Shown here: positions 1-64,000 of the stretch, in pieces
Position numbering within the stretch: the first letter of the stretch is position 1
Layout of the letters: each line of letters begins with the position of its first letter
Assembly: GCF_055900595.2 (NCBI RefSeq)
Contig: NZ_CM148325.1
Direction: 5' to 3' (one strand)
DNA: 64,000 nucleotides
Notes under the pieces: generated by a model
The model's input: only the letters and a program-made list of their open reading frames with translations
Told to the model about the DNA's origin: nothing
Database searches by the model: none
Made by a program: the position numbers and the translations under genes

Positions 1-676
1 ACGACAATCGTTCAACTTCCTCATCAAACAGCTCCACGCGAAGTGCAATGTCATCCGATTCTGCCGGGAAGATATCAATCACCTCGCCACGAACGCGGAA
101 AGTGCCACGCTGGAAGGCTTGATCATTCCGGGTGTATTGCAGCTCCGCCAGTCGACGCAGGATCGCGCGCTGATCGATAATCATACCGACCGTAAGATGG
201 AGCATCATCTTGAGATATAAATCAGGATCGCCCAGACCATAAATCGCGGAAACCGATGCCACCACAACCACATCACGCCGCTCCAGCATCGCTTTGGTGG
301 CGGACAAACGCATCTGCTCGATATGTTCGTTTACCGAGGCATCTTTCTCAATGAAGGTGTCGGAACTCGGTACATAGGCTTCCGGCTGATAATAGTCGTA
401 GTAGGAGACGAAATATTCCACCGCGTTTTCCGGGAAGAACTCTTTCATTTCGCCGTACAGTTGGGCCGCCAGCGTTTTGTTGGGCGCCAGTACCATGGTT
501 GGGCGCTGAAGGTCAGCAATGACATTGGCGATGGTGAAGGTTTTCCCGGAGCCAGTTACACCGAGTAACGTCTGGTGCGCCAGGCCATCTTCCAGCCCCT
601 CTTCGAGACGTCGAATCGCCTCTGGCTGATCGCCAGAAGGTTTAAAAGCGGAATTCAGTTTGAACGGTTTACTCAT
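1..676 (-). CDS. uvrB: UvrB excinuclease subunit, N-terminal part (gene runs off the window start)
   Basis: Reverse strand from ATG at 674-676 reads [28 protein letters not shown]...[10 protein letters not shown] (Walker A); open to the window edge; sits downstream of bioD as in E. coli. Confidence 0.9.
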
Positions 677-752
677 GAGTCGCTACCTGAAGGAGTTGGG
701 CGGGCAGGTATGTAATTTTACTCGTCGTACTTAATTATGCCAACAAATTATA

Positions 753-768
753 CTGGATAAAAAAACAG
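753..768 (-). promoter_or_regulatory. LexA (SOS) box of the uvrB promoter
   Basis: CTGGATAAAAAAACAG on the plus strand is a CTG-N10-CAG SOS box next to a TATAAT-like -10 on the uvrB strand, ~80 nt upstream of the uvrB start. Confidence 0.7.
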
Positions 769-1072
769 TTCCCCACCATAATATTTCTGTTACAGCGTAA
801 ACTCTGCTGTCAATCATGAGCAAAATTTACTCTGTGGCGAGATAAAACTCCGGCCTTACGGGGTTATCCCCAAAGCAACGGCTTTTTTAACATTTGTCAA
901 GATGAGTGATGACAGTTTTATGGCAAGAGATGCCTCTTCAGTGACTGCCATTGCAATTATCTAACCAGTTAAAAAATAAAAGATATTTCTTTGAGCCGTC
1001 TTTAACGCCAATTCGCGTGCAAGCCGCGTATTCTCTCGCTTGCCTCGTGTTTTCTAACTCTAATACACATGG

Positions 1073-1096
1073 TTATCCACAGGAATAGTGGATAAC
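1073..1096. promoter_or_regulatory. Inverted pair of DnaA-box-like 9-mers in the bioD-uvrB intergenic region
   Basis: TTATCCACA at 1073-1081 and GTGGATAAC at 1088-1096; consistent with the known DnaA site in the uvrB upstream region. Confidence 0.55.
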
Positions 1097-1254
1097 TGTC
1101 TGCAGCCCCTATCCCCCGCCGCCTGGGCAATTCCCACATTCACCGCATGATGCGGAAGTAAAATTTTTTTCGTGATTATTTTAGAATTTAATTGGTTAAA
1201 TTGCAGTCAACCGAAGACGCGATCTCGCTCGCAATTTAACCAAATACAGGATGG

Positions 1255-1932
1255 CTACAACAAGGCAAGGTTTATGTACTTTCCGGTTGCCGCATTTTCT
1301 GGATTTTCTGCAAGCCAGGGAATTTCGCCCAGCAGCGGCGCGGGAATCATGCGGGTGAGCGTGGTCATATATTCAGCGTGACGTTTTCCAGGAGGCGTGA
1401 CATCATTCGCCACCCAACCCGCCAGAGTCAGTCCGGCGTGTTGTATTGCCTGTGCCGTCAACATCGCGTGATTAATACAGCCGAGTTTCACACCAACTAC
1501 CAGTATCACCGGCAGTTGTTCCTGTGTTACCCAATCCGCAAAAGTGAAAGTGTCAGAAAGCGGCGTAAACCAGCCGCCAGCACCTTCCACTAACACCCAG
1601 TCAGCCTGTTGTTCAAGCGCGCGTAATCCGGCGCTCATTACCAATGATTCTATCGGCCTGCCCTCTTGCGCGCTGATGATGTGCGGTGAAGTGGGTTCTG
1701 CGAAGGTGTAAGGATTTACCGTTGCGTAATCCAGCTGCAGGCTGCCGTTGTGCTGTAACGCCAGCGCGTCACTATTACGTAAGCCGTCCGGGGTCTTTTC
1801 GCTGCCAGAGGCGACCGGTTTATAACCTGCCGTCCGATAACCTGCTGCCTTCGCGGCTTGTAAAAGTGCACAACTGGCGACAGTTTTCCCCACTTCGGTA
1901 TCCGTTCCGGTGACAAAATAACGTTTACTCAC
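1255..1932 (-). CDS. bioD: Dethiobiotin synthetase
   Basis: ORF reads (ML)[28 protein letters not shown]; P-loop GTDTEVGKT; start probably the GTG two codons inside the track ORF; last gene of the bioBFCD operon. Confidence 0.9.
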
Positions 1933-2680
1933 GAGCAATCACTCCCAAAAAAAGATGATACGTCAGAGGATATCGCCCCTGTTGTTGCGGCCAGGCCAGT
2001 TGCAATCGCTGCAACTGCGAACGCGTTAATATTCGTGGGTAGCGCCCTTCATGAAGATGCGTGGCACCGATGCCTTTCAGCGAACGCATGGCACTGAGCG
2101 CATCAGCAAACCACAGCGTGATGGGCTGAATATGATGTTGATAATGCACGCTGTTCAGCGACTGTTCGATTTCATCTGGCGGTAAAAAGCGATTAGCATG
2201 CGGGCGCTCGTCCACCGCCTGCCACGCCTGATGCAATTCAGGGAGCGATCCCTGCACCAGCGTGGTAAACGCGACCACGCCTCCGGGGCGCACCACGCGA
2301 TACAGCTCGCGAAGTGCCGTGGATAAATTACCGCACCACTGCACCGCGAGATTGCTCCATGCAAGATCGAAGGTTGCAGTCGCTAACGGCAGGGATTCGA
2401 TATCTCCCGCCAGATAATGGTCTGCGGCATCCTTCTGGCGTGCCTGAACAAGCATTGGCGGCGAGAGATCTAACGCTGTCACCTGCGCGTGACGTTCCCG
2501 CCAGTGGCGACTCATCCAGCCTGGTCCACAACCCGCGTCCAGCACGTGGGTGTATTTACGCTGTGGGAGCATTGCCAGTAAGACGTCAGCACTCTGGCGC
2601 TGTAGATCCGCATGTTGCTCATAATGTGCGGCTGCCCGACCAAATGCCGCAGCAATGGCTTGTTTATTAACCGTTGCCAT
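1925..2680 (-). CDS. bioC: Malonyl-ACP O-methyltransferase
   Basis: From internal ATG (2678-2680) reads [27 protein letters not shown]...[11 protein letters not shown] (SAM-binding motif); operon context. Confidence 0.9.
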
Positions 2681-3821
2681 GCAGCACCTCCAGCAGACGG
2701 TCGATATCCTGCATTTCATGCGCGGCGGTTAGCGTTAAGCGCAGTCGCGCAGTACCAGCGGGTACGGTTGGCGGGCGAATCGCCGTGACCCAGCAGCCTT
2801 GCTGGCGCAGTTTTTCTGCCAGTTGTAACGCACGGCTGTTATCACCGACAATCAATGGCTGGATGGCGCTGTATGAATCAGCAAGCGTAAACGGCAAATC
2901 CTGTACTCCGGCACGAAAACGCGTAATGAGTGCCGCCAGTTTTTCGCGCCGTGCATCACCCTCATCACTGCGAATGACCGCCAGCGACGCACGTAATGCC
3001 TGCGCCTGAGCGGGCGGCATACTGGTGCTGTAAATAAGATGGCGGGCAAATTGCAGTAGATAATCCGCCACCGTATCGGAGCAAAGCACCGCTGCCCCGC
3101 TGACGCCAAATCCTTTGCCAAAAGTCACCACCAGAAGTTCCGGTTTCACCTGCTGTTGCCAGCAGCTACCGCGCCCCTGTTCACCGATCACGCCCGTGCC
3201 GTGGGCATCGTCGACCATCAACCAGCCGTTGTGCTGTTGCGTTACCTGCTGGATTTCCGCCAGTGGCGCACTATCGCCGTCCATGCTGAACACGCCTTCT
3301 GTCACCACCAGTTGCTGCCCCGGACAGGGGGAAGCAAGCAGTCGCGCCAGATGAGCGACATCGTTATGGGTAAAACGGCGAAGCTGCGACGGGCTTAAAC
3401 TGGCAGCTTCCAGCAATGAGGCGTGACTCAGCCGATCGGCAACAATACGGTCCTCTTTCGCCGTCATCGCGGTAATGACTGCCTGGTTAGCGGCAAAACC
3501 AGAGATAAACAGCAGTGCCCGCGAATAGCCCAGCCACTCGGCCAGTTCTTCTTCCAGCGCCTGATGCGCCACGCTATAACCGCTGACGTGACCGGAACCG
3601 CCGCTACCGACGCCAAATTGCTCCGCACCCTGCTTCCATGCACGGATGATGTGCGGATGATGACTTAAACCTAAATAATCGTTACTGGAAAAGTTCAGAT
3701 ACTGGCATTCATCCGCCACCAGCCAGCGTCCGGCCCCTTGCGCCACCGGATAACGGCGACGCAGGGCATCGGCAGCACGCCGCGCATCGAGCGCCGCGTT
3801 GATTTTCTCCTGCCAGCTCAT
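2667..3821 (-). CDS. bioF: 8-amino-7-oxononanoate synthase
   Basis: 384 aa ORF, PLP-dependent aminotransferase-like ([12 protein letters not shown]); between bioB and bioC with overlapping stops and starts. Confidence 0.9.
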
Positions 3822-4858
3822 AGTGCTGCCGCGTTGTAATATTCGTCAGTGTCCGGGGTCATCAGCGCCTGTTCAAGACGTTGCTGTTGTTCGTTATCGC
3901 CCGCCAGCACTGCGGTTTGCTGCGGATTTAACCCCAGTTTGCGGAACAGTTGCAGGTCTTTATCTTCTTCCGGATTCGGCGTGGTCAGCAATTTGCAACC
4001 GTAGAAAATCGAGTTTGCGCCAGCCATAAAGCACATCGCCTGAGTCTGTTCGTTCATCTGCTCGCGTCCGGCAGAAAGGCGCACGTAAGAGGTCGGCATC
4101 ATGATCCGCGCGACTGCAATAGTGCGAATAAAATCAAAGGCATCGACATCATCGTTATCTGCCAGTGGAGTGCCTTTCACCTTCACCAGCATGTTGATTG
4201 GTACGCTTTCCGGCGGCGTCGGCAGGTTTGCCAGTTGCAGCAATAATCCAGCGCGATCTTTTACCGTTTCGCCTAAACCTACAATGCCACCTGAACAGAC
4301 TTTGATCCCGGCATCACGCACTTTTTCCAGCGTGTCGAGACGTTCCTGATAAGTGCGTGTGGTGATGATATTGCCGTAAAACTCCGGCGAGGTGTCGAGG
4401 TTGTGGTTGTAGTAATCCAGCCCGGCATTCGCAAGGCGCTGCGCCTGAGATTCACTCAACGTGCCCAGCGTCATACACGCCTCCAGGCCCATCGCTTTTA
4501 CCCCCTGCACCATCTGTTCCAGGTACGGCATGTCGCGTTCGTGGGGATTCTTCCACGCCGCGCCCATACAGAAACGTGTCGATCCCGCCGCTTTCGCTTT
4601 TCGCGCCGACTCCAATACCTGTTCAACTTCCATCAACCGCTCAGCTTCCAGTCCGGTTTTATAACGCGAGCTTTGCGGGCAGTATTTGCAATCTTCCGGA
4701 CAAGCTCCGGTTTTAATTGACAGCAAAGTACTGACCTGCACCTGACGAGGATCGAAATGCTGACGATGCACCTGCTGCGCTTCAAACAGCAGATCCAGCA
4801 ACGGTTTTTCAAATAATTCTGTGACTTGCGACAATGTCCAGCGTGGGCGGTTAGCCAT
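3818..4858 (-). CDS. bioB: Biotin synthase (radical SAM)
   Basis: 346 aa; [11 protein letters not shown] radical-SAM cysteine motif; divergent from bioA across the bio operator. Confidence 0.92.
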
Positions 4859-4900
4859 GGGGCTTCTCCAAAACGTGTTTTTTGTTGTTAATTCGGTGTA

Positions 4901-4940
4901 GACTTGTAAACCTAAATCTTTTCAATTTGGTTTACAAGTC
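4901..4940. promoter_or_regulatory. bio operator (BirA site) in the divergent bioA/bioBFCD promoter region
   Basis: Imperfect 40-bp palindrome GACTTGTAAACCTAAATCTTTTCAATTTGGTTTACAAGTC between the bioB and bioA starts. Confidence 0.8.
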
Positions 4941-4944
4941 GATT

Positions 4945-6234
4945 ATGACAACGGACGATCTTGCCTTTGACCAACGCCATATCTGGCACCCATACACATC
5001 CATGACCTCCCCGCTACCGGTTTATCCGGTGGCGAGCGCCGAAGGTTGCGAGCTGATTTTGTCTGACGGCAGACGCCTGATTGACGGTATGTCGTCCTGG
5101 TGGGCGGCAATCCACGGCTACAACCACCCGCAGCTCAATGCGGCAATGAAGTCGCAAATTGATGCCATGTCGCATGTGATGTTTGGCGGTATCACCCATG
5201 CGCCGGCCATCGAGCTATGCCGCAAACTGGTGGCGATGACGCCGCAACCGCTGGAGTGCGTTTTTCTCGCGGACTCCGGCTCCGTAGCGGTGGAAGTGGC
5301 GATGAAAATGGCGTTGCAGTACTGGCAAGCCAAAGGCGAAGCGCGCCAGCGTTTTCTGACCTTCCGCAATGGTTATCATGGCGATACCTTTGGCGCGATG
5401 TCGGTGTGCGATCCAGACAACTCAATGCACAGCCTGTGGAAAGGCTATCTGCCAGAAAACCTGTTTGCTCCCGCGCCGCAAAGCCGCATGGATGGCGAAT
5501 GGGATGAACGCGATATGGTGGGCTTCGCACGTCTGATGGCGGCGCATCGTCATGAAATCGCGGCGGTGATCATTGAACCGATTGTTCAGGGCGCTGGCGG
5601 AATGCGCATGTACCATCCGGAATGGTTAAAACGAATCCGCAAAATGTGCGTTCGTGAAGGTATCTTGCTGATTGCCGACGAGATAGCCACCGGATTTGGT
5701 CGTACCGGCAAACTGTTTGCCTGCGAACATGCAGAAATTGCGCCGGACATTTTATGCCTCGGTAAAGCCTTAACCGGCGGTACGATGACCCTTTCCGCCA
5801 CGCTCACTACGCGCGAAGTGGCTGAAACTATCAGCAACGGCGAAGCCGGATGCTTTATGCACGGGCCAACCTTTATGGGCAATCCGCTGGCCTGCGCGGC
5901 AGCAAACGCCAGCCTGGCCATTATCGAATCTGGCGACTGGCAGCAGCAGGTAGCGACTATTGAAGCACAACTGCGCGAGCAACTGGCTCCTGCCCGTGAC
6001 GCCGAAATGGTTGCCGATGTGCGCGTGCTGGGAGCGATTGGCGTGGTCGAAACCACTCGTCCGGTGAATATGGCTGCGCTGCAAAAATTCTTTGTCGAAC
6101 AGGGTGTCTGGATCCGACCTTTTGGCAAGCTGATTTACCTGATGCCACCCTATATCATTCACCCGCAACAGTTGCAGCGCCTGACCGCAGCGGTTAATTG
6201 CGCGGTGCAGGATGAAACATTTTTTTGCCAATAA
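4945..6234 (+). CDS. bioA: Adenosylmethionine-8-amino-7-oxononanoate aminotransferase
   Basis: From ATG 4945 reads [25 protein letters not shown], 429 aa; the track ORF start at 4882 lies inside the operator and is unlikely; class III aminotransferase motifs. Confidence 0.9.
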
Positions 6235-6292
6235 CGAGCAGTCAGCGTGAGGTTTTCTGGCTACACTTTCTGCAAACAAGAAAGGAGGGTTC

Positions 6293-6769
6293 ATGAAACT
6301 CATTAGTAATGATCTGCGCGATGGCGATAAGCTGCCGCATCGCCATGTCTTTAACGGCATGGGTTACGATGGCGATAATATTTCGCCGCATCTGGCATGG
6401 GATGATGTTCCTGCGGGAACCAAAAGTTTTGTCGTCACCTGCTACGACCCGGATGCGCCAACTGGCTCTGGCTGGTGGCACTGGGTAGTTGTTAACTTAC
6501 CCGCTGATACCCGCGTATTACCGCAAGGGTTTGGCTCTGGTCTGGTAGCAATGCCAGACGGCGTTTTGCAGACGCGAACTGACTTTGGTAAAACCGGGTA
6601 CGATGGCGCAGCGCCGCCGAAGGGCGAAACTCATCGCTACATTTTTACCGTTCACGCGCTGGATGTAGAACGTATTGATGTCGATGAAGGTGCCAGTGGC
6701 GCGATGGTCGGGTTTAACGTCCATTTCCACTCTCTGGCAAGCGCCTCGATTACTGCGATGTTTAGTTAA
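6293..6769 (+). CDS. ybhB: PEBP/YbhB-family protein
   Basis: 158 aa, MKLISNDLRDGDKLPHRHVF...; located between bioA and the lambda attachment site as in K-12. Confidence 0.85.
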   Translation: MKLISNDLRDGDKLPHRHVFNGMGYDGDNISPHLAWDDVPAGTKSFVVTCYDPDAPTGSGWWHWVVVNLPADTRVLPQGFGSGLVAMPDGVLQTRTDFGKTGYDGAAPPKGETHRYIFTVHALDVERIDVDEGASGAMVGFNVHFHSLASASITAMFS

Positions 6770-6859
6770 TTGCTCAACCAGATGGCGCAATGCTATCTGG
6801 TATCACTTAAAGGTATTAAAAACAACTTTTTGTCTTTTTACCTTCCCGTTTCGCTCAAG

Positions 6860-6874
6860 TTAGTATAAAAAAGC
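6860..6874. repeat. Prophage-host junction core (bio-proximal), lambda att core sequence
   Basis: TTAGTATAAAAAAGC (reverse complement of GCTTTTTTATACTAA), with CGCTCAAG host arm to the left and lambda P-arm-like sequence to the right; identical 15-mer at 45587-45601. Confidence 0.85.
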
Positions 6875-7018
6875 TGAACGTGAAACATTAAAAGCCATTA
6901 ATATCAATGCATTACAATATTTTTAGTCTAAAAAATAGACTACATAATGCTACAAAACACAACATACCCAGTCACTATGAATCAACCACTTAGATGGTAT
7001 TAGTGACCTGTAACAGAG

Positions 7019-7062
7019 CATTAGCGCAAGGTGACTTTTTGTCTTCTTGCGCTAATTTTTTG
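7019..7062 (+). terminator. Hairpin plus T-run at the inner edge of the P arm
   Basis: ATTAGCGCAAG...CTTGCGCTAAT stem followed by TTTTTTG; oriented to stop transcription entering from the ybhB side. Confidence 0.45.
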
Positions 7063-7265
7063 TCAAACACATTACGTCGTTTGCTGAATTTACAACCATG
7101 CTCAGTATCTCGATAAGCGCAGAGAAATGATGCAGTGGTGGGCGGATTGGCTTGATGAAAAGGTGTAGCAACCAACATTGCTATATCTCAGATAGCACAA
7201 AGCCTTGCAATCCAGTGCAAAGCTTTGTGTGTCTCAGTTTTGTCTCATCGGTAATTATGTGTTCG

Positions 7266-7565
7266 CTACGATGCAAGAATCCATACCAATAAGCATCCGA
7301 TAATTGGGAAAGAAAAATCCAACAAACTTCCCACATCCCACACGCGTGGATCAAAACCTCCCCACCACGGCATGTTGACACGTTTCCCTTTCCCAAACTT
7401 TTCTATCCAGCGATATTCTGCCTGGGTGTGTTCACGCGCAATGAAGAACGTACAACCGGCTATCGCACCGTAAGCCCAGTTTCCGGTAAAAATACCAACC
7501 AGTACCTGAGCCGCAAAAGCGCAAAGCGAGTGAAGAAATGGAGTGACATCAATGCTCTTAATCAT
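7266..7565 (-). CDS. Small predicted inner-membrane protein, function unknown (accessory gene)
   Basis: 99 aa with hydrophobic segments ([27 protein letters not shown]); start overlaps the tailspike stop (ATGA); last gene before the att site. Confidence 0.5.
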
Positions 7566-9619
7566 GAAACTTCCCCATTGGTTGAAAATATGGCTCCTCC
7601 AACTCCAAGTGTATTTCGTGTTGTGCTCAACCTAAGAGGGCTGGAGTCAGAATTAGAATATCCTGTAGCAGAAATAAAAGATCCTCCACTAATAGTCAAC
7701 TGCGGAACATCGGCTATATCTGAATAAGTTCTGTCAGCAACAGTATTATTTATAGCCACATGTGATCCAAAAAAACTTCTTATTGTTTGGTTTTTAACTT
7801 TACTTCCTTCAATGGTTATCCTACTACCACAGTCAGCAATAAATCCTGAATCTGCATCCAGCGTTGCATTCATAAAAGAAGCTTCAGATCTCTCTACATC
7901 AATCCATCTAATATCTTTTGTGGGATTTGCACCAAATACATGACAAATATTAGAGTTAAACCTTACACCATCTTGGAGGTGCATTAATTTTTTTATATCT
8001 GTACCCCATAGCCTTGGAAAATTAACAGATGCTCCTGCATGGCAATCAAATCCCAGCTCAACCCCTGAGATATCTACAGCCTTTCCGGAAATAACAGCAC
8101 CAGTGTCTGCATTAACGGCTGTTCCACAATTGCGCATATCATTACCAGCAACATCAACACAACCCGCACCATCAATACGCACACCAAGTGCACATCCATA
8201 AAAACCTTTTTCAATATTTGGTTCAAGGACTTTACCACTTGTTTCTGCATCACTTTCTTCAACGTCATGTCGTCTTGCATCAACATATGCTGTATGAATG
8301 CACGTTAATCCACGATATGAGCAATGTATAGTTTTATGGTCGCGTATATTAACATTTGAACCATCTCTTACATTCCATCCTATATAACAATAGCTTGCAC
8401 TTGACCCCTGAAAATCTGCTTTAACATTATAAATACAATTAACTGACGCAACCGTACTCTCTGTGCACCGTTCAAACTTACTTACAGGCATTGATGCCTT
8501 GACATTATTTACCAGTTGCAGGGAAGAGTATCTGCTATAAGAAAAATCACATACGTAATACCCTTCTGGCATATATGCAGCAACACTTTCCTCATCAGGA
8601 GCACATCCGGTATGATATGCACTAATTTTTGCACCAAAACTACCATGAATTCCAACGTAGAACTTTCGAGCACCTGAATACGGATAGAAATTAAGTTCAG
8701 CTTTTTGAGTTACAATAAATGCACAAACATCGCTATCATCTCTATTTTCTTCAATCTGAATAGCAAATACAGGACTTTTTGCTGCATCGCAAATGTAAAA
8801 TAAATATTTGTATTCGTAATACGTCCTAACAGTTTTAGTAAACAAACTGGTATCAGAGAAAACCACTGAGTCTTCTGATATTATTTTAATCCATGATAAG
8901 TCACATCCTGCTGAAATTTCTATTTGCTCATTGAGCACAAAACCGGAAAGAATTTTAATTATGCAAAAATCAATGCCATTTTTCCATAGTGGACGCAGTG
9001 CAACAGCTGAGTTTAGAGCATCACTAATAGATTTAAAATTACCATATTCCCCAACTGTTATTGTGAATGCATACCTGGAATTAAATACTGCGGCACTCTC
9101 TCCAGAGTTAATAGCTGCAGATATCATGTCATAATTTGATATAAAATCATTTGGCGTGATTATTTCTGCGTTTTTATTGTGCTGTGTTCTAAGTTTTGAA
9201 TTTACATGAACACTTTTAACTGCAATACGGGAGTCGTCAACAAGTATTTCATTACCCTCTGTTGCTAACTCTTGTCTTAACTGATCCGGGTCATACTTCA
9301 GCACATTCGGAAAATAGAACTGCTGCACACCGTACGCATCATAAACAGCCATAGAATGGCCCTGTACAGTAACGAATTTGGCAATCTGTCCGTTATATAC
9401 CGGATATCCAGCAGCGTTAATGATGATTGGTTGCGAAACAGGAACGTGAGATCCATCTTCGTTCTCTACATAAACCTGAATCTGGTTTTCAGGATTTACA
9501 GGGGCAGTATCAATTTTACCGATATAAATTTTGCCATTGGCTACGGCTTTAAAAGAACGCGCCATAGTGAAGAGTTGCGAAGGCATACTCACTACAACAT
9601 TGGCTGTAATGTCTGTCAT
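7562..9619 (-). CDS. Tailspike protein with P22 gp9-like N-terminal head-binding domain and a different receptor-binding domain
   Basis: N-terminus [38 protein letters not shown]...VLKYDPDQ matches the P22 tailspike head-binding domain as I recall it; remaining ~570 aa unrelated to P22 endorhamnosidase. Confidence 0.85.
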
Positions 9620-9687
9620 TTAATTTGCTCCAGATACAAGGAATCGCCGCAGCATTGCCACAGTGATGCATTATTAATCAAACAAAG

Positions 9688-9702
9688 AGACCACTGTGGT
9701 CT
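9688..9702. promoter_or_regulatory. Palindromic operator-like site between the tailspike and mnt-like gene
   Basis: AGACCACTGTGGTCT (7-1-7 palindrome), resembling the P22 Mnt operator in symmetry and position. Confidence 0.5.
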
Positions 9703-9765
9703 TATTGAGGATGCAACCAGCAGATAATAAGATGCCGATCCACTCACAAAAGCGAGGCATCAAGA

Positions 9766-10134
9766 ATGGGAAGAGATGACCCGCAATTTAATCTGCGGCT
9801 ACCTTACGAATTAAAGGAAAAACTAAAACAGCGAGCCAAATCCAATGGCCGCTCTCTTAATTCAGAATTAGTTCAGATAGTGACTGATGCTGTATCAAAG
9901 CCATCCAAAATTTCAGGCTATCGAGACGATGCGGAACGCATCGCTGATGAGCAGTCAGAGCTTGTTAAGAAGATGGTGTTTGATACGCTGAAGGATTTGT
10001 ACAAAAACCCACCTGATGGTGGGTTCCATTTATTAGTCTTGCTTTGTGGACGGTATAAGGGATGCATTTGCCTCTTTAGGCTTCAAGGTATACATCCCAC
10101 CATTAAATGGATCTACAGCAAGCCAACCAATTAA
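9766..10134 (+). CDS. mnt: Mnt-like ribbon-helix-helix repressor with ~40 aa C-terminal extension
   Basis: MGRDDPQFNLRLPYELKEKLKQRAKSNGRSLNSELVQIV...DAERIADEQSELVKKMVFDTLKDLYK closely follows P22 Mnt; ORF then continues antisense to the neighbouring lipoprotein gene. Confidence 0.75.
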   Translation: MGRDDPQFNLRLPYELKEKLKQRAKSNGRSLNSELVQIVTDAVSKPSKISGYRDDAERIADEQSELVKKMVFDTLKDLYKNPPDGGFHLLVLLCGRYKGCICLFRLQGIHPTIKWIYSKPTN

Positions 10135-10452
10135 CCCACCAAACACAAGGTTTCCACCAATATACCAACCATTAGCATTGGCTTTGATTGGCAGGGTAAC
10201 TGGTTCGTACCCATCCTTCTCCATAGTGATCTGGTAGCTCTTTTTGCCAAAATAACTACCATCTGACTTGGCAAGAGTTACTCCTTGCGGGGTCTTACCT
10301 TGCGCAACAATCACGCCTGATTCGTCTTTTACCTTAAAGCTCGCACCGGAAGGATTGCTGTTCACTTGCACAAGCTGTGTTTCGTCACCAACAATAGTTG
10401 CGCACCCAGATAACATGATAACGCCAGCAACGACGCCAATAATCCTCTTCAT
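10033..10452 (-). CDS. Lipoprotein with PEGA-like domain, function unknown
   Basis: MKRIIGVVAGVIMLSGC lipobox signal; VNSNPSGASFKVKDESGVIVAQGKTPQGVTL resembles the PEGA motif; convergent with mnt. Confidence 0.6.
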   Translation of the reverse strand: MKRIIGVVAGVIMLSGCATIVGDETQLVQVNSNPSGASFKVKDESGVIVAQGKTPQGVTLAKSDGSYFGKKSYQITMEKDGYEPVTLPIKANANGWYIGGNLVFGGLIGWLAVDPFNGGMYTLKPKEANASLIPSTKQD

Positions 10453-10569
10453 ATCAATTTCCATATTTAAAAAACCGGAAACATCCTAATGACAAACCAT
10501 TCAAATGTGAAGTAGGCAAAAGATGTTTACTTTTTTCATGGTATCCTGCTCAAAACTAAGGAGGTTGGC

Positions 10570-10959
10570 GTGAAGCAATTTCTTACTGCTATGTTCTTAT
10601 TCATATCTTTTGGGGCTACAGCAGAGTGCTGGGTCGTTGGAGATATGCGCGGAATAAGCTATTCAGAACGAAATAATTTCCATCCGGAAGAAGATGGTTT
10701 TAGTGGAACATTCATCATTAAGACAAACGGTGAAGATGCCAGCATCACATATTCTGGGACAGATGCGGGCGGCATGGCTTACAAAGCATTGTCTAAAAAC
10801 TCCATCATAGGAATCGGCGCGAATGGCGAAACTCAACGCGTTATCGACTCATGGGTAATACATCCTACTGGAACAGTTTTAATGTCAAAAACCATTTCCG
10901 GTTATGGAAATATGGATTCAACCAAAGCTTTTGTTGGAAAAGTAAAAAGAAAATGTTAG
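10570..10959 (+). CDS. Small secreted protein, family A/B paralogue 1
   Basis: GTG start after AAGGAGG; signal peptide MKQFLTAMFLFISFGATA then ECWVVGD...STKAFVGKVKRKC; shares motifs with the ORF at 36750-37154. Confidence 0.6.
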   Translation: MKQFLTAMFLFISFGATAECWVVGDMRGISYSERNNFHPEEDGFSGTFIIKTNGEDASITYSGTDAGGMAYKALSKNSIIGIGANGETQRVIDSWVIHPTGTVLMSKTISGYGNMDSTKAFVGKVKRKC

Positions 10960-10983
10960 CGATTGAATCCAATTTCCCATACG

Positions 10984-12825
10984 TTACTGCTGTGTTGCCT
11001 CAGTAGCAAACAGCGGTCTGATGGCATTCGCAGCGTTATTTATCGCTCTTTCATAGGCTGGTGTTCCTGCTTTGGTGTTTGCCAAACGAAGAAGCATATT
11101 CCTTGCTGCTTTGGACTCATACAAGCGCATCATTGCACCAAAACCAGCCTCAATCCCCATTGATACGCCAAGGGTCGCAGTTGCGCCAATCGTCCTTATC
11201 CTGTTGGCTTGCGATTGCCCCGTCTGAGTTACTACATTTGCGGTGTCTGACCTTGCTGTTTGCTGTAGAACTTCATGAAGAGCATCAAGCTCTTTCATGT
11301 GCTTTCCAGAAAAAATAGTGTTGTAAATTTCACCGCCTGACTGAGATTTCAGCTTATTAACTTCAGTGATGAACTTGGCTGGAGAGTCCCCGGCCTTTTC
11401 CGCTATTTTGCTGACGTAAGCTGCACGCATAGCATCTTTCCCCTTATCATCCAGTGCGCTCCAGATTCGTTTCACGTCAGATGGTTTTCTGCTTAATACA
11501 ACGGTATTTATAAGTTCAGGACTGGCTTCACTGCTTGCCTTGTTGAGCTTGTTGGCAATGTTTTTATTAAGCACCTTATTATAAACGTTTGCATAATCGG
11601 AATTTGCTTTAAGGTATTTTGCTGCGTCTGATGCACCGAGGTTTTTAGCAACTGCGTTACGAAGGTCTTTTGACATTGCATTCTCTACCATATTGGTAGC
11701 TGCTTTTGCCTGGTTGGGGAAGACCATAGCATCTCCCTGAACATTAGATCTAAATGCTGTTCTGTGCTGACGCAAGAGATCAAACGTAACATCCAAATCA
11801 GTTGCAGGGTTTGCTAATTCTTCACGTAGGTTACGCAAGGATGTAAGCAGGCTTTGATTGGCAGACGTCCCAAGCCGTTCCTGTCTTGCGATCGCTGTAT
11901 TCAGAGCATTCATGGTATTTGTGGTATCAACTGCGGCATTACCCATTTTATTGGTGACGTCATTGATAACAGCGCCAGCGGCATCCTTCCGCCCCCTTAA
12001 CGTGGTGGTCAGAGATTTCACCACATCATCAGGGTTGTACTCACCAAAACGGTCAAAATAATTGCTTACCAGCTTACTCCGCGTTGCATATTGCTCTGCT
12101 CGCTTTGAGCCCGTCCCGAGCAAAGCCCCCTCGGCATCCTGAGTAAGGCCGCGAGTGAAAGCATTTTTCGGCGGGATAACATCAGATGTCATTGGTGTCA
12201 CGCCCATCGATTCTGATGTGGCAATTTTCTTCGCCACTTCTGGCGCAATATCACCTTTTATAGCCGTTATTCCACGCCCTATTCCCTTTGCTGCTGCGGA
12301 AAGAACACCCTGAGCGGCAAGGTTAACTCCGGCATTTTTAGCTGCATTTTGTGCGAAATCGCCTTTCTGATTTGCGGCCTCTGCCAGCGATCCAATAGCC
12401 ATGCTTCCTGCCGTTCCAACTCCTGGAACTAAATACCCACCAATTGTTTCACCGGCTTGTGCGTATGGGTCTGTCGGTTTGTCTACTGGACGATAAACAT
12501 CATCCAAAACTTTTGGCCCACCAAGCCCCTGACTGATTGCATTAATCAGACTTGCGCCACCCTGCAATACGTCAAATGGTATGTTTACCAGACCACGACC
12601 AGCCTGTTCTGCAATTTGCCCTGCACTTTGACCACCAGTGAGCCAATCGCCAGCTTGTTGCATCAATGATGGTTCTTCACGTACTGGTGCATTATTGGCC
12701 TGATTAACTGTTTGTTGCTGAACAACCTGACCAGCAAAATAATCATCAATGGCGGCTCCAATATCTTCCGTGCTCGTACCATCAGGGAAGGTAAATGTCT
12801 TACCGTTTGCAGTTACTTTCATCAT
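10984..12825 (-). CDS. Ejection (internal virion) protein, P22 gp16-like by size and position
   Basis: 613 aa, Gly/Ala-rich; last of three co-oriented genes after the tail genes, matching the P22 order 7-20-16. Confidence 0.6.
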
Positions 12826-14237
12826 TCCACCGTAAATTGAATGCCTGATTTTGAGGTATATGATCCAACCTGATTCCGTGGTTCTCCTGAAGGTGTCGAA
12901 TCTTGTGCTGGCGCTGCGTCAGTATTCATTGACATATACCGCTTAACGGCACTCCCCAATGATTCACCTTTTTTAACATCCAACCCCAATATCTGACCGC
13001 CATTACGCGATTGTCCAGGGTTGCCATTCGCGCTCATCCACTCGGCTTTAAACTCATTAAACTGCGCGTTTCGTCGCTCAAGGTTTGCCATTGCATCAAG
13101 CCATCTTGCTACCGTCTCAGGGTTATCCATGTCAGTTGGAGCACCCTGTCGAACGATCTCAACGTCTTTATCCGTTGCGGGGCCGGGAGGTAGGAATTTA
13201 AGAACCTGACTGTTAACAAGGGCATTTTGGCGGATGCGCAAATCACGCAATGTTGTATCGCTTCCGGTAAGTTTTGCGAACATGTTCTGTGCGTTACCGA
13301 ACAAACCTGTCGTTGGTTTTTCTGCTCTGAACTGTTGAGCAAGCGCACTCATAGAATTGGCTGAGTTTGATGATGCTGTAGCATTGTTTACAGCCGTCTC
13401 GATGCCTTTTTCCATGTTTACTGACAGCTTAGGTGCTTCGCTAATCAACTGCTGAGCCTTTTCCTGTGCTTGCTGCATCTTAAACCCGAACTCTTGCTGA
13501 TCCAGAGCCAAGCGTTGTGCTGCGATATTGTGCCCAGTCATTGCTGACTGATAGGAAAGGTTTTGCCCTCTCGCCTGAAGTGCTTCTCCAGCCTGATTGC
13601 TGCGGATTGTCTCTGCCAGTTTGCCTCGGTCAATTTCACGACCAGCCATCTTGTCCTGAACAGCAAACGCCTTTTCTGGTCCAAGCGCACCGAGAGACAT
13701 AGTAGTCAGCATGTGTGATAGCTGCTCTGGATTCTGGATACCTGTCTGAATCATCCAGTCAGCATTCGCCCCCACGCGATTTAACCTGTCCTTGTTGTCA
13801 GTAATGAATTTACTGTAGGCTTCCGGTCCCTGGGAAAGAGCGACGTTAGCCCTCATGGCTAAATCGCCCATATCGTTGCGTTGCTGCTCATTAAGACCGG
13901 AAAACGCCTGTTGTGCCTGTGCAACAAACGCTGGATTTTCCTGGGCAAACTTAAATAGTCCAGATGGATCACCAGAAGCCCATGCATCAGCGTGAACCTT
14001 ATTGAACGCACTAATAGCTTTCTGTTGCTGTTCCTGATTGTAAATATCAGCAACTCCAGCCAGACCACGTAACGCGGTCAGACCAATGTTATTTGCACCT
14101 GAGCGAGCCAGTTCATTGTTTTCGCGGATCAGACCAAGCGTTGCGTTAATGTCGCTTGCCTTTGGCGCATTCTCATTTTGCGTACCGATGCCAGCCAGAA
14201 AACCACCAGAATTAATACCCTGTTGCCACGTAGCCAT
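12822..14237 (-). CDS. Ejection protein, P22 gp20-like
   Basis: 471 aa (same length as P22 gp20 as I recall), overlapping stop/start with neighbours. Confidence 0.6.
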
Positions 14238-14247
14238 TGATTACCCC

Positions 14248-14940
14248 TTAAAACAACGAGCCAAGCAGACCAAGACCGCCGCCGATCGCAGCCCCCCACG
14301 GAGTTGATGAACCAATTAATTTCGCAAGTCCGGCCCCAGCAATAGCACCAGACGCACCTCCGCCAATAGCAGATTGCATTGCTGATGGTCTGTTGGCATT
14401 TGCCGCTGCAAGAGCCGCACTTTGCTGCGAAATCTGACTCATATTGTTGGCATATGTTTGCCCGGCGTTTGCCTGACCTTGCAGTGCGCCAAGACCAATA
14501 TTTGCCAGATTCTGGTAGTTGTTCATCTGACCAGATAGCCATTGCTGACCAAGCGTTGGTGCGATTGTTGCTAACTGATTACCGGTTGCAGTGGAACCCA
14601 ATCCACCTGTTGCTTCCGCTGCCGCCAGACTCTGATAGCGAGCCTGACCAGCAAGATCTTTGTACTGCTGAGAGTTGTAATACTGGTTAAGTGCCTGACC
14701 TTGCCCTTCCAGAGACGATAAGTTCTCGAGGCTGCCGACATACTTATCAGCCAGAGGAGTAAACGGCTTCAGGTTGTTCATGATGGTGTTGAACTGCTGA
14801 TTTTGCAGGTCTGCGGCATACTTCTGGGCTTCTGCGGCATACTTTGCGCTTTTATCAGAACTGCCACCTTTGCCGCCTTTTTCAGGGCACCAAGGTTCCT
14901 CGCCGCACAGTTTTCTGCCCAGCTTAAATGCATATAACAT
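14248..14940 (-). CDS. Ejection protein, P22 gp7-like
   Basis: 230 aa; Gln/Ala-rich middle and Gly-rich hydrophobic C-terminus; position after the gp14-like gene. Confidence 0.55.
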   Translation of the reverse strand: MLYAFKLGRKLCGEEPWCPEKGGKGGSSDKSAKYAAEAQKYAADLQNQQFNTIMNNLKPFTPLADKYVGSLENLSSLEGQGQALNQYYNSQQYKDLAGQARYQSLAAAEATGGLGSTATGNQLATIAPTLGQQWLSGQMNNYQNLANIGLGALQGQANAGQTYANNMSQISQQSAALAAANANRPSAMQSAIGGGASGAIAGAGLAKLIGSSTPWGAAIGGGLGLLGSLF

Positions 14941-14942
14941 GG

Positions 14943-15398
14943 CTATCTCCCGTGATTCAGGAAGTCGATTAGTTCTTCGCGTGTGGCGCTGTAAAAAGTC
15001 ACGTCATCCACGCCTTTAAAGTATTTCTTGATGGTTCCGACACGCTTAAGGCCAATCATTGCGCAGTAAATCTGCCCGTGGCGGAATTTGCGTGCGGCGA
15101 ACGATGTGACGCACTGAACGGTGGTGTTAGTCAGAATGTATCGCCAGAAAGCCAGCCCGATTTCCTTGCTGAAGCCGCGAATCTCTGGCAGGTACATGGC
15201 GTGGCAATCAAAGGTCAGCGGCTGAATCTCCTGATAGTAAACAATTCCGCCGAACTGCCCGTGCACGTTAACCTCAAAGTAACGGCATTCAGGTTTGTAG
15301 TCGTATCCATCACCGTTGTTGCTCCCGGCGATAATGTCAGGGTGATTTCCTACGGCTTCTATCAGGTCGATGTTTCGCGTTGGTTTGAATGTAATCAT
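14943..15398 (-). CDS. P22 gp14-like protein
   Basis: 151 aa ORF between the tail needle and ejection-protein genes, in the P22 order. Confidence 0.5.
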   Translation of the reverse strand: MITFKPTRNIDLIEAVGNHPDIIAGSNNGDGYDYKPECRYFEVNVHGQFGGIVYYQEIQPLTFDCHAMYLPEIRGFSKEIGLAFWRYILTNTTVQCVTSFAARKFRHGQIYCAMIGLKRVGTIKKYFKGVDDVTFYSATREELIDFLNHGR

Positions 15399-16099
15399 CA
15401 GTCAATCAGCCCATGTAATCTAAGTGCCGTTTCAAGCGCCAGAATACGCTGCCGCGCCTGCTGCAAACCTGTAGCGAGTGCTGCGACTTCGGATTGTGTG
15501 TACGTAGTGCCGACTGTGTATGACTGGTTAGCGTTGAATGAGCCAAGAAGAGGTGTACCTGTGGCTGCAGTCCATCCGGTATTTCTTGCTCCAATAACCT
15601 GAATTCCATCAACTGAATATGATGTTTTTACATCCAGCGGTGACGCAAGAGACTGCGATTCGGTTACGGTTTTCGATACGTAATCACTCTTAATGTCAGA
15701 TACATCGCTTTCTACGCCATCCAGTCTTTGGTCAACAGTGACCAGATGCGCCTGAATATCGATAACCTCATCCAGCAAGTAATCAACATCGCTACGCAGT
15801 ACGACTATCTTCCCTTCGGCGGTTGTTAACCTGACCTCAAGGAGATTTATCGCTTTTGTGTTTGCGGTGATTCTTGAATCGTGATCTGCCAGTTCGACGT
15901 CCTGTTCATCGTTTTTCACCTGAGCATCGTAAGCGCCCTGACCAGCCTGATTTGCCTTCCCGGCAATTGCGCCGACATCAGCCCCCTGATTAATGACATA
16001 CAGCAGGTAAGACTGGCTGAATATATTGCGTGGAAGGATTGATGTATCTAGTCGTGTAGCCTGAACCACAACAGGTGTATTGAGATTCGAATCAGCCAT
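15398..16099 (-). CDS. Tail needle protein (P22 gp26-like)
   Basis: 233 aa; [26 protein letters not shown]-terminus and ...[36 protein letters not shown]-terminus match the P22 gp26 trimeric coiled-coil needle. Confidence 0.85.
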
Positions 16100-17517
16100 T
16101 ACTCGATCCTTATCTGGCAGCCTGACAGAGTGACAGGTGACTTAGTGATAACACGCAATTTGAAGCCGACATTTTTCCTGATGCGCCCAACTCGCTTCCA
16201 CAAAACGCGTTTGTCGTAAACGAACGGTTCATTCTGCTCAATCATCTGCTCACGCCCGTAATTGATGCCGTCAGTGGTTGCAGAGAGAAAAAGGCGGTCA
16301 GCATACTGCGCAACTCCAGTTGACGATTCAACTTCAAGGTCGAAAACTCTGGCGTTATCCGCTTTGAACAACGGAGTAAACAGCAGGTGTTCCTGCTGCT
16401 TGTCGTACTGACTGCTGATATCGAACTGCAATTTCCCGGTCACCGATTCCAGCTTATCGCCGCACGTTATCTGATTTCCTTCGTAAATGAAGTCGATAGC
16501 GCGGTACACATCGTCATACAAGCCTGTTTTCAGTACACACCATTGCGGACCATTGGCGCTTGAAGATGCGTCGTACACGAGGACGTGACGCGGAAGGTGG
16601 ATAATCAGCAACTCATGAGCATCAAATCTCAGAGACTCCATCACACCATCAGCCAGTTCATCAGCAGTGTAGGAGCGTAGTATTTTCTCAATGCTCGCGC
16701 TGGCGATTGGTGATACCTGACCGGAGCCGATGATGTATACAGATGGCGCACCAGTTGCCGGATTGCTGATGAACGCATACGAATCAGCGAATGGCGTTTT
16801 GCAGTAAGTCCCGGCAATGCCTTTCTGCACCATCAGCGATGGCTGTGCGACATACAAAGCGGCACCAACGGTGGTTGCGCCAGTCAGGGAGAAATATTCA
16901 ATCGTCGATGAACCAAAGCAGACGATGAAGTCTCGCCATGTTCCGATGCCGATGATGCCGTCCGGCTGCGATTCTGCGCGATATTGTGCGCTGTAGCGGT
17001 CAGGATGTGATTCGTCTTCAAGGTCAGTGATAAACCATGAATCAGTGCCGTCTTTTGACCACGCATAACGGCCACGTAAGCGCGTAATGTCGCGGACTGA
17101 GCCTAACTCGTACTGTGTGAATCCGCTGTCTGTAGGCCAGTTTGAGACGGTTTTAACCGTGCCATCATAGCGATACTCGACCAGTTGACCATTAACGCCT
17201 ACCGCCTGTGATGTCCGACCATGCGCCATTGATACACGACCACTTCCGGCGACGTCACCGACTTCGCTTTCGCCTTTGTAGAGCTTGCCGCCACACACAC
17301 GATAAACAGCATTCTGCGCCATGTTGTACTCGACGCCGCGCGATACGCCGTTTACATCAGAGCGTTTGGCAATGCCCGGGAATGAGCGAAGATATCCGCT
17401 GCTGTTCAGGATTTCTTTGGGTGTAGCCAACATATTCACTGGCAGATAGTCGATATAGTCGGCGTTTCGAAAGTCTTTGCCGACACCTTTCATAAGCGGA
17501 AGTTGCTGAATCGGCAT
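16099..17517 (-). CDS. Tail hub protein (P22 gp10-like)
   Basis: 472 aa, same length and position as P22 gp10. Confidence 0.7.
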
Positions 17518-17526
17518 TTATTCACC

Positions 17527-17988
17527 TCACGTACTCGGATCATCTTTCTCGATGTAAAACCGATTCCACGTAAACGCGCTTTTGTTACCACTACCGCGAG
17601 GCATGTCATTTCGCCGCTCAAGTGGTGGTATTTTGGTTAAAGCGATACAGATTGTCTGATATGCACTGTCAGCAGCGGTAAGGAGAACGTCTGACGGCTG
17701 AATGACGTTATCCATGCACACTTGCACAGCGAGTTTCAAAGCGACGCCATCATTTGCCCATGCAGGGATACCTGAATCATCGTCAGGTAACGGCATGATG
17801 CCATTTTCTGTATCCGCAAACTGATATCCAAGCTCGATACCTTTCGCCTGCCATGCTGCCATCATGTCTTCGAGGTCATTAATGGCATCTTCAATTGCCT
17901 GAGGGTCGGCATCTGTCAACGTGGCATTGGAATACAGCCCGGCTTTTCGTAAAGCCTTAAGAACGAGATCACCCTTCGTTTTCGCCAT
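17527..17988 (-). CDS. Head-completion / tail adaptor protein (P22 gp4-like)
   Basis: 153 aa immediately downstream of the coat region, in the P22 order 5-4-10-26. Confidence 0.65.
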   Translation of the reverse strand: MAKTKGDLVLKALRKAGLYSNATLTDADPQAIEDAINDLEDMMAAWQAKGIELGYQFADTENGIMPLPDDDSGIPAWANDGVALKLAVQVCMDNVIQPSDVLLTAADSAYQTICIALTKIPPLERRNDMPRGSGNKSAFTWNRFYIEKDDPST

Positions 17989-18196
17989 CTTCTTCCGCCT
18001 TAGCCACTTTTTGCTTCGTTGCGGTTTCTTCAGGAGTTTTTACCCAGCCTTTTTTCAGGTGAGATTTAACTTCTTCGTCATCAACAATGATGTAATCGAC
18101 AGTAAACTGACCACAGGTGATCATGTTGCCCGGCTTATAGAGCATTGTTCGTGCCATTGTCTTCTCCCAATAAAAATGGGGCCGAAGCCCCACCAA
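17969..18196 (-). CDS. Small hypothetical protein between coat and gp4-like genes
   Basis: 75 aa ORF with acidic C-terminus; co-oriented and tightly packed. Confidence 0.35.
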   Translation of the reverse strand: MVGLRPHFYWEKTMARTMLYKPGNMITCGQFTVDYIIVDDEEVKSHLKKGWVKTPEETATKQKVAKAEEDGENEG

Positions 18197-18198
18197 AA

Positions 18199-19458
18199 TT
18201 ACTGCCCGGCAATAACGATGCCCGTATATTCAGGAACAAGTACAGAGCAACCGTACAGAGTGGTGAAACGAGCAGTGGTTACGCCTTTGATGTGGTCGAA
18301 GGCGTAAGACATGATCAGCGTAGCGCCCTGCTCGGTGGTTGCTGTCATTACCTGTGGACCCTGACCAGTCGGGAACGCCAGTTTGCCGTACATCAGCTCA
18401 ACAGAACCATCAGCCCAGAACAGGTTAGCAGGTGCTGCGTTCTTGTTGAGAATGGTGATTGCTGCAGTTTCTGCCGGCTTGGCATCGACGTTTGCATATG
18501 GACGGCTCGCAACATCGGCATTTTCAACAGGGAGAATCTTTGGAGAGATTGTTACGGTGGTTCCTGCTGTGTCTACTGCCAGAACGCGGAATACCTGCGG
18601 CTGCCCGGTGGTATCTTTGGTGATCTGGTGTACGGAATTCACACCTGCGATGGTAAACGCATCGCCAACCTGCAAGCCTTTAGCAGATACCGTAATAGTC
18701 CCCTGTCGGTTATCAACTGGCATACCATTTGAATCTTTCGCTTCAACCTTGTGTTCAGGTTGGCCTGATACTGTCAAGGATTCAGCGCTTCCTTTCGGTA
18801 ATCGACCAGAAATATCGGTCTTGTAGCTATCAAAGGAAGCAACCGGAGGGATCTGCGCTTTTTCGTATGCTGTCAGGGTTGCGCCCTGAGCGTAGGCACG
18901 GTGCCCAAGCTCGCCAGCAAGGTCTTTGTAGTTGAAGGGGTTCCAGAAAGAGCGACGGTTGATACCCTGAGGTACACCAATCGCCGTCATGGTGGCATCA
19001 ATATCTGCCGCACCATTCCACAAGGCAAGGCCCCGTGAGCCATTTTCTGAGGCAGGAATTGCGACCACGTTAGTAGCACGCTGCGTGACCATGGAAATCA
19101 GGTCAGAGTCAATCTGTGCAGCAAGGCGCATACCTGCGGCGCGACCAGCTTCAGTTTTATGTTCCGGGTCACGCATTTCACGCGCATCCAGAGTGTACAG
19201 AATGTTTTTCGGCTCCTTGAACACAGAAGGAACAAGGCGCTGAACCAGTGCTGTTGGCGTTTTGCCGCTGAGGTCTAGGCCTTCCTCAATGTTCATGTGG
19301 TAATGCTGCGGACGATACAGAACATCACCTGCTCGCTGCATTGCTGTATCACCGGGACGGAATTTTTTAGCGTTACGGGAAACTACGCAGGCAGCCTCAA
19401 AGCCTTCAACGTAGTTTTCGAACATGATTTCAAGGTCTTTTGCTAATTGGTTAGCCAT
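18199..19458 (-). CDS. Major capsid (coat) protein, P22 gp5-like
   Basis: 419 aa; follows the scaffold gene; MANQLAKDLEIMFENYVEGFEAACVVSRN. Confidence 0.8.
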   Translation of the reverse strand: MANQLAKDLEIMFENYVEGFEAACVVSRNAKKFRPGDTAMQRAGDVLYRPQHYHMNIEEGLDLSGKTPTALVQRLVPSVFKEPKNILYTLDAREMRDPEHKTEAGRAAGMRLAAQIDSDLISMVTQRATNVVAIPASENGSRGLALWNGAADIDATMTAIGVPQGINRRSFWNPFNYKDLAGELGHRAYAQGATLTAYEKAQIPPVASFDSYKTDISGRLPKGSAESLTVSGQPEHKVEAKDSNGMPVDNRQGTITVSAKGLQVGDAFTIAGVNSVHQITKDTTGQPQVFRVLAVDTAGTTVTISPKILPVENADVASRPYANVDAKPAETAAITILNKNAAPANLFWADGSVELMYGKLAFPTGQGPQVMTATTEQGATLIMSYAFDHIKGVTTARFTTLYGCSVLVPEYTGIVIAGQ

Positions 19459-19476
19459 GCTTAATGCTCCGATAGG

Positions 19477-20370
19477 TTATTTTTTTGCCTTTTTAGCGGC
19501 GAAATACGGCGTCCAGTCACCAGTTTCCAGCGCCTTGGCTTTCAGTTTGTCGAGGTTATTGATTACTGCGCCGTTGCTCCCCTTAACTGTCGGGATTGTG
19601 GCTGCCGTGGTTTTTGCTTTTGGCATGATTCTGGCCTTCGATTCGATACGTTCCAGCAGACGACCAATTGCTACGGGGTTGGTAGCTTCTGCCAGTTGCT
19701 TGCGCAGTTCAGCGTTGCGACCGAGCGCCAGAACAACGATTTCCGGCTTCTCTGACTCAAACAGGATCGCGTTTTGTGTCTCGATGGGGATTTCCTCGAG
19801 TACGGCCTGCTCAGCTTCCTGATAGCCAGGAACTTTGAGAGCCTTAACACGTTGCTGATATTTGGATAATCGCTCTTGATAGGCAGCCTGAAGCTCCTGC
19901 TCCTTCTGCTTGCGAGCCATCTCCTGTTGCTGGTACTTGCCGTTATCCTCTGCCCACTTAGCCATGCGTTGCTGGTAGATTTCTTCATCGAAACCGATGT
20001 CCTCATCATCCAGTTTTGGCATTCGCGGTGGTTGAGTGATTACCGGCTGCTGCTCGACAGATTTCTGAGACTGACGCATCAGCTCTTTCAGCTCGCGATC
20101 TTTCTCTTTAATCGTCTTGCGCAGGTGTTTTACCAGTCCATGCTCTGCGCTATCTTCGCTGGTTGGCGAATCCAGCTTTTCATCACCAAAGTAGAATTCC
20201 TGCTCTGATTCGTCGTCATCAGTTTCAGTAGCTTCCTCTGCATCATTGCCGGAGGACTCACTGCCATCTTCTGTTTCGACTTCTTCAGCCAGTTCGACAT
20301 CATCAGGAATCTGCTCTGACGCGTCGGTTTCGATTTCAACTTCTGGTGTGTTTTCTGCCATCTGGTCCAT
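19477..20370 (-). CDS. Scaffolding protein, P22 gp8-like
   Basis: 297 aa, highly acidic N-terminus, coiled-coil-rich, between portal and coat. Confidence 0.75.
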   Translation of the reverse strand: MDQMAENTPEVEIETDASEQIPDDVELAEEVETEDGSESSGNDAEEATETDDDESEQEFYFGDEKLDSPTSEDSAEHGLVKHLRKTIKEKDRELKELMRQSQKSVEQQPVITQPPRMPKLDDEDIGFDEEIYQQRMAKWAEDNGKYQQQEMARKQKEQELQAAYQERLSKYQQRVKALKVPGYQEAEQAVLEEIPIETQNAILFESEKPEIVVLALGRNAELRKQLAEATNPVAIGRLLERIESKARIMPKAKTTAATIPTVKGSNGAVINNLDKLKAKALETGDWTPYFAAKKAKK

Positions 20371-20460
20371 TTGTTACCCCTGTTTACTCGATGTTCAGCC
20401 CATCGGAAGGCAATAGGGTGCCAGGCCTCATAAAGACAGCCATTGCACGTTATGGGTTAA

Positions 20461-22662
20461 TTACTGCTGTGGTTGTTGCTGAGTTGATTTTTGCAGGATG
20501 CTGTTGATGTCCATGCGCTGCGCATGACCCTGTGCCTGACTTTTCAGGACAAGCTCTGCATCAGCACGGGCATTGTCTCCTTGCTGTTGCTGGAACTGTC
20601 CGAGCAGTTTCAGAGCCTCGCGGATATCAGATTTCTGCTGGCTATCGGCAGATGCGAGGATTTTCACAACATTTGCCGCTGCAACCTGAGCATCAGTCTG
20701 TGCCTGGAATGCTTTAACCTGAATGGCTGCCTGTTCGTTCTGCGCTTTCTGCAATTCAGCCTGACCAGCAAGAAGCTGACCTTGCGCTGCAACCATAGCC
20801 GGATCTGGCTGACTGGCCTGTTGTTGTTTCGCCTGTTCAACCATCTGCTGTTCTTCAGGCGTTCTCGGCTTGATAACGCCAGACAGAAGCAACTGATTGC
20901 GGTTGTATTCTTTCAGGTCGTCCATCCCTTCGCCGTCCATATTGTCGAGAATCATCGACGATACAAGGTCGTGCTTCGGAGTTCCTGGTGGGATAAGTGC
21001 CAGCATGGAAAGTAACGACTTAACCGTTGCATCACGGCGAGTAGCGAACGACTGGCCAACATCGACAGTCACTTCATAGTTACCCTGCGAAAGGTCATTA
21101 AGCGCGATAACCTGCCCTGTCTGACGGTCAACCACTTCACCAGTCATCAGCGCCACGTCATCGCTGCCGTCCTCATTAACGATACGCATCGGCGTATCAC
21201 TGCCATAGACTTCACGAGCCATAGAAAGCCACACGACGCCAGCACGGCGCATGGATTTAGCCATGTTGTCCATGTAGATATAGGACTGCGTGTCCATCCG
21301 GTTAAAGATGCTATCAACGGTATCGGTAGCGACGTTGCTCGGCATGTTCTCAAGCTGCGACGCACCTGTAATTTGCTGAATAGCCGTTCCGGTGTACTGC
21401 AATAGCCCAGCAAGAGCAGGAGGCATTTGTGTCGGAGGTGTATAACTGCTGACCTGAGCCTGCGCAGTAATATCTCCGTTTTTGTTTTTCAGACTGACCA
21501 TCGGCAGGAACGCCGGGCGCTTTTTGTTGCGCTCCGCCCAATGAGTGGCAAGAGGACCAGGAATCATGTCAACATCAACTACAGGAATGCCATCGCCGCC
21601 AGCCTGAGTGGCGTTATCTGCAATCATGGAAACCATCAGGTTCTCAAGACGCTGTGCATCCATCGCTTTTGCTGCGTGGCCTTCGATTCGCTCCTGATTA
21701 TCAACAAATGATCGACGCCCATATACCGGGATGAGAGGAATATGTTCGCCCGGAATACGCTTCGGTTCTTCCAGCCATTCAGCGCCAGACAGAAGACCGC
21801 AATAAACTCTGCGTTTCTTCACTGTCCGCTCACCAATCAGTTCGAATGCGCCATCGGTCAGCTCGTCGACAATATCTTTGATTTGCTCTTCATCATAGAT
21901 TGCCGTTTCTCCGCTGACAGGGTTGCGCCATGCCGTGAGCTTCACCTTCTCTATGCGAACTTCGTAGTAGCGACCAACATAGATAGCATCAGGGGTTGAC
22001 CAGTCATATTGAGTGCCAGTGTCATCACGAGAAAGGCTTGCTGCGATGGAATCAGGGTATTCAGCCTCGAACGCTTTAGGCGTCATGGAGAACATTTCCA
22101 TAGCCCACATAGCATCAGAGCGGTCATATTGCTTGCTGTCCTGATCGAAGAAGACGCATGTCGCCGGGTCGTAAACAGGAAGAAGGCTGATGCGTCGCTG
22201 CTCGTTACTTGGGTCCATTTCATCTTCGTAATCGGCACACATGCGGAAACAACCGAATCCGCCCGTTACGGCATCATCAAATGCGTTATCACACGCTTCG
22301 CCACCGGATGTTTCCTGATAGTCAGCGCGGAATTTGCCGTTCATCTTTTCGGCTAACGCTTCCGATGCCTTATCGTCCTTCGGCCTGAATTTAACGCTTA
22401 TGCGATTCTGTCGATACTCGCCAATGATGCGATCACATTCACGGGCAATCTTATTCAGTTCAAAGCGCGGGTAATGCTCAAACCTTCCTTCATCAAATGA
22501 GTAACCAGCGTTTGTGCTGCCTTCCCACTGTGCGCCGGACACCCGGACGAAACGTTGAGCCTCAATAATCTGCTCTCGCATATCCTGCGTTGCTGACCAG
22601 GCATTATCAAAGTTGCACAGCACCTTGCGATGCCAGTAAGTCATCTTTCTATCATCAGCCAT
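20461..22662 (-). CDS. Portal protein, P22 gp1-like
   Basis: ~733 aa; Gln-rich C-terminal barrel (QQMVEQAKQQQASQPDPAMVAAQGQLLAGQAELQKAQNEQ); start taken at MADDRK, upstream ATG also possible. Confidence 0.8.
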   Translation of the reverse strand: MADDRKMTYWHRKVLCNFDNAWSATQDMREQIIEAQRFVRVSGAQWEGSTNAGYSFDEGRFEHYPRFELNKIARECDRIIGEYRQNRISVKFRPKDDKASEALAEKMNGKFRADYQETSGGEACDNAFDDAVTGGFGCFRMCADYEDEMDPSNEQRRISLLPVYDPATCVFFDQDSKQYDRSDAMWAMEMFSMTPKAFEAEYPDSIAASLSRDDTGTQYDWSTPDAIYVGRYYEVRIEKVKLTAWRNPVSGETAIYDEEQIKDIVDELTDGAFELIGERTVKKRRVYCGLLSGAEWLEEPKRIPGEHIPLIPVYGRRSFVDNQERIEGHAAKAMDAQRLENLMVSMIADNATQAGGDGIPVVDVDMIPGPLATHWAERNKKRPAFLPMVSLKNKNGDITAQAQVSSYTPPTQMPPALAGLLQYTGTAIQQITGASQLENMPSNVATDTVDSIFNRMDTQSYIYMDNMAKSMRRAGVVWLSMAREVYGSDTPMRIVNEDGSDDVALMTGEVVDRQTGQVIALNDLSQGNYEVTVDVGQSFATRRDATVKSLLSMLALIPPGTPKHDLVSSMILDNMDGEGMDDLKEYNRNQLLLSGVIKPRTPEEQQMVEQAKQQQASQPDPAMVAAQGQLLAGQAELQKAQNEQAAIQVKAFQAQTDAQVAAANVVKILASADSQQKSDIREALKLLGQFQQQQGDNARADAELVLKSQAQGHAQRMDINSILQKSTQQQPQQ

Positions 22663-24158
22663 CATCCAACTCCGCAAGGTATGTTGTAGCTTGAGTAATC
22701 AATCTCTTTAGGATCTTTGATGTCTCGCATCTGTATTGCATAACGCCTCATCATGTAGCCATAGCGAACAGCAGAAAGGATGTCGTCATTTAGCTTGACG
22801 ATCTTCCCGTTCTCATCGCGGTGATACAGGCGAAACTCTTCAAAGAATGGCTCGCAGGTGTTAAATACCTTGAAACGACCGTCGAGCATCATGTCGCGTA
22901 TCTCTGCTATCCCTGGTTCGACCGCATTACCTCCATCAGGCCATGTTGCATGATCTGGCAACATGTCGAACCCAGCGTCGGCGTATTGTTCCTTGAGCTG
23001 AGCGCCGCCTCCCTTTTCGTGCTGATGCCCGTCATGAGGCCAAGCCGTAGGGGTGTTTTTGCTCCATGCTTTAACAGCACTCCATGCCTCTGTCGCCTTC
23101 TTCTGTTTGGCCTTCCAGACGCGAGAAAGATAAATCACGTCCTCGTCTTTATCCCACCAAAGCTGGATATGTGCCTGTGGGTGATCCCATCCGAAGTCCA
23201 TTGCATTGATGACGTAGAAGTGATCAGGACACTCGAACGGCTGACACTTAATCGTCTCTTCCGGTATCTGGAAGATTCGACCGCTACCCATCGTAGGAAT
23301 ACCGCGAGCACGCGCCTCTCTCTCATGCTCGGGATAGGATGCGATGATTTGCTCTTTCTGCTCGTCGGTGTAGTGCTCAGCGTCATAGATGGTCATGTTG
23401 ACCACTTTCTGCGACTTGCTGGGATTCTTCAGGAACTTGGTAACAACGTCAGACATCCCCATCAGCGGGGTAAACGTCAGAATTGAGAATTGCCCGTATT
23501 TGTTGGTACGGGTAAGACCTTCGCCATAAATGCTGTATGGTGGCTCTTCGTCAAACCACACGCCGTGGATTGTGTCACCCTGCCAGCGAGCGCGGCCTTG
23601 CGAGTATGGTTTGAAGTAGCAGATTGAAATGCCATCTTCAACGCCATCGGCCGTGTGATGCTTAACCAGAAGATGATCAACAAGGTTCGGAAAGAAAGGA
23701 GACTTCTTCCAGCTAATGATGTCTTCTTTAGGTATGGAACCGTAGCCTGGCTCATCATTCTCTTCGATACGACCACACAGGATGCGTTGAGTCGTTTTGG
23801 TTACAGTCTCGTTTGTCTCGCCGCCAATCCAGAAGACAACAGGCTCATAGAAACGCTTACCTTTCCACTCACCGCCATATTTACCATCAGCAGGATAGCC
23901 TTTTGTGCCCGGATAACGCCCGGTAAGGTGAAACGCGACTTCAGCAGCACCAGTAAATGACTTACCAAGCTGGTTACCAGCCATAAAACATCGCTCTGGA
24001 TAGTCATGCCCGGCGTCGATGAACTCACGCTGTTTGCTGTATGGCGTAAATTCATATAGCAGGTGTGTGTTACGGTAGTTCTCTTCTTCTTCGAGTAGCT
24101 CGAGCAATTCGATTTGCTCTTCGTCGCTCAGGTTATCAAGAATCGCGTCCAGTTCCAC
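22662..24158 (-). CDS. Terminase large subunit (P22 gp2-like)
   Basis: 498 aa; [15 protein letters not shown] Walker-A-like ATPase motif. Confidence 0.85.
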
Positions 24159-24630
24159 GGTTGAATAGCTCCTTGATACGAGAGCGTCGCTTATCGCGAT
24201 CTCCCTTATCAGGTGTCACGTCTTCAACTTGCGACTGCTCTTTGAGGCCCAAATCACGGGCGATGATGTTAGCGTTGAGAAGGTCAGCAGCAGCGCCAGA
24301 GAATTTCTGGTCGTAGATGACCTGTTCTGCTCGCGTAACGACTTCAGATAAATCTTCTCGCAGGCGATATGTGCGCCATGTTTCAAGCGTCACATCAATG
24401 AACAGAGTGAGTCCGGTAATGGTCATCGCTCGCATCTTGGCGATAGGCTCTTGTATCACTTCACCCTGATACGAGAACGCCTTCATCTCCCATAGCGGGT
24501 TAGCTTCCACCCACTCGAAGTATTCACAACAAGCAGCCCACAGCGCCTCAGGCGATTCGAATTTAGGGTTTCGCCCATGACTACTGCGGGCCTCCCAAAA
24601 TCGGTTGCCCTTTGGTGCTGCCATATTCAT
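24136..24630 (-). CDS. Terminase small subunit (P22 gp3-like)
   Basis: 164 aa directly upstream of and overlapping the large terminase gene. Confidence 0.7.
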
Positions 24631-24647
24631 CTCACTTAGTTGTTATT

Positions 24648-25046
24648 TCAGGCTGATGACTCTTTCGCGCTTTCAATCAGTGACTGCTTCAGCAAGTAAC
24701 CTTCGAGCATCCAGATTTTGTTTACAGCATTCTGCCGGGCAATCTTCCGACCAATTTCTGCATCAAAGTTTTCCGGGCTTGCACAGGCACTCTCTCCGGT
24801 GACGGTGAAGCCATTCTTCAGCACCAGTACGCAGAAAGTGAGCAACTTCAATGGTGATAAATCACGATCGCCTTCTTCTGGTTTTTCCCTGCCACAATAT
24901 TCGTTGCTGGAAATGGCACCATTACGTCCATCATAAGCAGTAAAGTAATGCTCGCTTTTAATCACGTCTTCGATGTGCTGAGGAGTGATTCGCGGGGCTG
25001 TTTTGCCTTTCTCAACGATTTCTTTTTCGATTTGCTGGTCGCTCAT
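24648..25046 (-). CDS. Hypothetical phage protein (Gp49-like)
   Basis: 132 aa ORF upstream of the terminase genes; family call from memory only. Confidence 0.45.
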   Translation of the reverse strand: MSDQQIEKEIVEKGKTAPRITPQHIEDVIKSEHYFTAYDGRNGAISSNEYCGREKPEEGDRDLSPLKLLTFCVLVLKNGFTVTGESACASPENFDAEIGRKIARQNAVNKIWMLEGYLLKQSLIESAKESSA

Positions 25047-25334
25047 AATTATGACCCTGTAGAGTGGTTGCTTGATTAGGATGTCTTTCCATCAGTCCGC
25101 CACCACAAAGAATCTTTTTTGCCATAAGGCAGGAGGTTCATCTTTCAGTGGCTGCCGGTGTTATTTCCCCACTTACTGGCTTGGGTTGCTTCGTGGTACT
25201 GCCGTAACTGGTTGCCAAGAATAAATTCCGGTTTCATTATCAAGCCCACCCGTAGATGGGCTTTGTAATGGATAGCCGTTGCTCAGTTCTCGTAATGCTT
25301 TGATTTTTCCGATAACGCAGTTTTGCGTTTGCCA

Positions 25335-25856
25335 TCAGCACGCGATATCGAGAGTCAACTGCAGTTGCTCGCGCCAGTACTCAACATTTGCTTCAATAAC
25401 CGGCTTATCCCATCGCCAGCGAGCCATCTCTCTTGCCCCATTGCTGGCTTTTGATTTCCGGTCATCGCGAATGCGACATGCTTGCTCATATTTCTGCTGC
25501 TCAGTCAGTTCACCGCGAAGCAGACTATCAATGTGCAGGTCGCACCACACAGCAAAACGAGCATCACACCAACGGGCAAATGCAACTGAAAGTTTTGGAT
25601 GTAGCCACGTACCACCACCCCTGTCCTTTCGTGCCTTGCTGGTTTTTACATACCTCGATTGTGAGGGATGTAAAATTTGAGATTCTTTCCCGGTCAACGC
25701 TTCGTCTAAAGCACGAACGTATTCAAGCGTTTCTGCCAAACGCATCCAGTTATCAATGCGTTTCCCAAATCTCTCAGCAACACCTGTGACGTTGATCCAA
25801 CCATCAGTGTTGAAACTGACAATTTCACCTTTGTAATTAAGTGGCACGATATTCAT
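25335..25856 (-). CDS. KilA-N domain protein
   Basis: 173 aa; TWLHPKLSVAFARWCDARFAVW resembles the KilA-N/APSES DNA-binding motif. Confidence 0.6.
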   Translation of the reverse strand: MNIVPLNYKGEIVSFNTDGWINVTGVAERFGKRIDNWMRLAETLEYVRALDEALTGKESQILHPSQSRYVKTSKARKDRGGGTWLHPKLSVAFARWCDARFAVWCDLHIDSLLRGELTEQQKYEQACRIRDDRKSKASNGAREMARWRWDKPVIEANVEYWREQLQLTLDIAC

Positions 25857-26057
25857 AACGTTTACCTACCATTTGAAATGAACCTTTGCCGCATAGGAAA
25901 CCAGCCCACCGAGGCTCGCCAGCACTAACTGGTATCCTCAAAGGCCCATTCCAAAGGGGCAGGTTCGGTGTAAAAAACATGCGTTGCGGTACGCATTTAT
26001 TGCAAAAAGCCCCGCATCGCGAGGCTCATTAAATTGACTTTGTGATTTGCAAAAAAA

Positions 26058-26495
26058 TTATTTCAGGCATTGCGTCCTGATGTATTCCTGCAGGTAGTTA
26101 ACCTGCGCGGTTATCTTGTCGATTCCACTTCGGAGACGGTAATAATTGAGTTCAGCATCTGCTGTAAGTCTTGGGCTTTCTCCATCGCCCATGCCGCTGG
26201 CTCCGGTCTTTGACTTTGCACAGGAGGCGGCGACTTGCAGCCGCTTACGCCCAGCAGAAACATCATCACGGAGACTTTCGATAGTCGCGTTAGCATCAGC
26301 AAGCTCCTTTGTATATCTGGCATCGAGTTCTGCTACATCACGTTGACGCTTCTGCATATCAGCGATGATGGATGTGGCTTTATCGCGCTGGTCTTTGTAG
26401 GCGATGGCGTTATCACGGTAATGATTAACAGCCCATGACAGGCAGACGATGATGCAGATAACCAGAGCGGAGATAATCGCGGTGACTCTGCTCAT
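26058..26495 (-). CDS. Rz: Spanin inner-membrane subunit Rz
   Basis: [31 protein letters not shown] matches lambda Rz N-terminus; follows endolysin R. Confidence 0.85.
26111..26323 (-). CDS. Rz1: Spanin outer-membrane lipoprotein Rz1, embedded in Rz in another frame
   Basis: Internal ORF with lipobox LLGVSGC and proline-rich stretch [13 protein letters not shown]; true start probably the internal MM. Confidence 0.6.
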
Positions 26496-26968
26496 ACCTC
26501 AATCTCTCTGACCGTTCCGCCCTCTTCTTTGAATTTTGCAATCAGGCTGTCAGCCTTATGCTCGAACTGACCATAACCAGCCCCCGGCAGTGAAGCCCAG
26601 ATATTGCTGCAACGGTCGATAGCCTGACGGATATCACCGCGATCAATCATCGGTAAAGCGCCACGCTCTTTAATCTGCTGCAATGCCACAGCGTCCTGGC
26701 TTTTGGGAGAGAAGTCTTTCAGGCCAAGCTGCTTACGATAGGCATCCCACCAACGGGAAAGAAGCTGGTAACGTCCGGCTGCTGTTGATTTGAGTTTGGG
26801 GTTTAGCGTGACAAGTTTGCGAGGGTGATCGGAGTAATCAGTAAATAGCTCTCCGCCAACAATGACGTCATAACCATGATTTCTGGTTTTCTGACGTCCG
26901 TTATCTGTCCCCTCTGACCACGCCAGCATATCGAGGAACGCCTTACGTTGATTATTGATTTCCACCAT
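26492..26968 (-). CDS. R: Endolysin (lambda R lytic transglycosylase)
   Basis: 158 aa, [49 protein letters not shown], essentially lambda R. Confidence 0.92.
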
Positions 26969-27275
26969 CTTCTACTCCGGCTTTTTTAGCAGCGAAGCGT
27001 TTGATAAGCGAACCAATCGAGTCAGTACCGATGTAGCCGATGAACACGCTCGTTATATAAGCGAGATTGCTACTTAGTCCGGCGAAGTCGAGAAGGTCAC
27101 GAATGAACCAGGCGATAATGGCGCACATCGTTGCGTCGATTACTGTTTTTGTAAACGCACCGCCATTATATCTGCCGCGAAGGTACGCCATTGCAAACGC
27201 AAGGATTGCCCCGATGCCTTGTTCCTTTGCCGCGAGAATGGCGGCTAACAGGTCATGTTTTTCTGGCATCTTCAT
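26952..27275 (-). CDS. S: Holin (lambda S, dual-start S107/S105 type)
   Basis: [41 protein letters not shown], 107 aa. Confidence 0.92.
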
Positions 27276-27598
27276 GTCTTACCCCCAATAAGGGGATTTG
27301 CTCTATTTAATTAGGAATAAGGTCGATTACTGATAGAACAAATCCAGGCTACTGTGTTTAGTAATCAGATTTGTTCGTGACCGATATGCACGGGCAAAAC
27401 GGCAGGAGGTTGTTAGCGCAGCCTCTTGCCACCCGCTTTCACGAAGGTCATATGTAGAAGGCCGCAGCATAACTATCACTGATGAATTCAGGATAGCCAG
27501 TGGCTACGGCTCAGTTTGGGTTGTGCTGTTGCTGGGCGGCGATGACGCCTGTACGCATTTGGTGATCCGGTTCTGCTTCCGGCATTCGCTTAATTCAG

Positions 27599-27685
27599 CA
27601 CAACGGAAAGAGCATTTATGGCTCGCATCGCGGGAAAAAGCCCACGGTAGAGAGTCGAACTCTACAAATACTCTTACCTGTTGTG
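27599..27685 (-). ncRNA. Long-stem stem-loop A in the Q-S intergenic region (putative structured RNA element)
   Basis: CACAACGGAAAGAGCA at 27599-27614 pairs with CTCTTACCTGTTGTG at 27671-27685. Confidence 0.3.
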
Positions 27686-28033
27686 CGCTCCGTTTCGTGG
27701 AGCTAACGGCGACGCTAGTACCGGTCTATGCGTCGCACCCTTGAGGGATTTACTAAGGCGACATGCCCGTTGTTACCCACTCAATTGGACCCTCCCCGTC
27801 GCCATCTGGGTCTAGTCAGGAATCGAACCTGCCGAGGGTACATTTGAATGGGTGCCCATTATTAATCACACCGGGCCAGTGCGCCGAATTTGGTAGCGGG
27901 GAGTCGGAAGACCCCGTGATTTTGGTTTCTTAGGCCGCCATCAACATCAAATCATCGTTTGCATTTATCTTTGTGGTCAGTTTCTAAAAACCCGCAAAGT
28001 CGCCAACTCTGACGAAAACTATCGTTGTGCTGC

Positions 28034-28101
28034 CACAACGATAAGAGCACTCGGTGCATTTAAGCCAAGCCCCATAAGGGAGAATGCTCTTACCTGTTGT
28101 G
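28034..28101 (-). ncRNA. Stem-loop B, second copy of the same stem motif
   Basis: CACAACGATAAGAGCA at 28034-28049 pairs with CTCTTACCTGTTGTG at 28087-28101. Confidence 0.3.
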
Positions 28102-28138
28102 CAAACGCAAAAAGCCCTGAGCTATTAACTCAGGGCTT
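28100..28138 (-). terminator. Rho-independent terminator just downstream of the late promoter
   Basis: AAAGCCCTGAGTTAATAGCTCAGGGCTTT hairpin followed by TTTTGCGTTTG on the transcribed strand. Confidence 0.6.
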
Positions 28139-28158
28139 TATTTAACGAGTGCATTTAT

Positions 28159-28201
28159 CCATCGTTGAGTCAAATTTACCCAACTTTATTCAATAAGTCA
28201 A
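28159..28201 (-). promoter_or_regulatory. Late promoter pR'-like (Q-dependent antitermination site)
   Basis: Reverse strand TTGACTTATTGAATAAAGTTGGGTAAATTTGACTCAACGATGG: TTGACT -35, 17 bp spacer, TAAATT -10, immediately downstream of Q. Confidence 0.7.
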
Positions 28202-28243
28202 TATCATGCCGTTAATATGTTGCCATCCGTGGCAATCATGCTG

Positions 28244-28867
28244 CTAACGTGTGACCGCATTCAAAATATTGTCTGCGATTGACTCTTCCTTGTGGCATTG
28301 CACCACCAGAGCGTCATACAGCGGCTTAACAGTGCGTGACCATGTGGGTTGGGTAAGGTTGGGGATTAGCATCGTTACAGCGCGATATGCGGCGCTTGCT
28401 GGCATCCTTGAATAGCCGACGCCTTTGCATCTTCCACACTCTTTCTCAACAACTCTCCCCCACAGCTCTGTTTTGGCAATATCAACCGCACGGCCTGTAC
28501 CGTGGCAATCTCTGCATCTTGCGCCCGGCGTCGCGGCACTACGGCAATAATCAGCATAAGCGAATGTTGCGAGCACTTGCAGTACCTTTGCCTTAGTATT
28601 TCCTTCAAGCTTTGCCACACCACGGTATTTACCCGATACCTTGTGTGCAAATTGCATCAGATAGTTGATAGCCTTTTGTTTGTCGTTCTGGCTGAGTTCG
28701 TGCTTACCGCAGAATGCAGCCATACCGAATCCGGCTTGTGATTGCGCCATCCCCATAGCAGCCATCACATCAGTACCGGAAAGGGAGTCAGAAGCCGTGG
28801 CCCGTGGTGAGTCGCTCATCATCGGGCTTTTTGGCGAATGAAATTTAGCTACGCTTTCGAGTCTCAT
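28244..28867 (-). CDS. Q: Late-gene antiterminator Q
   Basis: 207 aa, zinc-binding [12 protein letters not shown]...CGRCKGVGY; matches lambda Q in length and sequence. Confidence 0.9.
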
Positions 28868-29529
28868 GCGCCTTCTCCCTGTACCTGAATCAATGTGAGG
28901 TTTCCGCAGAACACTGCTCCGGTATCGATATACATTTGGTTGGCAAACTTGAGTGGTTTCACTGCTGGCGTATGACCAAAGATGAACGTGTCCGCTCCTT
29001 TGATTTCTTTTACGATCCCGTCTTGTGAGTTGCTGATTCGTTCGCGGTTCCAGATTACCTGCTGATGAACAACTGGCTTTCCAAACTCGTATTCGTCACA
29101 AGGATAATCGGCGTGGCAGATAACATATTTTTTACCTTTGCTCACCAGTTCAATGATTAACGGAAGTTCATCTGCTTTATGGGCAAGAGCTTTAGCCAGA
29201 ATTTCTTTGTCGTAATCGAGATTAAAGAACCAGCCACCGCCATTAAACAGCCAGTGATTGACGTTTCCACGCTCTGATAAGCCCTCAATCATCATTTGCT
29301 CATGGTTTCCACGTACAGCTCTGAACCAGGGGAATGTGATTAATTCCAGGCATTCAACGTTCTCTGCACCACGATCAACCAAATCGCCCACCGAGATAAG
29401 CAGGTCTTTTTTGTTGTCGAATCCAATCGTATCCAGTTTGTTCATCAGGTTCGTGTAGCATCCGTGCAGATCGCCAACTACCCAAATATTTCGGTATTTG
29501 CTGCCATCAATTTTTTCGTAATAGCGCAT
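28864..29529 (-). CDS. ninI: NinI Ser/Thr protein phosphatase
   Basis: From internal ATG reads [35 protein letters not shown] metallophosphatase motifs. Confidence 0.85.
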
Positions 29530-29713
29530 CTCTTTCACTCCATCCGCGATGAACCATAAGAACGTCGTTGACGATGGCGTGCATTTTCCCGTCTTTATCA
29601 TCAACGTATTTTCTGACCGTACCGCGACTACATTTCAGTCTGCGTGCTACTTCTGTCTGGTTTCCGTATGCTTCAACGAGCATGTCTGGAATGGTTTTTA
29701 CTGAGAACGTCAT
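29507..29713 (-). CDS. ninH: NinH
   Basis: 68 aa, [37 protein letters not shown] helix-turn-helix. Confidence 0.8.
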
Positions 29714-30315
29714 GCGGCCTCACTTCTGCTATTTCGCAGGTCTTTGAGTTTCTGTTGGTACTCTGCCTTGATCGCCTTGCACTCTTCGACAGTCCAGCGA
29801 TGGCGGCTATGGTTTGATTCGATTTCGTCTACTGCTTCCTGCCCGATGCGGTTAATCAGTTCGACGCGATACGGAACGAGATTTCCGCTTTTGTGCTGGT
29901 TGCACACCACGCATTGCTTGTGAATATTGCGTTCATCAAATCGGAGTTGAGGTGCCGCAGCAGTTGTCCGGTAATGTCCGGCATCCCACTGAGCAGACGT
30001 GAGCGTTCCGCACGAGATACATGGTAAGTCGCGGTCTCTTTCTCTGATGAAGGCGTTTACGGCTTGTTGGGCTTGTTTAATCCAGTAACTGCGGGGCTTT
30101 AAGGCGAGTTTTCGAATCTTCAGTTTATCTTTCTGTTTCTGCTCCTCTCGTCGTCGTTTCTTCTCTGCTGCTTTTTCCGCTTTTTCGCGTTCTTTACTTC
30201 GTCGTTCGAGTGCTAATTGAGTTCCGTGTTCCGGGCTGCACCACCACTGATTTGAGAATGCCGGGTGAAACCATTCCTTGCAGATTTTGCATTTCCTTCG
30301 CGCTGGTTTAGCCAT
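29710..30315 (-). CDS. ninG: NinG (Rap) recombination-promoting endonuclease
   Basis: 201 aa, [31 protein letters not shown]...CVVCNQHK Cys-rich. Confidence 0.85.
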
Positions 30316-30477
30316 CGTCTTCTTCCTCGTACATTGAGCTATTCGGATCGCTCATCAGTTCTGCGCAGCAGTGCTCACACACGTGAACTTCCAGCACATG
30401 CAGCTTCTGACCGCAGTTAGCGCACGTTAAAGCCCGCTCGACGCTTTGTTGTTCGTAACTTCGATTTGGGTCAATCA
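30308..30477 (-). CDS. ninF: NinF-like small protein (GTG start)
   Basis: Reverse strand reads (V)[55 protein letters not shown]; not in the ORF track (short, non-ATG start). Confidence 0.5.
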
Positions 30478-30657
30478 CCTTGTTTTCCTCGCACGTTCTC
30501 TAAGCCACCGGATATCCCACAGGTGAGCCGTGTAGTTGAAGGTTTTTACGTCAGATTCTTTCGGGATTGGCTTGCGTTTATTTCTGGAGCGTTTCGTTGG
30601 AAGGTATTTGCAGTTTTCGCAGATTATGTCGGTGATACTTCGTCGCTGTCTCGCCAC
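30475..30657 (-). CDS. ninE: NinE
   Basis: 60 aa, [60 protein letters not shown]. Confidence 0.8.
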
Positions 30658-30794
30658 ACGTCCTCCTTTTCCTGCGGTAGTGGTAACACCCCTGTTGGTG
30701 TTCTTTCACGCCGGAGACACCATCGATTCCAGTCAGGTTGATTTGGTCGGAAGCGGTTATCTTCTTTGCATTCACCGCACCGATAACATCGCAT
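30624..30794 (-). CDS. ninD: NinD
   Basis: From internal ATG reads [33 protein letters not shown]...DEVSPT. Confidence 0.65.
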
Positions 30795-31666
30795 CATGCA
30801 GCTTCCCTCCCGAAGTCGAAATAAAGCTGCCCTCCAAATATTTCGCATGACTCAGAACAAGAGCCGGTATCGAATCTTTTAGCTCGTACCATGTCCTGAT
30901 ACAGGGCTTGATAATCATTTTCTGAATACATTTTCGCGATACCATCCAGCGACATTCTTCCTCGGTACATAATCTCCTTTGGTGTTTCCCGATGTCCGTC
31001 ACGCACATGCGATCCCGTGATGACCTCATTAAAAACACGCTGCAATCCCTCCTCATCTTTACAGGCAAGTCCGATTTTTTGCGTTGATTTTTTAATGCAG
31101 AATATGCAGTTACCGAGATGTTCCGGTATTTGCAAATCGAATGGTTGTTGCTTCCACCATGCGAGGATATCTTCCTTCTCAAAGTCTGACAGTTCAGCAA
31201 GATATCTGATTCCAGGCTTTGGCTTTAGCCGCTTCGGTTCATCAGCTCTGATGCCAATCCACGTGGTGTAATTCCCTCGCCCGAAATGGTCATCACAGTA
31301 TTTGGTGAAGGGAACGAGTTTTAATCTGTCAGTGCAGAACGCGCCGCCGACGTATGGAGTGCCATATTTCTTTACCATATCGATAAATGGCTTCAGAACA
31401 GGCATTTTCGTCTGAATATCCTTTGGTTCCCATACCGTATAACCATTTGACTGTCCAAGCTCTGGGTTGATATCAACCTGCAATACAGTGAGCGGTATAT
31501 CCCAGAACTTCACAACTTCGCGGATAAACCGATATGTCATCGGGTGTTCACAACCTGTATCCATGAAAACGTAATGCACGTCTTCACCTGCCTGTCGCTT
31601 TTGCTCCATTAGCCAGAGCAAATATGCTGACGTCCTGCCACCGGAGAAACTAACGACATTTATCAT
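30794..31666 (-). CDS. ninC: NinC (PAPS-reductase-like)
   Basis: From internal ATG reads [22 protein letters not shown], 290 aa; SGGRTS PP-loop. Confidence 0.8.
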
Positions 31667-32103
31667 GCAGCCCTGTCTCCCCATCTTGCTTTCCACTCCA
31701 GAGCCAGTCGCGCTTCGTCTGACCACTTAACGCCACGCTCTGTACCAAATGCCTGTATAAGCTCTAATAGCTCCGCAAATTCGCTTACACGCATCCTGCT
31801 GGTTGACTGGCCTATTACCACAAAGCCATTCCCGGCAAGGTTAGGAACAACGTCCTGCTGCTTTAATGCTGCTGTAAAAACGCACTTCCAGCTTTCTGCA
31901 TCCAGCCAGCGACCATGCCATTCAACCTGACGCGAGACGTCACCAAGGCAAGCCCAAAGTTTCCGATTTTGGTCTAAGCTGCGGTTACGTTCCTGAATGG
32001 TTACTACGATTGGTTTGGTTGGGTCTGGAAGGATTTGCTGTACTGCGTGAATAGCGTTTTGCTGATGTGCTGGAGATCGAATTTCAAAGGTCAGTTTTTT
32101 CAT
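31663..32103 (-). CDS. ninB: NinB (Orf) recombination mediator
   Basis: 146 aa, MKKLTFEIRSPAHQQNAIHAVQQILPDPTKPIVVTIQERNRSLDQNRKLWACL. Confidence 0.88.
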   Translation of the reverse strand: MKKLTFEIRSPAHQQNAIHAVQQILPDPTKPIVVTIQERNRSLDQNRKLWACLGDVSRQVEWHGRWLDAESWKCVFTAALKQQDVVPNLAGNGFVVIGQSTSRMRVSEFAELLELIQAFGTERGVKWSDEARLALEWKARWGDRAA

Positions 32104-32296
32104 GACTTCCCTCTCTAACAGATTTCAGGTTATTCCACTCCGTTACCGCACTGCGATAATTCGCGGCCGCCACAGCAGCGTGGTTAGCGCAGTAGATTTG
32201 GCACCCGTTCTCCATGTCGAATATTGTCGGTGATTTTCCGCATTTACATTTTTTGGCACGCGGTGCGTCTGAACACATTCCGTTAACGGTGTCCAT
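32084..32296 (-). CDS. Small Cys-rich hypothetical protein
   Basis: 70 aa with CKCGK...CQIYCANH; sits between the replication module and ninB. Confidence 0.4.
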   Translation of the reverse strand: MDTVNGMCSDAPRAKKCKCGKSPTIFDMENGCQIYCANHAAVAAANYRSAVTEWNNLKSVREGSHEKTDL

Positions 32297-32381
32297 TAGG
32301 ATCCCCCTAGTTCTTAATCCAATAAAAAAGGGCTACTGTGTAAATAGCCCCTGTTATTAGCCCAGTGATGTAGATGGTCAT

Positions 32382-34262
32382 TTAATACTCCGTCACGTTT
32401 TCCTGTCGCCACGCCTCGTCATATTCCGATTTCGGCATATTGGCGATGTAGCTATATGGCGATCCTGATTCAAGTTGCAGGAACTGGTGCGATTGCTCGT
32501 CAAGGAACAACGGGACACCACCTTCCCAACCTTCGCCGTTACGTTGTTTTTCAAGCATCAAAACAGATGCCGGAGATGCCAGTAGCTGTTCGTCCTTCTC
32601 TGACATCTTTTCACCACTCTGAACTCTCTGTAACGCTCTCTCGCGAGCCTTGTTACGCCAGATGATGAAAAGGTTGTCTGTCAGGTCTGTTATCGCTCCA
32701 GAGCCTTTTACGTCCATTTTCCCGGTTGGTTTTTCTTCGCTGTCTCCTTTTCGCGAGTGAGTAACGAGAATGACGTGGGAGTTTGTTTTGTTTTTGAAGT
32801 CGCAAATCGAGTCAACAAACGCCTTCTGCCCGTTATAGTCATCGTCGCCTATGCCACATTTCATCAGGCTGTCGATGATGAATAACTGGATCCCGTATCG
32901 GCGGCGAGCGTAGTCGAATATTTCGATCAGCCTGTCGGCTTTCGCCGTTCCGGTCAGGCCAAACACCCAGAGTCTTTCGTCATAAAATTTAAATGCAGAG
33001 TCAATTTCCAGCACTGGCGGCATCTTGCAGCACGTTGCCTGACGGGTAAGGCGCTTAAGGAGAATACCAGGCTTCAGCTCAAGTGACGCGATGCACGTCT
33101 TCACACCCTGACGCATTGCCTCAAGTGCCATATGCCCGACAACCTCCGTTTTTCCGTGACCGTTCACACCATTGACCAGCGTCAACTCGGCCTCACGGAA
33201 CTGGAATTTATCTGCCAGAGATTCCCACGGTGGATTAAACAGATACTGCTGCTTGCCGTAGAAAGCGTTGATAGTGTCCTGGTAAAACTCTCGCGCGCTG
33301 TAGAGTTCTTCAGGATCGAAGTAGGATGCCGTGCCAATGTACTGCCAGATTTCATCCTCGGTAACACCGTTCATCAGGCATTCGTTGATGTCTTTGTACG
33401 GCAGAGTAACAAGACGGCAACGATGTTCACCGAGTCGGCTTGCGATTTCCCTTGCGGCTTCACGACCAACATCATCAACGTCCATCGAGATGAATATTTC
33501 CTCAAACCTGTCGAGGTTGTGATACTCAAACTCAATCCACTGCTGCTTAGCGCCTTTCCCGCCACCAAACGGCACGGATAACGCCGAGATGCCGTATTGC
33601 GCATAGCTCATACAGTCAATTTCGCCTTCGCAAAGTACAACAGCCCTCACGCCAGCGTCCAGAGCCTGCCATCCGAACAGACAAGGTTCGCAATCACCTT
33701 CTGCCATAATGACTTTCTTCCCGTCCGGGCGCTCAGTGCTGATTCGCTTGACCTGCAACAACTCACCATCGCGTTTGTACGGAATCACCAGAGCATCCAG
33801 TTCCCGCTCTCCATTCCACACCTTGCCGCTGACAACCTCGTATCGCTTTACGATTTCTGGCGATATGCCACGCGATTGCAGGTACTCAAGATGGGATTCT
33901 GTTCTGGTAACGTAGCGGGCTATTTTCTTGCGATCAGGTCTGGAGAATTTCTTCTCACGTTTGGCATCGAAATGGTGATCGTCATCCTTGATACCGAGAA
34001 ATGCTTTCGCTTCCTGCATAGCCTGATGCAGGTTAATTCCACGACATGCCATCCACAAATCAAGCATGTCACCGCCGTCTCCCTCAGCGAAATCAGCCCA
34101 TTTTTTCTTGCCGCTAAGATTGACCTTAAGGCTGTTTCCCTTGTCACCGTTGACGTTACCGGCAACCCACTCATGCCCCTCTTTCTTGCCGTTTGGCAAC
34201 AGGTGCGGAGCCACCCTGTCAACCTGCGCCCAAAGCAGGTCGCTAAGTTCACTTGGCGTCAT
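32382..34262 (-). CDS. Replicative primase-helicase (TOPRIM primase fused to DnaB-like helicase)
   Basis: 626 aa; VVLCEGEIDCMSYAQ (TOPRIM acidic motif), GVNGHGKT Walker A, IIDSL Walker B; occupies the lambda P slot. Confidence 0.75.
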   Translation of the reverse strand: MTPSELSDLLWAQVDRVAPHLLPNGKKEGHEWVAGNVNGDKGNSLKVNLSGKKKWADFAEGDGGDMLDLWMACRGINLHQAMQEAKAFLGIKDDDHHFDAKREKKFSRPDRKKIARYVTRTESHLEYLQSRGISPEIVKRYEVVSGKVWNGERELDALVIPYKRDGELLQVKRISTERPDGKKVIMAEGDCEPCLFGWQALDAGVRAVVLCEGEIDCMSYAQYGISALSVPFGGGKGAKQQWIEFEYHNLDRFEEIFISMDVDDVGREAAREIASRLGEHRCRLVTLPYKDINECLMNGVTEDEIWQYIGTASYFDPEELYSAREFYQDTINAFYGKQQYLFNPPWESLADKFQFREAELTLVNGVNGHGKTEVVGHMALEAMRQGVKTCIASLELKPGILLKRLTRQATCCKMPPVLEIDSAFKFYDERLWVFGLTGTAKADRLIEIFDYARRRYGIQLFIIDSLMKCGIGDDDYNGQKAFVDSICDFKNKTNSHVILVTHSRKGDSEEKPTGKMDVKGSGAITDLTDNLFIIWRNKARERALQRVQSGEKMSEKDEQLLASPASVLMLEKQRNGEGWEGGVPLFLDEQSHQFLQLESGSPYSYIANMPKSEYDEAWRQENVTEY

Positions 34263-34369
34263 GATTCCCTCAGATTGAGATTTTTAAACCAGAAATCGAC
34301 AAATGAAATACTTAACCAGCCGTGGTTATAACCAGCGACCAGTAGCGATTTGATTTTTGATTTCATGGT

Positions 34370-35230
34370 TCACCTGTCGAAAAACACGTAGCCAGTTTTC
34401 GATACGGTGATTGCGGATGATGGTTTGGATTGTGGTTGAATGGTTTCTGGCTTTTCGTCGTTCCAGCGTTGACCGTTCAGGTAGCTCGATGGTAACAACC
34501 TGTCGAATCCGAACTGCTTACCATTCCTGCATGCGATGTCTTCTGCCAACATCGTGGCAAACTCGCTTGCCGTACCCCTGGTAGTTTTACGCCATTCCCT
34601 GAACTGTGTTCTGAATGCCGAAGCTGCGTTTTTCTTCCCGGCTTTCCGCATGCCTGCACACCAGAATATTTCCTCGAATGCCTTGTCGGTTTCTTCGTGA
34701 CGGTCAGGTGATTTTTCACACTCCGTCCGAACACTTTCGGACATAGTGTTTTTATTATTTCTTTTTTCTTTTGTAATAGTTTCTTTTGTGTGTCCCTGTT
34801 TTGGTGACAGCGCTGTCACCATTTTGGTGACACTTTTTGTCACCAATGCAGTGACATTATCACCAGAGTAGTGACACCCTTCGATTTGCCATTCCTCGAT
34901 GTTCTTGTTAGGCCCGATTTGCTGGCCTTCGCGAAGGATAACCTTCATCGCGATAAGCTCATTCTTGGCCTTGTTTACCTTCTGTCTTGGCAGCCTGGTA
35001 ATTTGAGCTAACTGACTATCAGAGATGCGATCCATCTTTTTACCGTAGCCGTATGTTTTACGGCATATGGCGTGGGCAACCTTGCTCTGATTTTTCGTTA
35101 AATCTGCGCCGATAAGCTCTTCATACAGGGCATTTGCAAGACGGGTATAACCATCTTCAACTTCTGCCACACGACGCTCCACAGGCCGTTGTGAAGGCCT
35201 TAAATGTGTTACGGTTGCAAGATTACTCAT
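34370..35230 (-). CDS. Replication initiator, lambda O-like N-terminal domain with divergent C-terminus
   Basis: [56 protein letters not shown] parallels the lambda O N-terminal domain; gene contains an iteron array. Confidence 0.75.
34793..34878. repeat. Putative replication origin iterons inside the O-like gene
   Basis: GGTGACA / TGTCACC motif alternating ~6 times (TTGGTGACAGCGCTGTCACCATTTTGGTGACACTTTTTGTCACC...) flanked by an AT-rich stretch at 34745-34790. Confidence 0.6.
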
Positions 35231-35403
35231 GACCTTTCTCCTTCTGCATCAGCTTCACTTTTTCCAACTCAGCCCGGAATCGACCAGGCTGCTTGAAGCT
35301 GGACAGGAAGCGATCACGTAGTATGTGTTTGTGAATTTTGTCCTGGTAAGGACTGAGTTGTTTTGTCATAATTACTCCTGTGGATTGATCCAGTCTTTCT
35401 ACA

Positions 35404-35682
35404 TCAGGCCTCGAAGAATTCGCCGTTCTTCGGGGCTTTTTCTTTTGTCAGCATTCTGGCTACTTTCTTAGCCAGTTCCGCCAACTCCTCGTCTTCAACA
35501 CCCCATTCAAGAACAGCCAGAAGCATTCCCATTTTTGGGATGAAGCTGTCTTTCCATCGTGAAATTTGCGATTCATTAATCCCTAACGCGTCGGCCACCT
35601 TTCGCTGACCACGTACAGCAATTCGATTTAGGATGTTGCTTGTAATTGCATTCGCTTTCTTGCGAGTACTTGTAAGTTGCAT
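35404..35682 (-). CDS. cII: cII-like transcriptional activator
   Basis: From internal [65 protein letters not shown], cII-family HTH pattern. Confidence 0.7.
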
Positions 35683-35761
35683 ATGTAAGTATTTCCTTAG
35701 ATAACAATTGATTGAATGTATGCAAATAAATGCATACACCATAGGTGTGGTTTAATTTGAT

Positions 35762-35776
35762 GCCCTTTTTCAGGGC
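35762..35776 (-). promoter_or_regulatory. nutR boxB hairpin
   Basis: Reverse strand GCCCTGAAAAAGGGC between cro and cII. Confidence 0.7.
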
Positions 35777-35801
35777 TGGGATGTGTAAGAGCGGGAATGT
35801 C

Positions 35802-37154
<1,353 letters not shown>

Positions 37155-37203
37155 TCCCCACCTCAATCTCGATAACCAAAAACAAACTATTTTTCATTTA
37201 AAA

Positions 37204-37271
37204 ACAATGGAGTTTGTTTTTCACGCCCCTTTTTACAATATTTCTTGTTTACAACATACAATCTTTCTTGT
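37204..37271. promoter_or_regulatory. Left operator oL (three 434-type sites) with pL
   Basis: ACAATGGAGTTTGT, ACAATATTTCTTGT, ACAATCTTTCTTGT upstream of N. Confidence 0.8.
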
Positions 37272-37331
37272 AATTTTAAGCCATCAGCAGGACGCACTGA
37301 CCACCATGAAGGTGAGGCTCTTAAAAATTAA

Positions 37332-37346
37332 GCCCTGAAGAAGGGC
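37332..37346 (+). promoter_or_regulatory. nutL boxB hairpin (boxA-like GCTCTTA just upstream)
   Basis: GCCCTGAAGAAGGGC preceded by GGCTCTTAAAAATTAA, as in lambda nutL. Confidence 0.8.
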
Positions 37347-37544
37347 AGCATTCAAAGCAGAAGGCTTTGGGATTGGATGAATGAGCAGGCTGATGCTCGA
37401 CCAATGTATAAACAGCGCTCATGGCAAGCAGTAACCAATCTGCGCCTCAAGACAGCGTCACTGGTAGTGCGGGCGCTCTAACCAGTAAGCCGGGGTTCAG
37501 CGCCGGCCATCCAATCACCAAAGCTAACTGACAGGAGAATCCAG

Positions 37545-37877
37545 ATGGATGCACAAACACGCCGCCGCGAACGTCGCGCAGAGAAACAGGCTCAATGGAA
37601 AGCAGCAAATCCCCTGTTGGTTGGGGTAAGCGCAAAACCAGTTAACCGCCCTATTCTCTCGCTGAATCGCAAACCGAAATCACGAGTAGAAAGCGCACTG
37701 AATCCGATAGACCTTACGGTGCTGGCTGAATACTACGAACAGATTGAAAGCAACCTGCAACGTATTGAGCGCAAGAATCAGCGCACATGGTACAGCAAGC
37801 CACGGAGTGAAATGGGTGTGACATGCTCAGGCCGCCAGAAGCAACGCGGAAAATCAATTCCGGCTTATTACGATTGA
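37545..37877 (+). CDS. N: Antiterminator N
   Basis: MDAQTRRRERRAEKQAQWKAANPLLVGVSAKPVNRPILSLNRKPKSRVESALNPIDLTVLAEY, arginine-rich motif; lambda N-like. Confidence 0.9.
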   Translation: MDAQTRRRERRAEKQAQWKAANPLLVGVSAKPVNRPILSLNRKPKSRVESALNPIDLTVLAEYYEQIESNLQRIERKNQRTWYSKPRSEMGVTCSGRQKQRGKSIPAYYD

Positions 37878-37885
37878 GGTGAGAT

Positions 37886-38137
37886 ATGGAATTTCATGAA
37901 AGTGCGATTTGTGATTTTCGCGCTAACGCAAATTCAGTAAAACCACAGCCAATTGCAGTTCTTTTTAAAACAATGGGAGCGTGGGCTGTTTTATGCTTCG
38001 CCTCTGACGACACTGATGCAAGAATGGCAATAGGCCAAGAGATGGAGATGGACCCGACAAACGATGAATTCATAATTTATGGCGCTCCATCTAATTACTT
38101 ACTTGATACCTGCAACATTTACAACAAGGCTGCCTGA
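37886..38137 (+). CDS. Hypothetical early protein (ral position)
   Basis: 83 aa ORF 8 bp after N, followed by a hairpin plus T-run terminator-like structure. Confidence 0.45.
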   Translation: MEFHESAICDFRANANSVKPQPIAVLFKTMGAWAVLCFASDDTDARMAIGQEMEMDPTNDEFIIYGAPSNYLLDTCNIYNKAA

Positions 38138-38196
38138 TGGTGGCCTTTATTTTTTTGCCGTAAATAATTTCATGATTATTACAATCAAGGTGATAT

Positions 38197-38385
38197 ATGA
38201 AACGTAAATTTGAAATTTGGTTGGATTCCGGAGCAAACATTCACTCTTGCAAAAAGACAGTTGTAACACTCGATGATCTTGGCTTATCCGAGAATGAGTG
38301 GAATGAAATGGATCAGGACGAAAAAGACGAAAACATGCGTGATGTAGCATTTGAAACGCTTGATTGGGGATGGAAGGAAATTTAA
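38197..38385 (+). CDS. Small acidic hypothetical protein
   Basis: 62 aa, very acidic (ENEWNEMDQDEKDENMRD); followed by hairpin GGCCGCATAGTCGGCC plus T-run. Confidence 0.45.
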   Translation: MKRKFEIWLDSGANIHSCKKTVVTLDDLGLSENEWNEMDQDEKDENMRDVAFETLDWGWKEI

Positions 38386-38624
38386 GTGATGGCCGCATAG
38401 TCGGCCTTTATTTTTGGCATAAACAACAGAATAAACACAGCACTGTGTATTCATTCCAACGAGTGAATACACGGAGCAATGTCGCTCGTAACTAAACAGG
38501 AGCCGACTTGTTCTGATTATTGGAAATCTTCTTTGCCCTCCGATGTGAGGGCTTTTTTATATGCATACCAATAACGCTTCACTCGAGGCGTTTTCGTTAT
38601 GCAATCAAACAGAAGGAGCATCCT

Positions 38625-38795
38625 ATGCAACAGTTCGCTATTGCAGGGGCGGCATCGGTTCGCCCTTTCAACCCGATTTTATCGGTACAGCATTCACGAA
38701 AAAATATTTTAACCGGAGCAGACTTTAAACAACCAAGAATGAAAAGTTTGCTCGAAAAGCTTTGGGATATTTTGAAACAACAAGGCCGTCCATGA
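38625..38795 (+). CDS. cIII-like small protein
   Basis: 56 aa from ATG after AGGAG: MQQFAIAGAASVRP...SLLEKLWDILKQQGRP, resembling the lambda cIII pattern. Confidence 0.5.
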   Translation: MQQFAIAGAASVRPFNPILSVQHSRKNILTGADFKQPRMKSLLEKLWDILKQQGRP

Positions 38796-38950
38796 GTTTT
38801 ACGGATAACTGGTCAGACGAAGAATTCATTCGTCAGATGAAAGAATTAATCGGTAACGAAGGAGATATTCATGTCACTTGCAACCACAGTGAAGGAGAGC
38901 AAGTTACAGAGACGCATGTACACGCAGAAAGCTCTCTGGTATCGCCATAA
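38792..38950 (+). CDS. Small hypothetical protein (start overlaps cIII-like stop)
   Basis: 52 aa MSFTDNWSDEEFIRQMKELIGNEGDIHVTCNHSEGEQ...; ATGA overlap. Confidence 0.35.
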   Translation: MSFTDNWSDEEFIRQMKELIGNEGDIHVTCNHSEGEQVTETHVHAESSLVSP

Positions 38951-39049
38951 TGGCGACCGCGAAGGAATGCGGGTATGCCTTAATTTGTCCCGAGTCGAAG
39001 TATTAAATCAGCGTTATTTCCTTGGGCCATGTCCATTCTGAGGTGATTT

Positions 39050-39757
39050 ATGGATTTGAATAAATTCGATGAGCCATTCAGCCCTGAAGATATCGAATGG
39101 CGAATACAGCAAAGCGGTAAAACACGCGATGGCAAAGTGTGGGCTATGGTGCTGGCTTATGTCACGAACCGGGCAATCATGAAACGCCTGGACGATGTTT
39201 GCGGCAAAGCAGGATGGCGCAATGAATACCGCGATATTCCCAACAACGGCGGAGTTGAATGCGGCATATCAATCAAGATTGATTCCGAATGGGTAACCAA
39301 ATGGGATGCCGCTGAAAACACGCAGGTAGAAGCCGTCAAAGGTGGTCGTTCCGGTGCAATGAAGCGCGCTGCCGTTCAGTGGGGAATCGGTCGGTATCTG
39401 TATAACCTTGAGGAAGGTTTTGCACAAACATCTCTCGATAAAAAGCAGGGATGGCACAGGGCAAAACTCAAGGATGGAACAGGATTTTACTGGCTCCCTC
39501 CATCGCTGCCGGGATGGGCAATCCCAGCATCAGATAACAAACCATCACCAGAAAATACCAACCAGAAATCTCCATCGGTTGACTGCGAACAAATCCTGAA
39601 AGACTTCAGCGATTATGCGTCAACAGAAACTGACAAGAAAAAACTCATCGAGCGTTATCAGCGTGACTGGCAATTAATGGCTGGCAACGAGGAGGCGCAG
39701 GCTAAATGCGTTCAGGTAATGAACATCAGAGTTAACGAACTAAAACAGGCGGCATAA
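39050..39757 (+). CDS. Single-strand annealing protein (Rad52/Sak-like recombinase)
   Basis: 235 aa in the recombination slot of the pL operon; architecture-based inference, not lambda Bet. Confidence 0.55.
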   Translation: MDLNKFDEPFSPEDIEWRIQQSGKTRDGKVWAMVLAYVTNRAIMKRLDDVCGKAGWRNEYRDIPNNGGVECGISIKIDSEWVTKWDAAENTQVEAVKGGRSGAMKRAAVQWGIGRYLYNLEEGFAQTSLDKKQGWHRAKLKDGTGFYWLPPSLPGWAIPASDNKPSPENTNQKSPSVDCEQILKDFSDYASTETDKKKLIERYQRDWQLMAGNEEAQAKCVQVMNIRVNELKQAA

Positions 39758-40225
39758 ATGTCTCACTTGGACGGAATTATTAAAAGATTCGAGTCCAGCT
39801 ACAAAGTTAATGAAACAACAGGTTGCTGGGAGTCTACCTATTCAAAAAACAAAGGAGGATACACAAAATTTGTAGCCTTTGGCGTAACAATGCTTTCTCA
39901 TCGGGTTGCTTTTGAGCTTTATCACTCCCCCATTCCATCTGGGAAGATGGTTTGCCACAAATGCGATAACCCATGCTGCGTTAATCCTGAACATCTCTTT
40001 TTAGGTAGCGCGCAAGAAAACATGGACGACAAGATAGCAAAAGGAAGGCATCGTGGAGCCAAGAAAGGTCATGCTCATCATGGTGCAAAATTAACAGAGT
40101 GGCAGGTTATAGAAATTAGGAAAAGACTCTCTGAAAAAGAGAGTCAGTACAAGATAGCAAAAGACATGGGTGTATCTCAATCAATTATAAGCAACATAAA
40201 AACTGGCAAGAGGTGGAGCAAATGA
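39758..40225 (+). CDS. HNH endonuclease
   Basis: 155 aa; [11 protein letters not shown]...[29 protein letters not shown]/zinc motif; inserted between annealing protein and SSB. Confidence 0.75.
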
Positions 40226-40728
40226 GTTCTCGCGGGATAAATAAGGTGATTATTCTTGGTCGGGTAGGACAAGACCCGGAAGTTCGATACTCACCATCAG
40301 GAACAGCGTTCGCTAACCTGACAATAGCCACGTCAGAACAATGGCGAGATAAAAATACTGGCGAGCAAAAGGAATTGACTGAATGGCATCGTGTTGCTGT
40401 ATCCGGGAAACTGGCTGAGGTCGTGGGGCAGTATGTGAAAAAAGGTGATCAGATTTATTTCGAGGGAATGCTGAGAACCAGAAAGTGGAAAGACCAGTCA
40501 GGGCAAGACCGTTACACAACCGAGGTTCATGTCGGAATTAATGGTGTGATGCAAATGCTTGGCGGCATTGGCGACAGCAAACAACAAGCATCCAGCAGGC
40601 AATCACAGAAGCCACAGCAGCAATCATCACCAGCACAACACAACGAACCTCCGATGGATTTTGACGACGATATACCCTTTGCACCAGTAACTCTCCCCTT
40701 CCCTCGTCACGCTATTCACGCAATTTAA
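40222..40728 (+). CDS. ssb: Single-stranded DNA-binding protein
   Basis: [48 protein letters not shown]...; OB-fold SSB signature and acidic DFDDDIPF tail motif. Confidence 0.85.
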
Positions 40729-40741
40729 TCAGGAGAAAATC

Positions 40742-41035
40742 ATGCCAGCGCCTCAGTATGGTGCGGATGACCCGCGCCGCTGTTCCGGCAATTCCGTATC
40801 GGAGGTGCTGGATAAATTCAGAAAAAACTACGACCTGATAATGTCGCTACCGCAGGAAACGAAAGAGGAAAAGGAATTTCGCCATTGTATATGGCTTGCA
40901 GAGAAAGAAGAACGCGAGCGAATTTACCAGACATCAATCCGACCATTCCGCAAAGCCACATATACCCACTTCCCTGAAATTGACCCGCGCCTGCGTAATT
41001 ACCGCTCACGCTATGGCGCTATCAGTAATGACTGA
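40742..41035 (+). CDS. Hypothetical early protein
   Basis: 97 aa ORF in operon context. Confidence 0.45.
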
Positions 41036-41045
41036 GGAATTTACC

Positions 41046-41210
41046 ATGAGAGGACTTGCATACAATCCCGGCATTCTTCCGGCAGAAATGATTATTCGCC
41101 AACGCGTAAAGCCAATGCCATCGAGAGAGGAATTGCTTAAGAGAAATTCTTTTCCATCAGTGTATCAAAACAAATATCTGAATGCAATGTGGCGGAGTGG
41201 GAAGAAATGA
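41046..41210 (+). CDS. Small hypothetical protein
   Basis: 54 aa from ATG after GAGGA; tight spacing. Confidence 0.3.
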
Positions 41211-41626
41211 AACAAATGTCACTAATTGAGATGGATGGATTTCTGAAAGGTAAATGCATCCCAAGTGATTTAAAGGTTAACGAAACAAACGCTGATTATC
41301 TGGTGCGTAAATTTGCTGAAGCGGAGGCCAAGTGCGCGGCGCTTGCGGCGGAGAATGAGCTGGCTCGTAAGGCAGTTCAGGCATTCTGCGATGTTGTTGG
41401 CGACAACACCGAGGTTATCGCTGAGGTGGTTGGGCGAGATGGCGTTCTGGTTATTTTGGAGGCCATGAAGGCAACAGGAAATATGCCAGCCACCGATGCT
41501 TTTCTGGCTGAAGTACGGGCGCAGGGTGTTGAATTGTTGCGCGAGCATCCTGCTATCCAGATTTGCTCTTTAACGCACGTATGCGACGAGTTCGCCGCCC
41601 AGCTTCGTCAGGGGGAAGCGGTATGA
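41207..41626 (+). CDS. Hypothetical early protein
   Basis: 139 aa, [16 protein letters not shown]..., overlapping starts/stops with neighbours. Confidence 0.45.
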
Positions 41627-41940
41627 GCATAGTTGATGATTCACATCTTACAGACGAAGTGGTTAACGCCGCTTTCGAAGGTACCAATTTCGGGCGCACT
41701 GATTTCCGCACCATTCTGGCAGAAACAGTTATGAAGCGTGCTGCTGGCTATCACTCTGGCTACACGGCAACGACTATCTGTATTCGCCTGGGATTGCTTG
41801 GCAAACACGATCGCCCGACAAAACTCGGCCTGACCTTCGCTTTCCATCACTACTACAGGCCATGCGTTCGCGAAGCGCTGATTTCGCATAACAGCCTTGA
41901 AGTATGGGCAAAACTTGGAGCACAGGAGTCCGCCAAATGA
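41623..41940 (+). CDS. Hypothetical early protein
   Basis: 105 aa, [20 protein letters not shown]...; ATGA overlap with upstream gene. Confidence 0.45.
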   Translation: MSIVDDSHLTDEVVNAAFEGTNFGRTDFRTILAETVMKRAAGYHSGYTATTICIRLGLLGKHDRPTKLGLTFAFHHYYRPCVREALISHNSLEVWAKLGAQESAK

Positions 41941-42224
41941 GCAACATCAACAAACAGGCGCTGATTGCAAAAATCAAAAAGCAGGCCGAAAGCTTCGACA
42001 CAGTGGTGTTGAGAGAGGATGAAGCTAACGCGCTGCTGGATGAGCTGGAAGCAGCAGAGAAGCGGATTGCTGAACTGGAAGCGCGGGAAATACTGCTCCC
42101 GGAACGTAGCAGCATGCTTCATCGAACAGATTTTCACGATGATTACCAAACGGTAATGGCATACAAAGTTTCTGAAGTCATCGATGCAATCCGCGCCGCT
42201 GGCATTCGTATCAAAGGAGAGTGA
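41937..42224 (+). CDS. Hypothetical coiled-coil protein
   Basis: 95 aa, MSNINKQALIAKIKKQAE...LDELEAAEKRIAELEAREI. Confidence 0.45.
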   Translation: MSNINKQALIAKIKKQAESFDTVVLREDEANALLDELEAAEKRIAELEAREILLPERSSMLHRTDFHDDYQTVMAYKVSEVIDAIRAAGIRIKGE

Positions 42225-42225
42225 T

Positions 42226-42447
42226 ATGGCTAACTCATTACTTGAAACCTGCAACAACTGGCAGATTCAGAGGGCGGAGATTTTATCTCGCAATCCAGAT
42301 ATGGCAATGACAATTGATAATCTGGACACGCTAATTGAACGGACCGTGCGTTCTGCAATTGATATAGCACATCGAGTGGATTGGGATTTCAGAGAAGCGG
42401 AGCGACTTGCTAAAGAGCAGGCGAAAGCAGCGGGTAAAGGAGAGTGA
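42226..42447 (+). CDS. Hypothetical early protein
   Basis: 73 aa, MANSLLETCNNWQIQRAEIL...; start within repeated AAAGGAGAGTGATATGG junction. Confidence 0.45.
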   Translation: MANSLLETCNNWQIQRAEILSRNPDMAMTIDNLDTLIERTVRSAIDIAHRVDWDFREAERLAKEQAKAAGKGE

Positions 42448-42448
42448 T

Positions 42449-42646
42449 ATGGATAAAAACACCACTGCTTACTGGAGTCTTTCACTTGATACCGAATGTC
42501 CCAAATGCGGCCACAATTTCGATCTGCTTTGCGATGCTGATTTCTGGGAATTTTCTGGAGCAAAACAGGCATGTGAAGAAATAAAAGGTTACGAAACATG
42601 CTGCCCAGAATGTAACCATGAATTTAAAACAGATTTTGTGTATTGA
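42449..42646 (+). CDS. Small zinc-ribbon protein
   Basis: 65 aa with CPKCGH...CCPECNH four-Cys motif. Confidence 0.5.
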   Translation: MDKNTTAYWSLSLDTECPKCGHNFDLLCDADFWEFSGAKQACEEIKGYETCCPECNHEFKTDFVY

Positions 42647-42656
42647 GGCATAACGA

Positions 42657-43466
42657 ATGACCACTTTTACTAAAGAACAATTAATAGAGATAATTAAGCG
42701 CAATATAACGGTTATGGATCGTTATCCTGATTTAGTAACTGCACAAATGGATCTGGAAGTATACAAAATTGCGCTGGCATCACTGGAAGCAGAACCAGTT
42801 GCTTATATTTTCAAACATCCGGCCGGGAAATTATTCTGGGCTTTAACGGATGAAAGCAATAAAGAGCAACCGGACGTTATTCCTGTTTATGCTGACTCAC
42901 CTGCGCCGGTTGTGCCGGATGAAATAGACGTAAACGATGTACCAAGGGCGGTGACATATTTCAAGACACACAGAGATTGTTACGCAGATGGCTGGAACGC
43001 CTGCCGCGCCGCCATGCTTCAGTCCGGAAACTTTCGGGAAAACAAGAATTCGTCAACCAATAATTTTCGGGAAATCGCGGAAACGTCAACCAACTATCCG
43101 GTAATTCCTAGTGAGGTGTTGTCCGCAATCCTGAAGGTTGCCAAGATTCGTGCCGATTTCGATGATTTTGACGGTGACAGGCGAGGTATCGGTGATTGTC
43201 TGGATGAGGCTGAGCAAGAGCTTATCGTTACCATTAACAAATATGCCAGTCAGTTGGCAGCAGAACCGATAGCGACTAATGACGTTCGAGAGCAAACAGC
43301 CGTTCCGCCAGTTCCTGTAATACAGGCTGATGTCGCGCAGGCAATTGAAAAACTCAAACGGAAATTAGTGGAATGCAATCGCTATAACTACTGCGCAGAT
43401 GCAGTTAAGGGCGTTGAGTATGCCTGCCACGCTGCCACGCTGCCACGCTGCCATGCTTCAGGGTAG
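42657..43466 (+). CDS. Hypothetical early protein with 8-bp tandem repeat near its 3' end
   Basis: 269 aa ORF; C-terminus encoded by CTGCCACG x3. Confidence 0.5.
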   Translation: MTTFTKEQLIEIIKRNITVMDRYPDLVTAQMDLEVYKIALASLEAEPVAYIFKHPAGKLFWALTDESNKEQPDVIPVYADSPAPVVPDEIDVNDVPRAVTYFKTHRDCYADGWNACRAAMLQSGNFRENKNSSTNNFREIAETSTNYPVIPSEVLSAILKVAKIRADFDDFDGDRRGIGDCLDEAEQELIVTINKYASQLAAEPIATNDVREQTAVPPVPVIQADVAQAIEKLKRKLVECNRYNYCADAVKGVEYACHAATLPRCHASG

Positions 43467-43857
43467 CCAACCTGTAAGCCAAACTTACAAGTTTCCAGTT
43501 AATACACCTTGCCAGGATGCGCCAGCCCATATCTGGCTGCAAACAGCTGGAGTATGGCCAGAAGATGGCGAGTTAAGCGAATTAACGTGGTGCAGCCACA
43601 ATCAGCACCATGATGACACGCTATATGTTCGAGCTGACTTGGTAAATGGCAATTCTCCGGTAACTCCGGATGGTTGGATAAGCTGTAGTGATCGAATGCC
43701 AAACGAAGAAGATGTTTTGGTTTATTGCTCAGACACTAAAGAGCAGATGGTAGGGTTTCACAAAGGTAAAGGGTTATTTCAATTCTTTTACATGAATGGT
43801 GTTGAGGGGGTATGTGAGCCGTCACACTGGATGCCGCTACCAGAGCCTCCACTTTGA
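43399..43857 (+). CDS. DUF551-like protein (overlapping ORF in another frame)
   Basis: C-terminal motif HWMPLPEPP as I recall for DUF551; true start uncertain. Confidence 0.4.
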   Translation: MQLRALSMPATLPRCHAAMLQGSQPVSQTYKFPVNTPCQDAPAHIWLQTAGVWPEDGELSELTWCSHNQHHDDTLYVRADLVNGNSPVTPDGWISCSDRMPNEEDVLVYCSDTKEQMVGFHKGKGLFQFFYMNGVEGVCEPSHWMPLPEPPL

Positions 43858-43953
43858 AAGCGAAGCTTATACATATCTTTTACATCAGCAATCTATTGTT
43901 AATCTCCAATCAATGTTACGTTGTCATCTCACTCATGCTTTGGAGGTAGTGAT

Positions 43954-44133
43954 ATGTCTTGTCCAAAATGCGGTTCTGGAAATATTGCAAAAGAAAAAAC
44001 AATGCGTGGATGGTCTGGTGATTATGTGTGCTGCGATTGCGGATACAACGACTCTAAAGACGCATTTGGAGAGCGTGGTAAAAACGAGTTTGTCAAAATT
44101 AATAAAGATCGCGAAGGCAACGGAAAAAGCTAA
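43954..44133 (+). CDS. Small zinc-ribbon protein
   Basis: 59 aa MSCPKCGSGNIAKEK...CCDCGYN; RBS GGAGG. Confidence 0.45.
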   Translation: MSCPKCGSGNIAKEKTMRGWSGDYVCCDCGYNDSKDAFGERGKNEFVKINKDREGNGKS

Positions 44134-44198
44134 TTTATTTATTCATATATGAAAACAATGTAACCAATATTCGAATTGAAGAACTGAAAGAACACCAA

Positions 44199-44220
44199 GC
44201 CGCCTGATGGCGGTTTTTTC
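44199..44220 (+). terminator. Hairpin plus T-run upstream of xis
   Basis: GCCGCCTGATGGCGG followed by TTTTTTC. Confidence 0.5.
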
Positions 44221-44246
44221 TTGCGTGTAATTGCGGAGACTTTGCG

Positions 44247-44465
44247 ATGTACTTGACACTTCAGGAGTGGAACGCACGCCAGCGACGCCCAAGAAGCCTT
44301 GAAACAGTTCGTCGATGGGTACGCGAGTGCAGGATATTCCCTCCTCCGGTTAAGGATGGAAGAGAGTATCTGTTCCACGAATCAGCGGTAAAGGTTGACT
44401 TAAATCGACCAGTAACAGGTAGCCTTTTGAAGAGGATCAGAAATGGGAAGAAGGCGAAGTCATGA
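44247..44465 (+). CDS. xis: Excisionase Xis
   Basis: 72 aa MYLTLQEWNARQRRPRSLETVRRWVRECRIFPPPVKDGREYLFHESAVKVDLNRP, lambda Xis. Confidence 0.92.
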   Translation: MYLTLQEWNARQRRPRSLETVRRWVRECRIFPPPVKDGREYLFHESAVKVDLNRPVTGSLLKRIRNGKKAKS

Positions 44466-45513
44466 GCGCCGGGATTTACCCCCTAACCTTTATATAAGAA
44501 ACAATGGATATTACTGCTACAGGGACCCAAGGACGGGTAAAGAGTTTGGATTAGGCAGAGACAGGCGAATCGCAATCACTGAAGCCATACAGGCCAACAT
44601 TGAGTTATTTTCAGGACACAAACACAAGCCTCTGACAGCGAGAATCAACAGTGATAATTCCGTTACGTTACATTCATGGCTTGATCGCTACGAAAAAATC
44701 CTGGCCAGCAGAGGAATCAAGCAGAAGACACTCATAAATTACATGAGCAAAATTAAAGCAATAAGGAGGGGTCTGCCTGATGCTCCACTTGAAGACATCA
44801 CCACAAAAGAAATTGCGGCAATGCTCAATGGATACATAGACGAGGGCAAGGCGGCGTCAGCCAAGTTAATCAGATCAACACTGAGCGATGGATTCCGAGA
44901 GGCAATAGCTGAAGGCCATATAACAACAAACCCTGTCGCTGCCACTCGCGCAGCAAAATCAGAGGTAAGGAGATCAAGACTTACGGCTGACGAATACCTG
45001 AAAATTTATCAAGCAGCAGAATCATCACCATGTTGGCTCAGACTTGCAATGGAACTGGCTGTTGTTACCGGGCAACGAGTTGGTGATTTATGCGAAATGA
45101 AGTGGTCTGATATCGTAGATGGATATCTTTATGTCGAGCAAAGCAAAACAGGCGTAAAAATTGCCATCCCAACAGCATTGCATGTTGATGCTCTCGGAAT
45201 ATCAATGAAGGAAACACTTGATAAATGCAAAGAGATTCTTGGCGGAGAAACCATAATTGCATCTACTCGTCGCGAACCGCTTTCATCCGGCACAGTATCA
45301 AGGTATTTTATGCGCGCACGAAAAGCATCAGGTCTTTCCTTCGAAGGGGATCCGCCTACCTTTCACGAGTTGCGCAGTTTGTCTGCAAGACTCTATGAGA
45401 AGCAGATAAGCGATAAGTTTGCTCAACATCTTCTCGGGCATAAGTCGGACACCATGGCATCACAGTATCGTGATGACAGAGGCAGGGAGTGGGACAAAAT
45501 TGAAATCAAATAA
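44443..45513 (+). CDS. int: Tyrosine integrase Int
   Basis: 356 aa MGRRRSHERRDLPPNLYIRNNGYYCYRDPRTGKEFGLGRDRRIAITEAIQAN...; overlaps xis; catalytic R/HxxR/Y region (HELRSL...Y); lambda Int. Confidence 0.95.
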   Translation: MGRRRSHERRDLPPNLYIRNNGYYCYRDPRTGKEFGLGRDRRIAITEAIQANIELFSGHKHKPLTARINSDNSVTLHSWLDRYEKILASRGIKQKTLINYMSKIKAIRRGLPDAPLEDITTKEIAAMLNGYIDEGKAASAKLIRSTLSDGFREAIAEGHITTNPVAATRAAKSEVRRSRLTADEYLKIYQAAESSPCWLRLAMELAVVTGQRVGDLCEMKWSDIVDGYLYVEQSKTGVKIAIPTALHVDALGISMKETLDKCKEILGGETIIASTRREPLSSGTVSRYFMRARKASGLSFEGDPPTFHELRSLSARLYEKQISDKFAQHLLGHKSDTMASQYRDDRGREWDKIEIK

Positions 45514-45586
45514 TGATTTTATTTTGACTGATAGTGACCTGTTCGTTGCAACAAATTGATAAGCAATGCTTTTTTATAATGCCAAC

Positions 45587-45601
45587 TTAGTATAAAAAAG
45601 C
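45587..45601. repeat. Prophage-host junction core (gal-proximal), int-adjacent
   Basis: TTAGTATAAAAAAGC preceded by lambda P'-arm-like sequence (TGATAGTGACCTGTTCGTTGCAACAAATTGATAAGCAATGCTTTTTTATAATGCCAACT) and followed by host AGGC. Confidence 0.85.
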
Positions 45602-45647
45602 AGGCTTCAACGGATTCATTTTTCTATTTCATAGCCCGGAGCAACCT

Positions 45648-46931
45648 GTGAACACATTTTCAGTTTCCCGTCTGGCGCTGGCATTGGCTTTTGGCGTGAC
45701 GCTGACCGCCTGTAGCTCAACACCGCCCGATCAACGTCCTTCTGATCAAACCGCGCCTGGTACCTCTTCTCGCCCGATTCTGTCGGCAAAAGAAGCGCAG
45801 AATTTCGATGCTCAACACTATTTTGCGTCCCTGACGCCAGGTGCTGCAGCGTGGAATCCTTCCCCGATTACTCTGCCTGCGCAACCTGACTTTGTTGTCG
45901 GCCCGGCGGGTACTCCGGGTGTAACGCATACCACGATTCAGGCGGCGGTAGATGCGGCAATTATCAAGCGCACCAACAAGCGCCAGTATATTGCCGTGAT
46001 GCCTGGTGAGTATCAGGGAACGGTGTATGTCCCTGCTGCTCCGGGTGGAATTACTCTGTACGGTACAGGTGAAAAACCGATTGATGTGAAGATTGGGCTT
46101 TCCCTTGATGGGAGCATGAGCCCTGCCGACTGGCGTCACGACGTCAACCCGCGCGGCAAATATATGCCAGGTAAACCAGCGTGGTATATGTACGATAGCT
46201 GCCAGAGCAAACGCAGCGACAGTATCGGCGTTCTGTGTTCTGCGGTCTTCTGGTCACAAAACAACGGCCTGCAACTGCAAAACCTGACCATCGAAAACAC
46301 GCTGGGTGATAGCGTAGATGCGGGTAACCATCCGGCGGTGGCACTGCGTACTGATGGCGACAAAGTGCAGATCAATAACGTCAACATTCTCGGTCGTCAG
46401 AATACATTCTTTGTCACCAACAGTGGTGTGCAAAACCGTCTGGAAACCAACCGTCAGCCGCGTACTCTGGTGACCAACAGTTACATTGAAGGGGATGTGG
46501 ATATCGTTTCTGGTCGCGGCGCAGTGGTGTTCGATAATACCGAATTCCGCGTGGTGAACTCACGTACTCAGCAAGAAGCGTATGTGTTTGCACCGGCTAC
46601 GCTGTCTAACATCTATTACGGTTTCCTCGCCGTAAACAGCCGCTTCAATGCTTCCGGTGATGGCGTGGCGCAACTGGGCCGCTCGCTGGATGTTGATGCC
46701 AATACCAACGGTCAGGTGGTGATCCGTGATAGCGCCATCAACGAAGGTTTTAACACGGCTAAACCGTGGGCCGATGCGGTGATTTCCAATCGCCCGTTTG
46801 CGGGTAATACTGGCAACGTTGATGATAACGACGAAGTACAGCGTAATCTGAATGACACTAACTACAACCGCATGTGGGAATACAATAACCGCGGCGTGGG
46901 TAGCAAAGTGGTTGCAGAGGCGAAGAAGTAA
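45648..46931 (+). CDS. ybhC: Pectinesterase-family outer-membrane lipoprotein
   Basis: GTG start; MNTFSVSRLALALAFGVTLTACSS lipobox; 427 aa. Confidence 0.85.
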   Translation: MNTFSVSRLALALAFGVTLTACSSTPPDQRPSDQTAPGTSSRPILSAKEAQNFDAQHYFASLTPGAAAWNPSPITLPAQPDFVVGPAGTPGVTHTTIQAAVDAAIIKRTNKRQYIAVMPGEYQGTVYVPAAPGGITLYGTGEKPIDVKIGLSLDGSMSPADWRHDVNPRGKYMPGKPAWYMYDSCQSKRSDSIGVLCSAVFWSQNNGLQLQNLTIENTLGDSVDAGNHPAVALRTDGDKVQINNVNILGRQNTFFVTNSGVQNRLETNRQPRTLVTNSYIEGDVDIVSGRGAVVFDNTEFRVVNSRTQQEAYVFAPATLSNIYYGFLAVNSRFNASGDGVAQLGRSLDVDANTNGQVVIRDSAINEGFNTAKPWADAVISNRPFAGNTGNVDDNDEVQRNLNDTNYNRMWEYNNRGVGSKVVAEAKK

Positions 46932-46937
46932 AAGCGA

Positions 46938-47160
<223 letters not shown>

Positions 47161-47163
47161 TTT

Positions 47164-49425
47164 TTACATCTGACGGTTTTTATTGAAGTTAATCAAACTA
47201 CCCGCCTTGATAATCTCGCGCTCTTCAGCAGTCAGACTTTCCATATAGAGCGTAATCTCTGTTACCGGCGCATCTTCATGGATCACATAACCTTTAAACG
47301 TCGTCCCCGGATTATCCAGCGCCGCTTTAATGCCAGGGATGTAAATGTAATCGCCCACTTCAAAGTTCGGTGCTTCCGCCATCTGCAGCGGTAACATTCC
47401 CCAGTTGATGACGTTAGAACGGTAGCGTTTAGTCGCGTATTCCTCGGCAATATTCGCCAGACCGCCAATCACACGCTGGCAGCTCGCCGCCTGCTCACGC
47501 GCAGAACCATCGCCTGGTTTCACCGCATAGACCATGCTGCCAATTTCAGTTTGCAGCGGATCAATATGCTCCTGACCAGCAATCTGCTTAATGCGCGCAA
47601 ACACCTCTGTCAGCTCGCTGACATTGCCCGCCAGACGCTGATTTTCCAGCTCAGCAGTCGCTTTACTTCTGCCAACATAACCTGGATCGCGGCGTGACAG
47701 GGTAAACTCCGCCAAACCAATCGGATTTGAACGATAAGAAGAGGTTTCACCGGAAGGAATCAGTTCGTCGGTGGTGGTGACTTCGTCGAGGATCTTCGAG
47801 CACACTTTGAGGACGATATTGTCAGTCAGCGCCCCCAATTCCGGCCAGTCTTTAATGTTCGGTCCGTAAATCAGCGGTTGCTGGGTCGCCCCTTTCACAA
47901 AGCCCTGATAAACACGGTTTTTATACGGCGTTACATCGAAGGCGTACTCCGGCACGTTGTCCCAGCAATCGAGTTCGCTGGCAGAGGTTAAATAGCCTCC
48001 GTTTGCCGCAGTCGCAGCAATAGAACGGGCGTCCATCAACGCCACCGCTGACATCTGACCATTAGCTGGCTTAGAGCCTTCGCGGTTCGGGAAGTTACGC
48101 GTGGTGTGGCGAATACTCAAACCGTTGTTGATTGGCGTATCACCCGCACCGAAGCATGGGCCGCAGAACGCGGTTCTGATGATTGCGCCTGCGCCAATCA
48201 AATCTGCTACCATGCCTTTTTTGGCTAAATCCATAAACACCGACTGTGATGACGGATAAACCGCCAGCGAGAAGGTGTCATTGCCACAGGATTGACCGCG
48301 CAGCGCATTCGCCGCCGCGATGACGTTTTCGTAGTTACCGCCAGAACAGCCCGCGATAATCCCCTGCTGCACTTTCAGGCGACCATTTTCCACTTTATCC
48401 AGCAGCGAGAGTTTGGCTTTACCGTGCGCCACGCGCTCGGACTCAATTTCAATCTCACGCAGAATGTCAGTCAGGTTCTGGTTCAGCATGTCGATTTCAT
48501 ACACGTTGCTCGGGTGGAACGGCAGCGCAATCATTGGTTTGATGGCGCTTAAATCAACGCTGATGCAGCCATCGTAGTACGCCATCGGTTGAGGGTTAAG
48601 CTGGCAGTAATCCTGGCCGCGACCGTGCAGCGCCAGCCAGTTATGGACTTCTTCATCAGTTTGCCAGACAGAACTTAAACAGGTAGTTTCAGTGGTCATC
48701 ACGTCAACGCTGTTACGGAAATCGGTAGAGAGCGCCGCAACACCGGGACCCACGAACTCCATCACTTTGTTTTTGACGTAGCCGTTTTTGAACACGGCAC
48801 CGATGATAGCCAGCGCCACATCCTGCGGCCCCACATACGGCGCAGGTTTTCCGGTCAAATGCACCGCAACAACTCCCGGATAGTCGATATCCCAGGTGTC
48901 ATTAAGCAGCTGTTTTACCAACTCACCGCCACCCTCACCGACTGCCATTGTCCCTAATGCACCGTAACGGGTGTGGCTGTCTGACCCGAGGATCATTTTG
49001 CCGCCGCCTGCCATCATCTCACGCATATATTGATGGATGACCGCAATATGTGGAGGCACAAAAATACCGCCATAACGCTGCGCTGCCGATAAACCAAAAA
49101 CATGGTCATCACCGTTAATGGTGCCGCCGACGGCGCAGAGTGAGTTATGGCAGTTGGTCAGCACATACGGCAGCGGGAAACGTTCCATACCGGACGCTTT
49201 AGCGGTCTGTACAATACCAACAAAGGTAATATCGTGAGAGGCTAATGAATCAAACTTAATTTTAAGTTTATCCATATTTCCGGACGTATTATGAGAAGAG
49301 AGAATAGACCAGGCAATAGTGCCTTTTTTTGCTTCTTCTTTTTTAATTTCGCCGGTGAAATGTTCTTCGGCAATTATTTCGTTATTACTGGCGAGAAACA
49401 CGCCTTTTTCAGATAACTTGATCAT
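47164..49425 (-). CDS. ybhJ: Aconitase-family protein
   Basis: ~753 aa from internal [11 protein letters not shown]; aconitase-like Cys residues; position as in K-12. Confidence 0.8.
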
Positions 49426-49607
49426 CAAATGCTCCAGATATCTGCGCACCGTTAAGTACGCAGAAAGATAATAAATGGATATACTCTAAATAATTCGAGT
49501 TGCAGGAAGGCGGCAAGCGAGTGAATCCCCAGGAGCTTACATAAGTAAGTGACTGGGGTGAGCGAACGCAGACGCAGCACATGCAACTTGAAGTATGACG
49601 AGTATAT

Positions 49608-51041
49608 TTACAGCATGTTCCAGCCGATCAGCATATTCCACCACCACACGCCGAGGGTGATATGTACCAGGAAGGTTAATATCGTCAGTACCGCACCGAC
49701 TAACCACCAGGATTTAATATCGTTATAGCCTACGCCGAAGATGACCGGACCTGCCGCACCGCCATAGTGAGTAACCATGCCGCCATAGGAGTTGGAGAAA
49801 AGCAGCGCCAGCGCAGTTAACATTAACGGTGCGCCGGAGACGTTCGCCAGCATGGCAAATACCGGTAACATGGCAACGATATAGGCACTACCGGAAGCAA
49901 AGAAATAACGCACGATGATGCTAAGGAAAATAATAACGAAGAAAGCTACGTTACCATGACCGTCAAATGCCAGGTTATTTTTAAAGACTTCAGCTAACCA
50001 TTCGAAGAATTTAACTTTCGATAATAAGGAGCTTAAGCCGATAATACCGCCGTACCAGATTAAGGTATTCCAGCCGCCTTTATTTTTCACCACGTCTTCC
50101 CAGGTAACGATCCCCAGCAGCAGCATGGTCGCCATAACAACGATTGCCACAGTGGATTCATCTACCCCGAGCGTTTTACTGAAAATCCAGCCCAACAGCG
50201 CCAGCACAAAGACACCGAGCAGCATTTTTTCGCGGATTTTCATCGGCCCCAGTTCAGCAAGGCCCGCTTTGGCGATAGTTTTGTTATCCACTTTCTTAAT
50301 TTCTGGCGGATACATGGTGTAAATCACCAGCGGAGTGACCAGCAGCATAATGATGCCCGGTAAACCAGCGGCCAGTGCCCATCCACCCCAGCTAATTTGC
50401 AGGTGCAGAATGTCGTTGATCATTTTCAGCGCCAGAATGTTCCCCGCCATTGCGGTAAAGAACATATAGCTGGTGGTTTTGGTGACCATGTAAATGGACA
50501 TCATCAGGTAATGTCCGACACGACGCGGGCTTTTTTCAGGTTCTGACCCCAAAGCCACCGCCACGCTGTTGATGATCGGTAACACAATGCCGCCCGCACG
50601 CGCGGTGTTAGACGGTGTTGCCGGAGCCAGTACCAGATCGAGGAATACCGTAACGTAACCCAGCCCCAGCGTGGTGTTACCGATTTTACCAATCAGCAGA
50701 TAGGCTATACGTTTGCCTAAGCCGGTGGTCACAAATGCGGCGCTTAAGGTAAACGCCGAGAACACCAGCCAGGTGGTACCTGAAGAGTAACCGCTTAATA
50801 CGGCGGTAGTCTTAAATGCACCAGCGGATAAATTACCGACCACCACCATTGAGGCAGCAACGGCAATTAACAGTACGACAGGTTCCGGGAAAGGCTTGAT
50901 AACCAGCCCGACGATTGCTGCCAGGTAAATACCAAAAAGCACCCACGCCAGTTCGCTTAATCCTGCCGGAGCTGGCATAAAGCCAATAATACATGGGATC
51001 GCTAATATCAGAATTAGCTTCCATAACGATTTTTTATTCAT
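49608..51041 (-). CDS. ybhI: Anion transporter (DASS family)
   Basis: 477 aa multi-pass membrane protein. Confidence 0.8.
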   Translation of the reverse strand: MNKKSLWKLILILAIPCIIGFMPAPAGLSELAWVLFGIYLAAIVGLVIKPFPEPVVLLIAVAASMVVVGNLSAGAFKTTAVLSGYSSGTTWLVFSAFTLSAAFVTTGLGKRIAYLLIGKIGNTTLGLGYVTVFLDLVLAPATPSNTARAGGIVLPIINSVAVALGSEPEKSPRRVGHYLMMSIYMVTKTTSYMFFTAMAGNILALKMINDILHLQISWGGWALAAGLPGIIMLLVTPLVIYTMYPPEIKKVDNKTIAKAGLAELGPMKIREKMLLGVFVLALLGWIFSKTLGVDESTVAIVVMATMLLLGIVTWEDVVKNKGGWNTLIWYGGIIGLSSLLSKVKFFEWLAEVFKNNLAFDGHGNVAFFVIIFLSIIVRYFFASGSAYIVAMLPVFAMLANVSGAPLMLTALALLFSNSYGGMVTHYGGAAGPVIFGVGYNDIKSWWLVGAVLTILTFLVHITLGVWWWNMLIGWNML

Positions 51042-51115
51042 TTAAAATCCTGTTCTTTCTGTATGACTTATACAGAAGTCCTTTGTTAATTGCCCTTATC
51101 ACGACAACGACCTTT

Positions 51116-52168
51116 TCAGGGAAGATAAACTTCACCGGAAAATATTTTTCTGGTCGTCCGAATAACAGATGCGCGTAAGGTTGTGGCATCCTGACCTTCA
51201 TTGCTTAAATGAACGTCGAGCGCACCACTGGGATGTTCAATATTGATATTGCCATATCCTACAGAAGGGACGATTTGTCGGGTGACGGTGCCTTCCAATG
51301 CACAACTACTGGAAATGGCAATAGCACCGGTTATCGCCAGCGCACGATGGCAGGAGTGCGGCATAAAATAACGCACATTAATTGCCCCGCCTTTCTGTGC
51401 TGGAGAAATAAGCACAGGCTTAGGGATAACCATATTACTGACATCACCTAAGCCCATTGCTTTACCCGCTTGTAGGCGGATAGATTCAATGCGGGCTAAT
51501 AATGTTTTGTCGGCATCCAGTTCCGCCGGTAATTCATAGCCTGTTTTACCCAAATAATCAGCCGGAATAATGACGACTGGCATCGCCATATCGATACAAG
51601 TCACTGGAACATCGTCAAAATAATCGATCTGATTATCAGTCGGGAAAACTTTTCCGGTTTTGGTTCCAGCGGCATTCAGGAAAGTGAGCGCAACCGGTGC
51701 GGCAGTACCCGGTACGCCGTCAATTCTGGTGCTACCCTCGTACTCGACAACACCATTTGGCGTTTGCACATCAGCTTCGATGAACGTACCCGTATTGACG
51801 TTGCGGATACGTACGCGGGTAACTGGCGAAGTCGCTGCAATCAAACCATTTTCAATGGCGAATGCCCCAACGCCAGACAGCATATTGCCGCAGTTAGGTG
51901 TAGTGTCGACACGTTGCTCATGGACGATAACCTGAGCAAACAGATAATCGACGTCAGCACGCGGATCGCTGGAACGGCTAATTATGGCGACTTTACTGGT
52001 CAGCGGATTACCGCCGCCAATACCGTCAATTTCCAGATCGTTACCGGAACCCATAATTGCCATCAATATTTTATCGCGCTGCGTTTGATCTTCGGGTAGA
52101 TGTTCCGCTAACAGGAACGCGCCCCTCGAGGTTCCACCTCGCATCATCACGCAGGGTATTTTTTTCAT
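51116..52168 (-). CDS. ybhH: PrpF-family isomerase
   Basis: 350 aa MKKIPCVMMRGGTSRGAFL. Confidence 0.8.
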   Translation of the reverse strand: MKKIPCVMMRGGTSRGAFLLAEHLPEDQTQRDKILMAIMGSGNDLEIDGIGGGNPLTSKVAIISRSSDPRADVDYLFAQVIVHEQRVDTTPNCGNMLSGVGAFAIENGLIAATSPVTRVRIRNVNTGTFIEADVQTPNGVVEYEGSTRIDGVPGTAAPVALTFLNAAGTKTGKVFPTDNQIDYFDDVPVTCIDMAMPVVIIPADYLGKTGYELPAELDADKTLLARIESIRLQAGKAMGLGDVSNMVIPKPVLISPAQKGGAINVRYFMPHSCHRALAITGAIAISSSCALEGTVTRQIVPSVGYGNINIEHPSGALDVHLSNEGQDATTLRASVIRTTRKIFSGEVYLP

Positions 52169-52351
52169 AATAATGCCCTCAATTTAAAAACATAACTTAT
52201 TGCGATATGGTTACATTAAGGGCAAAGCATCTCTAATGACTTTAGCTCAACGATTAATAACATTTTTTCATTAATTTAAGTTGGCTAAATGCAGTTAAAA
52301 TTTTTAACGGCCTGTCATCCAAAATCGTCGCATCCATTTTTCGGAGTAATA

Positions 52352-53305
52352 ATGAAGCATGAATTATCAAGTATGAAGGCATTTGTCATACTGGCAGAGT
52401 CCAGTTCATTTAACAATGCTGCTAAATTACTCAATATTACGCAACCTGCATTAACGCGAAGAATAAAAAAGATGGAAGAGGATTTACATATTCAACTATT
52501 TGAGCGTACAACTCGCAAGGTTACGTTAACAAAAGCAGGAAAAAGGTTGCTCCCGGAGGCACGGGAATTAATAAAGAAATTCGATGAAACGCTTTTTAAT
52601 ATTCGTGATATGAATGCTTATCATCGTGGTATGGTGACGTTAGCGTGTATTCCGACCGCAGTATTTTATTTTTTACCACTGGCAATCGGTAAATTTAATG
52701 AGCTGTATCCCAATATTAAAGTGCGGATTCTGGAACAAGGCACGAATAATTGCATGGAATCGGTGCTGTGTAACGAATCAGACTTTGGCATAAACATGAA
52801 CAACGTCACAAATTCATCCATTGATTTTACCCCACTGGTCAACGAGCCGTTTGTGCTGGCCTGTCGGCGTGACCACCCATTAGCCAAAAAGCAGCTTGTA
52901 GAATGGCAGGAGTTAGTAGGTTACAAAATGATTGGCGTACGCTCCTCCCGCGGCAACCGACTGCTGATAGAACAGCAACTGGCCGACAAGCCCTGGAAGC
53001 TGGATTGGTTTTACGAAGTGCGTCATCTTTCGACGTCGTTAGGACTGGTAGAGGCGGGACTGGGGATTTCAGCGCTTCCTGGTCTTGCAATGCCCCATGC
53101 GCCCTATTCTTCCATTATTGGTATCCCGCTGGTGGAACCCGTTATACGTCGGACATTGGGGATTATTCGCCGCAAAGATGCCGTACTTTCTCCGGCTGCA
53201 GAACGCTTTTTTGCCTTGCTGATTAATTTATGGACCGACGATAAAGACAACTTGTGGACCAATATCGTCGAACGCCAGAGACATGCGTTACAGGAGATAG
53301 GTTAA
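52352..53305 (+). CDS. ybhD: LysR-family transcriptional regulator
   Basis: From internal ATG MKHELSSMKAFVILAESSSFNNAAKLLNITQPALTRRIKKMEEDL (HTH); divergent from ybhH. Confidence 0.8.
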   Translation: MKHELSSMKAFVILAESSSFNNAAKLLNITQPALTRRIKKMEEDLHIQLFERTTRKVTLTKAGKRLLPEARELIKKFDETLFNIRDMNAYHRGMVTLACIPTAVFYFLPLAIGKFNELYPNIKVRILEQGTNNCMESVLCNESDFGINMNNVTNSSIDFTPLVNEPFVLACRRDHPLAKKQLVEWQELVGYKMIGVRSSRGNRLLIEQQLADKPWKLDWFYEVRHLSTSLGLVEAGLGISALPGLAMPHAPYSSIIGIPLVEPVIRRTLGIIRRKDAVLSPAAERFFALLINLWTDDKDNLWTNIVERQRHALQEIG

Positions 53306-53345
53306 TACTCCGGCGCAGGAGAGACTGCGCCGGGTGAATCAGCGG

Positions 53346-54377
<1,032 letters not shown>

Positions 54378-54495
54378 CTAAAATTAGTCGCTTTTGGCGG
54401 TGAATGCTGAATTAAAACGCAGAATTTTGTCCGATAGTGGTATCGGTGTACCATTCGCGCAGACGAAAATTCTTAACCTTAATCTGGAATACGCC

Positions 54496-55314
54496 ATGAC
54501 CACACGCGTGATTGCACTCGACTTAGACGGCACCTTATTGACCCCGAAAAAAACCTTGCTTCCTTCATCGATAGAAACCCTGGCCCGCGCTCGCGAAGCA
54601 GGCTATCAATTAATCATCGTCACGGGCCGCCATCACGTCGCTATTCATCCTTTTTATCAGGCGCTGGCGCTGGATACACCTGCTATTTGCTGTAATGGCA
54701 CCTATTTGTATGATTATCATGCAAAAACAGTACTTGAAGCCGATCCAATGCCCGTTAATAAAGCCCTGCAACTCATTGAGATGCTGAATGAACACCACAT
54801 TCACGGTCTGATGTATGTGGATGATGCAATGGTCTATGAGCACCCGACCGGGCATGTCATTCGCACGTCTAACTGGGCGCAAACCCTGCCGCCGGAACAG
54901 CGTCCGACCTTTACCCAGGTTGCTTCACTGGCCGAGACAGCGCAGGAAGTTAACGCAGTATGGAAGTTCGCCCTGACACACGATGACCTGCCGCAATTGC
55001 AGCATTTTGGTAAGCATGTTGAACATGAATTGGGACTGGAGTGTGAATGGTCCTGGCACGATCAGGTTGATATTGCCCGCGGTGGTAACAGCAAAGGTAA
55101 ACGCCTGACGAAATGGGTTGAGGCGCAAGGCTGGTCGATGGAAAACGTCGTCGCATTCGGCGATAATTTTAATGATATCAGTATGCTGGAAGCCGCTGGT
55201 ACAGGCGTGGCGATGGGCAACGCTGATGACGCAGTAAAAGCGCGTGCCAACATTGTGATTGGTGATAACACCACCGACAGCATTGCCCAGTTCATTTATA
55301 ACCACCTGATTTAA
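54496..55314 (+). CDS. ybhA: HAD-family sugar phosphatase (Cof-type)
   Basis: From ATG 54496 MTTRVIALDLDGTLL (DxDGT HAD motif), 272 aa. Confidence 0.85.
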   Translation: MTTRVIALDLDGTLLTPKKTLLPSSIETLARAREAGYQLIIVTGRHHVAIHPFYQALALDTPAICCNGTYLYDYHAKTVLEADPMPVNKALQLIEMLNEHHIHGLMYVDDAMVYEHPTGHVIRTSNWAQTLPPEQRPTFTQVASLAETAQEVNAVWKFALTHDDLPQLQHFGKHVEHELGLECEWSWHDQVDIARGGNSKGKRLTKWVEAQGWSMENVVAFGDNFNDISMLEAAGTGVAMGNADDAVKARANIVIGDNTTDSIAQFIYNHLI

Positions 55315-56373
55315 TCAGGCGGTTATCGAGACACTTTTAATTTGCGCGTATAGCCACAGGCCAGGTTTGATCGCCAGTTCATCCCTGGCCCACGGGCTTA
55401 TTCGCGCCCACAGCGTTTTACCGCCGACTTCCAATTCCACTTCCACCTGACCGTTGTCGTCATAGCTATTGACGACTTTGGCGCGCAGCACATTGCGGAT
55501 GCTGGTTTGTTGCGGCGGTTGTAAAACCAGAGAAACATCGGAAGCCTGGATGCGGATGCGTAGCGCGGCTTGCAGCGGTTCATCCAGCTTATTAACCCAC
55601 AAATGCTGATCGCCCAGCGCCAGCGCGGTCATCGCGTAATGCGGATGATGTTCCAGTACCGTTACTTTCAGAATGCTGCTTTGTTGCTCTTTCGGCAACC
55701 ATGGATTCATTACGCTACTGCCCCAGACTTCTTCCAGCGCACCGAACGCTTTCACCTGGCCGTTTTCCAGTACCATCACTCGGTCTGCCAGATGGAGGAT
55801 CTCATCCAGCGAATGGCTGACATAGAGCATTGGAATGTTGATTTCCCGCGTCAACCGTTGCAGATAAGGCAATAGCTCGCGTTTTCGCGGAAGATCCAGC
55901 GAGGCCAGTGGTTCATCCAGCAACAGCAATTCCGGTGCTGTCAGCAAAGCCCGCCCAATCGCCACACGCTGTTTTTCGCCTCCGGACAGGCTGCCTGGTA
56001 AACGGTCAAGCAACGGTTCAATGCCTAAAAGCGCCACCAGCTTATCGAACTGATCGGCCATGCTTTTCGCCATGCCGTAGCGCAGATTTCCACGTACTTT
56101 GTAATGCGGAAACAGCCGCGCATCCTGAAACACATAACCAACGCGACGCTTTTCTGGCGAAAGGCAGATCCCTTTTTCGGCGTCATTTAGTACCCGACCA
56201 TTGAGGACAATCCGCCCTTTTTGCGGACGTGTCAGCCCACTGATGGCATTAATCAGCGAGGTTTTTCCGGCACCAGAGACGCCAAAGATAGCGGTGATAC
56301 CATTGGCGGGCAGCGTTTCATTAATGGCCAGGCAATGATTGCCCAACGTCTGGGAAAAATTCAGTTCCAGCAT
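55315..56373 (-). CDS. modC: Molybdate ABC transporter ATPase
   Basis: GVSGAGKTS Walker A, LSGGEKQR signature, C-terminal TOBE domain. Confidence 0.9.
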
Positions 56374-56375
56374 GA

Positions 56376-57065
56376 TTAGCGCCCCGCCCGTTCACGGCTG
56401 ATTCTGGCCAGCCATTCAGAAATCAACAGGGAGATCATCGCCAGCGCAATAGAGATAATGCACAGTCTCGCCGCGCCACTTTCCCCGCCGGGAGTCTGGA
56501 TCAGGGTATACATGGCAGAAGGAATGGTTCGCGTTTCACCAGGAATGTTAGAAACAAAGGTTATGGTTGCCCCAAACTCACCGAGCGAACGAGCGAATGC
56601 CAGTACCGTACCGACGATAATTCCCGGTAGGGTCAGCGGTAACGTGATAGTAAAGAACACGCGCCAGCGCCCTGCCCCCAATGTTCTTGCGGCCTGTTCC
56701 AGTTTGACATCAACCCCTTCCAGCGCCAGACGAATTGCCCGCACCATCAACGGAAACGACATCACGGCGGCAGCGAGAACCGCGCCACGCCAGCTAAAGG
56801 CGAAGGTAATGCCAAACCAGTCATACAGACGTTCACCGATAAATCCGCGCCGTCCCATCGAAACTAATAACAAGTAACCGACGACCACGGGCGGTAACAC
56901 CAGCGGTAGATGCAGTACGCTATCGAGCAGAGCTTTGCCCGGAAATGTGCAACGCACCAGTAACCAGGCAAAAAAGATCCCAAACGGCAGGCTAAACAGC
57001 ACAGCCAGGGAAGAAACTTTCAGGCTTAATAAAACCGCCTGCCATTCTGGATCGGTCAGTATCAT
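56376..57065 (-). CDS. modB: Molybdate ABC transporter permease
   Basis: 229 aa membrane protein between modA and modC. Confidence 0.9.
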
Positions 57066-57838
57066 TACTTGGTTGTAAATCCGTAGCGTTTAAAAATTTC
57101 CGCAGCCTGCGGTCCCTTCAGATAATCATAAAATGCTTTTACTGTCGCATTGTTATGTCCTTCCACAACAGCAACCGGATATTCCACTTTTTTATGTGAA
57201 TCTTCCGGGAAGGTGGCAACCACTTTTACCCCTTTGCTGGCAACAGCGTCAGAACCGTAAACAATACCCAGCGGCGCTTCATTGCGTTCGACCAACGCCA
57301 GCGCGCCACGAACATCTTCCGCCGGAGCCAGTTTCGGGGAGAGCGTATCCCATGCGCCCAGTTTTTGCAGTGCTTCTTTTGCATAAATGCCAGCGGGAAC
57401 ATGTTCCGGATCACCAACCGCCAGGCGACCGCCATTCAGCAGCGAAGTCCAGTTGGTTTTGCTGTCAATGGAGAAATCTTTCTGCTCGCTGGCTTTCGGT
57501 GCTACAACAACCAGGCTATTACCGAGTAGAGTCTGACGCGAGGCCGTATCGATCGCTTTTTTATCAACCGCATAATCCATCCATTTCTGATCGGCAGAAA
57601 TAAACAGATCCGCAGGCGCACCCGCTTCAATCTGACGGGCCAGGGTAGAAGACGAGGCGAAAGAAGAGACGATATCTACGCCTTTCTCTTTTTTATACTG
57701 CGTAGCGATGTCCTGCATTGCGTTAGTCAGTGATGCGGCGGCGAACACCGTGATTTTTCCTTCATCTGCCAGTACATTGCCAGCAACAGCGAAAGAGAAT
57801 GCCGCCCCGGCAAACAAGTTCAACCATTTACGAGCCAT
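57065..57838 (-). CDS. modA: Molybdate-binding periplasmic protein
   Basis: 257 aa with signal peptide MARKWLNLFAGAAFSFAVAGNVLA. Confidence 0.9.
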   Translation of the reverse strand: MARKWLNLFAGAAFSFAVAGNVLADEGKITVFAAASLTNAMQDIATQYKKEKGVDIVSSFASSSTLARQIEAGAPADLFISADQKWMDYAVDKKAIDTASRQTLLGNSLVVVAPKASEQKDFSIDSKTNWTSLLNGGRLAVGDPEHVPAGIYAKEALQKLGAWDTLSPKLAPAEDVRGALALVERNEAPLGIVYGSDAVASKGVKVVATFPEDSHKKVEYPVAVVEGHNNATVKAFYDYLKGPQAAEIFKRYGFTTK

Positions 57839-57857
57839 TGGTAACCCCTTAATGTGA

Positions 57858-57881
57858 CGTTATGTAGGCGACAATATAACG
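57858..57881. promoter_or_regulatory. ModE operator in the modA promoter
   Basis: Palindrome CGTTATGTAGGCGACAATATAACG about 20 nt upstream of modA. Confidence 0.65.
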
Positions 57882-58003
57882 GCAAGTTCAGAATTTTCCC
57901 AGCAGTTATTGCTAACCTTTGTGAGGTTGATGAAAAAAATATCGGCAGGAAAAGCAGGAAGTTGAGAAAAAGAAAATGCCCGACTAAGCGGGCATTCAGA
58001 GAA

Positions 58004-58171
<168 letters not shown>

Positions 58172-58281
58172 TCATGAGACTATTCTAACCGCTAAGCACA
58201 GAAAAGCACTCCCCTTTTGTGCGGTCAGCTTTGCGTGGCGTTCGTTTTCCGTCACAATAAGACTTTTGCCAGGACATTGTT

Positions 58282-59070
58282 ATGCAGGCCGAAATCCTTC
58301 TCACCCTTAAGCTCCAACAAAAATTATTCGCCGACCCGCGCCGCATTTCGTTACTAAAACACATTGCGCTTTCCGGTTCCATTAGCCAGGGAGCGAAAGA
58401 TGCCGGTATCAGCTATAAAAGCGCCTGGGATGCCATTAACGAGATGAATCAGTTAAGTGAGCATATTCTGGTTGAGCGCGCAACAGGCGGTAAAGGTGGC
58501 GGCGGCGCAGTACTGACCCGCTATGGTCAGCGACTGATTCAGCTCTATGATTTACTGGCGCAAATCCAGCAAAAAGCCTTTGATGTGTTAAGTGACGATG
58601 ACGCCTTGCCGCTGAACAGCCTGCTGGCCGCGATCTCACGTTTTTCACTGCAGACCAGTGCCCGTAACCAGTGGTTTGGCACCATCACCGCCCGCGATCA
58701 TGATGACATTCAACAACATGTTGATGTCTTACTGGCCGATGGCAAAACACGCCTTAAAGTCGCGATTACCGCACAAAGTGGCGCACGTCTGGGACTGGAT
58801 GAAGGCAAAGAAGTGTTGATTCTGCTGAAAGCGCCGTGGGTGAACATTACTCAGGATGACACTGTCGCCCAGGGTGCCGACAACCAATTGCCGGGCATTA
58901 TTCGTCATATAGAGCGCGGTGCAGAACAGTGCGAAGTATTAATGGCGTTACCTGACGGGCAAACTCTGTGCGCCACGGTGCCGGTAAATGAAGCAGCTTC
59001 TCTTGAACAAGGGCAGAATGCCACGGCTTACTTTAACGCCGACAGCGTGATTATCGCTACGCTTTGCTAA
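58282..59070 (+). CDS. modE: Molybdate-responsive transcriptional regulator
   Basis: 262 aa MQAEILLTLKLQQKLFADPRRISLLKHIALSGSISQGAKDAGISYKSAWDAI. Confidence 0.9.
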   Translation: MQAEILLTLKLQQKLFADPRRISLLKHIALSGSISQGAKDAGISYKSAWDAINEMNQLSEHILVERATGGKGGGGAVLTRYGQRLIQLYDLLAQIQQKAFDVLSDDDALPLNSLLAAISRFSLQTSARNQWFGTITARDHDDIQQHVDVLLADGKTRLKVAITAQSGARLGLDEGKEVLILLKAPWVNITQDDTVAQGADNQLPGIIRHIERGAEQCEVLMALPDGQTLCATVPVNEAASLEQGQNATAYFNADSVIIATLC

Positions 59071-59137
59071 GCGTGTTGACAATTTGTTATGAAACACGTA
59101 TCCCTGTCAGTAATCGCTGCAAAAAATGGGATATAAA

Positions 59138-60610
59138 ATGTCATCGTTGCAAATTTTGCAAGGCACGTTTCGTCTTAGCGACACAAAAACGCTGCAATTG
59201 TCTCAGCTAACGTTAAACGCGGGTGATAGTTGGGCGTTTGTCGGTTCGAATGGAAGCGGGAAGTCGGCGCTGGCCCGCGCGCTGGCGGGGGAACTTCCGC
59301 TTTTGAAAGGTGAACGACAAAGTCAGTTTTCCCACATCACTCGTCTCTCCTTCGAGCAATTGCAAAAGCTCGTCAGCGACGAATGGCAACGGAATAACAC
59401 CGATATGCTCGGCCCTGGCGAAGATGACACCGGACGCACTACGGCTGAAATCATTCAGGATGAAATTAAGGATGCACAGCGTTGTGCGCAGTTGGCGCAG
59501 CAGTTCGGCATTACCGCCCTTCTCGACCGACGCTTTAAATACCTTTCCACTGGCGAGACGCGAAAAACCCTGCTGTGTCAGGCGCTGATGTCGGAGCCAG
59601 ACTTGTTGATTCTTGATGAGCCGTTCGATGGCCTGGATGTTGCCTCACGTCAGCAGCTGGCTGAGCGACTCGCCTCGTTACATCAGTCCGGTATTACCCT
59701 GGTACTGGTGCTCAATCGCTTCGATGAGATCCCGGAATTTGTCCAGTTTGCTGGCGTGCTGGCGGATTGCACGTTAGCGGAAACTGGCGCTAAAGAGGAA
59801 CTGCTCCAACAAGCACTCGTCGCGCAACTGGCGCATAGCGAACAGCTTGAAGGTGTGCAACTGCCGGAGCCAGATGAACCTTCAGCACGTCACGCCTTAC
59901 CTGCCAACGAACCGCGCATTGTGCTGAACAACGGCGTGGTTTCTTATAACGATCGCCCCATTCTTAATAACCTTAGCTGGCAGGTGAATCCAGGCGAGCA
60001 CTGGCAAATTGTCGGGCCAAATGGCGCGGGAAAATCGACGCTATTAAGCCTGATTACAGGCGATCATCCGCAAGGTTACAGCAACGATTTAACACTTTTC
60101 GGACGACGTCGCGGCAGCGGCGAAACCATCTGGGATATCAAAAAGCATATCGGTTACGTCAGCAGTAGTTTGCATCTGGATTACCGGGTCAGCACTACCG
60201 TGCGTAATGTGATCCTTTCTGGCTATTTTGATTCGATTGGCATTTATCAGGCCGTTTCAGATCGCCAGCAAAAACTGGTGCAGCAGTGGCTGGATATTCT
60301 CGGCATTGATAAACGCACGGCTGACGCTCCTTTCCATAGTCTTTCCTGGGGACAGCAGCGTCTGGCGCTGATCGTTCGCGCACTGGTGAAGCATCCGACT
60401 TTGCTTATTCTTGATGAACCTTTACAGGGCCTTGATCCACTCAATCGCCAGCTTATCCGCCGTTTTGTTGATGTGCTGATTAGCGAAGGTGAAACGCAAT
60501 TATTGTTTGTTTCACACCACGCCGAAGATGCGCCCGCCTGTATTTCACATCGTCTTGAGTTCGTGCCGGACGGTGACCTCTATCGTTATGCGCTGACAAA
60601 AATAAACTGA
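59138..60610 (+). CDS. modF: ABC-type ATPase ModF (two ATP-binding cassettes)
   Basis: From MSSLQILQGTF; two Walker A motifs GSNGSGKS and GPNGAGKS. Confidence 0.85.
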   Translation: MSSLQILQGTFRLSDTKTLQLSQLTLNAGDSWAFVGSNGSGKSALARALAGELPLLKGERQSQFSHITRLSFEQLQKLVSDEWQRNNTDMLGPGEDDTGRTTAEIIQDEIKDAQRCAQLAQQFGITALLDRRFKYLSTGETRKTLLCQALMSEPDLLILDEPFDGLDVASRQQLAERLASLHQSGITLVLVLNRFDEIPEFVQFAGVLADCTLAETGAKEELLQQALVAQLAHSEQLEGVQLPEPDEPSARHALPANEPRIVLNNGVVSYNDRPILNNLSWQVNPGEHWQIVGPNGAGKSTLLSLITGDHPQGYSNDLTLFGRRRGSGETIWDIKKHIGYVSSSLHLDYRVSTTVRNVILSGYFDSIGIYQAVSDRQQKLVQQWLDILGIDKRTADAPFHSLSWGQQRLALIVRALVKHPTLLILDEPLQGLDPLNRQLIRRFVDVLISEGETQLLFVSHHAEDAPACISHRLEFVPDGDLYRYALTKIN

Positions 60611-60776
60611 GTCGGTAATGCTGACTGTACCGGAGGCGGCCTAAGCGCCCTCTCCGGCCTAAAGTTCGACGCATCCAGGCATGAAACCGCGACTTTTTTC
60701 AGATAAAAAGCGCAATCATTCATAAACCCTCTGTTTTATAATCACTTAATCGTGCATAAAGAACGGCTAAATTCTT

Positions 60777-60792
60777 GTGTAAACGATTCCAC
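60777..60792. promoter_or_regulatory. gal external operator OE (GalR/GalS site)
   Basis: GTGTAAACGATTCCAC upstream of galE. Confidence 0.8.
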
Positions 60793-60870
60793 TAATTTAT
60801 TCCATGTCACACTTTTCGCATCTTTGTTATGCTATGGTTATTTCATACCATAAGCCTAATGGAGCGAATT

Positions 60871-61887
60871 ATGAGAGTTCTGGTTACCGGTGGTAGCGGT
60901 TACATTGGAAGTCATACCTGTGTGCAATTACTGCAAAACGGTCATGATGTCATCATTCTTGATAACCTCTGTAACAGTAAGCGCAGCGTACTGCCTGTTA
61001 TCGAGCGTTTAGGCGGCAAACATCCAACGTTTGTTGAAGGCGATATCCGTAACGAAGCGTTGATGACCGAGATCCTGCACGATCACGCTATCGACACCGT
61101 GATCCACTTCGCCGGGCTGAAAGCCGTTGGCGAATCGGTACAAAAACCGCTTGAATATTACGACAACAATGTCAACGGTACTCTGCGCCTGATTAGCGCC
61201 ATGCGCGCCGCTAACGTCAAAAACTTTATCTTCAGCTCCTCCGCCACCGTTTATGGCGATCAGCCCAAAATTCCATACGTTGAAAGCTTCCCGACCGGCA
61301 CACCACAAAGTCCTTACGGCAAAAGCAAGCTGATGGTGGAACAGATCCTCACCGATCTGCAAAAAGCCCAGCCGGACTGGAGCATTGCCCTGCTGCGCTA
61401 TTTCAACCCGGTTGGCGCGCATCCGTCGGGTGATATGGGCGAAGATCCGCAAGGTATTCCGAATAACCTGATGCCATACATCGCCCAGGTTGCTGTAGGC
61501 CGTCGCGACTCGCTGGCGATTTTTGGTAACGATTATCCGACCGAAGATGGTACTGGCGTGCGTGATTACATCCACGTAATGGATCTGGCGGATGGACACG
61601 TCGTGGCGATGGAAAAACTGGCGAACAAGCCAGGCGTACACATCTACAACCTCGGCGCTGGCGTAGGCAGCAGCGTGCTGGACGTGGTGAATGCCTTCAG
61701 TAAAGCCTGCGGCAAACCGGTTAACTATCATTTTGCACCGCGTCGCGAGGGCGATCTTCCGGCCTACTGGGCGGACGCCAGCAAAGCCGACCGTGAACTG
61801 AACTGGCGCGTAACGCGCACACTCGATGAAATGGCGCAGGACACCTGGCACTGGCAGTCACGCCATCCACAGGGATATCCCGATTAA
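60871..61887 (+). CDS. galE: UDP-glucose 4-epimerase
   Basis: From ATG 60871 MRVLVTGGSGYIGSHTCVQLL (Rossmann GxxGxxG), 338 aa. Confidence 0.92.
   Translation: MRVLVTGGSGYIGSHTCVQLLQNGHDVIILDNLCNSKRSVLPVIERLGGKHPTFVEGDIRNEALMTEILHDHAIDTVIHFAGLKAVGESVQKPLEYYDNNVNGTLRLISAMRAANVKNFIFSSSATVYGDQPKIPYVESFPTGTPQSPYGKSKLMVEQILTDLQKAQPDWSIALLRYFNPVGAHPSGDMGEDPQGIPNNLMPYIAQVAVGRRDSLAIFGNDYPTEDGTGVRDYIHVMDLADGHVVAMEKLANKPGVHIYNLGAGVGSSVLDVVNAFSKACGKPVNYHFAPRREGDLPAYWADASKADRELNWRVTRTLDEMAQDTWHWQSRHPQGYPD
60890..60905. promoter_or_regulatory. gal internal operator OI
   Basis: GTGGTAGCGGTTACAT inside the 5' end of galE. Confidence 0.8.
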
Positions 61888-61896
61888 GGAACGACC

Positions 61897-62943
61897 ATGA
61901 CGCAATTTAACCCCGTTGATCATCCACATCGCCGCTACAACCCGCTCACCGGGCAATGGATTCTGGTTTCACCGCACCGCGCTAAGCGCCCCTGGCAGGG
62001 GGCGCAGGAAACGCCAGCCAAACAGGTGTTACCTGCGCACGATCCAGATTGCTTCCTCTGCGCAGGTAATGTGCGGGTGACAGGCGATAAAAACCCCGAC
62101 TACACTGGGACTTACGTTTTCACTAATGACTTTGCGGCCTTGATGTCTGACACGCCAGATGCGCCAGAAAGCAACGATCCTTTGATGCGTTGTCAGAGCG
62201 CGCGCGGTACCAGCCGGGTGATCTGCTTTTCACCGGATCACAGTAAAACGCTGCCAGAACTGAGCGTTGCGGCTTTGACGGAAATCGTCAAAACCTGGCA
62301 GGAGCAAACCGCAGAACTGGGGAAAACATACCCGTGGGTGCAGGTCTTTGAAAACAAAGGCGCGGCGATGGGCTGCTCTAACCCGCATCCGCACGGACAG
62401 ATTTGGGCAAATAGCTTCCTGCCTAACGAAGCTGAGCGCGAAGATCGCCTGCAAAAAGAATATTTTGCCGAGCAAAAATCGCCAATGCTGGTGGATTATG
62501 TTCAGCGCGAGCTGGCAGACGGTAGCCGTACCGTTGTCGAAACCGAACACTGGTTAGCCGTTGTGCCTTACTGGGCTGCCTGGCCGTTCGAAACGCTACT
62601 GCTGCCCAAAGCCCACGTTTTGCGGATCACCGATTTGACCGACGCCCAGCGCAGCGATTTGGCGCTGGCGTTGAAAAAGCTGACCAGTCGTTATGACAAC
62701 CTCTTCCAGTGCTCCTTCCCCTACTCTATGGGCTGGCACGGCGCGCCATTTAATGACGAAGAGAATCAACACTGGCAGCTGCACGCGCACTTTTATCCGC
62801 CTCTGTTGCGCTCCGCCACCGTACGTAAATTTATGGTTGGTTATGAAATGCTGGCAGAGACCCAGCGAGACCTGACCGCAGAACAGGCAGCAGAGCGTTT
62901 GCGCGCAGTCAGCGATATCCATTTTCGCGAATCCGGAGTGTAA
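61897..62943 (+). CDS. galT: Galactose-1-phosphate uridylyltransferase
   Basis: 348 aa; CFLC zinc motif and HPHGQ active-site motif. Confidence 0.92.
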
Positions 62944-62946
62944 GTA

Positions 62947-64000
62947 ATGAGTCTGAAAGAAAAAACACAATCTCTGTTTGCCAATGCATTTGGCTACCCT
63001 GCCACTCATACCATTCAGGCGCCTGGCCGCGTGAATCTTATTGGCGAACACACCGACTACAACGACGGTTTCGTTCTGCCCTGCGCAATTGATTATCAAA
63101 CCGTCATTAGCTGTGCGCCACGTGATGACCGTAACGTTCGCGTGATGGCAGCCGATTATGAAAATCAGCTTGACGAGTTTTCCCTTGATGCGCCCATTGT
63201 CGCTCATGAAAACTATCAATGGGCTAACTACGTCCGTGGCGTGGTGAAACATCTGCAACTGCGTAACAACAGCTTCGGCGGCGTGGACATGGTGATCAGC
63301 GGCAATGTGCCGCAGGGTGCCGGGTTAAGTTCTTCCGCTTCACTGGAAGTCGCGGTTGGAACCGTATTGCAGCAGCTTTATCATCTGCCGCTGGACGGCG
63401 CACAAATCGCACTTAACGGCCAGGAAGCAGAAAACCAGTTTGTTGGCTGTAACTGTGGGATCATGGATCAGCTAATTTCCGCGCTCGGCAAGAAAGATCA
63501 TGCCTTGCTGATCGATTGCCGCTCACTGGGCGCCAAAGCGGTTTCTATGCCGAAAGGTGTGGCTGTGGTCATCATTAACAGTAACTTCAAACGTACCCTG
63601 GTCGGCAGCGAATACAACACCCGTCGTGAACAGTGCGAAACCGGTGCGCGTTTCTTCCAGCAGCCGGCCCTGCGCGATGTCACCATTGAAGAGTTCAACG
63701 CTGTTGCGCATGAACTGGACCCGATCGTGGCGAAACGCGTGCGTCATATCCTGACTGAAAACGCCCGTACCGTTGAAGCAGCCAGCGCACTGGAGCAAGG
63801 CGACCTGAAACGTATGGGCGAGTTGATGGCGGAGTCTCATGCTTCTATGCGCGATGATTTCGAAATCACCGTGCCGCAAATTGACACTCTGGTAGAAATC
63901 GTCAAAGCTGTGATTGGCGACAAAGGTGGCGTACGCATGACCGGCGGCGGATTTGGCGGCTGTATCGTCGCACTGATCCCGGAAGAGCTGGTGCCTGCCG
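62947..64000 (+). CDS. galK: Galactokinase (3' end beyond window)
   Basis: [48 protein letters not shown]; GHMP kinase motif GAGLSSSAS; runs to window end. Confidence 0.92.

Follow-up and report, generated by a model that had tools for sequence, protein, structure and literature searches.

A small predicted inner-membrane protein encoded behind phage receptor-binding genes and, in Alphaproteobacteria, in kps-type capsule loci

In phage P22 the interval between the tailspike gene and attP is occupied by gtrC, gtrB and gtrA, which follow gene 9 on the opposite strand and whose membrane-associated products act on the glycans recognized by the phage's own tailspike. The original prediction for the DNA analyzed here, that this slot of P22-like phages holds O-antigen modification genes, agrees with that arrangement. 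The three gtr genes are convergent with the late genes and are independently transcribed from their own signals. The oac gene of Sf6 and the neoO gene of CUS-3 sit next to the tailspike gene as well. Conversion genes of this kind are serotype-specific and encode recognizable enzymes or flippases (GtrA, GtrB, acyltransferases). Tiny hydrophobic inhibitors of the O-antigen polymerase are encoded near the tailspike or conversion region of epsilon15 and of Pseudomonas phage D3 (Iap); they are expressed in lysogens, target Wzy-dependent O-antigen polymerization and thereby interfere non-catalytically with host glycan machinery.

Other small envelope proteins of phages are also linked to genes for host recognition or tails. 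Llp of T5 and Cor of phi80, N15 and HK022 are receptor-blocking lipoproteins with a lipobox, act on FhuA and are linked to the receptor-binding gene. SieA of P22, gp15 of HK97 and Imm of T4 are small proteins of the cytoplasmic membrane; gp15 is encoded within the tail gene cluster, and the genes for SieA and gp15 are annotated as having promoters of their own and as being prophage-expressed. A moron, as Hendrix defined it, is a gene that has been inserted, deviates in composition and brings along a promoter and a terminator of its own. On the bacterial side, kps (group 2-like) loci contain KpsF, KpsE, KpsD, KpsU/KdsB, KpsC, KpsS, KpsM and KpsT, and we know of no small three-helix membrane component described for the classical loci of E. 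coli, Neisseria or Campylobacter. P22 SieA has three predicted transmembrane segments, and the paper describing it mentions no gene downstream of the tailspike gene (PMC10883804). The genes of the Tai/Ati tail-assembly-interference systems lie upstream of the packaging module, and the systems act on tail assembly (PMC11364771).

The window, by which we mean the whole stretch of DNA analyzed, comprises 64,000 nucleotides of contig NZ_CM148325.1 (NCBI RefSeq assembly GCF_055900595.2). The genes bioD-C-F-B, bioA and ybhB, at 1255-6769, are followed by a prophage of ∼38.7 kb inserted at att-lambda. It is most closely related to Lederbergvirus (P22-like) phages, JEP4 and HZ41 among them, and JEP4 encodes a protein identical to the one considered here, which we designate ORF99. 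The late genes are carried on the minus strand, and the final two are a tailspike gene and then ORF99. The relevant features are as follows.

6860..6874, minus strand: lambda-type att core on the bio/ybhB side, at the prophage end beside ORF99; exact match to GCTTTTTTATACTAA (reverse complement)
7020..7065, plus strand: sib/tI-type hairpin with T-run, the int retroregulation site, identified by its nearly complete base-by-base match to the stretch labeled sib in HK97
7266..7565, minus strand: ORF99, a member of phrog_1443 ('Ybl63'); 99 aa from ATG, or 95 aa if the start is the ATT at 7553
7562..7565, minus strand: ATGA overlap of the tailspike stop and the ORF99 start, read directly from the sequence
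7562..9619, minus strand: tailspike gene, 685 aa, with a P22-type head-binding domain and an AT-rich receptor-binding domain; phrog_5662
7570..7576, minus strand: GGGGAAG, resembling a Shine-Dalgarno sequence, within the 3' end of the tailspike gene and 4 nt upstream of the ORF99 ATG (sequence inspection)
26058..27275, minus strand: complete lysis cassette of holin, endolysin and Rz-like spanin (phrog_126, phrog_90, phrog_13)
44443..45513, plus strand: lambda-type integrase ORF (phrog_7244 and phrog_1)
45587..45601, minus strand: att core repeated at the integrase end of the prophage; exact match to GCTTTTTTATACTAA (reverse complement)

Between the att core and ORF99 lie 391 bp, which hold a P arm of the lambda/HK97 type and the sib hairpin. 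Over positions 6860-7065 nearly every base can be aligned with HK97, through its att core, P arm and sib hairpin, and the ∼200 bp beyond 7065 are common to phage 434, in which a terminator is annotated at the position equivalent to the hairpin. In the prophage state the hairpin is split from int. A doubtful ORF of 49-62 aa can be read inside the 391-bp stretch, and some records annotate a fragment there. ORF99 is the last credible gene before att, as had been claimed for it.

The start of ORF99 can be placed at either of two codons. The ATG (7565-7563) shares bases with the TGA (7564-7562) of the tailspike ORF, and the start inside the tailspike stop codon that was originally proposed is indeed present in the sequence. 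The RefSeq (PGAP) call for an identical sequence, however, is a protein of 95 aa that starts at the ATT at 7553, and homologues mostly start at the equivalent of ORF99 residue 5 (MD-I/L-TP). The GGGGAAG at 7576-7570 may serve as the ribosome-binding site of ORF99. We consider the ATG with its exact 4-nt overlap the likelier start, although it is not certain. Because both candidates lie no more than 8 nt from the tailspike stop, the tight operonic linkage of the two genes holds with either.

ORF99 is a bona fide gene, as follows from four kinds of evidence. The phrog_1443 HMM matched it with E = 9.1e-54, residues 5-98 being aligned to profile positions 1-94 of 97. The family amounts to ∼315 clusters at 50% identity when 1.84 billion representative proteins are searched. 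Comparison of ORF99 with 60 distinct homologous DNA sequences gave 1008, 425 and 1906 substitutions at the first, second and third codon positions, the third being the commonest; codon changes across the same sequences were about half synonymous (1227 synonymous versus 1188 non-synonymous). The fourth is the presence of invariant residues, which are described below.

No promoter or intrinsic terminator was predicted for ORF99 on its own strand in the window by a crude scan, and a simple consensus scan of the minus strand near 7565-7900 found no sigma-70-like site. In terms of the Hendrix definition of a moron, then, the crude scan found no flanking promoter and terminator, and the start of ORF99 overlaps the upstream stop. 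As to composition, GC at third codon positions is 0.47 versus 0.22 in the adjacent receptor-binding domain of the tailspike, but overall GC is 0.47, the same as the prophage average of 0.47, and of the pair it is the tailspike that deviates. As read from the sequence, ORF99 is the last cistron of the late operon and is coupled to the tailspike gene.

ORF99 occupies the same map position as gtrABC of P22. It differs from those genes in being co-directional with the tailspike gene and coupled to a late gene, and it differs from conversion genes generally in that it matches none of the recognizable enzymes or flippases and travels alone. Several specific candidates were rejected. For a GtrA-like flippase, PF04138 (about 120 aa, 4 transmembrane segments) gave no match, and the ORF99 model has three helices; for a gtrABC cluster, neither gtrB nor gtrC lies between tailspike and att, where there are just the 391-bp att arm and sib. 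An O-acetyltransferase of the Oac or NeoO type would have an acyltransferase domain in 200-350 aa, against 99 aa without a Pfam domain in ORF99. The original assertion that the protein is neither a glycosyltransferase nor an acetyltransferase is in keeping with the Pfam search, which returned nothing for ORF99 even at E <= 10. The Tai/Ati systems are unrelated to the ORF99 locus. Cor and Llp share with ORF99 a small size, an envelope location and linkage to a receptor-binding gene, whereas ORF99 is predicted to be polytopic; it has no signal peptide or lipobox, and its residues 12-15 (HSLC) do not fit [LVI][ASTVI][GAS]C. A class I holin was likewise rejected, there being no Pfam holin match and no short, highly charged C-terminal cytoplasmic tail.

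Kyte-Doolittle hydropathy peaks at residues ∼7-27 and 78-99 and more weakly at 30-44, with a polar stretch at 45-77. AlphaFold2, supplied with an alignment of 93 members, returned a model of ORF99 with a pLDDT of 96.8 and a pTM of 0.82, in which helices 8-27 and 30-57 form a tight hairpin that is followed by helix 78-98. Hydropathy backs the first and third helices strongly and the second weakly. Together the profile and the model bear out the earlier description of the 99-codon product as a small hydrophobic protein, and ORF99 is confidently predicted to be a polytopic inner-membrane protein with three helices.

In the alignment of 93 diverse members R44, E45, E50 and W76 are invariant and H12, Q48, A49, R62 and P87 are near-invariant; ORF99 has every one of these residues. 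The conserved core is carried by the motif G-R-E-H-x-Q-A-E-Y-R-W-I, and a further conserved stretch runs downstream from R. The polar residues H12, R44, E45, Q48, E50, R62, W76 and D83 are predicted to cluster at one membrane interface, and a Trp-rich loop follows. From the helix registers of the model, H12, R44/E45 and D83 would lie at similar depth from the same membrane face and probably form one polar site. The mean number of K and R residues is 5.4 in loop 44-77 and 0.1 in the 26-31 turn, a distribution that favors a topology with the N-terminus inside, the conserved loop in the cytoplasm and the C-terminus outside. Two observations differ from this predicted topology. The record for phage 21 quotes a TMHMM prediction of 2 transmembrane segments with both termini inside, and members from Sphingomonadales have K/R-rich C-terminal tails, which conflict with an outside C-terminus. 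ORF99 itself ends within the third hydrophobic helix (...CLLVWILAS), with no charged residue.

The family (phrog_1443, named 'Ybl63' in UniProt) consists of stand-alone proteins, nearly all of 90-110 aa. By DNA similarity, 1917 of the 5426 complete E. coli genomes carry it, and the median copy number in these positive genomes is 2. Pfam matched none of the 93 members at E <= 0.001; one of them gave a weak match to Phage_holin_8 (E = 3.6e-3). No relative was found in NCBIfam and no model in PADLOC, and a sequence-profile search of the PDB returned only chance matches to NatA (E about 0.8). The top Foldseek matches to the ORF99 model were 'Ybl63' proteins, with a TM-score of 0.95. Against AFDB50, Foldseek otherwise returned just generic helical bundles and marginal DUF matches, and against BFVD it returned no match. 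Kinship with Lgt, suggested by the name of one Foldseek match, was rejected (hhalign probability 0.3% against E. coli Lgt). A literature search found no paper naming ybl63, phrog_1443 or the accessions of family proteins.

The position of the family gene in phages was established from the 80 closest viral loci in IMG/VR, in all of which (80/80) it lies on the same strand as, and behind, a large ORF. The distance from stop to start was -4 nt (ATGA) in 9 loci, 0-15 nt in 38, 16-50 nt in 25 and more than 50 nt in 8; that is, 50 nt or less in 72 of the 80. All ten upstream ORFs that were sampled belong to tail fibre or tailspike PHROGs, and among them are P22-type spikes, whose receptor-binding domains are of at least five kinds, lambdoid short fibres that end in a chaperone-like C-terminus, and fibres with other adaptors. 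Altogether at least seven different tail-fibre or tailspike PHROGs are represented directly upstream of the family ORF, by which specificity of ORF99 for a single receptor-binding domain is ruled out. The tailspike of the present prophage provides an example of exchange: its first ∼120-160 residues match the head-binding domain of P22 and Sf6 in the PDB, and its receptor-binding domain is 89% identical to that of a fibre with another N-terminal adaptor, behind which there is also an ATGA-coupled small ORF. The domain and the ORF can therefore move together, yet the ORF is not bound to that domain.

Members occur well beyond P22-like phages. Phage 21 and many lambda-like phages have the order side fibre, 92-aa ORF, member; in a remnant in E. 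coli BL21 the member lies between a fibre gene and a tail-fibre-assembly gene, and in an SSU5-like plasmid prophage it lies behind a fibre. It follows a fibre gene with a 4-nt overlap in a P2-like prophage of Aeromonas, where further tail-region genes are found downstream, follows GpJ in a Comamonas prophage and a tailspike in Desulfovibrio, and is found by tail genes in Oceanimonas and Oceanisphaera. One siphovirus tail-tip module reads tape measure, Dit, tail protein, member with ATGA, tail protein, J-like fibre. In three distant phage lineages the member borders lysis genes: the orders are member, Phage_holin_3_3, muramidase, DUF2514 on metagenome contigs; member, a holin-like protein of 125 aa with multiple transmembrane segments, phrog_3108 in a Comamonas prophage; and phrog_3108, phrog_1544, member in Aeromonas phage 62AhydR11PP. 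By our own reading of the sequence, phrog_3108 has an SLT-like 'QES' motif. A second scan of viral contigs, seeded with distant members, yielded mostly E. coli prophages and one new context, and most of the metagenome contigs that carry three distant members were so short that they told little.

In phages, then, the member travels alone, either behind receptor-binding tail genes or at the junction of tail and lysis modules. Since ORF99 has no promoter or terminator of its own by these scans and the tail-gene contexts are varied, the family gene is a conserved late-operon gene, present in phages of all three tail types, and is not cargo of the P22 slot. The original placement of ORF99 in a lysogenic-conversion slot stands as regards map position after the tailspike gene, but not as a description of the family, which also follows tail genes of lambdoid, P2-like, siphovirus and SSU5-like elements. 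Evidence for a conserved virion or lysis accessory protein had been named as the outcome that would speak against it. What was found, a conserved late-operon gene with three lysis-bordering phages, comes close to that outcome but falls short of it. The surface-polysaccharide link survives in altered form, through homologues in kps loci.

These homologues were found in a scan of one genome per species, also seeded with distant members, which gave 78 loci, 73 of them with an intact member. Most loci are in Sphingomonadales, and others are in Aureimonas, Devosia, Chelativorans, Desulfovibrio, Halomonas and Oceanimonas. Neighboring ORFs were clustered and the recurrent clusters annotated. Genes of kps type lie within 6 kb of the member in 23 of the 73 loci, with two or more such neighbors in 17; these loci are almost all from Alphaproteobacteria, mostly Sphingomonadales, and kps linkage holds for only about one third of the loci in Alphaproteobacteria. 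The gene directly upstream of the member, in the same orientation, encodes a KpsD/Wza-like exporter in 7 loci and KpsS in 6, and operonic homologues of this kind occur in Sphingomonadales, Aureimonas and Devosia. Besides those two, recurrent neighbors are a KpsC-like Capsule_synth protein, KpsE, KpsM, KdsA, KdsB and KpsF, together with GT2 glycosyltransferases, UDP-ManNAc dehydrogenase, RmlB and a sulfatase-domain protein that is likely membrane-bound. The commonest single neighbor, in 19 loci, is a PhyH-type dioxygenase, which is not a kps gene. An independent member on metagenome contigs follows a KpsF-like SIS+CBS gene. Other alphaproteobacterial copies lie beside housekeeping genes (DNA ligases, an RNA polymerase subunit) or in prophage tail modules. 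ORF99 itself is outside any kps locus, its neighbors being the tailspike gene and att, and no kps gene is present in the window.

The kps-linked members retain all invariant residues, and in a rough neighbor-joining tree those of Aureimonas and Devosia group with a prophage tail-module member, as sister to the enterobacterial phage clade. The phage and capsule habitats therefore share one subfamily, and from their sequences members in the two settings probably have one biochemical activity.

We tentatively propose that ORF99 is an inner-membrane factor that acts on the assembly of lipid-linked surface glycans, a reading that we hold to be possible but short of probable. Its target would be a host component that is common to Proteobacteria and takes part in assembling lipid-anchored surface glycans, and it would act there from the cytoplasmic side of the inner membrane; candidates are the lipid acceptor and its Kdo-glycolipid primer, or else the enzymes or transporter that handle them. 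The phage copy would alter or shut off the display of surface polysaccharide late in infection, and might do so weakly in lysogens too. Fewer progeny might then be trapped on the dying cell and its debris by the glycan that their own spike binds, or fewer competitors might adsorb. Since the same protein stands behind many unrelated receptor-binding domains, and since it acts alone in hosts from Delta- to Gammaproteobacteria, its target would be generic rather than serotype-specific; since it is kept beside KpsS and KpsD in capsule loci, a glycan-handling step is the most economical guess. The closest analogy for such an action, drawn from their general properties, is offered by the epsilon15 and D3 inhibitors. 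Unlike them, the ORF99 family is linked to loci of the ABC-transporter/Kdo type and to late expression.

The operonic kps linkage speaks for this proposal, and much else qualifies it. No kps gene lies near the present copy, which is carried by a phage, the alphaproteobacterial loci outside the kps-linked third include copies by housekeeping genes, and the dioxygenase is a commoner neighbor than any kps gene. Among the E. coli strains that carry such prophages, many, of which B strains are one example, are not known to make functional group 2 capsules. The Sphingomonadales tails count against the topology that we favor, adjacency to lysis genes in three distant phages suits a role in lysis equally well, and the literature offered nothing on ybl63 or its accessions. 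That ORF99 is coupled to a late structural gene, and that no promoter is predicted for it, argues against lysogenic conversion in its classical form. A stronger version, in which the family is a previously unrecognized membrane component of ABC-transporter/Kdo-linker capsule assembly, captured by phages of all tail types and tied to their receptor-binding genes as a generic, serotype-independent switch that controls glycan display on the host surface late in infection, appears to us distinctly unlikely. Such a component would, for instance, prepare or present the lipid acceptor for KpsS/KpsC, or process the lipid terminus.

An unlikely reading, though one that deserves weighing against surface-glycan assembly, is that ORF99 sits in the cytoplasmic membrane and blocks the delivery of incoming genomes, in the manner of P22 SieA, HK97 gp15 and T4 Imm. 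Superinfection exclusion would explain the location, exclusion genes being commonly linked to modules for receptor binding or tails, and it accords with a small protein predicted to be integral to the membrane, with its place in or after the tail modules of many temperate phages (the siphovirus tail-tip cluster included, which resembles the setting of the gp15 moron) and with its being very common in E. coli prophages, at a median of two copies in a positive genome. However, homology to SieA and to gp15 was rejected (hhalign probability 0.3% in each case), no Pfam Imm or Sie family and no PADLOC model was matched, and translational coupling to a late gene, with no promoter of its own predicted, runs directly counter to the requirements of an exclusion gene expressed from a prophage. 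A motif that hardly varies between Desulfovibrio and E. coli, in podo-, sipho- and myovirus contexts alike, is ill-suited to fast-evolving ejection or tape-measure targets, and operonic homologues in the capsule loci of free-living Alphaproteobacteria would be unexpected. Those non-phage homologues, like the lack of a predicted promoter, also set ORF99 apart from SieA and gp15 themselves.

ORF99 could instead be a late membrane protein that tunes holin triggering or envelope breakdown, antiholin-like or membrane-weakening, but this we regard as very unlikely. Expression from the late operon, as we infer it, small size and two or three hydrophobic helices would all suit such a lysis accessory, as would the members that directly border lysis genes in three unrelated phage lineages; where a lysis module follows a tail module, however, adjacency to both is expected from position alone. 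The prophage has a complete holin-endolysin-spanin cassette 18.5 kb from ORF99, and gene order implies the same for lambdoid and P22-like carriers. ORF99 has no charged C-terminal tail of the sort typical of holins, the family has no Pfam holin match apart from the single weak Phage_holin_8 hit, and a conserved polar motif with homologues in capsule loci is un-holin-like. Highly improbable, in our estimate, is a membrane platform for folding or adding the distal receptor-binding protein, that is, a helper of fibre or tailspike maturation. The constant place directly behind the distal receptor-binding gene invites it, translational coupling would fix the stoichiometry, and some phages place the member between fibre and tail-fibre-assembly genes (the BL21 remnant) or before tail-region genes (the Aeromonas P2-like prophage). 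Yet the tailspikes of P22, Sf6 and HK620 type fold and attach without such a factor, P22 being without an ORF99-type gene; the receptor-binding proteins that the member follows are structurally unrelated; and chromosomal homologues stand in capsule loci or by housekeeping genes with no phage genes nearby. We also know of no precedent in these phage groups for an integral membrane protein acting as a fibre chaperone. The probability that remains falls to something not yet imagined.

We conclude that ORF99 is an accessory envelope protein of phages, linked to host-recognition genes, with a modest chance of representing something new. For annotation, the locus warns that not everything between tailspike and att is 'conversion cargo', and it exposes an inconsistency in RefSeq start codons (ATT versus an overlapping ATG). 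Roughly one in three complete E. coli genomes has the family, many of them with several copies and laboratory B strains included, and it is found in phages of Aeromonas, Comamonas, Desulfovibrio and others as well, with no Pfam family or proposed function to its name. Its strict linkage to receptor-binding genes, near-invariant polar motif and high-confidence predicted fold make it a tractable candidate. The homologues in capsule loci give a testable lead, both to how phages handle the glycan that they bind and to accessory membrane factors of kps-type systems. If the stronger version, a capsule-assembly component captured by phages, were true, it would reveal a new kind of manipulation of the host envelope by phages and a new gene of the capsule pathway together.

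The P22-like (Lederbergvirus) prophage in the window occupies att-lambda, bordered by ybhB/bio on the left and by a further gene on the right, and uses an integrase and att site of the lambda/HK97/434 type. Since each prophage end carries an exact att core, the element looks excisable. The integration region contains the following features (window coordinates):

6860-6874, att core, exact copy at one prophage end
7020-7065 (+), sib/tI retroregulation hairpin, nearly identical to its HK97 counterpart
about 7196-7232, second long hairpin
44443-45513, lambda/HK97/434-type integrase
45587-45601, att core, exact copy at the other end

Homology to HK97 ends directly after the T-run of the sib/tI hairpin, and the next ~200 bp (7066-7265), which include the second hairpin, are common to phage 434 and others.

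The receptor-binding part of the tailspike (window 7562-9259) is very AT-rich (GC3 of 0.22) and had no sequence relative in the PDB. Its domain recurs at 89% identity, with near-identity from residue ~260, in another phage (locus L018), where it is fused to an N-terminal adaptor different from that of the window tailspike. This clearly exemplifies the shuffling of receptor-binding domains between virion types. Note also that the immI/sieA-equivalent region (window 9766-10959) is flanked by the ejection-protein gene on one side and the tailspike on the other. It contains an Arc/Mnt-like gene, labelled truncated by RefSeq, and two further genes:

10033-10464 (-), predicted lipoprotein of 143 aa, phrog_6823
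10570-10959 (+), protein of 129 aa that probably carries a signal peptide, phrog_2651

Neither of the latter two proteins was matched by PADLOC. Both are candidate exclusion or conversion genes, occupying the slot that holds sieA in P22.

For the small membrane protein encoded behind the tailspike (family phrog_1443), RefSeq annotation includes a 95-aa version, WP_024166873.1, in E. coli EC332 (locus L003, 4567-4854), where the DNA is identical to window 7266-7553. RefSeq/PGAP placed its start at an ATT, passing over the overlapping ATG four codons upstream, which is likely a homology-driven choice of start site.

In apparent lysis cassettes of a Comamonas prophage and an Aeromonas podovirus, the small membrane protein is adjoined by phrog_3108 (L004, 8970-9521 and L089, 2499-2996, respectively). 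This family has an SLT-like G-L-Q-E-S motif, was without a match in Pfam or the PDB, and is probably an unannotated endolysin family. In Sphingomonadales, the most frequent neighbour of the small membrane protein is a PhyH-type (Fe/2-oxoglutarate) dioxygenase (L196, 3550-4593; also L230, L218, L217, L190, L209, L179, L215, L247 and others), often in convergent or divergent orientation and present even at loci with no kps (capsule-locus) gene within 6 kb. The dioxygenase and the small membrane protein may form a functional pair.

In phage 21 (L002), a complete sitABCD iron/manganese transporter operon (6386-9835) directly follows the family member on the opposite strand. This operon is true cargo and shows that in phage 21 the late operon ends with the small ORF. 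The copy in E. coli BL21(RP) (WP_000355603.1; L250, 4950-5243) lies between a tail-fibre-domain gene and a truncated tail-fibre-assembly gene that follows it. It belongs to a decayed prophage of laboratory B strains, which provides a convenient natural knockout background.

Follow-up and report, generated by a model that had tools for sequence, protein, structure and literature searches.

A P22-like prophage tailspike with a common head-binding anchor and an acquired beta-helix body

The window analysed here (the whole stretch of 64,000 nt from contig NZ_CM148325.1, assembly GCF_055900595.2) carries a P22-like prophage whose late operon ends with a tailspike gene. On balance, the product of this gene is best read as the receptor-binding protein (RBP) of an intact-looking phage, in which a P22-type head-binding anchor carries an acquired beta-helix that would bind, and most likely cleave, a polysaccharide; the receptor is probably not a single O serogroup. 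That the protein is a virion RBP is indicated by the position of its gene, its domain content and its near identity to the spikes of infectious phages.

The tailspike gene

The open reading frame proposed in the initial annotation is found exactly where it had been placed, on the minus strand and with an ATG start. The gene, its start signal and the parts of its 685-aa product are as follows.

7562..9619 (minus): tailspike gene, 685 codons plus stop, ATG start, from the ORF listing
9628..9631 (minus): Shine-Dalgarno-like GGAG, 9–12 nt upstream of the tailspike ATG, from direct reading of the upstream sequence
9281..9619 (minus): P22-type head-binding (virion attachment) domain, aa 1–113, Pfam PF09008
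9176..9280 (minus): neck or linker with recombination junctions, aa 114–148, including the start of the ‘RTQH(D/N)KN..DF’ cap motif
7565..9175 (minus): receptor-binding body, aa 149–685, predicted as one long right-handed beta-helix
7565..8893 (minus): sub-module of the body, aa 243–685, shared near-perfectly with the 729-aa tail fibre of the HEMP4 and E. coli 118UI type

An identical gene (100% in nucleotide sequence) is annotated ‘phage head-binding domain-containing protein’ in E. coli EC332, which was isolated from chicken meat in Vietnam. PHROG 5662 matches the protein over its full length, and NCBIfam gave no match anywhere in it. Over the full length, the amino acid sequence matches the HZ41 phage spike (OM022251, unannotated there) at 99.6% identity and the ‘tail spike protein’ of Escherichia phage JEP4, a Lederbergvirus (MT740315, QOC67869), at 97.4%. 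Both were isolated as infectious phages, which argues that the tailspike is functional in real phages. The initial annotation had named full-length identity to an already characterised tailspike as what would overturn its reading; near-identical spikes do occur in these two isolates, but neither is biochemically characterised.

A promoter scan around the gene did no better than on shuffled sequence, and a terminator scan returned weak hairpins only. A short hairpin followed by a T-rich tract (9688..9702, minus strand), some 70 nt ahead of the tailspike start, is a weak match to the pattern. In P22, a terminator read through by late antitermination is found at this position.

The apparently intact prophage and the neighbouring genes

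The P22-like (Lederbergvirus-type) prophage that carries the gene is apparently intact. Its limits, and the neighbours referred to below, are:

6860..45600 (approximate extent, strand not assigned): P22-like prophage, between ybhB and ybhC in the lambda att region
44443..45513: integrase of the tyrosine type, 356 aa, from the EC332 annotation
45648..46931: ybhC
7266..7565 (minus): 99-aa ORF with three hydrophobic segments, the downstream neighbour of the tailspike gene and not part of the spike

By the EC332 annotation, the prophage genes comprise int, xis, early regions, terminase, portal, scaffold, coat, gp4, gp10, needle and three DNA-transfer proteins. The late operon is a complete P22-like one that closes with the tailspike gene, which follows the genes for gp10, the tail needle and the three DNA-transfer proteins. 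JEP4 has the same gene order at the end of its late operon as the EC332 prophage, and its megablast match to the window starts at position 6860.

It is very improbable that the gene is a decaying remnant, with no current function, in a defective prophage. Such a remnant could be suspected from the adjoining Mnt/Arc-like gene, which is annotated as a pseudogene, and from the rearranged immI region, but the 685-codon frame is intact and has a Shine-Dalgarno sequence, all of the prophage morphogenesis genes are present, and the gene is 97–99.6% identical to those of isolated infectious phages. The Mnt/Arc-like repressor ORF (9766..10134, plus strand) is aberrant in its C-terminal third and is the RefSeq pseudogene of EC332. 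At the same site, the FORC_082 prophage has ant/arc genes, which are missing from the prophage of the window. The absence of ant/arc and the aberrant repressor ORF together indicate that the immI region has been remodelled, and this region is different in each of the lysogens examined. Two small genes (10033..10464, minus strand, and 10570..10959, plus strand) separate the ejection-protein genes from the tailspike gene; they code for a predicted lipoprotein of 143 aa (PHROG 6823) and a secreted protein of 129 aa (PHROG 2651). P22 carries superinfection-exclusion and immunity genes where these two sit.

The start of the 99-aa ORF overlaps the tailspike stop (ATGA). The ORF belongs to PHROG 1443 (function unknown), has no Pfam match, and is 100% identical in JEP4 and 87% identical in HEMP4 and the 118UI prophage. 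It is absent beside the body in the lytic phages 92CQ and VEc3. Homologues at 75–80% identity occur in many lambdoid phages near the tail-fibre/att end, including a ‘putative membrane protein’ of phage 21. The ORF was considered as a cassette partner of the body, and this was rejected because the 75–80% homologues lie beside unrelated fibres, both in numerous lambdoid phages and in Gally, a P22-like phage. Possibly the ORF is a moron associated with lysogeny.

The EC332 chromosome (NZ_AP039429) shows an apparent large inversion relative to the K-12 order (1.83–1.88 Mb and 3.08–3.13 Mb): gnd and bio are only some 246 kb apart, and the segment from msbA to ybjD is reversed at 3.08–3.13 Mb. A second match to the tailspike query occurs elsewhere in this genome, possibly the head-binding gene of another P22-like prophage, and raises the possibility of a prophage-mediated rearrangement.

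The head-binding domain

The first part of the protein is a P22-type head-binding domain, as the initial annotation had recognised from its likeness to P22 gp9. Pfam Head_binding (PF09008) is matched over 1–113 of its 113 positions (E 3.5e-65). In phmmer searches of PDB sequences, P22 gp9 aligns to aa 1–116 (E 3e-49), with 85 of 112 residues identical (76%), and Sf6 gp14 aligns to aa 1–160 (E 1e-68), with 94 of 102 residues identical over aa 1–102 (92%) and 29 of 65 thereafter. The spikes of CUS-3, HK620 and 720R6 are 95–97% identical over about 115–118 residues. The limit of about 115 residues claimed for this similarity is right for P22, whose match ends at 116, but not for the other P22-like spikes, which fade gradually and without a sharp stop; similarity reaches aa 172 for Sf6, 187 for epsilon34 and 242 for 611R6.

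P22-like tailspikes are homotrimers bound to the tail hub, six copies per virion. By analogy with the P22 and Sf6 structures that align to the N-terminal domain, residues 1–113 would dock trimers of this protein onto the tail hub.

The neck and its nested junctions

The neck (aa 114–148) has low pLDDT values in the AlphaFold model described below. Matches to other P22-like spikes end at aa 115–127, and the match to the 92CQ fibre starts at aa 129 and is near-perfect from aa 149. A second boundary lies within the body: by BLASTP, the HEMP4/118UI fibre is nearly identical from about aa 243 and roughly 55% identical over aa 141–242, and nine E. coli genomes match the window at 98% over nt 7562–8926 (gene nt 694–2058; aa 232–685). 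In place of the single junction near residue 115 that had been supposed, the comparisons reveal nested breakpoints near aa 119–128, 148 and 243. In each of the 24 family members, irrespective of adaptor type, the body starts with the ‘RTQH(D/N)KN...DF’ motif. Sf6 also has this motif, which is a plausible recombination joint.

Exchange of the body between phages

The domain swap put forward in the initial annotation is well supported by three lines of evidence: the contrast between common head-binding DNA and a rare full gene, the occurrence of the body on other adaptors, and its foreign codon composition. DNA of the head-binding part is present in more than 1,100 of 5,426 complete E. coli genomes at 90–95% identity, whereas the full tailspike gene is present in only six of them. 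The GC3 of the body is 22%, compared with 40% for the head-binding part (overall GC 43%), so that its composition is foreign; the structural genes of the prophage have an overall GC of 50%.

The body itself recurs behind unrelated N-terminal modules. It is 97% identical, from aa 129 to the end, to a 614-aa tail fibre of the 130-kb phage 92CQ; 89% identical, from aa 141 to the end, to a 729-aa fibre with a T7-type N-terminus in HEMP4 and nine E. coli prophages; and 47% identical, from aa 144 to the end, to gp55 (567 aa) of Vectrevirus VEc3. More distant homologues are found behind five Pfam adaptor types, those at 36–69% identity having PF09008, PF18668, PF12571 or PF03906. Two homologues, P0013 and P0018, have an SGNH esterase added at their C-terminus. 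The body was acquired through horizontal exchange, and the protein as a whole is a textbook modular tailspike of ordinary design.

Fold and sequence family of the body

Structure prediction had been proposed as a check on the nature of the body. AlphaFold, run as a monomer on a 24-sequence alignment, models it as a right-handed beta-helix with high confidence (mean pLDDT 85.5, and above 90 across almost all of residues 180–685). The predicted beta strands reach the C-terminus, and there is no separate C-terminal domain. Foldseek searches against the PDB and BFVD agree with a beta-helix, the structural neighbours being phage RBPs, depolymerases, lyases and hydrolases. The earlier statement that this part of the protein is unlike the P22 endorhamnosidase is thus true of its sequence but not of its predicted fold, which belongs to the same broad class of right-handed beta-helices.

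Sequence searches returned far less. Beyond about residue 160, no PDB sequence was matched by either the single protein (phmmer) or the 24-sequence profile, and Pfam and NCBIfam found nothing in the body, with no significant Pfam match to PF13229 (Beta_helix) or PF12708 (Pectate_lyase_3). PF13229 is matched by one of 24 close homologues and by 10–22 of 39 distant homologues; judged from these profile matches, the body belongs to the Pfam beta-helix group at the superfamily level only. An SGNH/GDSL hydrolase domain of the phage G7C gp63.1 type is absent from the tailspike by Pfam, and no CAZy-type signature was found in it.

An exhaustive HMMER scan of 1.84 billion representative proteins gave 197 hits, with about 12 close full-length relatives at 50% clustering. 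The family profile also matches, along its entire length, a wider superfamily at about 25% identity; among its members are RBPs with GDPD, Mtd_N, RBD_prop and BppL_N partners, which come from phages of Gram-positive hosts. Ten polar residues on successive coils (Q232, D240, D250, D358, R418, D419, N424, R426, H442 and R449) are conserved both in the close family and in the superfamily at about 25% identity, which makes them the first to consider as parts of a putative binding or catalytic groove.

The initial annotation had called the body an enzymatic domain. This goes further than the data allow: the resemblance to depolymerases is confined to the fold class, and no activity has been demonstrated for Andhra gp15, the closest of the solved structures. 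The beta-helix might instead be a non-enzymatic adhesin that binds reversibly without cleavage, activity being supplied where needed by an added domain such as the SGNH esterase of the two homologues. This alternative is considered unlikely, as charged residues are strongly conserved on consecutive coils even at about 25% identity, which is more typical of an active site or fixed groove than of a passive scaffold, and most characterised podovirus beta-helix spikes, namely the tailspikes of P22, Sf6, HK620 and CUS-3, are enzymes.

A body that both binds and cleaves remains the preferred reading, cleavage of a polysaccharide being plausible. With the spike docked on the virion by its N-terminal domain, the beta-helix (aa ~149–685) would be the host-recognition module and, from its fold class, would bind a surface polysaccharide. 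Most likely it would also cleave this polymer, so that the virion could advance to the outer membrane; there the needle and the three DNA-transfer proteins, whose genes lie immediately upstream of the spike gene, would take over.

Host distribution and the receptor

In Lederbergvirus prophages, the RBP subtype normally goes with the O serogroup of the lysogen (PMC10408124). O-antigen clusters were read in every complete genome carrying the tailspike gene, and in 118UI. The comparison covers six genomes and spikes of this type only, and is correlative. The clusters found were:

EC332: rmlBDAC-wzx-glf O cluster, not named by NCBI; common to 18 genomes, none of them another lysogen
FORC_082: O5 cluster
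PCP07083: O7 cluster
MS 198-1: O11 cluster
CB7286: O17/O44/O73/O77/O106 family cluster
118UI: O15 cluster; here the same body is on a T7-type adaptor

NCBIfam gave no name for the wzx or wzy of EC332. A single O-antigen cluster common to all lysogens was considered and rejected, as direct inspection revealed six different ones. The spike genes of the five lysogens are 98.9–100% identical despite five different O clusters and, with the O15 strain carrying the same body, the usual tracking of O serogroup by RBP subtype is not seen for this spike in this small sample. The att sites also differ, being ybhC/ybhB in EC332 and FORC_082, and argW next to intS in PCP07083 and CB7286. Given the differing att sites and immI regions, the 98.9–100% identity of the spikes makes these look like separate, recent acquisitions.

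Phage JEP4 lysed 32 of 67 chicken isolates (48%), including 28 of 38 belonging to phylogroup A (PMC8425383). A preprint on E. coli HS phages mentions JEP4 only in a phylogeny, and a literature search on VEc3, HZ41, HEMP4 and 92CQ found nothing on their receptors. Taken together, the six O clusters and the lysis range of JEP4 argue against a single-serogroup receptor.

These observations bear on the most conventional interpretation of the body, as a depolymerase specific for the host's own O antigen, as in P22, Sf6 and HK620, with a narrow host range defined by serogroup. Such an enzyme is the default for Lederbergvirus tailspikes (PMC10408124), the fold of the body is depolymerase-like, and the EC332 O cluster is a defined type that is common to 18 genomes. 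However, that cluster is present in none of the four other full-gene lysogens (O5, O7, O11 and O17-group), the same body occurs in an O15 strain, and JEP4, with a spike 97.4% identical, lysed nearly half (48%) of a diverse strain panel. An O-antigen-specific depolymerase is accordingly thought rather unlikely. By the same evidence, the earlier proposal that the protein targets the surface polysaccharide of this particular host is doubtful if the O antigen is meant, with six lysogens having six O clusters.

For the favoured reading of a spike that binds and most likely cleaves, the receptor is unlikely to be a single O serogroup, and is more likely to be one glycan that many E. coli have in common, or several glycans. 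A tentative extension of this reading is that the body founds a family of phage receptor modules for a glycan present across E. coli O serogroups, which they would recognise and perhaps degrade; such a glycan could be the LPS core, enterobacterial common antigen, colanic acid or another common polymer. A shared-glycan receptor would explain why lysogens have six O clusters and why JEP4 has a wide lytic range, and would also explain the reuse of the body by P22-like, T7-fibre-type and large baseplate phages. The body would then be a serogroup-independent ‘plug-in’ RBP, and distant kin of the staphylococcal picovirus RBPs.

Insertion sequences are present at the 5′ end of three of the O clusters: IS1 after galF in FORC_082, IS4 inside galF in MS 198-1, and ISAs1 between galF and wzx in 118UI. 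They may silence O-antigen expression, in which case the three lysogens may be rough; this would point to a receptor other than the O antigen. The colanic acid cluster of FORC_082 has a frameshifted wcaJ and a truncated fcl, which could be an assembly error.

Implications

The combination of a conserved anchor and an exchangeable receptor-binding domain is already well documented, and near-identical genes have been deposited from JEP4 and HZ41. Novelty is limited to an uncharacterised receptor-binding family and its unexpected host distribution. The family is rare: it has about 12 full-length representatives, is covered by neither Pfam nor NCBIfam, and by sequence has no relative of solved structure. 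The distribution of the spike breaks the usual rule linking tailspike type to O serogroup. Should the receptor turn out to be a glycan that many E. coli share, the module would be of use in engineering broad-range phages or tailocins and in diagnostics, and would represent a new depolymerase or adhesin family to describe.

Comparison with known systems

The protein shares its N-terminal head-binding domain with P22 gp9 (76%), Sf6 gp14 (92%), and HK620 gp9 and the CUS-3 spike (95–96%). As in other P22-like tailspikes, its gene lies at the end of the late operon, and the architecture of head-binding domain, neck and beta-helix is the same. The bodies of the P22 and Sf6 endorhamnosidases, the HK620 endo-N-acetylglucosaminidase and the CUS-3 endosialidase have no sequence similarity to it beyond about aa 160–190; a comparison with the HK620, Sf6 and CUS-3 spikes, also proposed in the initial annotation, thus found a shared N-terminus only. 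For P22 gp9 (residues about 120–666), no body homology was detected, the phmmer alignment stopping at aa 116 and the family profile matching N-terminal regions only. For Sf6 gp14, the alignment ends at aa 160–172 and covers only the neck and the ‘RTQHDKN’ cap. Two further features set the protein apart from P22-like spikes: the modelled helix runs to the C-terminus, and the distribution of lysogens does not follow one O serogroup. The tailspike is a member of the P22-like family by every testable feature except the serogroup link, but does not belong to the body families of P22, Sf6, HK620 or CUS-3.

Its closest counterparts are in JEP4 and HZ41, which have the same 99-aa ORF downstream. JEP4 has a mosaic P22-like backbone, with 67% of a 24-kb query (window 6800–31000) covered at 96% identity. 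Both are free phage isolates, whereas the prophage of the window is integrated at the lambda att region and differs from them in immI.

Among solved structures, the RBP of a Staphylococcus epidermidis phage, Andhra gp15 (PDB 8egr), superposes over most of the body helix, with an identity to the body of only 14–16%. It is a 19-coil beta-helix (PMC9710869). Profile comparison of the body with Andhra gp15 gave only a weakly positive hhalign result (probability 48%, E 1.9e-4), confined to 135 columns of the N-terminal cap. Andhra gp15 differs in having its own N-terminal attachment, a loop plus coiled coil, and a Gram-positive host, with wall teichoic acid as the presumed receptor. The fibres of 92CQ, HEMP4/118UI and VEc3 belong to the same body family as the tailspike, but their virion-attachment modules and phage types are unrelated: 92CQ is a 130-kb phage with baseplate genes, HEMP4 is temperate with a T7-type fibre N-terminus, and VEc3 is a member of the Autographiviridae.

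What the first reader, a model, noticed from the sequence alone, without database searches (positions are those of the whole stretch)
9620..10984. Accessory island between tailspike and ejection genes: orphan Mnt, lipoprotein, secreted protein
In P22 this interval holds sieA and immI (mnt, arc, ant). Here only an Mnt-like gene and a palindromic operator-like site (AGACCACTGTGGTCT) remain; arc and ant are absent. The freed space carries a PEGA-like lipoprotein and the secreted paralogue. The operator sits in the region immediately upstream of the tailspike gene, so Mnt may now control tailspike or cargo expression rather than an antirepressor.
Basis: partly seen in the sequence, partly recalled or inferred. 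Interest (0 to 1): 0.7.

Follow-up and report, generated by a model that had tools for sequence, protein, structure and literature searches.

The report
Mnt-only "ant moron" of P22-like prophage
This is an ordinary variant of the well-known swap-prone gene slot in front of the tailspike gene of P22-like phages: a leftover Mnt repressor with its own binding site and promoter, here slightly damaged, sits beside two uncharacterised cell-envelope proteins, and nothing indicates that it has been rewired to control the tailspike.

Summary
In the gene 16 to tailspike interval of a P22-like prophage at att-lambda of E. coli, arc, sar, ant and sieA are absent. An Mnt homologue, a perfect 15-bp palindrome (9688-9702), a lipoprotein gene and a secreted-protein gene are present.

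- The only promoter-like site in 9620-9765 points towards mnt. It has the same spacing to the palindrome as P22 Pmnt has to Omnt, and the Pant positions are degenerate.
- No other copy of the operator lies near the cargo genes.
- mnt carries a 1-bp deletion that replaces its last 3 codons with a 42-residue tail.

The arrangement is already known. This interval was named the "ant moron" in 2008, and mnt-only versions are described for ST64T, ST104 and phage L. The same operator lies directly beside a tailspike gene in about 60 IMG/VR contigs.

Two modest points are new. Mnt residue 6 covaries perfectly with the operator half-site: Gln6 with AGACCAC in 67/67 loci, His6 with GGTCCAC in 76/76. Orphan mnt is under purifying selection (dN/dS about 0.1). 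The secreted protein belongs to an unannotated periplasmic beta-barrel family. Members of this family recur at two slots judged by position to be expressed in lysogens.

The parts
7562..9619 (-). Tailspike gene (gene 9 homologue). The N-terminal head-binding domain is P22-like; the receptor domain is different.
   Evidence: ORF of 685 aa. P22 gp9 residues 1-117 are 74% identical. RefSeq name: 'phage head-binding domain-containing protein'.
9620..9765 (.). mnt-tailspike intergenic region, equivalent to the P22 mnt-arc regulatory region joined to the last ~50 bp upstream of gene 9.
   Evidence: Sequence comparison with P22 and alignment with 720R6 and ST160.
9688..9702 (.). Omnt-type operator palindrome AGACCAC-T-GTGGTCT (Gln6-class specificity).
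   Evidence: Unique exact copy in the window. Found at the same place in 71 IMG/VR loci, with all four bases seen at the centre. P22 Omnt is AGGTCCAC-G-GTGGACCT, annotated as the Mnt binding site.
9705..9733 (+). Pmnt-like promoter TTGAGG-17-TAAGAT. It puts the operator centre at about -45.
   Evidence: Only promoter-like site in 9620-9766. Same spacing to the operator as P22 Pmnt TTGAGA-17-TATCAT. Conserved position in all mnt-only loci examined. Function is inferred.
9766..10134 (+). mnt, frameshifted allele. Residues 1-80 are intact (RHH plus tetramerisation domain); the last 3 codons are replaced by a 42-residue out-of-frame tail that is antisense to the lipoprotein gene.
   Evidence: RefSeq marks the identical EC332 copy as a pseudogene.
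10003..10007 (+). A5 run where relatives have A6: the site of the 1-bp deletion.
   Evidence: Alignment A1. 67/67 IMG/VR relatives are intact. Among the E. coli complete genomes carrying this junction, only EC332 matches the window allele at 100%.
10006..10025 (.). G+C-rich hairpin AACCCACC-TGAT-GGTGGGTT. It is an intrinsic terminator for the lipoprotein transcript (- strand, followed by U5) and lies at the 3' end of mnt.
   Evidence: Terminator scan. RNA fold -16.1 kcal/mol, z -2.4. Annotated as a terminator in epsilon34.
10033..10464 (-). Lipoprotein gene of the epsilon34 gp15 family (phrog_6823). The likely start is MKRIIG at 10452. Lipobox LSGC, a beta-sandwich domain, then a Gly-rich C-terminal segment.
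10483..10511 (-). Promoter-like site TTCACA-17-TAGGAT upstream of the lipoprotein gene, in the divergent 105-bp intergenic region.
   Evidence: Consensus scan, 9/12. Not more sites than chance in this region, so weak evidence.
10570..10959 (+). Secreted (periplasmic) 129-aa protein (phrog_2651). GTG start 5 nt after AAGGAGG, signal peptide to ATA|E, Cys near both ends of the mature protein, calycin-like beta-barrel. It has the position and orientation of P22 sieA.
10984..12825 (-). Ejection protein gene (gene 16 homologue); right border of the island.
   Evidence: The C-terminal 150 aa of P22 gp16 are 77% identical. RefSeq name: 'DNA transfer protein'.
36750..37154 (+). Paralogue of the secreted protein. 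Its ATG overlaps the stop codon of the cI-type repressor gene (36121-36753).
   Evidence: The same arrangement is seen for family member P0151.

Best explanation
The interval is one more mosaic version of the hypervariable 'ant moron' that P22-like phages carry between ejection gene 16 and tailspike gene 9. It has three independent units.

(1) A self-contained mnt cassette: the Pmnt-like promoter, the adjoining Omnt-type palindrome centred near -45, and mnt. The arc-sar-ant target module is missing and the Pant promoter has decayed. The likely behaviour is that Mnt is made from the prophage, binds only this operator in cis, and so modulates its own promoter. Any useful activity would be in trans: repressing the ant gene of an incoming or co-resident phage that carries the same operator class. 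In this genome the gene has a 1-bp deletion that leaves both known domains but adds a 42-residue tail, so its activity is uncertain.

(2) An outer-membrane-type lipoprotein of the epsilon34 gp15 family, in the late-operon orientation, followed by an intrinsic terminator.

(3) A periplasmic beta-barrel protein in the sieA position and orientation.

Units 2 and 3 are most likely prophage-expressed envelope factors, with superinfection exclusion the leading guess. The tailspike gene is most likely transcribed by antiterminated read-through from the late promoter, as in P22, not from a Mnt-controlled promoter.

Shown: anatomy, homologies, absences, spacing, covariation, selection. Inferred: binding, autoregulation, trans-repression, expression in lysogens, exclusion.
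For: Identity of the region:
- Synteny with P22, epsilon34, ST160 and 720R6.
- Named and described in PMC2629481 and for phage L.

The mnt cassette:
- Pfam Arc plus Repressor_Mnt domains; matches PDB 1mnt and 1qey.
- Operator-promoter spacing identical to P22 and epsilon34.
- The only promoter-like site reads into mnt.
- 67/67 relatives beside this operator are intact ORFs with Gln6, against 76/76 His6 beside the P22-type operator.
- dN/dS 0.09-0.14 at dS 0.4-0.5 between orphan lineages.
- The central base of the palindrome varies freely while the arms are fixed.
- The same operator precedes arc-ant, with a 10/12 Pant, in six loci. Targets for trans-repression therefore exist.

Cargo independence:
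- The cassette is joined to lipoprotein plus secreted protein, lipoprotein alone, orf59a with or without sieA, or the short phage-L type.

Envelope pattern of the sieA slot:
- The slot holds SieA in P22, a TM-anchored protein in epsilon34 and a lipoprotein in 720R6.

Secreted family at slots judged lysogen-expressed by position:
- After cI with overlapping stop and start, and convergent with gene 16.

Terminator after the lipoprotein gene.
Against: - No binding, transcription or expression data exist for any part.
- Whether Mnt at -45 activates, represses or does nothing at Pmnt once Pant is dead cannot be told from sequence.
- The six arc-ant loci with this operator resemble an Erwinia phage most closely. 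Suitable trans targets in E. coli are therefore not demonstrated.
- Genetic work cited in the phage L paper found no functional immI in L.
- The frameshift allele sits in a late region that differs at 1 position in about 21 kb between two host backgrounds. Intact Mnt is therefore dispensable for the phage at least in the short term.
- PADLOC, Pfam and fold searches give no functional label for either cargo protein.
- Distant members of the secreted family also sit in chromosomal islands near toxin and immunity-like genes, so exclusion is only one possibility.
Confidence: 0.6

Rival explanations
1. First reader's model. After loss of arc-ant, the Mnt operator now sits on a promoter that drives the tailspike gene (or the cargo genes), so Mnt has been recruited as a repressor of tailspike or cargo expression in the lysogen.
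For: The operator lies 68 bp upstream of the tailspike ATG. In P22 the same operator overlaps the start of Pant, whose transcripts can continue toward gene 9. Some ST160-type relatives keep a weak 7/12 leftward match, ATCATA-18-CACAAT, abutting the operator.
Against: No leftward promoter-like site with the essential -10 bases exists in the window; the Pant hexamer positions read TCGGCA and TGCATC. There is no operator copy near the cargo promoters. Cargo is swapped freely around a constant mnt/operator cassette. mnt is frameshifted here.
Confidence: 0.1
2. Pure relic. The mnt/operator cassette is a functionless remnant of a degraded immI region, on its way out; the frameshift here is the first step.
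For: The target module is absent. Pant is degenerate. The window allele is frameshifted and RefSeq calls it a pseudogene. The phage L authors raise this possibility.
Against: Across orphan lineages the ORF is intact in all loci read, dN/dS is about 0.1 with dS up to about 0.5 or saturated, and both the perfect palindrome and the Pmnt spacing are retained. The frameshift removes only 3 residues, after both Pfam domains.
Confidence: 0.2
3. Roadblock or insulator. Mnt bound at the operator, together with convergent Pmnt transcription, tunes how much late-operon read-through reaches the tailspike gene. It may also keep stray transcription from the lipoprotein promoter out of the tailspike gene in lysogens.
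For: Late transcripts must cross the operator to reach the tailspike gene (anatomy). [quoted passage not shown] This would explain why the deletion kept the operator right next to gene 9 in about 60 loci.
Against: There is no direct evidence. Many P22-like phages (Sf6, HK620) lack mnt altogether. A terminator already follows the lipoprotein gene.
Confidence: 0.1

Closest known systems
P22 immI region (mnt - Omnt/Oarc/Pant/Pmnt - arc - sar - ant) with sieA, between genes 16 and 9
   Same: Same genomic slot and gene orientation. mnt is 76% identical. There is a palindromic operator with the CCAC-N-GTGG core, and the Pmnt-like promoter has identical spacing to the operator.
   Different: No arc, sar, ant, sieA or orf59a. 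Pant is degenerate. The operator arms read AGACCAC rather than GGTCCAC, and Mnt has Gln6, Leu9 and Leu11 where P22 has His6, Phe9 and Met11. The gene is frameshifted at the 3' end.
Mnt-only 'ant morons' of phages L/ST64T, ST104, ST160, SE1 and of E. coli phages vB_EcoP-720R6 and Gally
   Same: mnt and the operator lie directly upstream of the tailspike gene with no arc or ant. The operator class is the same where sequence was read: ST160, 720R6 and the IMG/VR loci. 720R6 and Gally are 97-98% identical over tailspike 5' end, mnt and lipoprotein gene.
   Different: The cargo beside mnt differs: orf62/orf64 in the Salmonella phages and another lipoprotein in 720R6. Here it is the epsilon34-type lipoprotein plus an Emek-type secreted protein. 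The window allele is frameshifted.
Salmonella phage epsilon34 genes 14-16
   Same: Lipoprotein gene 15 and the mnt 3' half are 95% identical, with the same terminator hairpin between them.
   Different: epsilon34 keeps arc, sar and ant, has the P22-type operator and a His6 Mnt, and has an hkcB-like TM protein in the sieA slot.
Prophage superinfection-exclusion envelope proteins (P22 SieA; T5 Llp and phi80 Cor lipoproteins)
   Same: Position and orientation match sieA, and the products are envelope-localised. PHROGs gives a marginal match of the lipoprotein signal peptide to Cor (E 0.0046, residues 5-24 only).
   Different: There is no sequence or fold homology to SieA, Cor or Llp. No function has been tested. 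Comparison with Llp and Cor rests on general knowledge.

Membership tests
P22 immI immunity region | mnt repressor gene | tested here: met
   76% identity to P22 Mnt over 80 aa; Pfam Arc plus Repressor_Mnt. The allele is frameshifted.
P22 immI immunity region | arc repressor gene next to the operator | tested here: not met
   tblastn with P22 Arc hits only mnt. The 43-aa ORF at 9616-9747 (-) gave no Arc hit in that search.
P22 immI immunity region | ant antirepressor gene | tested here: not met
   No tblastn hit at E<0.29 anywhere in the window.
P22 immI immunity region | sar antisense RNA | tested here: not met
   Rfam RF00262 is found in the P22 control at 97.8 bits and is absent from window 7000-11500 at E<=1.
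P22 immI immunity region | Strong Pant promoter overlapping Omnt | tested here: not met
   No leftward site in 9620-9766. P22 scores 11/12, and arc-ant loci with the same operator score 10/12.
Mnt repressor family | N-terminal ribbon-helix-helix domain with the beta-strand DNA-contact residues | tested here: met
   PF03869 at residues 3-50, E 1.2e-21; aligns to PDB 1mnt. Arg2, Asn8 and Arg10 are conserved and His6 is replaced by Gln. The role of these residues is from the literature as I recall it (Knight and Sauer), not re-read here.
Mnt repressor family | C-terminal tetramerisation domain | tested here: met
   PF11423 at residues 53-80, all 28 model positions; aligns to PDB 1qey.
Mnt repressor family | Intact ORF of about 82-83 residues | tested here: not met
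   A 1-bp deletion gives 122 aa, against 82-83 aa in all the orphan relatives and 86-128 aa in a few divergent ones, all intact.
Mnt repressor family | Specific binding to a symmetric operator next to its own promoter | not testable with these tools
   Support is indirect: a perfect palindrome at the conserved spacing, and perfect covariation of residue 6 with the half-site.
'ant moron' of P22-like phages (Villafane et al. 2008) | Variable, non-morphogenetic gene set between the gene 16 and gene 9 homologues | tested here: met
   Flanked by gp16 and gp9 homologues. Content differs between relatives. Definition is in PMC2629481.
PEGA-domain lipoproteins | Pfam PEGA (PF08308) match | tested here: inconclusive
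   E 0.033, 14.5 bits. AF2 gives a beta-sandwich at residues 25-93 (pLDDT >90), with only generic Ig or transthyretin-like matches in the PDB.
PEGA-domain lipoproteins | Signal peptide with lipobox cysteine | tested here: met
   The sequence reads MKRIIGVVAGVIMLSG|C. Cys17 is invariant in 37 homologues.
SieA superinfection exclusion | Homology to P22 SieA | tested here: not met
   No tblastn hit in the window. Only the position and orientation are shared.
Known anti-phage defence systems (PADLOC-DB) | Match to any defence-protein model | tested here: not met
   No hits at E<=0.1 for Mnt, the lipoprotein, either secreted paralogue or the 99-aa ORF.

The most novel reading that the evidence does not exclude
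Orphan Mnt(Gln6)-operator cassettes may not be relics. They could be a selected, free-standing module: either a trans-acting 'anti-antirepressor' immunity that protects the lysogen from induction by incoming ant-carrying phages of the same operator class, or a dosage control on tailspike read-through. Separately, the unannotated periplasmic beta-barrel family could be a new superinfection-exclusion or envelope-defence family. It is present twice in this prophage, once translationally coupled to cI and once in the sieA slot.
Probability: 0.2. Interest if true: 0.5.

Novelty: new member of a known kind. Interest (0 to 1): 0.25.

Why it matters
As it stands, little changes. The island is another shuffle of a region already recognised as the most fluid part of the P22-like late operon, and the orphan-mnt arrangement has been in print since 2008.

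Two by-products may be useful.

1. The survey shows a clean natural specificity switch in a textbook ribbon-helix-helix repressor: Gln6 with AGACCAC against His6 with GGTCCAC, without exception in 143 loci. It also shows that orphan mnt is kept under purifying selection. This sharpens the question raised in the phage L paper of whether the gene has another function or is a remnant.

2. The secreted beta-barrel family is a cheap, testable candidate for a new prophage-encoded envelope function. It recurs right after cI and in the sieA slot.

Tried and rejected
- Hidden arc, ant, sieA or orf59a. tblastn of the P22 proteins against all six frames found none.
- A sar remnant. Rfam found none, and the P22 positive control worked.
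- Additional operator copies that would point to other Mnt targets, such as the KilAC or KilA-N genes or the cargo promoters. A pattern search with up to 3 mismatches found only a chance-level site at 46173.
- A tailspike-directed promoter in 9620-9765. None was found.
- Functional labels for the cargo proteins. PADLOC gave nothing. NCBIfam gave only sub-threshold hits. Pfam gave nothing for the secreted protein and a marginal PEGA hit for the lipoprotein. Foldseek against the PDB gave only generic beta-sandwich or calycin-like matches with TM below 0.5. AFDB50 returned only uncharacterised proteins.
- The idea that the secreted protein resembles the cI C-terminal domain. This came from my own coordinate error; the true match is a separate ORF downstream of cI.
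- The frameshift as a sequencing error. This is judged unlikely because the allele occurs in two different host backgrounds.
- The window being E. coli EC332 itself. Rejected: the late region of the prophage is nearly identical, but the chromosomal flanks differ by 1-4% and the nin region differs.
- Man and Stormo 2001 and Berggrun and Sauer 2001. Neither paper is held in the library, so statements on Mnt residue contacts rest on memory.
Full report
**What the window is.** Positions 4882-6769 encode bioA and ybhB. A P22-like (Lederbergvirus-type) prophage follows, ending at an integrase gene next to ybhC, which places it at the att-lambda site of E. coli. From 6800 to about 28270 the prophage differs at one position from the prophage of E. 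coli EC332 (NZ_AP039429.1). The chromosomal flanks differ by 1-4% and the nin region is different, so the window comes from another E. coli strain carrying a nearly identical late region.

**Checking the observation.** The interval 9620-10984 lies between the tailspike gene (7562-9619, minus strand; the N-terminal 117 aa are 74% identical to P22 gp9) and the gene 16 homologue (10984-12825, minus strand; the C-terminal 150 aa are 77% identical). It contains:
- An mnt homologue at 9766-10134 (+), 76% identical to P22 Mnt over 80 residues. Pfam finds Arc (E 1.2e-21) and Repressor_Mnt with all 28 positions, and it matches PDB 1mnt and 1qey.
- The perfect palindrome AGACCACTGTGGTCT at 9688-9702, the only exact copy in 64 kb.
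- A lipoprotein gene at 10033-10452/10464 (-).
- A secreted-protein gene at 10570-10959 (+).

tblastn with P22 Arc, Ant, SieA and Orf59a finds no homologue anywhere in the window. Rfam finds sar in the P22 control but nothing here.

The 122-aa mnt ORF results from a 1-bp deletion. Relatives read TAC AAA AAA CCC ACC TGA (…YKKPT*), whereas the window has five A's at 10003-10007. The frame then runs on for 42 codons, antisense to the lipoprotein gene.
- All 67 Mnt ORFs found beside this operator in IMG/VR are intact, most of them 82-83 aa.
- Among 190 complete E. coli genomes with this mnt-lipoprotein junction, only EC332 shares the window's allele. RefSeq annotates it there as a pseudogene.
- The allele occurs in two host backgrounds, so it is a real mutation rather than a read error.
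- It falls after both Pfam domains, so the DNA-binding and tetramerisation parts are formally intact. The effect of the added hydrophobic tail cannot be judged from sequence.

**The regulatory region.** In P22 the annotated elements are Pant (TTGACA-17-TATATT), the divergent and overlapping Pmnt (TTGAGA-17-TATCAT), and Omnt (AGGTCCACGGTGGACCT). Omnt lies just downstream of the Pant -10 and 1 nt from the Pmnt -35.

In the window the palindrome is followed, at exactly that spacing, by TTGAGG-17-TAAGAT reading into mnt. This is the only site in 9620-9766 that has the essential -10 bases. It puts the operator centre near -45 of the presumed mnt start.

The positions corresponding to Pant read TCGGCA and TGCATC. 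No promoter-like site points at the tailspike gene. By contrast, the six IMG/VR loci that keep arc and ant beside the same operator keep a 10/12 Pant, TTGACA-17-CATTAT or CATCAT.

The last ~45 bp before the tailspike ATG match the P22 sequence before gene 9. The arc-sar-ant block is therefore missing from just beyond the operator to about 50 bp upstream of gene 9.

**How common is this?** A scan of IMG/VR for AGACCACNGTGGTCTTATTG gave 71 loci.
- In about 60 of them the operator sits 57-68 bp from a tailspike head-binding domain, or a few hundred bp in some, with no arc or ant.
- Sequenced phages 720R6, Gally, ST160, SE1 and ST-35 show the same layout.
- The literature already covers it. Villafane et al. 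2008 named this interval the "ant moron", called it the most fluid part of the late operon, and noted that ST64T, ST104 and Para1 contain only mnt plus one unknown gene (PMC2629481).
- The exact combination seen here (mnt, lipoprotein, secreted protein) is present in six IMG/VR contigs and eight complete E. coli genomes.

**Is orphan mnt a relic?** At the family level it does not look like one.
- The ORF is intact in every locus read.
- dN/dS between the window-type and ST160-type lineages is 0.09-0.14 at dS 0.4-0.5. More distant pairs have saturated dS with dN 0.15-0.35.
- The palindrome arms are invariant while its central base takes all four values, as expected for a dyad-symmetric protein site.
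- The Pmnt-like promoter keeps its position in all the divergent orphan loci checked.
- Specificity covaries without exception. All 67 Mnt proteins beside AGACCAC-N-GTGGTCT read DPQFNLR (Gln6). All 76 readable Mnt proteins beside AGGTCCAC-N-GTGGACCT read DDPHFNFRMP (His6), and 79 of those 80 loci have arc next door.
- The Gln6 strand PQFNLR is identical to the DNA-reading strand of Arc.
- From memory of the Sauer and Susskind work, not re-read here, residue 6 is the classic Mnt specificity determinant.

**What Mnt most likely does here.** The anatomy is that of a self-contained cassette: promoter, adjoining operator, gene and terminator hairpin. In cis, Mnt can only act on its own promoter. 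There is no second operator in the window, so the lipoprotein and secreted-protein promoters are not candidates, and neither are the KilAC and KilA-N genes annotated in the EC332 prophage.

The same cassette is attached to at least four different cargo sets, which also argues against a regulator-cargo unit. A plausible reason for its retention is action in trans on ant genes of phages with the same operator class. Such phages exist, but the closest isolate is an Erwinia phage, so this remains inference.

A roadblock or insulator effect on late read-through into the tailspike gene cannot be excluded; Villafane et al. hint at this for P22. By analogy with P22, the tailspike gene itself is most likely expressed by antiterminated read-through from the late promoter.

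**The lipoprotein.** This 139-143-aa protein has the lipobox LSG|C with Ala at +2.
- It belongs to phrog_6823, the epsilon34 gp15 family.
- Hundreds of homologues, many on chromosome-sized contigs, occur across Enterobacterales.
- AlphaFold2 (pLDDT 77.6) gives a confident beta-sandwich at residues 25-93, followed by a low-confidence Gly-rich segment. PDB matches are generic, and Pfam PEGA is marginal at E 0.033.
- On the minus strand the gene is followed by a hairpin and a U-run.

**The secreted protein.** This 129-aa protein has a GTG start behind AAGGAGG and a signal peptide ending ATA|E.
- It has no Pfam, NCBIfam or PADLOC match.
- It belongs to a family of about 170 clusters at 50% identity, with conserved Cys near both ends of the mature chain.
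- Its model is very confident (pLDDT 95): a small all-beta, calycin-like barrel. The only close structural neighbours are uncharacterised proteins.
- It occupies the position and orientation of P22 sieA.
- Its paralogue starts on the stop codon of the cI-type repressor gene.
- Other family members occupy the same two places: P0151 after cI, and P0154 convergent with gene 16.
- Occupants of the sieA slot in relatives are also envelope proteins.
- This points to prophage-expressed envelope functions, with superinfection exclusion the leading guess.
- Distant members also lie in chromosomal islands near toxin and immunity-like genes, so the function stays open.

**Verdict.** The proposed rewiring of Mnt onto tailspike or cargo expression is not supported, and the arrangement is a known, common variant of a known hypervariable region. 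I file it as a new member of a known kind, with low-to-moderate interest. The interest comes mainly from the Gln6/His6 operator covariation, the selection on orphan mnt, and the uncharacterised secreted-protein family.

Noticed in passing
window 36750-37154 (+), next to cI-type repressor 36121-36753: The paralogue of the secreted beta-barrel protein starts on the stop codon of the repressor gene (ATGA overlap), so it is probably co-translated with cI in lysogens. Family member P0151 has the same arrangement in other phage contigs (L083, L084).
   Followed up: partly
L008 and L054 (IMG/VR), about 1.3-2.5 kb beyond the orphan mnt: These two loci have the orphan mnt/operator beside the tailspike gene and also a second, divergent mnt-like (36% identity), arc-like and ant-like (33%) module further into the same moron. 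Orphan mnt can therefore coexist with a different immI-type module.
   Followed up: no
IMG/VR loci L007-L164 (operator scans): Mnt residue 6 and the operator arms covary perfectly: Gln6 with AGACCAC in 67/67, His6 with GGTCCAC in 76/76. The Gln6 class is mostly orphan, while the His6 class almost always has arc and ant. Gln6-class loci that keep arc-ant have Mnt proteins with unrelated, longer C-terminal domains (104-128 aa).
   Followed up: yes
window 7266-7565 (-): A 99-aa predicted membrane protein lies immediately downstream of the tailspike gene at the prophage end (phrog_1443, unknown function). It has no NCBIfam or PADLOC match and may be another lysogenic-conversion-type gene.
   Followed up: no
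window about 25.3-25.9 kb and 29.7-30.4 kb (coordinates approximate, mapped from EC332 annotation): The closely related EC332 prophage has a KilA-N domain gene after the lysis genes and a KilAC-domain 'phage antirepressor' gene in the nin region. Neither is related to P22 Ant, and the window has no exact copy of the Mnt operator outside 9688-9702. The nin region is also where the window and EC332 prophages differ.
   Followed up: partly
window 6800-28270 versus NZ_AP039429.1: The late region of the prophage differs at 1 position in about 21 kb from that of E. coli EC332, while the chromosomal flanks differ by 1-4%. This indicates recent horizontal spread of this phage, together with the frameshifted mnt allele.
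   Followed up: partly
L078-L081 (chromosomal contigs encoding distant members P0145 and P0160 of the secreted family): Distant family members sit in chromosomal islands beside Ntox50, PIN, NUDIX, DUF5713 and IS elements. In L078-L080 the gene overlaps an upstream 91-aa gene by 4 nt. This hints at an immunity-like or defence-island role outside phages.
   Followed up: no
window 9652-9669: A weak hairpin, GCATTGCCACAGTGATGC, lies between the operator and the tailspike start and contains CCACAGTG, which resembles the operator core. It is not conserved in ST160-type or L016-type relatives, so it is probably fortuitous.
   Followed up: partly

What the first reader, a model, noticed from the sequence alone, without database searches (positions are those of the whole stretch)
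10033..10452. PEGA-like lipoprotein as candidate receptor-masking or exclusion factor
The ORF has a lipobox (LSGC) and a PEGA-like motif, and ends in a Gly-rich hydrophobic stretch. Prophage-encoded lipoproteins in other phages (e.g. T5 Llp, phi80 Cor) block receptors against superinfection. This one lies in a moron slot next to the tailspike.
Basis: inference. Interest (0 to 1): 0.55.

Follow-up and report, generated by a model that had tools for sequence, protein, structure and literature searches.

The report
Prophage outer-membrane lipoprotein, function unproven
This is a real, very conserved gene in a P22-like prophage for an outer-membrane lipoprotein made while the virus is dormant; it is already catalogued (phage epsilon34 gene 15) with no known function, and blocking other phages is plausible but untested.

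Summary
The ORF is real (window 10033-10452, minus strand, 139 aa). It is 99.3% identical to gene 15 of Salmonella phage epsilon34, listed as "conserved hypothetical" since 2008 (PHROG 6823).

**What holds up**
- The lipobox passes a PROSITE-style rule, and residue +2 is Ala, which predicts outer-membrane sorting.
- The PEGA call is weak by Pfam (E=0.031), but the predicted fold is transthyretin/PEGA-like.
- The Gly-rich hydrophobic stretch exists (residues 94-121). It is internal, not C-terminal, and looks interfacial rather than transmembrane.

**Context**
- The gene is a self-contained cassette with a promoter-like site and a terminator shared with mnt. It lies between the ejection-protein genes and mnt/tailspike.
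- Its neighbour is a swappable gene in the position that sieA holds in P22.
- In E. coli LF82, published RNA-seq shows the 98.6%-identical ortholog is the second most transcribed prophage gene after the repressor, in DMEM and in macrophages.
- The mature protein is identical in 58 of 75 viral contigs, despite roughly 48 different tailspike types (dN/dS 0.01).
- It belongs to a huge family of stand-alone cellular lipoproteins.

**Verdict**
Lipoprotein and moron: supported. O-antigen masking: unlikely. Exclusion at the entry step: the leading but untested guess (about 0.4). An envelope-fitness role is the main rival (about 0.3). Interest is moderate to low.

The parts
10033..10452 (-). CDS of the 139-aa lipoprotein precursor (epsilon34 gene-15 type, PHROG 6823); the stop codon TAA is at 10035-10033
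   Evidence: ORF list. 99.3% identical to epsilon34 gp15. PHROG 6823 at E=3e-86. dN/dS 0.012 against epsilon34.
10402..10452 (-). Signal peptide (residues 1-16, MKRIIGVVAGVIMLSG) and the lipobox Cys17 codon (10404-10402). Residue +2 is Ala and +3 is Thr.
   Evidence: PS51257-style rule met; +2 is Ala in nearly all relatives. Cys17 invariant. Outer-membrane sorting is inferred from the E. coli +2 rule (established knowledge).
10174..10380 (-). Transthyretin/PEGA-like beta-sandwich core (residues 25-93), including the P-S-G-A motif at 10342-10353 and the conserved loop L60-K72 at 10237-10275
10090..10173 (-). Conserved Gly/aromatic hydrophobic segment (residues 94-121, NGWYIGGNLVFGGLIGWLAVDPFNGGMY), proposed to dip into the membrane interface
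   Evidence: Lowest entropy of any region, 0.39 bits. Wimley-White interfacial free energy -7.3 kcal/mol for residues 95-113. Kyte-Doolittle hydropathy below transmembrane grade. AF2 pLDDT mostly below 50 between residues 99 and 115. No Pfam glycine-zipper match even at E<=10.
10060..10092 (-). Two final beta-strands (residues 121-131) that return to the sandwich; the variable tail (residues 132-139) follows
   Evidence: AF2 secondary structure E121-124 and E127-131; block pLDDT about 91 then 79.
10483..10511 (-). Sigma-70-like promoter candidate, TTCACA-17 nt-TAGGAT, ending about 30 nt upstream of the ATG
   Evidence: Consensus scan. The same register is found in 70 of 75 P22-like viral loci as TTCAC(A/G)-17-TA(G/A)GAT. 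A TA(G/A)GAT box also precedes the gene in a lambdoid locus (L107) and in Proteus prophages. This is consensus evidence only; the transcription start is not mapped.
10003..10025 (.). Bidirectional intrinsic terminator shared with mnt: hairpin AACCCACC-TGAT-GGTGGGTT at 10006-10025, followed by a T-run on the minus strand (10007-10003)
   Evidence: Terminator scan. The same element is annotated as a Rho-independent terminator after gene 15 in epsilon34.
10570..10959 (+). Divergently transcribed neighbour: a 129-aa protein with a predicted signal peptide (PHROG 2651, no Pfam match). It is one allele of a swappable cassette that sits where sieA sits in P22.
   Evidence: At least six cassette kinds are seen among 75 loci. 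P22 map.
9766..10134 (+). mnt (Arc/Mnt-family repressor). Here it is frameshifted by loss of one A in the run at 10003-10007, so the ORF runs to 122 aa and overlaps the 3' end of the lipoprotein gene.
   Evidence: Alignment with epsilon34, Gally and 720R6. PGAP marks it as a pseudogene in the identical strain EC332.
10984..12825 (-). gp16-type ejection (DNA transfer) protein gene; this is the upstream boundary of the accessory slot
   Evidence: Annotated as 'DNA transfer protein' in EC332 and related records.
7562..9619 (-). Tailspike gene (685 aa); this is the downstream boundary of the slot
   Evidence: Annotated as 'phage head-binding domain-containing protein' or tailspike in related records.

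Best explanation
**What it is (shown).** This is the epsilon34 gene-15-type moron of a P22-like (Lederbergvirus) prophage inserted between ybhB and ybhC. The cassette consists of a promoter-like site, a 139-codon gene and a bidirectional terminator shared with mnt. It lies between the ejection-protein genes and mnt/tailspike.

**The product (predicted).** It is a Lol-sorted outer-membrane lipoprotein. A lipidated Cys17 is followed by a conserved tether (ATIVGDxTQ). Next comes a transthyretin/PEGA-like beta-sandwich. A highly conserved aromatic/glycine loop appears built to sit in the membrane interface.

**Expression (shown for a 98.6%-identical ortholog).** It is transcribed from the repressed prophage at close to repressor level.

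**How it most likely works (inferred).** The conserved, probably membrane-facing side of the protein binds a conserved host outer-membrane component. This makes the lysogen refractory to incoming phages at a step after O-antigen binding. It could mask an outer-membrane protein used as a secondary receptor. Or it could obstruct the channel that ejection proteins or tape-measure proteins build through the outer membrane and periplasm. It does not mask the O-antigen receptor.
For: **Identity and anatomy**
- Identity to epsilon34 gp15 and cassette structure.
- Lipobox rule met and +2 Ala.
- Fold.
- Interfacial character and peak conservation of residues 94-121, 17-26 and 60-72.

**Prophage expression (PMC9928086 S1/S4 tables)**
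- LF82_139/GALLYPH_14 log2(fpkm+5) is 9.8-10.5 in DMEM, 11.0 in macrophages at 1 h and 9.4-9.5 at 6 h.
- The flanking injection-protein genes stay at 2.5-4.2.
- The C2 repressor is at 10.5-12.0.

**Position**
- In P22-like phages the gene is adjacent to the sieA-equivalent cassette.
- None of 75 lipoprotein-bearing loci has the SieA motif; the positive control worked.
- Relatives sit between the tail chaperone G/T genes and the tape-measure gene in E. coli ED1a-type prophages. That is exactly the HK97 gp15 exclusion-moron slot (PMC3594210).
- Other relatives sit just upstream of the tape-measure gene in Proteus prophages, and between gpI and gpJ in a Pseudescherichia prophage.
- The neighbouring cassette always encodes small exported or membrane proteins.

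**Selection**
- dN/dS is 0.012-0.05 in five of six pairwise comparisons, and 0.22 in the closest pair, which has few changes.
- The mature protein is identical in 58 of 75 loci. This fits a conserved host target.

**Precedent**
- HK97 gp15 itself derives from a host envelope protein, YebO.
Against: - No experiment on this protein or any relative was found.
- No PADLOC defence model matches.
- There is no homology to Cor beyond the signal peptide. The PHROG and Pfam scans returned no Llp- or Bor-type family. SieA's motif is absent.
- The family is overwhelmingly cellular: 5361 clusters at E<=1e-3. Members are stand-alone genes in ordinary chromosomal neighbourhoods.
- Chromosomal copies 67-82% identical exist in Enterobacter and Kluyvera, and another in Xenorhabdus, with every motif intact. 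There is thus no sign of phage-specific neofunctionalisation.
- Known injection blockers such as SieA are highly diversified: three types, under 30% identical. This protein is nearly invariant.
- Tail-region slots tolerate morons of many functions, so position is weak evidence.
- An in vivo CRISPRi screen of LF82 does not mention this gene.
Confidence: 0.4

Rival explanations
1. Envelope-fitness moron (works like Bor/Iss or SlyB/YfgH). The phage simply delivers a copy of a cellular outer-membrane lipoprotein. Its interfacial loop and sandwich stabilise or remodel the outer membrane. This would improve lysogen survival under host or environmental stress (serum, bile, detergents, macrophages), with no direct action on phages.
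For: - The family is huge and cellular, with stand-alone chromosomal members across phyla.
- Enterobacter, Kluyvera and Xenorhabdus carry it outside prophages.
- Phage and chromosomal copies keep the same motifs.
- The protein is near-invariant, like Bor.
- It is strongly expressed in DMEM and inside macrophages.
- The architecture (lipid anchor, Gly-rich hydrophobic element, beta domain) recalls the stress-protective lipoproteins SlyB and YfgH.
Against: - There is no homology to SlyB or YceK beyond the lipobox and no Pfam glycine-zipper hit.
- The 'macrophage induction' is measured against LB-stationary cells and mirrors rpsT (log2FC 3.84 versus 3.83). It probably reflects growth state, not stress.
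- The LF82 gut CRISPRi study reports no signal for this gene.
- The function of the cellular family is itself unknown.
Confidence: 0.3
2. Lytic-cycle helper. The gene has the same orientation as the late operon. Its product is made late in infection and protects progeny virions from wasteful adsorption or ejection on debris and vesicles (the second role proposed for T5 Llp), or it tunes lysis.
For: - It is on the same strand as the late genes in all phage contexts examined.
- It is adjacent to tail and ejection genes.
Against: - It is expressed at high level while the neighbouring late genes are silent.
- It has its own promoter-like site and terminator.
- Chromosomal non-phage copies exist.
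- The lysis genes lie elsewhere in the prophage.
Confidence: 0.08
3. Masking of the primary (O-antigen) receptor, or a tailspike-specific decoy.
For: The gene is close to the tailspike gene. P22-like phages commonly carry O-antigen-modifying conversion genes at this end of the genome.
Against: - The identical mature protein accompanies about 48 different tailspike clusters, in both Salmonella and E. coli phages.
- A 13-kDa protein predicted to sit on the periplasmic face cannot plausibly cover O-antigen.
- No enzymatic domain is detected.
Confidence: 0.03
4. Selectively neutral hitch-hiker with no function in the phage context.
For: No phenotype has been reported. GC content does not differ from the prophage average.
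Against: - dN/dS is about 0.01-0.05 in five of six comparisons.
- The mature protein is invariant in most of 75 viral contigs.
- The gene is retained in 125 of 5426 complete E. coli genomes.
- It is strongly transcribed.
Confidence: 0.04

Closest known systems
Salmonella phage epsilon34 gene 15 (ACF16641.1), equal to PHROG 6823 and to GALLYPH_14 / LF82_139 of E. coli LF82 prophage Gally
   Same: Same gene: 97.8-99.3% amino-acid identity. Same position between the gp16-type ejection gene and mnt, and the same terminator.
   Different: None of substance. Here mnt is frameshifted, arc and ant are absent, and the divergent neighbour is a different cassette. The published annotation is 'conserved hypothetical' (PMC2629481).
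Cor (phi80/N15/HK022) and Llp (T5): prophage or phage lipoproteins that inactivate the FhuA receptor
   Same: Small phage-encoded lipoproteins, predicted to be in the outer membrane, encoded near tail or receptor-binding genes and expressed to protect the cell.
   Different: No homology: the Cor PHROG matches only the signal peptide (residues 1-20, E=0.004). P22-like phages do not use FhuA. Unlike those phage-specific proteins (from memory; not checked here), this one has thousands of cellular relatives.
HK97 gp15 (moron between the tail chaperone and tape-measure genes; inner-membrane exclusion protein derived from host YebO)
   Same: Relatives of this lipoprotein occupy exactly that slot in E. 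coli ED1a-type prophages (PMC3594210). Both are host-derived envelope proteins carried as self-contained morons.
   Different: HK97 gp15 is a small inner-membrane protein that has diverged from YebO. This one is a lipoprotein with a beta-sandwich, and it is barely diverged from its chromosomal relatives.
P22 SieA (inner-membrane protein that blocks the ejection-protein conduit)
   Same: Same accessory region. SieA and the lipoprotein cassette did not co-occur in 75 loci.
   Different: SieA is a multi-pass inner-membrane protein with the motif FxRYPxEAxxFNK, and it exists as three highly divergent types. Positionally, sieA corresponds to the variable minus-strand neighbour, not to the lipoprotein gene.
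Lambda Bor / Iss (prophage outer-membrane lipoprotein, serum resistance)
   Same: A highly conserved prophage-expressed outer-membrane lipoprotein moron.
   Different: No sequence relationship was detected by the PHROG, Pfam or NCBIfam scans. The fold was not compared.
SlyB / YfgH (glycine-zipper outer-membrane lipoproteins that stabilise the membrane under stress)
   Same: A lipid anchor plus a Gly-rich hydrophobic element plus a small beta domain. The outer-membrane location is predicted.
   Different: hhalign aligns only the lipobox (1% probability). No Pfam glycine-zipper hit. The hydrophobic element here is a single stretch of about 25 residues, interfacial rather than a two-helix transmembrane hairpin. 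A tandem-trimer model gave no confident oligomer.

Membership tests
Bacterial lipoproteins (SPase II substrates, PROSITE PS51257-type) | N-terminal K/R, an uncharged hydrophobic region, lipobox [LVI..][ASTG..][GAS]-C, with Cys at position 15-35 | tested here: met
   MKRIIGVVAGVIMLSG-C17 passes the rule, as do 111 of 120 close and 124 of 150 distant relatives. The Cys is invariant.
Bacterial lipoproteins (SPase II substrates, PROSITE PS51257-type) | Actual acylation, and outer-membrane localisation via Lol | not testable with these tools
   Only the +2 Ala / +3 Thr sorting rule can be applied. This needs globomycin or palmitate labelling and fractionation.
Pfam PEGA domain (PF08308) | HMM match above the family threshold | tested here: not met
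   Independent E-value 0.031, 14.6 bits, residues 28-93.
Pfam PEGA domain (PF08308) | Transthyretin/prealbumin-like beta-sandwich fold with a P-x-G-A motif | tested here: met
PHROG 6823 / epsilon34 gp15 family | Full-length profile match | tested here: met
   E=3.1e-86, residues 1-139 aligned to profile positions 1-139. 99.3% identity to epsilon34 gp15.
Moron (Juhala/Hendrix definition) | Own promoter and terminator flanking the gene | tested here: inconclusive
   The terminator hairpin is clear and is annotated in epsilon34. The promoter is a 9/12 consensus match, conserved in register in 70 of 75 loci. The transcription start is not mapped.
Moron (Juhala/Hendrix definition) | Expressed from the repressed prophage, independently of neighbouring late genes | tested here: met
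   This is published RNA-seq for the 98.6%-identical LF82 ortholog, not for this strain. Its log2(fpkm+5) is 9.4-11.0 versus 2.5-4.2 for the adjacent injection genes.
Moron (Juhala/Hendrix definition) | Present in some but absent from closely related phages | tested here: met
   P22 has sieA and orf59a instead. Only 4 of 50,697 phage records carry the gene.
Moron (Juhala/Hendrix definition) | Base composition different from the surrounding genome | tested here: not met
   GC is 45.2% versus 47.2% for the prophage.
Cor superinfection-exclusion lipoproteins (PHROG 1119) | Profile match over the mature protein | tested here: not met
   Only residues 1-20 (the signal peptide) match, E=0.0044.
SieA | Multi-pass inner-membrane protein with the motif FxRYPxEAxxFNK | tested here: not met
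   No transmembrane-grade segment beyond the signal peptide. The motif is absent from the window and from 75 related loci; P22 served as positive control.
Glycine-zipper outer-membrane lipoproteins (SlyB/YfgH; Pfam Gly-zipper families) | Profile match, or a two-helix GxxxG transmembrane hairpin | tested here: not met
   No Pfam hit even at E<=10. hhalign against SlyB aligns 11 lipobox columns at 1% probability.
YceK/YidQ (DUF1375) lipoproteins (the label JGI gives some relatives) | Profile similarity beyond the signal peptide | tested here: not met
   hhalign aligns 15 columns around the lipobox only, at 44% probability.
Known anti-phage defence systems (PADLOC-DB 2.0) | Match to any defence-protein model | tested here: not met
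   No family at E<=1.

The most novel reading that the evidence does not exclude
The phage-borne members of this PEGA-lipoprotein family would be a previously unrecognised, general injection-stage exclusion device. They would sit at the inner face of the outer membrane. They would block both podovirus ejection-protein conduits and siphovirus tape-measure channels by holding a conserved host component. The thousands of uncharacterised cellular relatives would then act on that same outer-membrane component.
Probability: 0.15. Interest if true: 0.7.

Novelty: new member of a known kind. Interest (0 to 1): 0.38.

Why it matters
- About two thirds of sequenced P22-like phages lack sieA (PMC10883804), and what protects their lysogens is unknown.
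- This gene is a cheap, well-defined candidate. It is 420 bp long and present in 125 of 5426 complete E. coli genomes.
- It is also found in Salmonella phage epsilon34 and in prophage Gally of the Crohn's-associated strain LF82. There it is the second most transcribed prophage gene in DMEM and in macrophages, although that prophage was reported to carry no moron.
- It would also give a first functional handle on a very large family of uncharacterised outer-membrane lipoproteins. That family spans Proteobacteria, Bacteroidota and other phyla.
- If it does nothing to phages, it is one more conserved lysogenic-conversion lipoprotein of unknown benefit.

Tried and rejected
- **Homo-oligomer test.** I modelled three mature domains in tandem with Gly-Ser linkers and an 18-row paired alignment. 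The result was poor (pLDDT 46.5, pTM 0.29), and the Gly-rich segment was even less confident. This is inconclusive and gives no support for a SlyB-like ring.
- **SlyB and YceK leads.** Only the lipobox aligns. Rejected as homologues.
- **Cor.** The match is to the signal peptide only. Rejected.
- **PADLOC, NCBIfam and Rfam.** PADLOC gave nothing and Rfam gave nothing useful. NCBIfam gave only a weak LEPBI_I2678 hit over residues 68-133, at 23 bits against a cutoff of 240.
- **Conserved operon partner in cellular relatives.** None was found; the genes are stand-alone in unrelated neighbourhoods.
- **Compositional anomaly.** None.
- **Literature.** No paper holds the accession numbers or describes a function for a PEGA lipoprotein of this type.
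- **Macrophage-specific induction.** Considered and set aside, because the fold change equals that of rpsT against the LB-stationary reference.
Full report
**1. Observation**

The window has an ORF on the minus strand at 10033..10464. The conserved start is the ATG at 10452, giving MKRIIGVVAGVIMLSGC.... Gally-type copies lack the upstream ATG, and relatives are 137-139 aa.

- The N-terminus satisfies a PROSITE PS51257-style lipoprotein rule, as do 111 of 120 close and 124 of 150 distant relatives. Residue +2 is Ala almost everywhere.
- P34-S-G-A37 is the "PEGA-like" motif. Pfam PEGA matches only at E=0.031.
- The Gly-rich hydrophobic stretch is real (residues 94-121) but internal, because 20 residues follow it.
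- The gene is under strong purifying selection. Against epsilon34 there are 21 synonymous changes and 1 non-synonymous change, the latter in the signal peptide, giving dN/dS 0.012.

**2. What and where it is**

The protein is 99.3% identical to gp15 of Salmonella phage epsilon34. It is 98.6% and 97.8% identical to proteins of Escherichia phages Gally and vB_EcoP-720R6. It matches PHROG 6823, "unknown function", at E=3e-86. [quoted passage not shown]

The window holds a P22-like prophage between ybhB and ybhC, the lambda attachment region. It is 100% identical over the query to E. coli EC332 from chicken meat.

The local order is: gp7, gp20 and gp16 ejection genes; a divergent 129-aa exported protein; the lipoprotein; mnt; the tailspike.

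- A TTCACA-17-TAGGAT promoter-like site lies about 30 nt upstream of the ATG.
- It keeps its register in 70 of 75 related viral loci. A TA(G/A)GAT box also travels with the gene into lambdoid and Proteus prophage contexts.
- A bidirectional hairpin terminator is shared with mnt. It is annotated as Rho-independent in epsilon34.
- GC content is not anomalous.

**3. Family**

A word-indexed search found 726 relatives in Enterobacterales. A profile search of 1.84 billion cluster representatives found 5361 at E<=1e-3 and 2005 at E<=1e-10. Foldseek against AFDB50 gave 598 hits at E<=1e-3. The top 50 listed are almost all named "PEGA domain-containing protein" or "Lipoprotein". They come from Enterobacterales, Pseudomonas, Neisseria, Acinetobacter, Bacteroidota and Desulfobacterota.

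- Distant members are stand-alone genes in ordinary chromosomal neighbourhoods, with no conserved partner.
- Within Enterobacterales the gene is in phages in four different slots:
  - the P22-like slot;
  - between the tail chaperone G/T genes and the tape-measure gene in E. coli ED1a-type prophages;
  - just upstream of the tape-measure gene in Proteus prophages;
  - between gpI and gpJ in a Pseudescherichia prophage.
- It is chromosomal and non-phage in Enterobacter (82% identity), Xenorhabdus and Kluyvera. It lies at a prophage-adjacent site in Kosakonia and in an apparent prophage remnant elsewhere.
- 125 of 5426 complete E. coli genomes carry the P22-type copy; 5 carry the lambdoid-type copy.

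**4. Structure**

AlphaFold2 with a 40-sequence alignment gives mean pLDDT 77.

- A confident beta-sandwich covers residues 25-93.
- A low-confidence helical excursion covers residues 95-118.
- Two confident strands (residues 121-131) return to the sandwich.

The Gly/aromatic segment is not transmembrane grade by Kyte-Doolittle. It has a Wimley-White interfacial free energy of -7.3 kcal/mol. It is the most conserved region of the family, followed by the post-Cys tether (residues 17-26) and the loop at residues 60-72.

From the up-down strand order I infer that these three conserved elements lie at the same end of the sandwich, the end nearest the membrane. This is inference only; I could not inspect coordinates. 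A tandem-trimer model gave no confident oligomer.

**5. Expression**

The LF82 study (PMC9928086) concluded that prophage Gally carries no moron, using LB-stationary data only. Its own tables show otherwise.

| Gene | LB stationary | DMEM | Macrophage 1 h | Macrophage 6 h |
|---|---|---|---|---|
| LF82_139 (GALLYPH_14, 98.6% identical) | 6.2 / 4.8 | 9.8-10.5 | 11.0 | 9.4-9.5 |
| Adjacent injection-protein genes | 3.4-4.1 | 2.5-3.7 | 2.3-4.0 | 2.5-4.2 |
| C2 repressor | 9.9 / 8.9 | 10.5-11.0 | 12.0 | 11.2-11.3 |

Values are log2(fpkm+5). In LB stationary phase LF82_139 was 3.3 times the prophage median, just under the authors' 5-fold cut-off.

The gene is therefore autonomously and strongly transcribed in lysogens. 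The reported "induction in macrophages" (log2FC 3.84) equals that of rpsT (3.83). I therefore read it as a growth-state effect relative to stationary cells, not as a macrophage-specific response.

**6. Associations**

IMG/VR holds 110 viral loci with the gene. Of the 80 retrieved, 75 are the P22-like type.

- In 58 of 75 the mature protein is identical; the rest differ by one to three substitutions.
- Downstream tailspikes fall into about 48 clusters, and gp16 ejection proteins into three main types.
- The divergent neighbour is a swappable cassette of at least six kinds, five of which look exported or membrane-bound (the sixth, an 80-aa ORF, is probably spurious):
  - a 129-aa secreted protein (this window);
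  - a 171-aa lipoprotein (Gally);
  - two proteins with a transmembrane segment plus coiled coil (the epsilon34 gp14/hkcB type);
  - membrane proteins of 62 and 75 aa.
- In P22 the gene in that exact position and orientation is sieA.
- None of the 75 lipoprotein loci has the SieA motif. The P22 positive control worked.

**7. Mechanism**

*Shown or strongly predicted:* this is a lipoprotein that is probably outer-membrane sorted. It has a small sandwich and a conserved interfacial face. It is made in lysogens, is under tight constraint, and is independent of tailspike and ejection-protein type.

This points to a conserved host envelope component as its partner, and it makes O-antigen masking very unlikely.

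*Inferred:* what the lysogen gains.

- I favour phage exclusion after O-antigen binding, either by masking an outer-membrane protein or by obstructing the injection conduit (about 0.4).
  - The gene sits beside the sieA-equivalent cassette.
  - Relatives occupy the HK97 gp15 exclusion slot (PMC3594210).
  - Host-derived envelope proteins have been turned into exclusion factors before.
- The main rival is an envelope-fitness role inherited unchanged from the cellular family (about 0.3). It is supported by the chromosomal copies and by the lack of any phage-specific divergence.
- A lytic-cycle role and neutrality are unlikely.

**8. Comparison with known systems**

- It is the same gene as epsilon34 gp15.
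- It would work like Cor, Llp or HK97 gp15 if it excludes phages, but it is not a member of those families. Cor matches only the signal peptide.
- It is not SieA.
- It is not a glycine-zipper lipoprotein and not YceK.
- No PADLOC model matches.
- It is a borderline Pfam PEGA member by sequence, and PEGA/transthyretin-like by fold.

**9. Verdict**

The lipoprotein and moron parts of the interpretation are supported. The receptor-masking or exclusion function is neither shown nor excluded, and O-antigen masking is disfavoured.

The gene is already catalogued without function. Its interest lies in being a compact and directly testable candidate, and in being a handle on a very large uncharacterised lipoprotein family.

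Noticed in passing
window 9766-10134 (+); A-run at 10003-10007: mnt has lost one A from an A6 run that is present in epsilon34, Gally and 720R6. The reading frame therefore runs on to 122 aa instead of 83 and overlaps the lipoprotein gene's 3' end. PGAP flags it as a pseudogene in the identical strain EC332. There is no arc or ant here, so Mnt's usual target is missing. The same deletion shortens the T-run of the shared terminator from 6 to 5.
   Followed up: partly
window 10570-10959 (+) and the equivalent position in L031-L105: The gene transcribed divergently from the lipoprotein is a swappable cassette with at least six unrelated alleles. Five look like small exported or membrane proteins; the 80-aa one is probably a spurious ORF. 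A conserved intergenic region of 104-118 bp separates it from the lipoprotein gene. In P22 this position holds sieA. It looks like a hotspot for envelope-acting accessory genes and deserves its own study.
   Followed up: partly
PMC9928086 S1/S4 tables, genes LF82_138 and LF82_139 (orthologous position to window 10033-10959): The LF82 paper states that prophage Gally has no morons. Its own RNA-seq shows LF82_139 (the lipoprotein) and LF82_138 (a second lipoprotein, PHROG 6067) far above all other non-repressor genes in DMEM and in macrophages. In LB stationary phase they fall just under the 5-fold cut-off.
   Followed up: yes
window 7266-7565 (-): A 99-aa hydrophobic, probably membrane, protein (PHROG 1443, unknown function) lies directly after the tailspike at the prophage end. 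The gene in this position in Gally (GALLYPH_17; homology not checked) rises from about 4 to about 8.5 log2 units in macrophages. It may be another moron.
   Followed up: partly
window 7562-9619 (-): The tailspike gene has very low GC (38%, GC3 0.25) compared with the prophage average (47%). This suggests a recently imported receptor-binding module.
   Followed up: no
window about 6900-45600; integrase at 44443-45513; ybhB at 6293-6769; ybhC at 45648-46931: This P22-like prophage sits at the lambda attachment region between ybhB and ybhC. The closely related Gally prophage of LF82 sits at torS/torT instead. The late and accessory module is the same, but the integration module differs.
   Followed up: partly
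L004-L009 (E. coli ED1a-type prophage), locus coordinates about 12260-16390: The lambdoid prophage that carries the 69%-identical lipoprotein also has a porin gene inserted between the gpM and gpL tail genes. Further along, inside the tail region, it has a ClpP-like protease and Arc-family and Ant-type genes. That is an unusually moron-rich tail operon.
   Followed up: no
window 10453-10482 (-) and L107 upstream region: The stretch from the -10 box into the 5' UTR (TAGGATGTTTCYGATT) is conserved between P22-like and lambdoid copies of the gene, although the flanks are otherwise unrelated. It could be a regulatory element. It was not analysed further.
   Followed up: no

What the first reader, a model, noticed from the sequence alone, without database searches (positions are those of the whole stretch)
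10570..10959. Paralogue of the cI-linked secreted protein at the P22 sieA/immI slot
This 129 aa signal-peptide protein shares ordered motifs with the cI-linked ORF: ECW[VI]V right after the signal peptide, a Gly/Ser-rich middle, ET..W.I, STK[AS]FVG.V, and a C-terminal Cys. Two diverged copies of the same secreted family sit at the two best-known exclusion hot spots of one prophage. That argues for a functional family rather than a spurious ORF.
Basis: seen in the sequence. Interest (0 to 1): 0.75.

Follow-up and report, generated by a model that had tools for sequence, protein, structure and literature searches.

The report
Secreted Hex-family gene replacing sieA
A real, conserved prophage gene sits where phage P22 keeps its sieA exclusion gene; it encodes a small secreted beta-barrel protein that is a diverged relative of the phage 434 exclusion protein Hex, carried next to the repressor of the same prophage, and it most likely blocks entry of rival phages.

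Summary
Window 10570..10959 (+) encodes a 129-aa protein with a signal peptide. It is a true paralogue of the ORF after cI (36750..37154): 28% identity, E 9e-12, z = 14 against shuffles, and both hit phrog_2651. Hex is the "heterologous exclusion" gene that makes lambda-imm434 lysogens of Salmonella exclude P22. The target is under purifying selection (dN/dS 0.12 to 0.23). It occurs full-length in at least 114 of 5,426 complete E. coli genomes. In 71 of 80 viral contigs a gene 16 homologue lies within 300 nt downstream; the window copy converges on gene 16 as P22 sieA does, and no type-A SieA is present. Across the family there is a signal peptide in 194 of 196 members, an invariant Cys pair joining the two termini, and a second co-occurring Cys pair in 73 members. 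The predicted fold is a small lipocalin-like beta-barrel (pLDDT 88). This indicates a periplasmic protein, which conflicts with the published cytoplasmic anti-RecA role of Hex. Relatives occupy other prophage moron slots and integron cassettes. Best reading: a periplasmic superinfection-exclusion factor, mechanism unproven. It is a new member of a known but poorly understood family.

The parts
10570..10959 (+). Target CDS: 129-aa Hex-family (phrog_2651) precursor protein, stop codon included
   Evidence: ORF list and sequence. phrog_2651 E 2.9e-61. dN/dS 0.23. 97% identical to Emek orf129.
10558..10564 (+). Shine-Dalgarno AAGGAGG, 5 nt upstream of the GTG start
   Evidence: Read directly from the sequence. 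It supports the 129-aa start over the 122-aa start that PGAP calls.
10539..10547 (+). Candidate extended -10 promoter element (TGgTATCCT) for the target gene; low confidence
   Evidence: Seen in the sequence only. The consensus scan did not call a + strand promoter here. It did call a divergent - strand promoter at 10511..10483 for the lipoprotein gene. P22 sieA likewise has its own promoter.
10570..10623 (+). Predicted Sec signal peptide (MKQFLTAMFLFISFGATA, cleavage ATA|EC)
   Evidence: It has a positive n-region, a hydrophobic core and A at -3 and -1. The same architecture occurs in 194 of 196 family members. The AF2 model shows a low-confidence helix at residues 4-11 outside the barrel.
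10624..10956 (+). Mature 111-aa all-beta domain (9 strands, lipocalin-like barrel) with Cys20 and Cys129 at its two ends
36750..37154 (+). Paralogue: phage 434 Hex / Sf6 gp38 orthologue (134 aa). Its ATG overlaps the cI stop (ATGA).
   Evidence: 131/134 identical to the 434 'repressor protection protein' and to Sf6 gp38. phrog_2651 E 1.1e-58.
36121..36753 (+). Phage 434-type cI repressor, upstream gene of the Hex copy
   Evidence: 208/210 residues identical to 434 cI.
10984..12825 (-). P22 gene 16-type ejection (DNA transfer) protein. It converges on the target with a 24-nt gap and forms one boundary of the slot.
   Evidence: ORF. In 71 of 80 viral contigs that carry the gene, a gene 16 homologue lies within 300 nt downstream. 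In P22, gene 16 and sieA converge with a 22-nt gap.
9766..10134 (+). mnt (Arc-family repressor of immI), the other boundary of the slot. Here it carries a terminal frameshift extension.
   Evidence: PHROG Arc/Mnt hits. Comparison with epsilon34 and FORC_031 Mnt.
10033..10452 (-). Independent neighbouring moron: a 139-aa lipoprotein (lipobox LSGC), homologue of epsilon34 gp15
   Evidence: phrog_6823 E 3e-86. 138/139 identical to epsilon34 gp15. It is present without the target in epsilon34.

Best explanation
The gene encodes a Sec-exported, soluble periplasmic protein. After cleavage at ATA|EC it forms a roughly 111-residue up-and-down beta-barrel whose first and last strands are stapled by a Cys20-Cys129 disulfide. 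It is a diverged paralogue of phage 434 Hex. It is expressed from its own promoter in the lysogen, from the position where P22 carries sieA. I propose that it acts as a superinfection-exclusion factor. In the periplasm it would bind a component needed by an incoming phage, so that DNA delivery fails after adsorption. The most likely target is the trans-envelope ejection apparatus of P22-like phages (gp7/gp20/gp16 conduit, needle, or the virion murein hydrolase). The two paralogues in one prophage would then cover different targets. Shown here: the gene is real and under selection, it is homologous to Hex, it has export signals and a conserved Cys pair, it folds as a beta-barrel, and it matches sieA in position and geometry. 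Inferred: the disulfide, lysogenic expression, the exclusion function, and the step that is blocked. Confidence is about 0.95 that it is a secreted Hex-family protein and about 0.5 that it is a periplasmic exclusion factor.
For: Homology to Hex. Hex is the only family member with a phenotype: a lambda-imm434 lysogen of Salmonella excludes P22 and a hex- lysogen does not (Susskind and Botstein, as cited in PMC3564112). Export: signal-peptide features are present in 194/196 members and A/S/G at the -1 site in 178/196. The mature part has an even Cys count (2 or 4) in 190/197. A second Cys pair co-occurs in 73 members against 3 with only one of the two, on adjacent strands of one hairpin. The mass-spectrometry-defined N-terminus of the stable Hex fragment, E43, is exactly the predicted signal-peptidase site. 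Full-length Hex was toxic when over-expressed. Position: the gene converges on gene 16 with a 24-nt gap, as sieA does in P22 (22 nt). No type-A SieA homologue is found in the window or in any fetched locus, including the 78 close target-type viral contigs. SieA blocks the gp16/gp20 conduit (PMC10883804). Independence from cI: family members lie at the sieA slot (tandem pair in Serratia), after the tail fibres, beside the lysis genes, convergent with a repressor gene, in satellite-like islands and in integron cassettes. None of these is co-transcribed with a repressor.
Confidence: 0.5

Rival explanations
1. It is a periplasmic protective binder that is not aimed at phages. As a lipocalin-like barrel it would sequester or inhibit something harmful that reaches the periplasm: lysozymes or other murein hydrolases, colicins or type VI effectors, or hydrophobic antibiotics and host-derived molecules. 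This would make it a host-benefit lysogenic-conversion gene.
Against: The one phenotype known for the family is phage exclusion. There is no Pfam MliC/PliC or lipocalin match, even at E <= 10. The target type is tied to one slot of P22-like phages, next to the ejection-protein genes.
Confidence: 0.25
2. It works like published Hex. It would be a cytoplasmic 'repressor protection' protein that binds the prophage repressor and damps RecA-stimulated autocleavage, stabilising the lysogen.
For: PMC3564112 reports that the hex- lysogen induces 30-fold more often, but only in recA+ cells. It also reports that the sHex fragment blocks RecA-stimulated cleavage of the 434 and P22 repressors in vitro and partly complements in vivo. 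The window prophage carries the 434 repressor.
Against: The target is not linked to any repressor gene, and family members occur in integron cassettes that have none. Signal peptides and paired cysteines are conserved family-wide. sHex is residues 1-61 of the mature protein, about five of nine strands and lacking the C-terminal Cys partner, and it was purified with guanidine. The hex- allele was a replacement by a cat cassette with its own promoter and terminator between cI and OL/PL, so cis effects were not excluded (this is inference).
Confidence: 0.05
3. It is a small outer-membrane beta-barrel of the Lom/Ail/OmpX kind. It would alter the cell surface, affecting adhesion, serum resistance or receptor masking.
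Confidence: 0.07
4. It is a spurious or decaying ORF with no function.
For: No annotated domain was found, databases label it 'hypothetical protein', and the start codon is GTG.
Against: dN/dS is 0.12 for the mature part. There is a strong Shine-Dalgarno sequence. Full-length copies occur in at least 114 E. coli genomes. The profile search finds 189 clusters at 50% identity with E <= 0.001. The fold prediction is confident.
Confidence: 0.01

Closest known systems
Phage 434 Hex (= Sf6 gp38; annotated 'repressor protection protein' in 434 records; phrog_2651)
   Same: It is homologous: 28% identity and the same PHROG. It has the same length, the same signal peptide followed by x-Cys-Trp, the same C-terminal Cys and the same predicted barrel. 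Both are carried by temperate lambdoid or P22-like phages and are placed to be expressed in the lysogen.
   Different: Hex is the second gene of the PRM-cI operon, with its start overlapping the cI stop. The target stands alone at the gene 16 / mnt slot, apparently with its own promoter, and is found in phages with other immunity regions such as Emek. The sequences are highly diverged. The published Hex activities (P22 exclusion, anti-RecA cleavage) have not been tested for the target.
P22 SieA (superinfection exclusion A)
   Same: It occupies the same genomic position and geometry: convergent on gene 16 with a gap of 22 to 24 nt, on the mnt strand, and presumably with its own promoter as in P22. 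No type-A SieA was found alongside it in any locus examined. Both are envelope-located prophage proteins, so it may work like SieA by blocking DNA delivery.
   Different: There is no sequence similarity. [quoted passage not shown] The target is a soluble all-beta protein with a cleavable signal peptide. It is not a member of the SieA family.
Soluble periplasmic exclusion proteins of other phages: T4 Spackle (inhibits the gp5 tail lysozyme) and P1 Sim (processed periplasmic protein blocking P1 DNA entry). These comparisons rest on my own knowledge.
   Same: These are small, signal-peptide-bearing periplasmic proteins that stop infection after adsorption. They are the closest functional model for what is proposed here.
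   Different: They are unrelated in sequence, since PHROG matching returned only phrog_2651. As I recall, Spackle is helical and not a beta-barrel. No shared target is known.
Calycin / lipocalin-like and other small soluble beta-barrels (NHBA C-terminal barrel, Cap15, avidins, FABPs; PliC/MliC-type inhibitors such as PhiA)
   Different: There is no sequence or Pfam relationship. Foldseek finds only family members at significant E-values. The terminal disulfide staple and the N-terminal x-C-W motif are specific to this family.

Membership tests
Hex / Sf6 gp38 family (phrog_2651) | Significant full-length sequence similarity to 434 Hex | tested here: met
   BLASTP E 9e-12 over 129 aa. Shuffle z = 14.2. 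phrog_2651 E 2.9e-61, covering profile positions 1-116 of 117.
Hex / Sf6 gp38 family (phrog_2651) | N-terminal signal peptide followed by x-Cys-[WYF], and a Cys within about 0-3 residues of the C-terminus | tested here: met
   Cys20 is present in 197/197 members and Cys129 in 189/197. Signal-like segments occur in 194/196. The target has ATA|ECW...KC.
Hex / Sf6 gp38 family (phrog_2651) | Gene lies immediately downstream of cI in the PRM operon | tested here: not met
   The target is 26 kb from cI, between gene 16 and mnt. This is a feature of the Hex subgroup and not of the whole family.
Hex / Sf6 gp38 family (phrog_2651) | Excludes heterologous phage (P22) from the lysogen | not testable with these tools
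   The phenotype is known only for 434 Hex, through PMC3564112 citing Susskind and Botstein.
Hex / Sf6 gp38 family (phrog_2651) | Inhibits RecA-stimulated repressor autocleavage | not testable with these tools
   This was reported for the sHex fragment only. The predicted periplasmic location argues against it, but that is inference.
SieA | Sequence similarity to P22 SieA, including the FxRYPxEAxxFNK motif | tested here: not met
   tblastn with P22 SieA found nothing in the window or in any fetched locus. Types B and C were not used as queries.
SieA | Integral inner-membrane protein with three or more transmembrane helices | tested here: not met
   The only hydrophobic segment is the N-terminal one. 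The rest is a nine-strand beta domain.
SieA | Located between P22 genes 16 and 9, convergent with gene 16 | tested here: met
   The window layout compared with P22. The gaps are 24 and 22 nt. A gene 16 homologue lies within 300 nt downstream in 71 of 80 viral contigs.
MliC/PliC periplasmic lysozyme inhibitors | Match to the Pfam MliC family or a close structural match | tested here: not met
Lipocalin / calycin fold | Eight- to ten-stranded up-and-down antiparallel barrel | tested here: inconclusive
Known anti-phage defence systems (PADLOC) | Match to any PADLOC-DB model | tested here: not met
   No family matched at E <= 1 for the target, for Hex or for the neighbouring lipoprotein.

The most novel reading that the evidence does not exclude
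The Hex family would be a previously unrecognised class of soluble, disulfide-stapled periplasmic beta-barrels that block phage genome delivery. It would be spread as a mobile cassette across at least four prophage moron slots, satellite-like islands and integron cassette arrays. The two 28%-identical copies in this prophage would have different target specificities. The published cytoplasmic anti-RecA mechanism of Hex would then be an artefact of a half-barrel fragment and a cassette-replacement allele.
Probability: 0.3. Interest if true: 0.7.

Novelty: new member of a known kind. Interest (0 to 1): 0.5.

Why it matters
About two thirds of sequenced P22-like phages lack sieA (22 of 66 carry it; PMC10883804). 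What fills that slot is largely unstudied. This gene is one recurrent filler. It links that slot to Hex, a classical but mechanistically unclear exclusion gene.

If the periplasmic reading is right, it gives a simple, testable second way of blocking P22-type DNA delivery. Escape mutants should map to the ejection proteins or the virion hydrolase. It would also call for a re-examination of the only published mechanism for Hex.

The presence of relatives in integron cassettes would extend the idea that cassette arrays carry envelope-level anti-phage genes.

Tried and rejected
- **Domain and defence libraries.** Pfam, NCBIfam, PADLOC and PDB sequence searches with a single sequence and with a profile all returned nothing useful.
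- **Species-genome scan.** The scan with the family alignment used a poor peptide pattern and returned only two loci. I analysed context through exact-protein look-ups and a viral-contig scan instead.
- **Literature.** Searches for later work on Hex, for 'repressor protection protein' and for Sf6 gene 38 found nothing beyond PMC3564112.
- **Rejected readings.** A lipoprotein reading fails because only 11 of 196 members have a lipobox-like sequence before the Cys, and the usual residue before Cys is E, D, N or Q. An outer-membrane barrel is unlikely. There is no third family copy in the window.
- **Not done.** I could not inspect the model coordinates, so the Cys-Cys distances are inferred from strand positions only. 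I ran no further search on a fused-partner model, because a model without paired alignments would not be informative.

Full report
**1. The observation**

Window 10570..10959 (+) is an intact 129-aa ORF. It starts at a GTG that lies 5 nt after AAGGAGG. In 38 unique alleles recovered from viral contigs, the same position is GTG in 32 and ATG in 6. This supports the 129-aa start over the 122-aa start that PGAP annotates in E. coli FORC_031.

Its likely start is the ATG at 36750, which overlaps the cI stop codon. Curators of phage 434 and Sf6 chose the same start.

The two proteins align over their full length at 28% identity, E 9e-12. With the signal peptides removed, the Smith-Waterman score is 109 against 30.5 +/- 5.5 for 5,000 shuffles (z = 14.2). 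Both match phrog_2651 end to end. The paralogy is therefore real.

**2. What the cI-linked copy is**

The cI gene in the window is the phage 434 repressor (208/210 residues identical). The ORF after it is 131/134 identical to the 434 gene annotated 'repressor protection protein' and to Sf6 gene 38. This gene is hex.

According to PMC3564112, Susskind and Botstein found that lambda-imm434 lysogens of Salmonella exclude P22 and that hex- lysogens do not. The same paper reports that hex- lysogens induce spontaneously 30-fold more often in recA+ cells. It also reports that a 61-residue fragment, sHex, inhibits RecA-stimulated cleavage of the 434 and P22 repressors in vitro.

I found no later work on Hex. 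The GenBank record of Salmonella phage Emek already notes that its orf129, which is 97% identical to the target, resembles Sf6 gp38. The homology itself is therefore not new. No function has been proposed for the sieA-slot copy.

**3. Anatomy of the family**

A profile search of 1.84 billion representative proteins found 189 clusters with E <= 0.001 and 100 with E <= 1e-10. I aligned 197 full-length members and found the following:
- Cys20 is invariant and Cys129 is present in 189 members.
- 194 of 196 members have a hydrophobic signal-like segment about 20 residues before the first Cys.
- The residue two positions before that Cys, the predicted -1 site, is A, S or G in 178 members.
- Only 11 members have a lipobox-like sequence.
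- The mature part has 2 or 4 cysteines in 190 of 197 members.
- An extra Cys pair co-occurs in 73 members, against 3 members with only one of the two.

AlphaFold2 run on a 25-sequence alignment gives a confident all-beta model (pLDDT 88.4, nine strands). The invariant cysteines lie at the start of the first strand and at the end of the last. The extra pair lies on the two strands of one hairpin. I infer disulfides from this and did not see the coordinates.

**4. The gene is real and where it lives**

Pooled dN/dS among the 38 alleles is 0.23, and 0.12 for the mature part. The gene with its flanks occurs full-length in 114 of 5,426 complete E. coli genomes and partly in 284. The Hex copy occurs in 206. 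Strain EC332 carries both, 26.6 kb apart, about the spacing seen in the window.

Among the 80 viral contigs kept from IMG/VR, 78 carry the target type at 88% identity or more. In 71 of the 80, a gene 16 homologue lies within 300 nt downstream. Of the rest, seven still show P22-type tailspike, mnt or gene 16 homologues nearby, with extra genes or a contig end in between; the other two are the distant loci L100 and L101. The neighbouring gene 16 alleles range from 58% to 99% identity, so the gene moves as an independent module.

In P22, sieA converges on gene 16 with a 22-nt gap and has its own promoter. The target converges on gene 16 with a 24-nt gap. tblastn with P22 SieA found no homologue in the window or in any fetched locus. 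SieA types B and C were not tested.

Other family members occupy other accessory slots:
- A Serratia P22-like prophage has two tandem copies between mnt and gene 16.
- A Pantoea lambda-like prophage has one after the tail-fibre genes, at the prophage end.
- A Rahnella prophage has one on the opposite strand, between the lysis genes and the terminase region.
- One metagenomic phage fragment has a copy convergent with an S24 repressor gene.
- Two viral contigs have it in an integrase-bounded element, next to a homologue of a gene annotated DUF4065 in Emek.
- In Aeromonas caviae it lies at the edge of a variable island.
- Two distant clades are integron cassettes, each gene flanked by attC-like repeats: 18 copies in L014 and at least 7 in L020.

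The family is thus a mobile accessory gene. It is mostly but not only phage-borne, and it is usually not linked to a repressor.

**5. How it most likely works**

The established points are as follows. The gene is conserved, it is a secreted-type Hex homologue, and it sits in the sieA position. The one phenotype known for the family is exclusion of P22. SieA, the usual occupant of the slot, blocks the gp16/gp20 DNA-delivery conduit (PMC10883804).

From these I infer that the target is a periplasmic superinfection-exclusion factor that interferes with genome delivery after adsorption. It would bind either the ejection-protein conduit or needle, or the virion-associated murein hydrolase. That second option would resemble T4 Spackle, a comparison that rests on my own knowledge. 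I put this reading at about 0.5.

This reading conflicts with the published cytoplasmic mechanism of Hex. Three details in that paper fit export better:
- Full-length Hex was toxic when over-expressed.
- The stable fragment begins at E43, exactly the predicted signal-peptidase site.
- sHex comprises only about five of the nine strands, lacks the C-terminal Cys, and was purified with guanidine.

The hex- allele was a replacement by a cat cassette with its own promoter and terminator, placed between cI and OL/PL. A cis effect on repressor expression was therefore not excluded. This last point is my inference and has not been shown.

**6. Rivals**
- A protective periplasmic binder or inhibitor that is not aimed at phages (0.25). 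This fits the fold and the integron contexts, but not the known phenotype or the tight linkage to the ejection-gene slot.
- Repressor protection, as published for Hex (0.05). This is hard to reconcile with the absence of any repressor linkage and with the export signals.
- An outer-membrane barrel of the Lom/OmpX kind (0.07). The size, strand lengths and C-terminus argue against it.
- A spurious ORF (0.01). This is refuted by the selection and conservation data.

**7. Novelty and score**

This is a new, diverged member of a known family, in a new genomic position, with its function still untested. The added value is threefold: the link between the sieA slot and Hex, the family-wide evidence for a periplasmic disulfide-bonded barrel, and the resulting doubt about the published mechanism. 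I rate interest at 0.5.

**8. Dead ends**

These are listed under 'tried and rejected'. No domain, defence-system or solved-structure match was found. The fold hits were uninformative. The species-genome scan was unproductive.

Noticed in passing
window 9766..10134 (+), A-run at about 10001-10006: The mnt ORF is 122 aa and not the usual 83 aa. The A-run just before the normal stop is one base shorter than in epsilon34 and E. coli FORC_031 (AAAAAACCC becomes AAAAACCC). The frame therefore shifts near the end (normal ending KKPT becomes KNPPDGG...) and reads through the terminator hairpin at 10006-10025 into the antisense of the lipoprotein gene.
   Followed up: partly
window 10033..10452 (-): There is a second, independent moron in the same slot: a 139-aa lipoprotein (lipobox LSGC) with a glycine-rich hydrophobic C-terminal part. 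It is 138/139 identical to epsilon34 gp15 and belongs to phrog_6823 (function unknown). It has only a weak PEGA-domain hit and a promoter-like site at 10511..10483. It could be another envelope-level exclusion or conversion gene.
   Followed up: partly
window 9619..9766: The immI region is reduced here. Only 146 bp separate the tailspike gene from mnt, with no arc, ant or sar. Related prophages and phages (FORC_031, epsilon34) that carry the same lipoprotein keep arc and ant.
   Followed up: no
window 4882..6769 and 44443..46931: The P22-like prophage is flanked by bioA and ybhB on one side and by ybhC on the other, with a tyrosine integrase at 44443..45513. To my knowledge this is the neighbourhood of the lambda attachment site, not the thrW site used by P22.
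   Followed up: partly
L007 7001..7806 (Serratia marcescens P22-like prophage): Two tandem family members (128 aa each) sit between mnt and gene 16. This shows duplication or stacking of the family within the sieA slot.
   Followed up: partly
L014 1..10010 and L020 1..5167 (metagenome contigs): Distant family members (P0116, which has two Cys pairs, and P0240) are single cassettes in integron-type arrays. These are small same-strand ORFs separated by 75 to 130-nt attC-like repeats, with 18 copies in L014.
   Followed up: partly
PMC3564112 versus window 36678..37154: The published 158-aa Hex ORF starts inside cI in another frame. The 434 and Sf6 records use the 134-aa start instead. The published 'active fragment' sHex begins exactly at the predicted signal-peptidase cleavage site (E43 of the 158-aa numbering) and ends about halfway through the predicted barrel.
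   Followed up: partly
L017 3627..3995 (E. coli FORC_031) compared with window 10570: RefSeq (PGAP) annotates the target 7 codons short, starting at the ATG at window 10591. This removes the charged n-region of the signal peptide and would hide the export signal from automated predictors.
   Followed up: yes
L100 6676..7536 and L001 2214..2663 (Emek orf149): A gene annotated DUF4065 in Emek lies near the family member there. A homologous ORF lies next to it in an integrase-bounded element (L100), paired with a small membrane-protein ORF. My call that this is a toxin-antitoxin or abortive-infection-like pair rests on resemblance only; its PHROG hits have unknown function. The family seems to travel with other defence-like cargo.
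   Followed up: no
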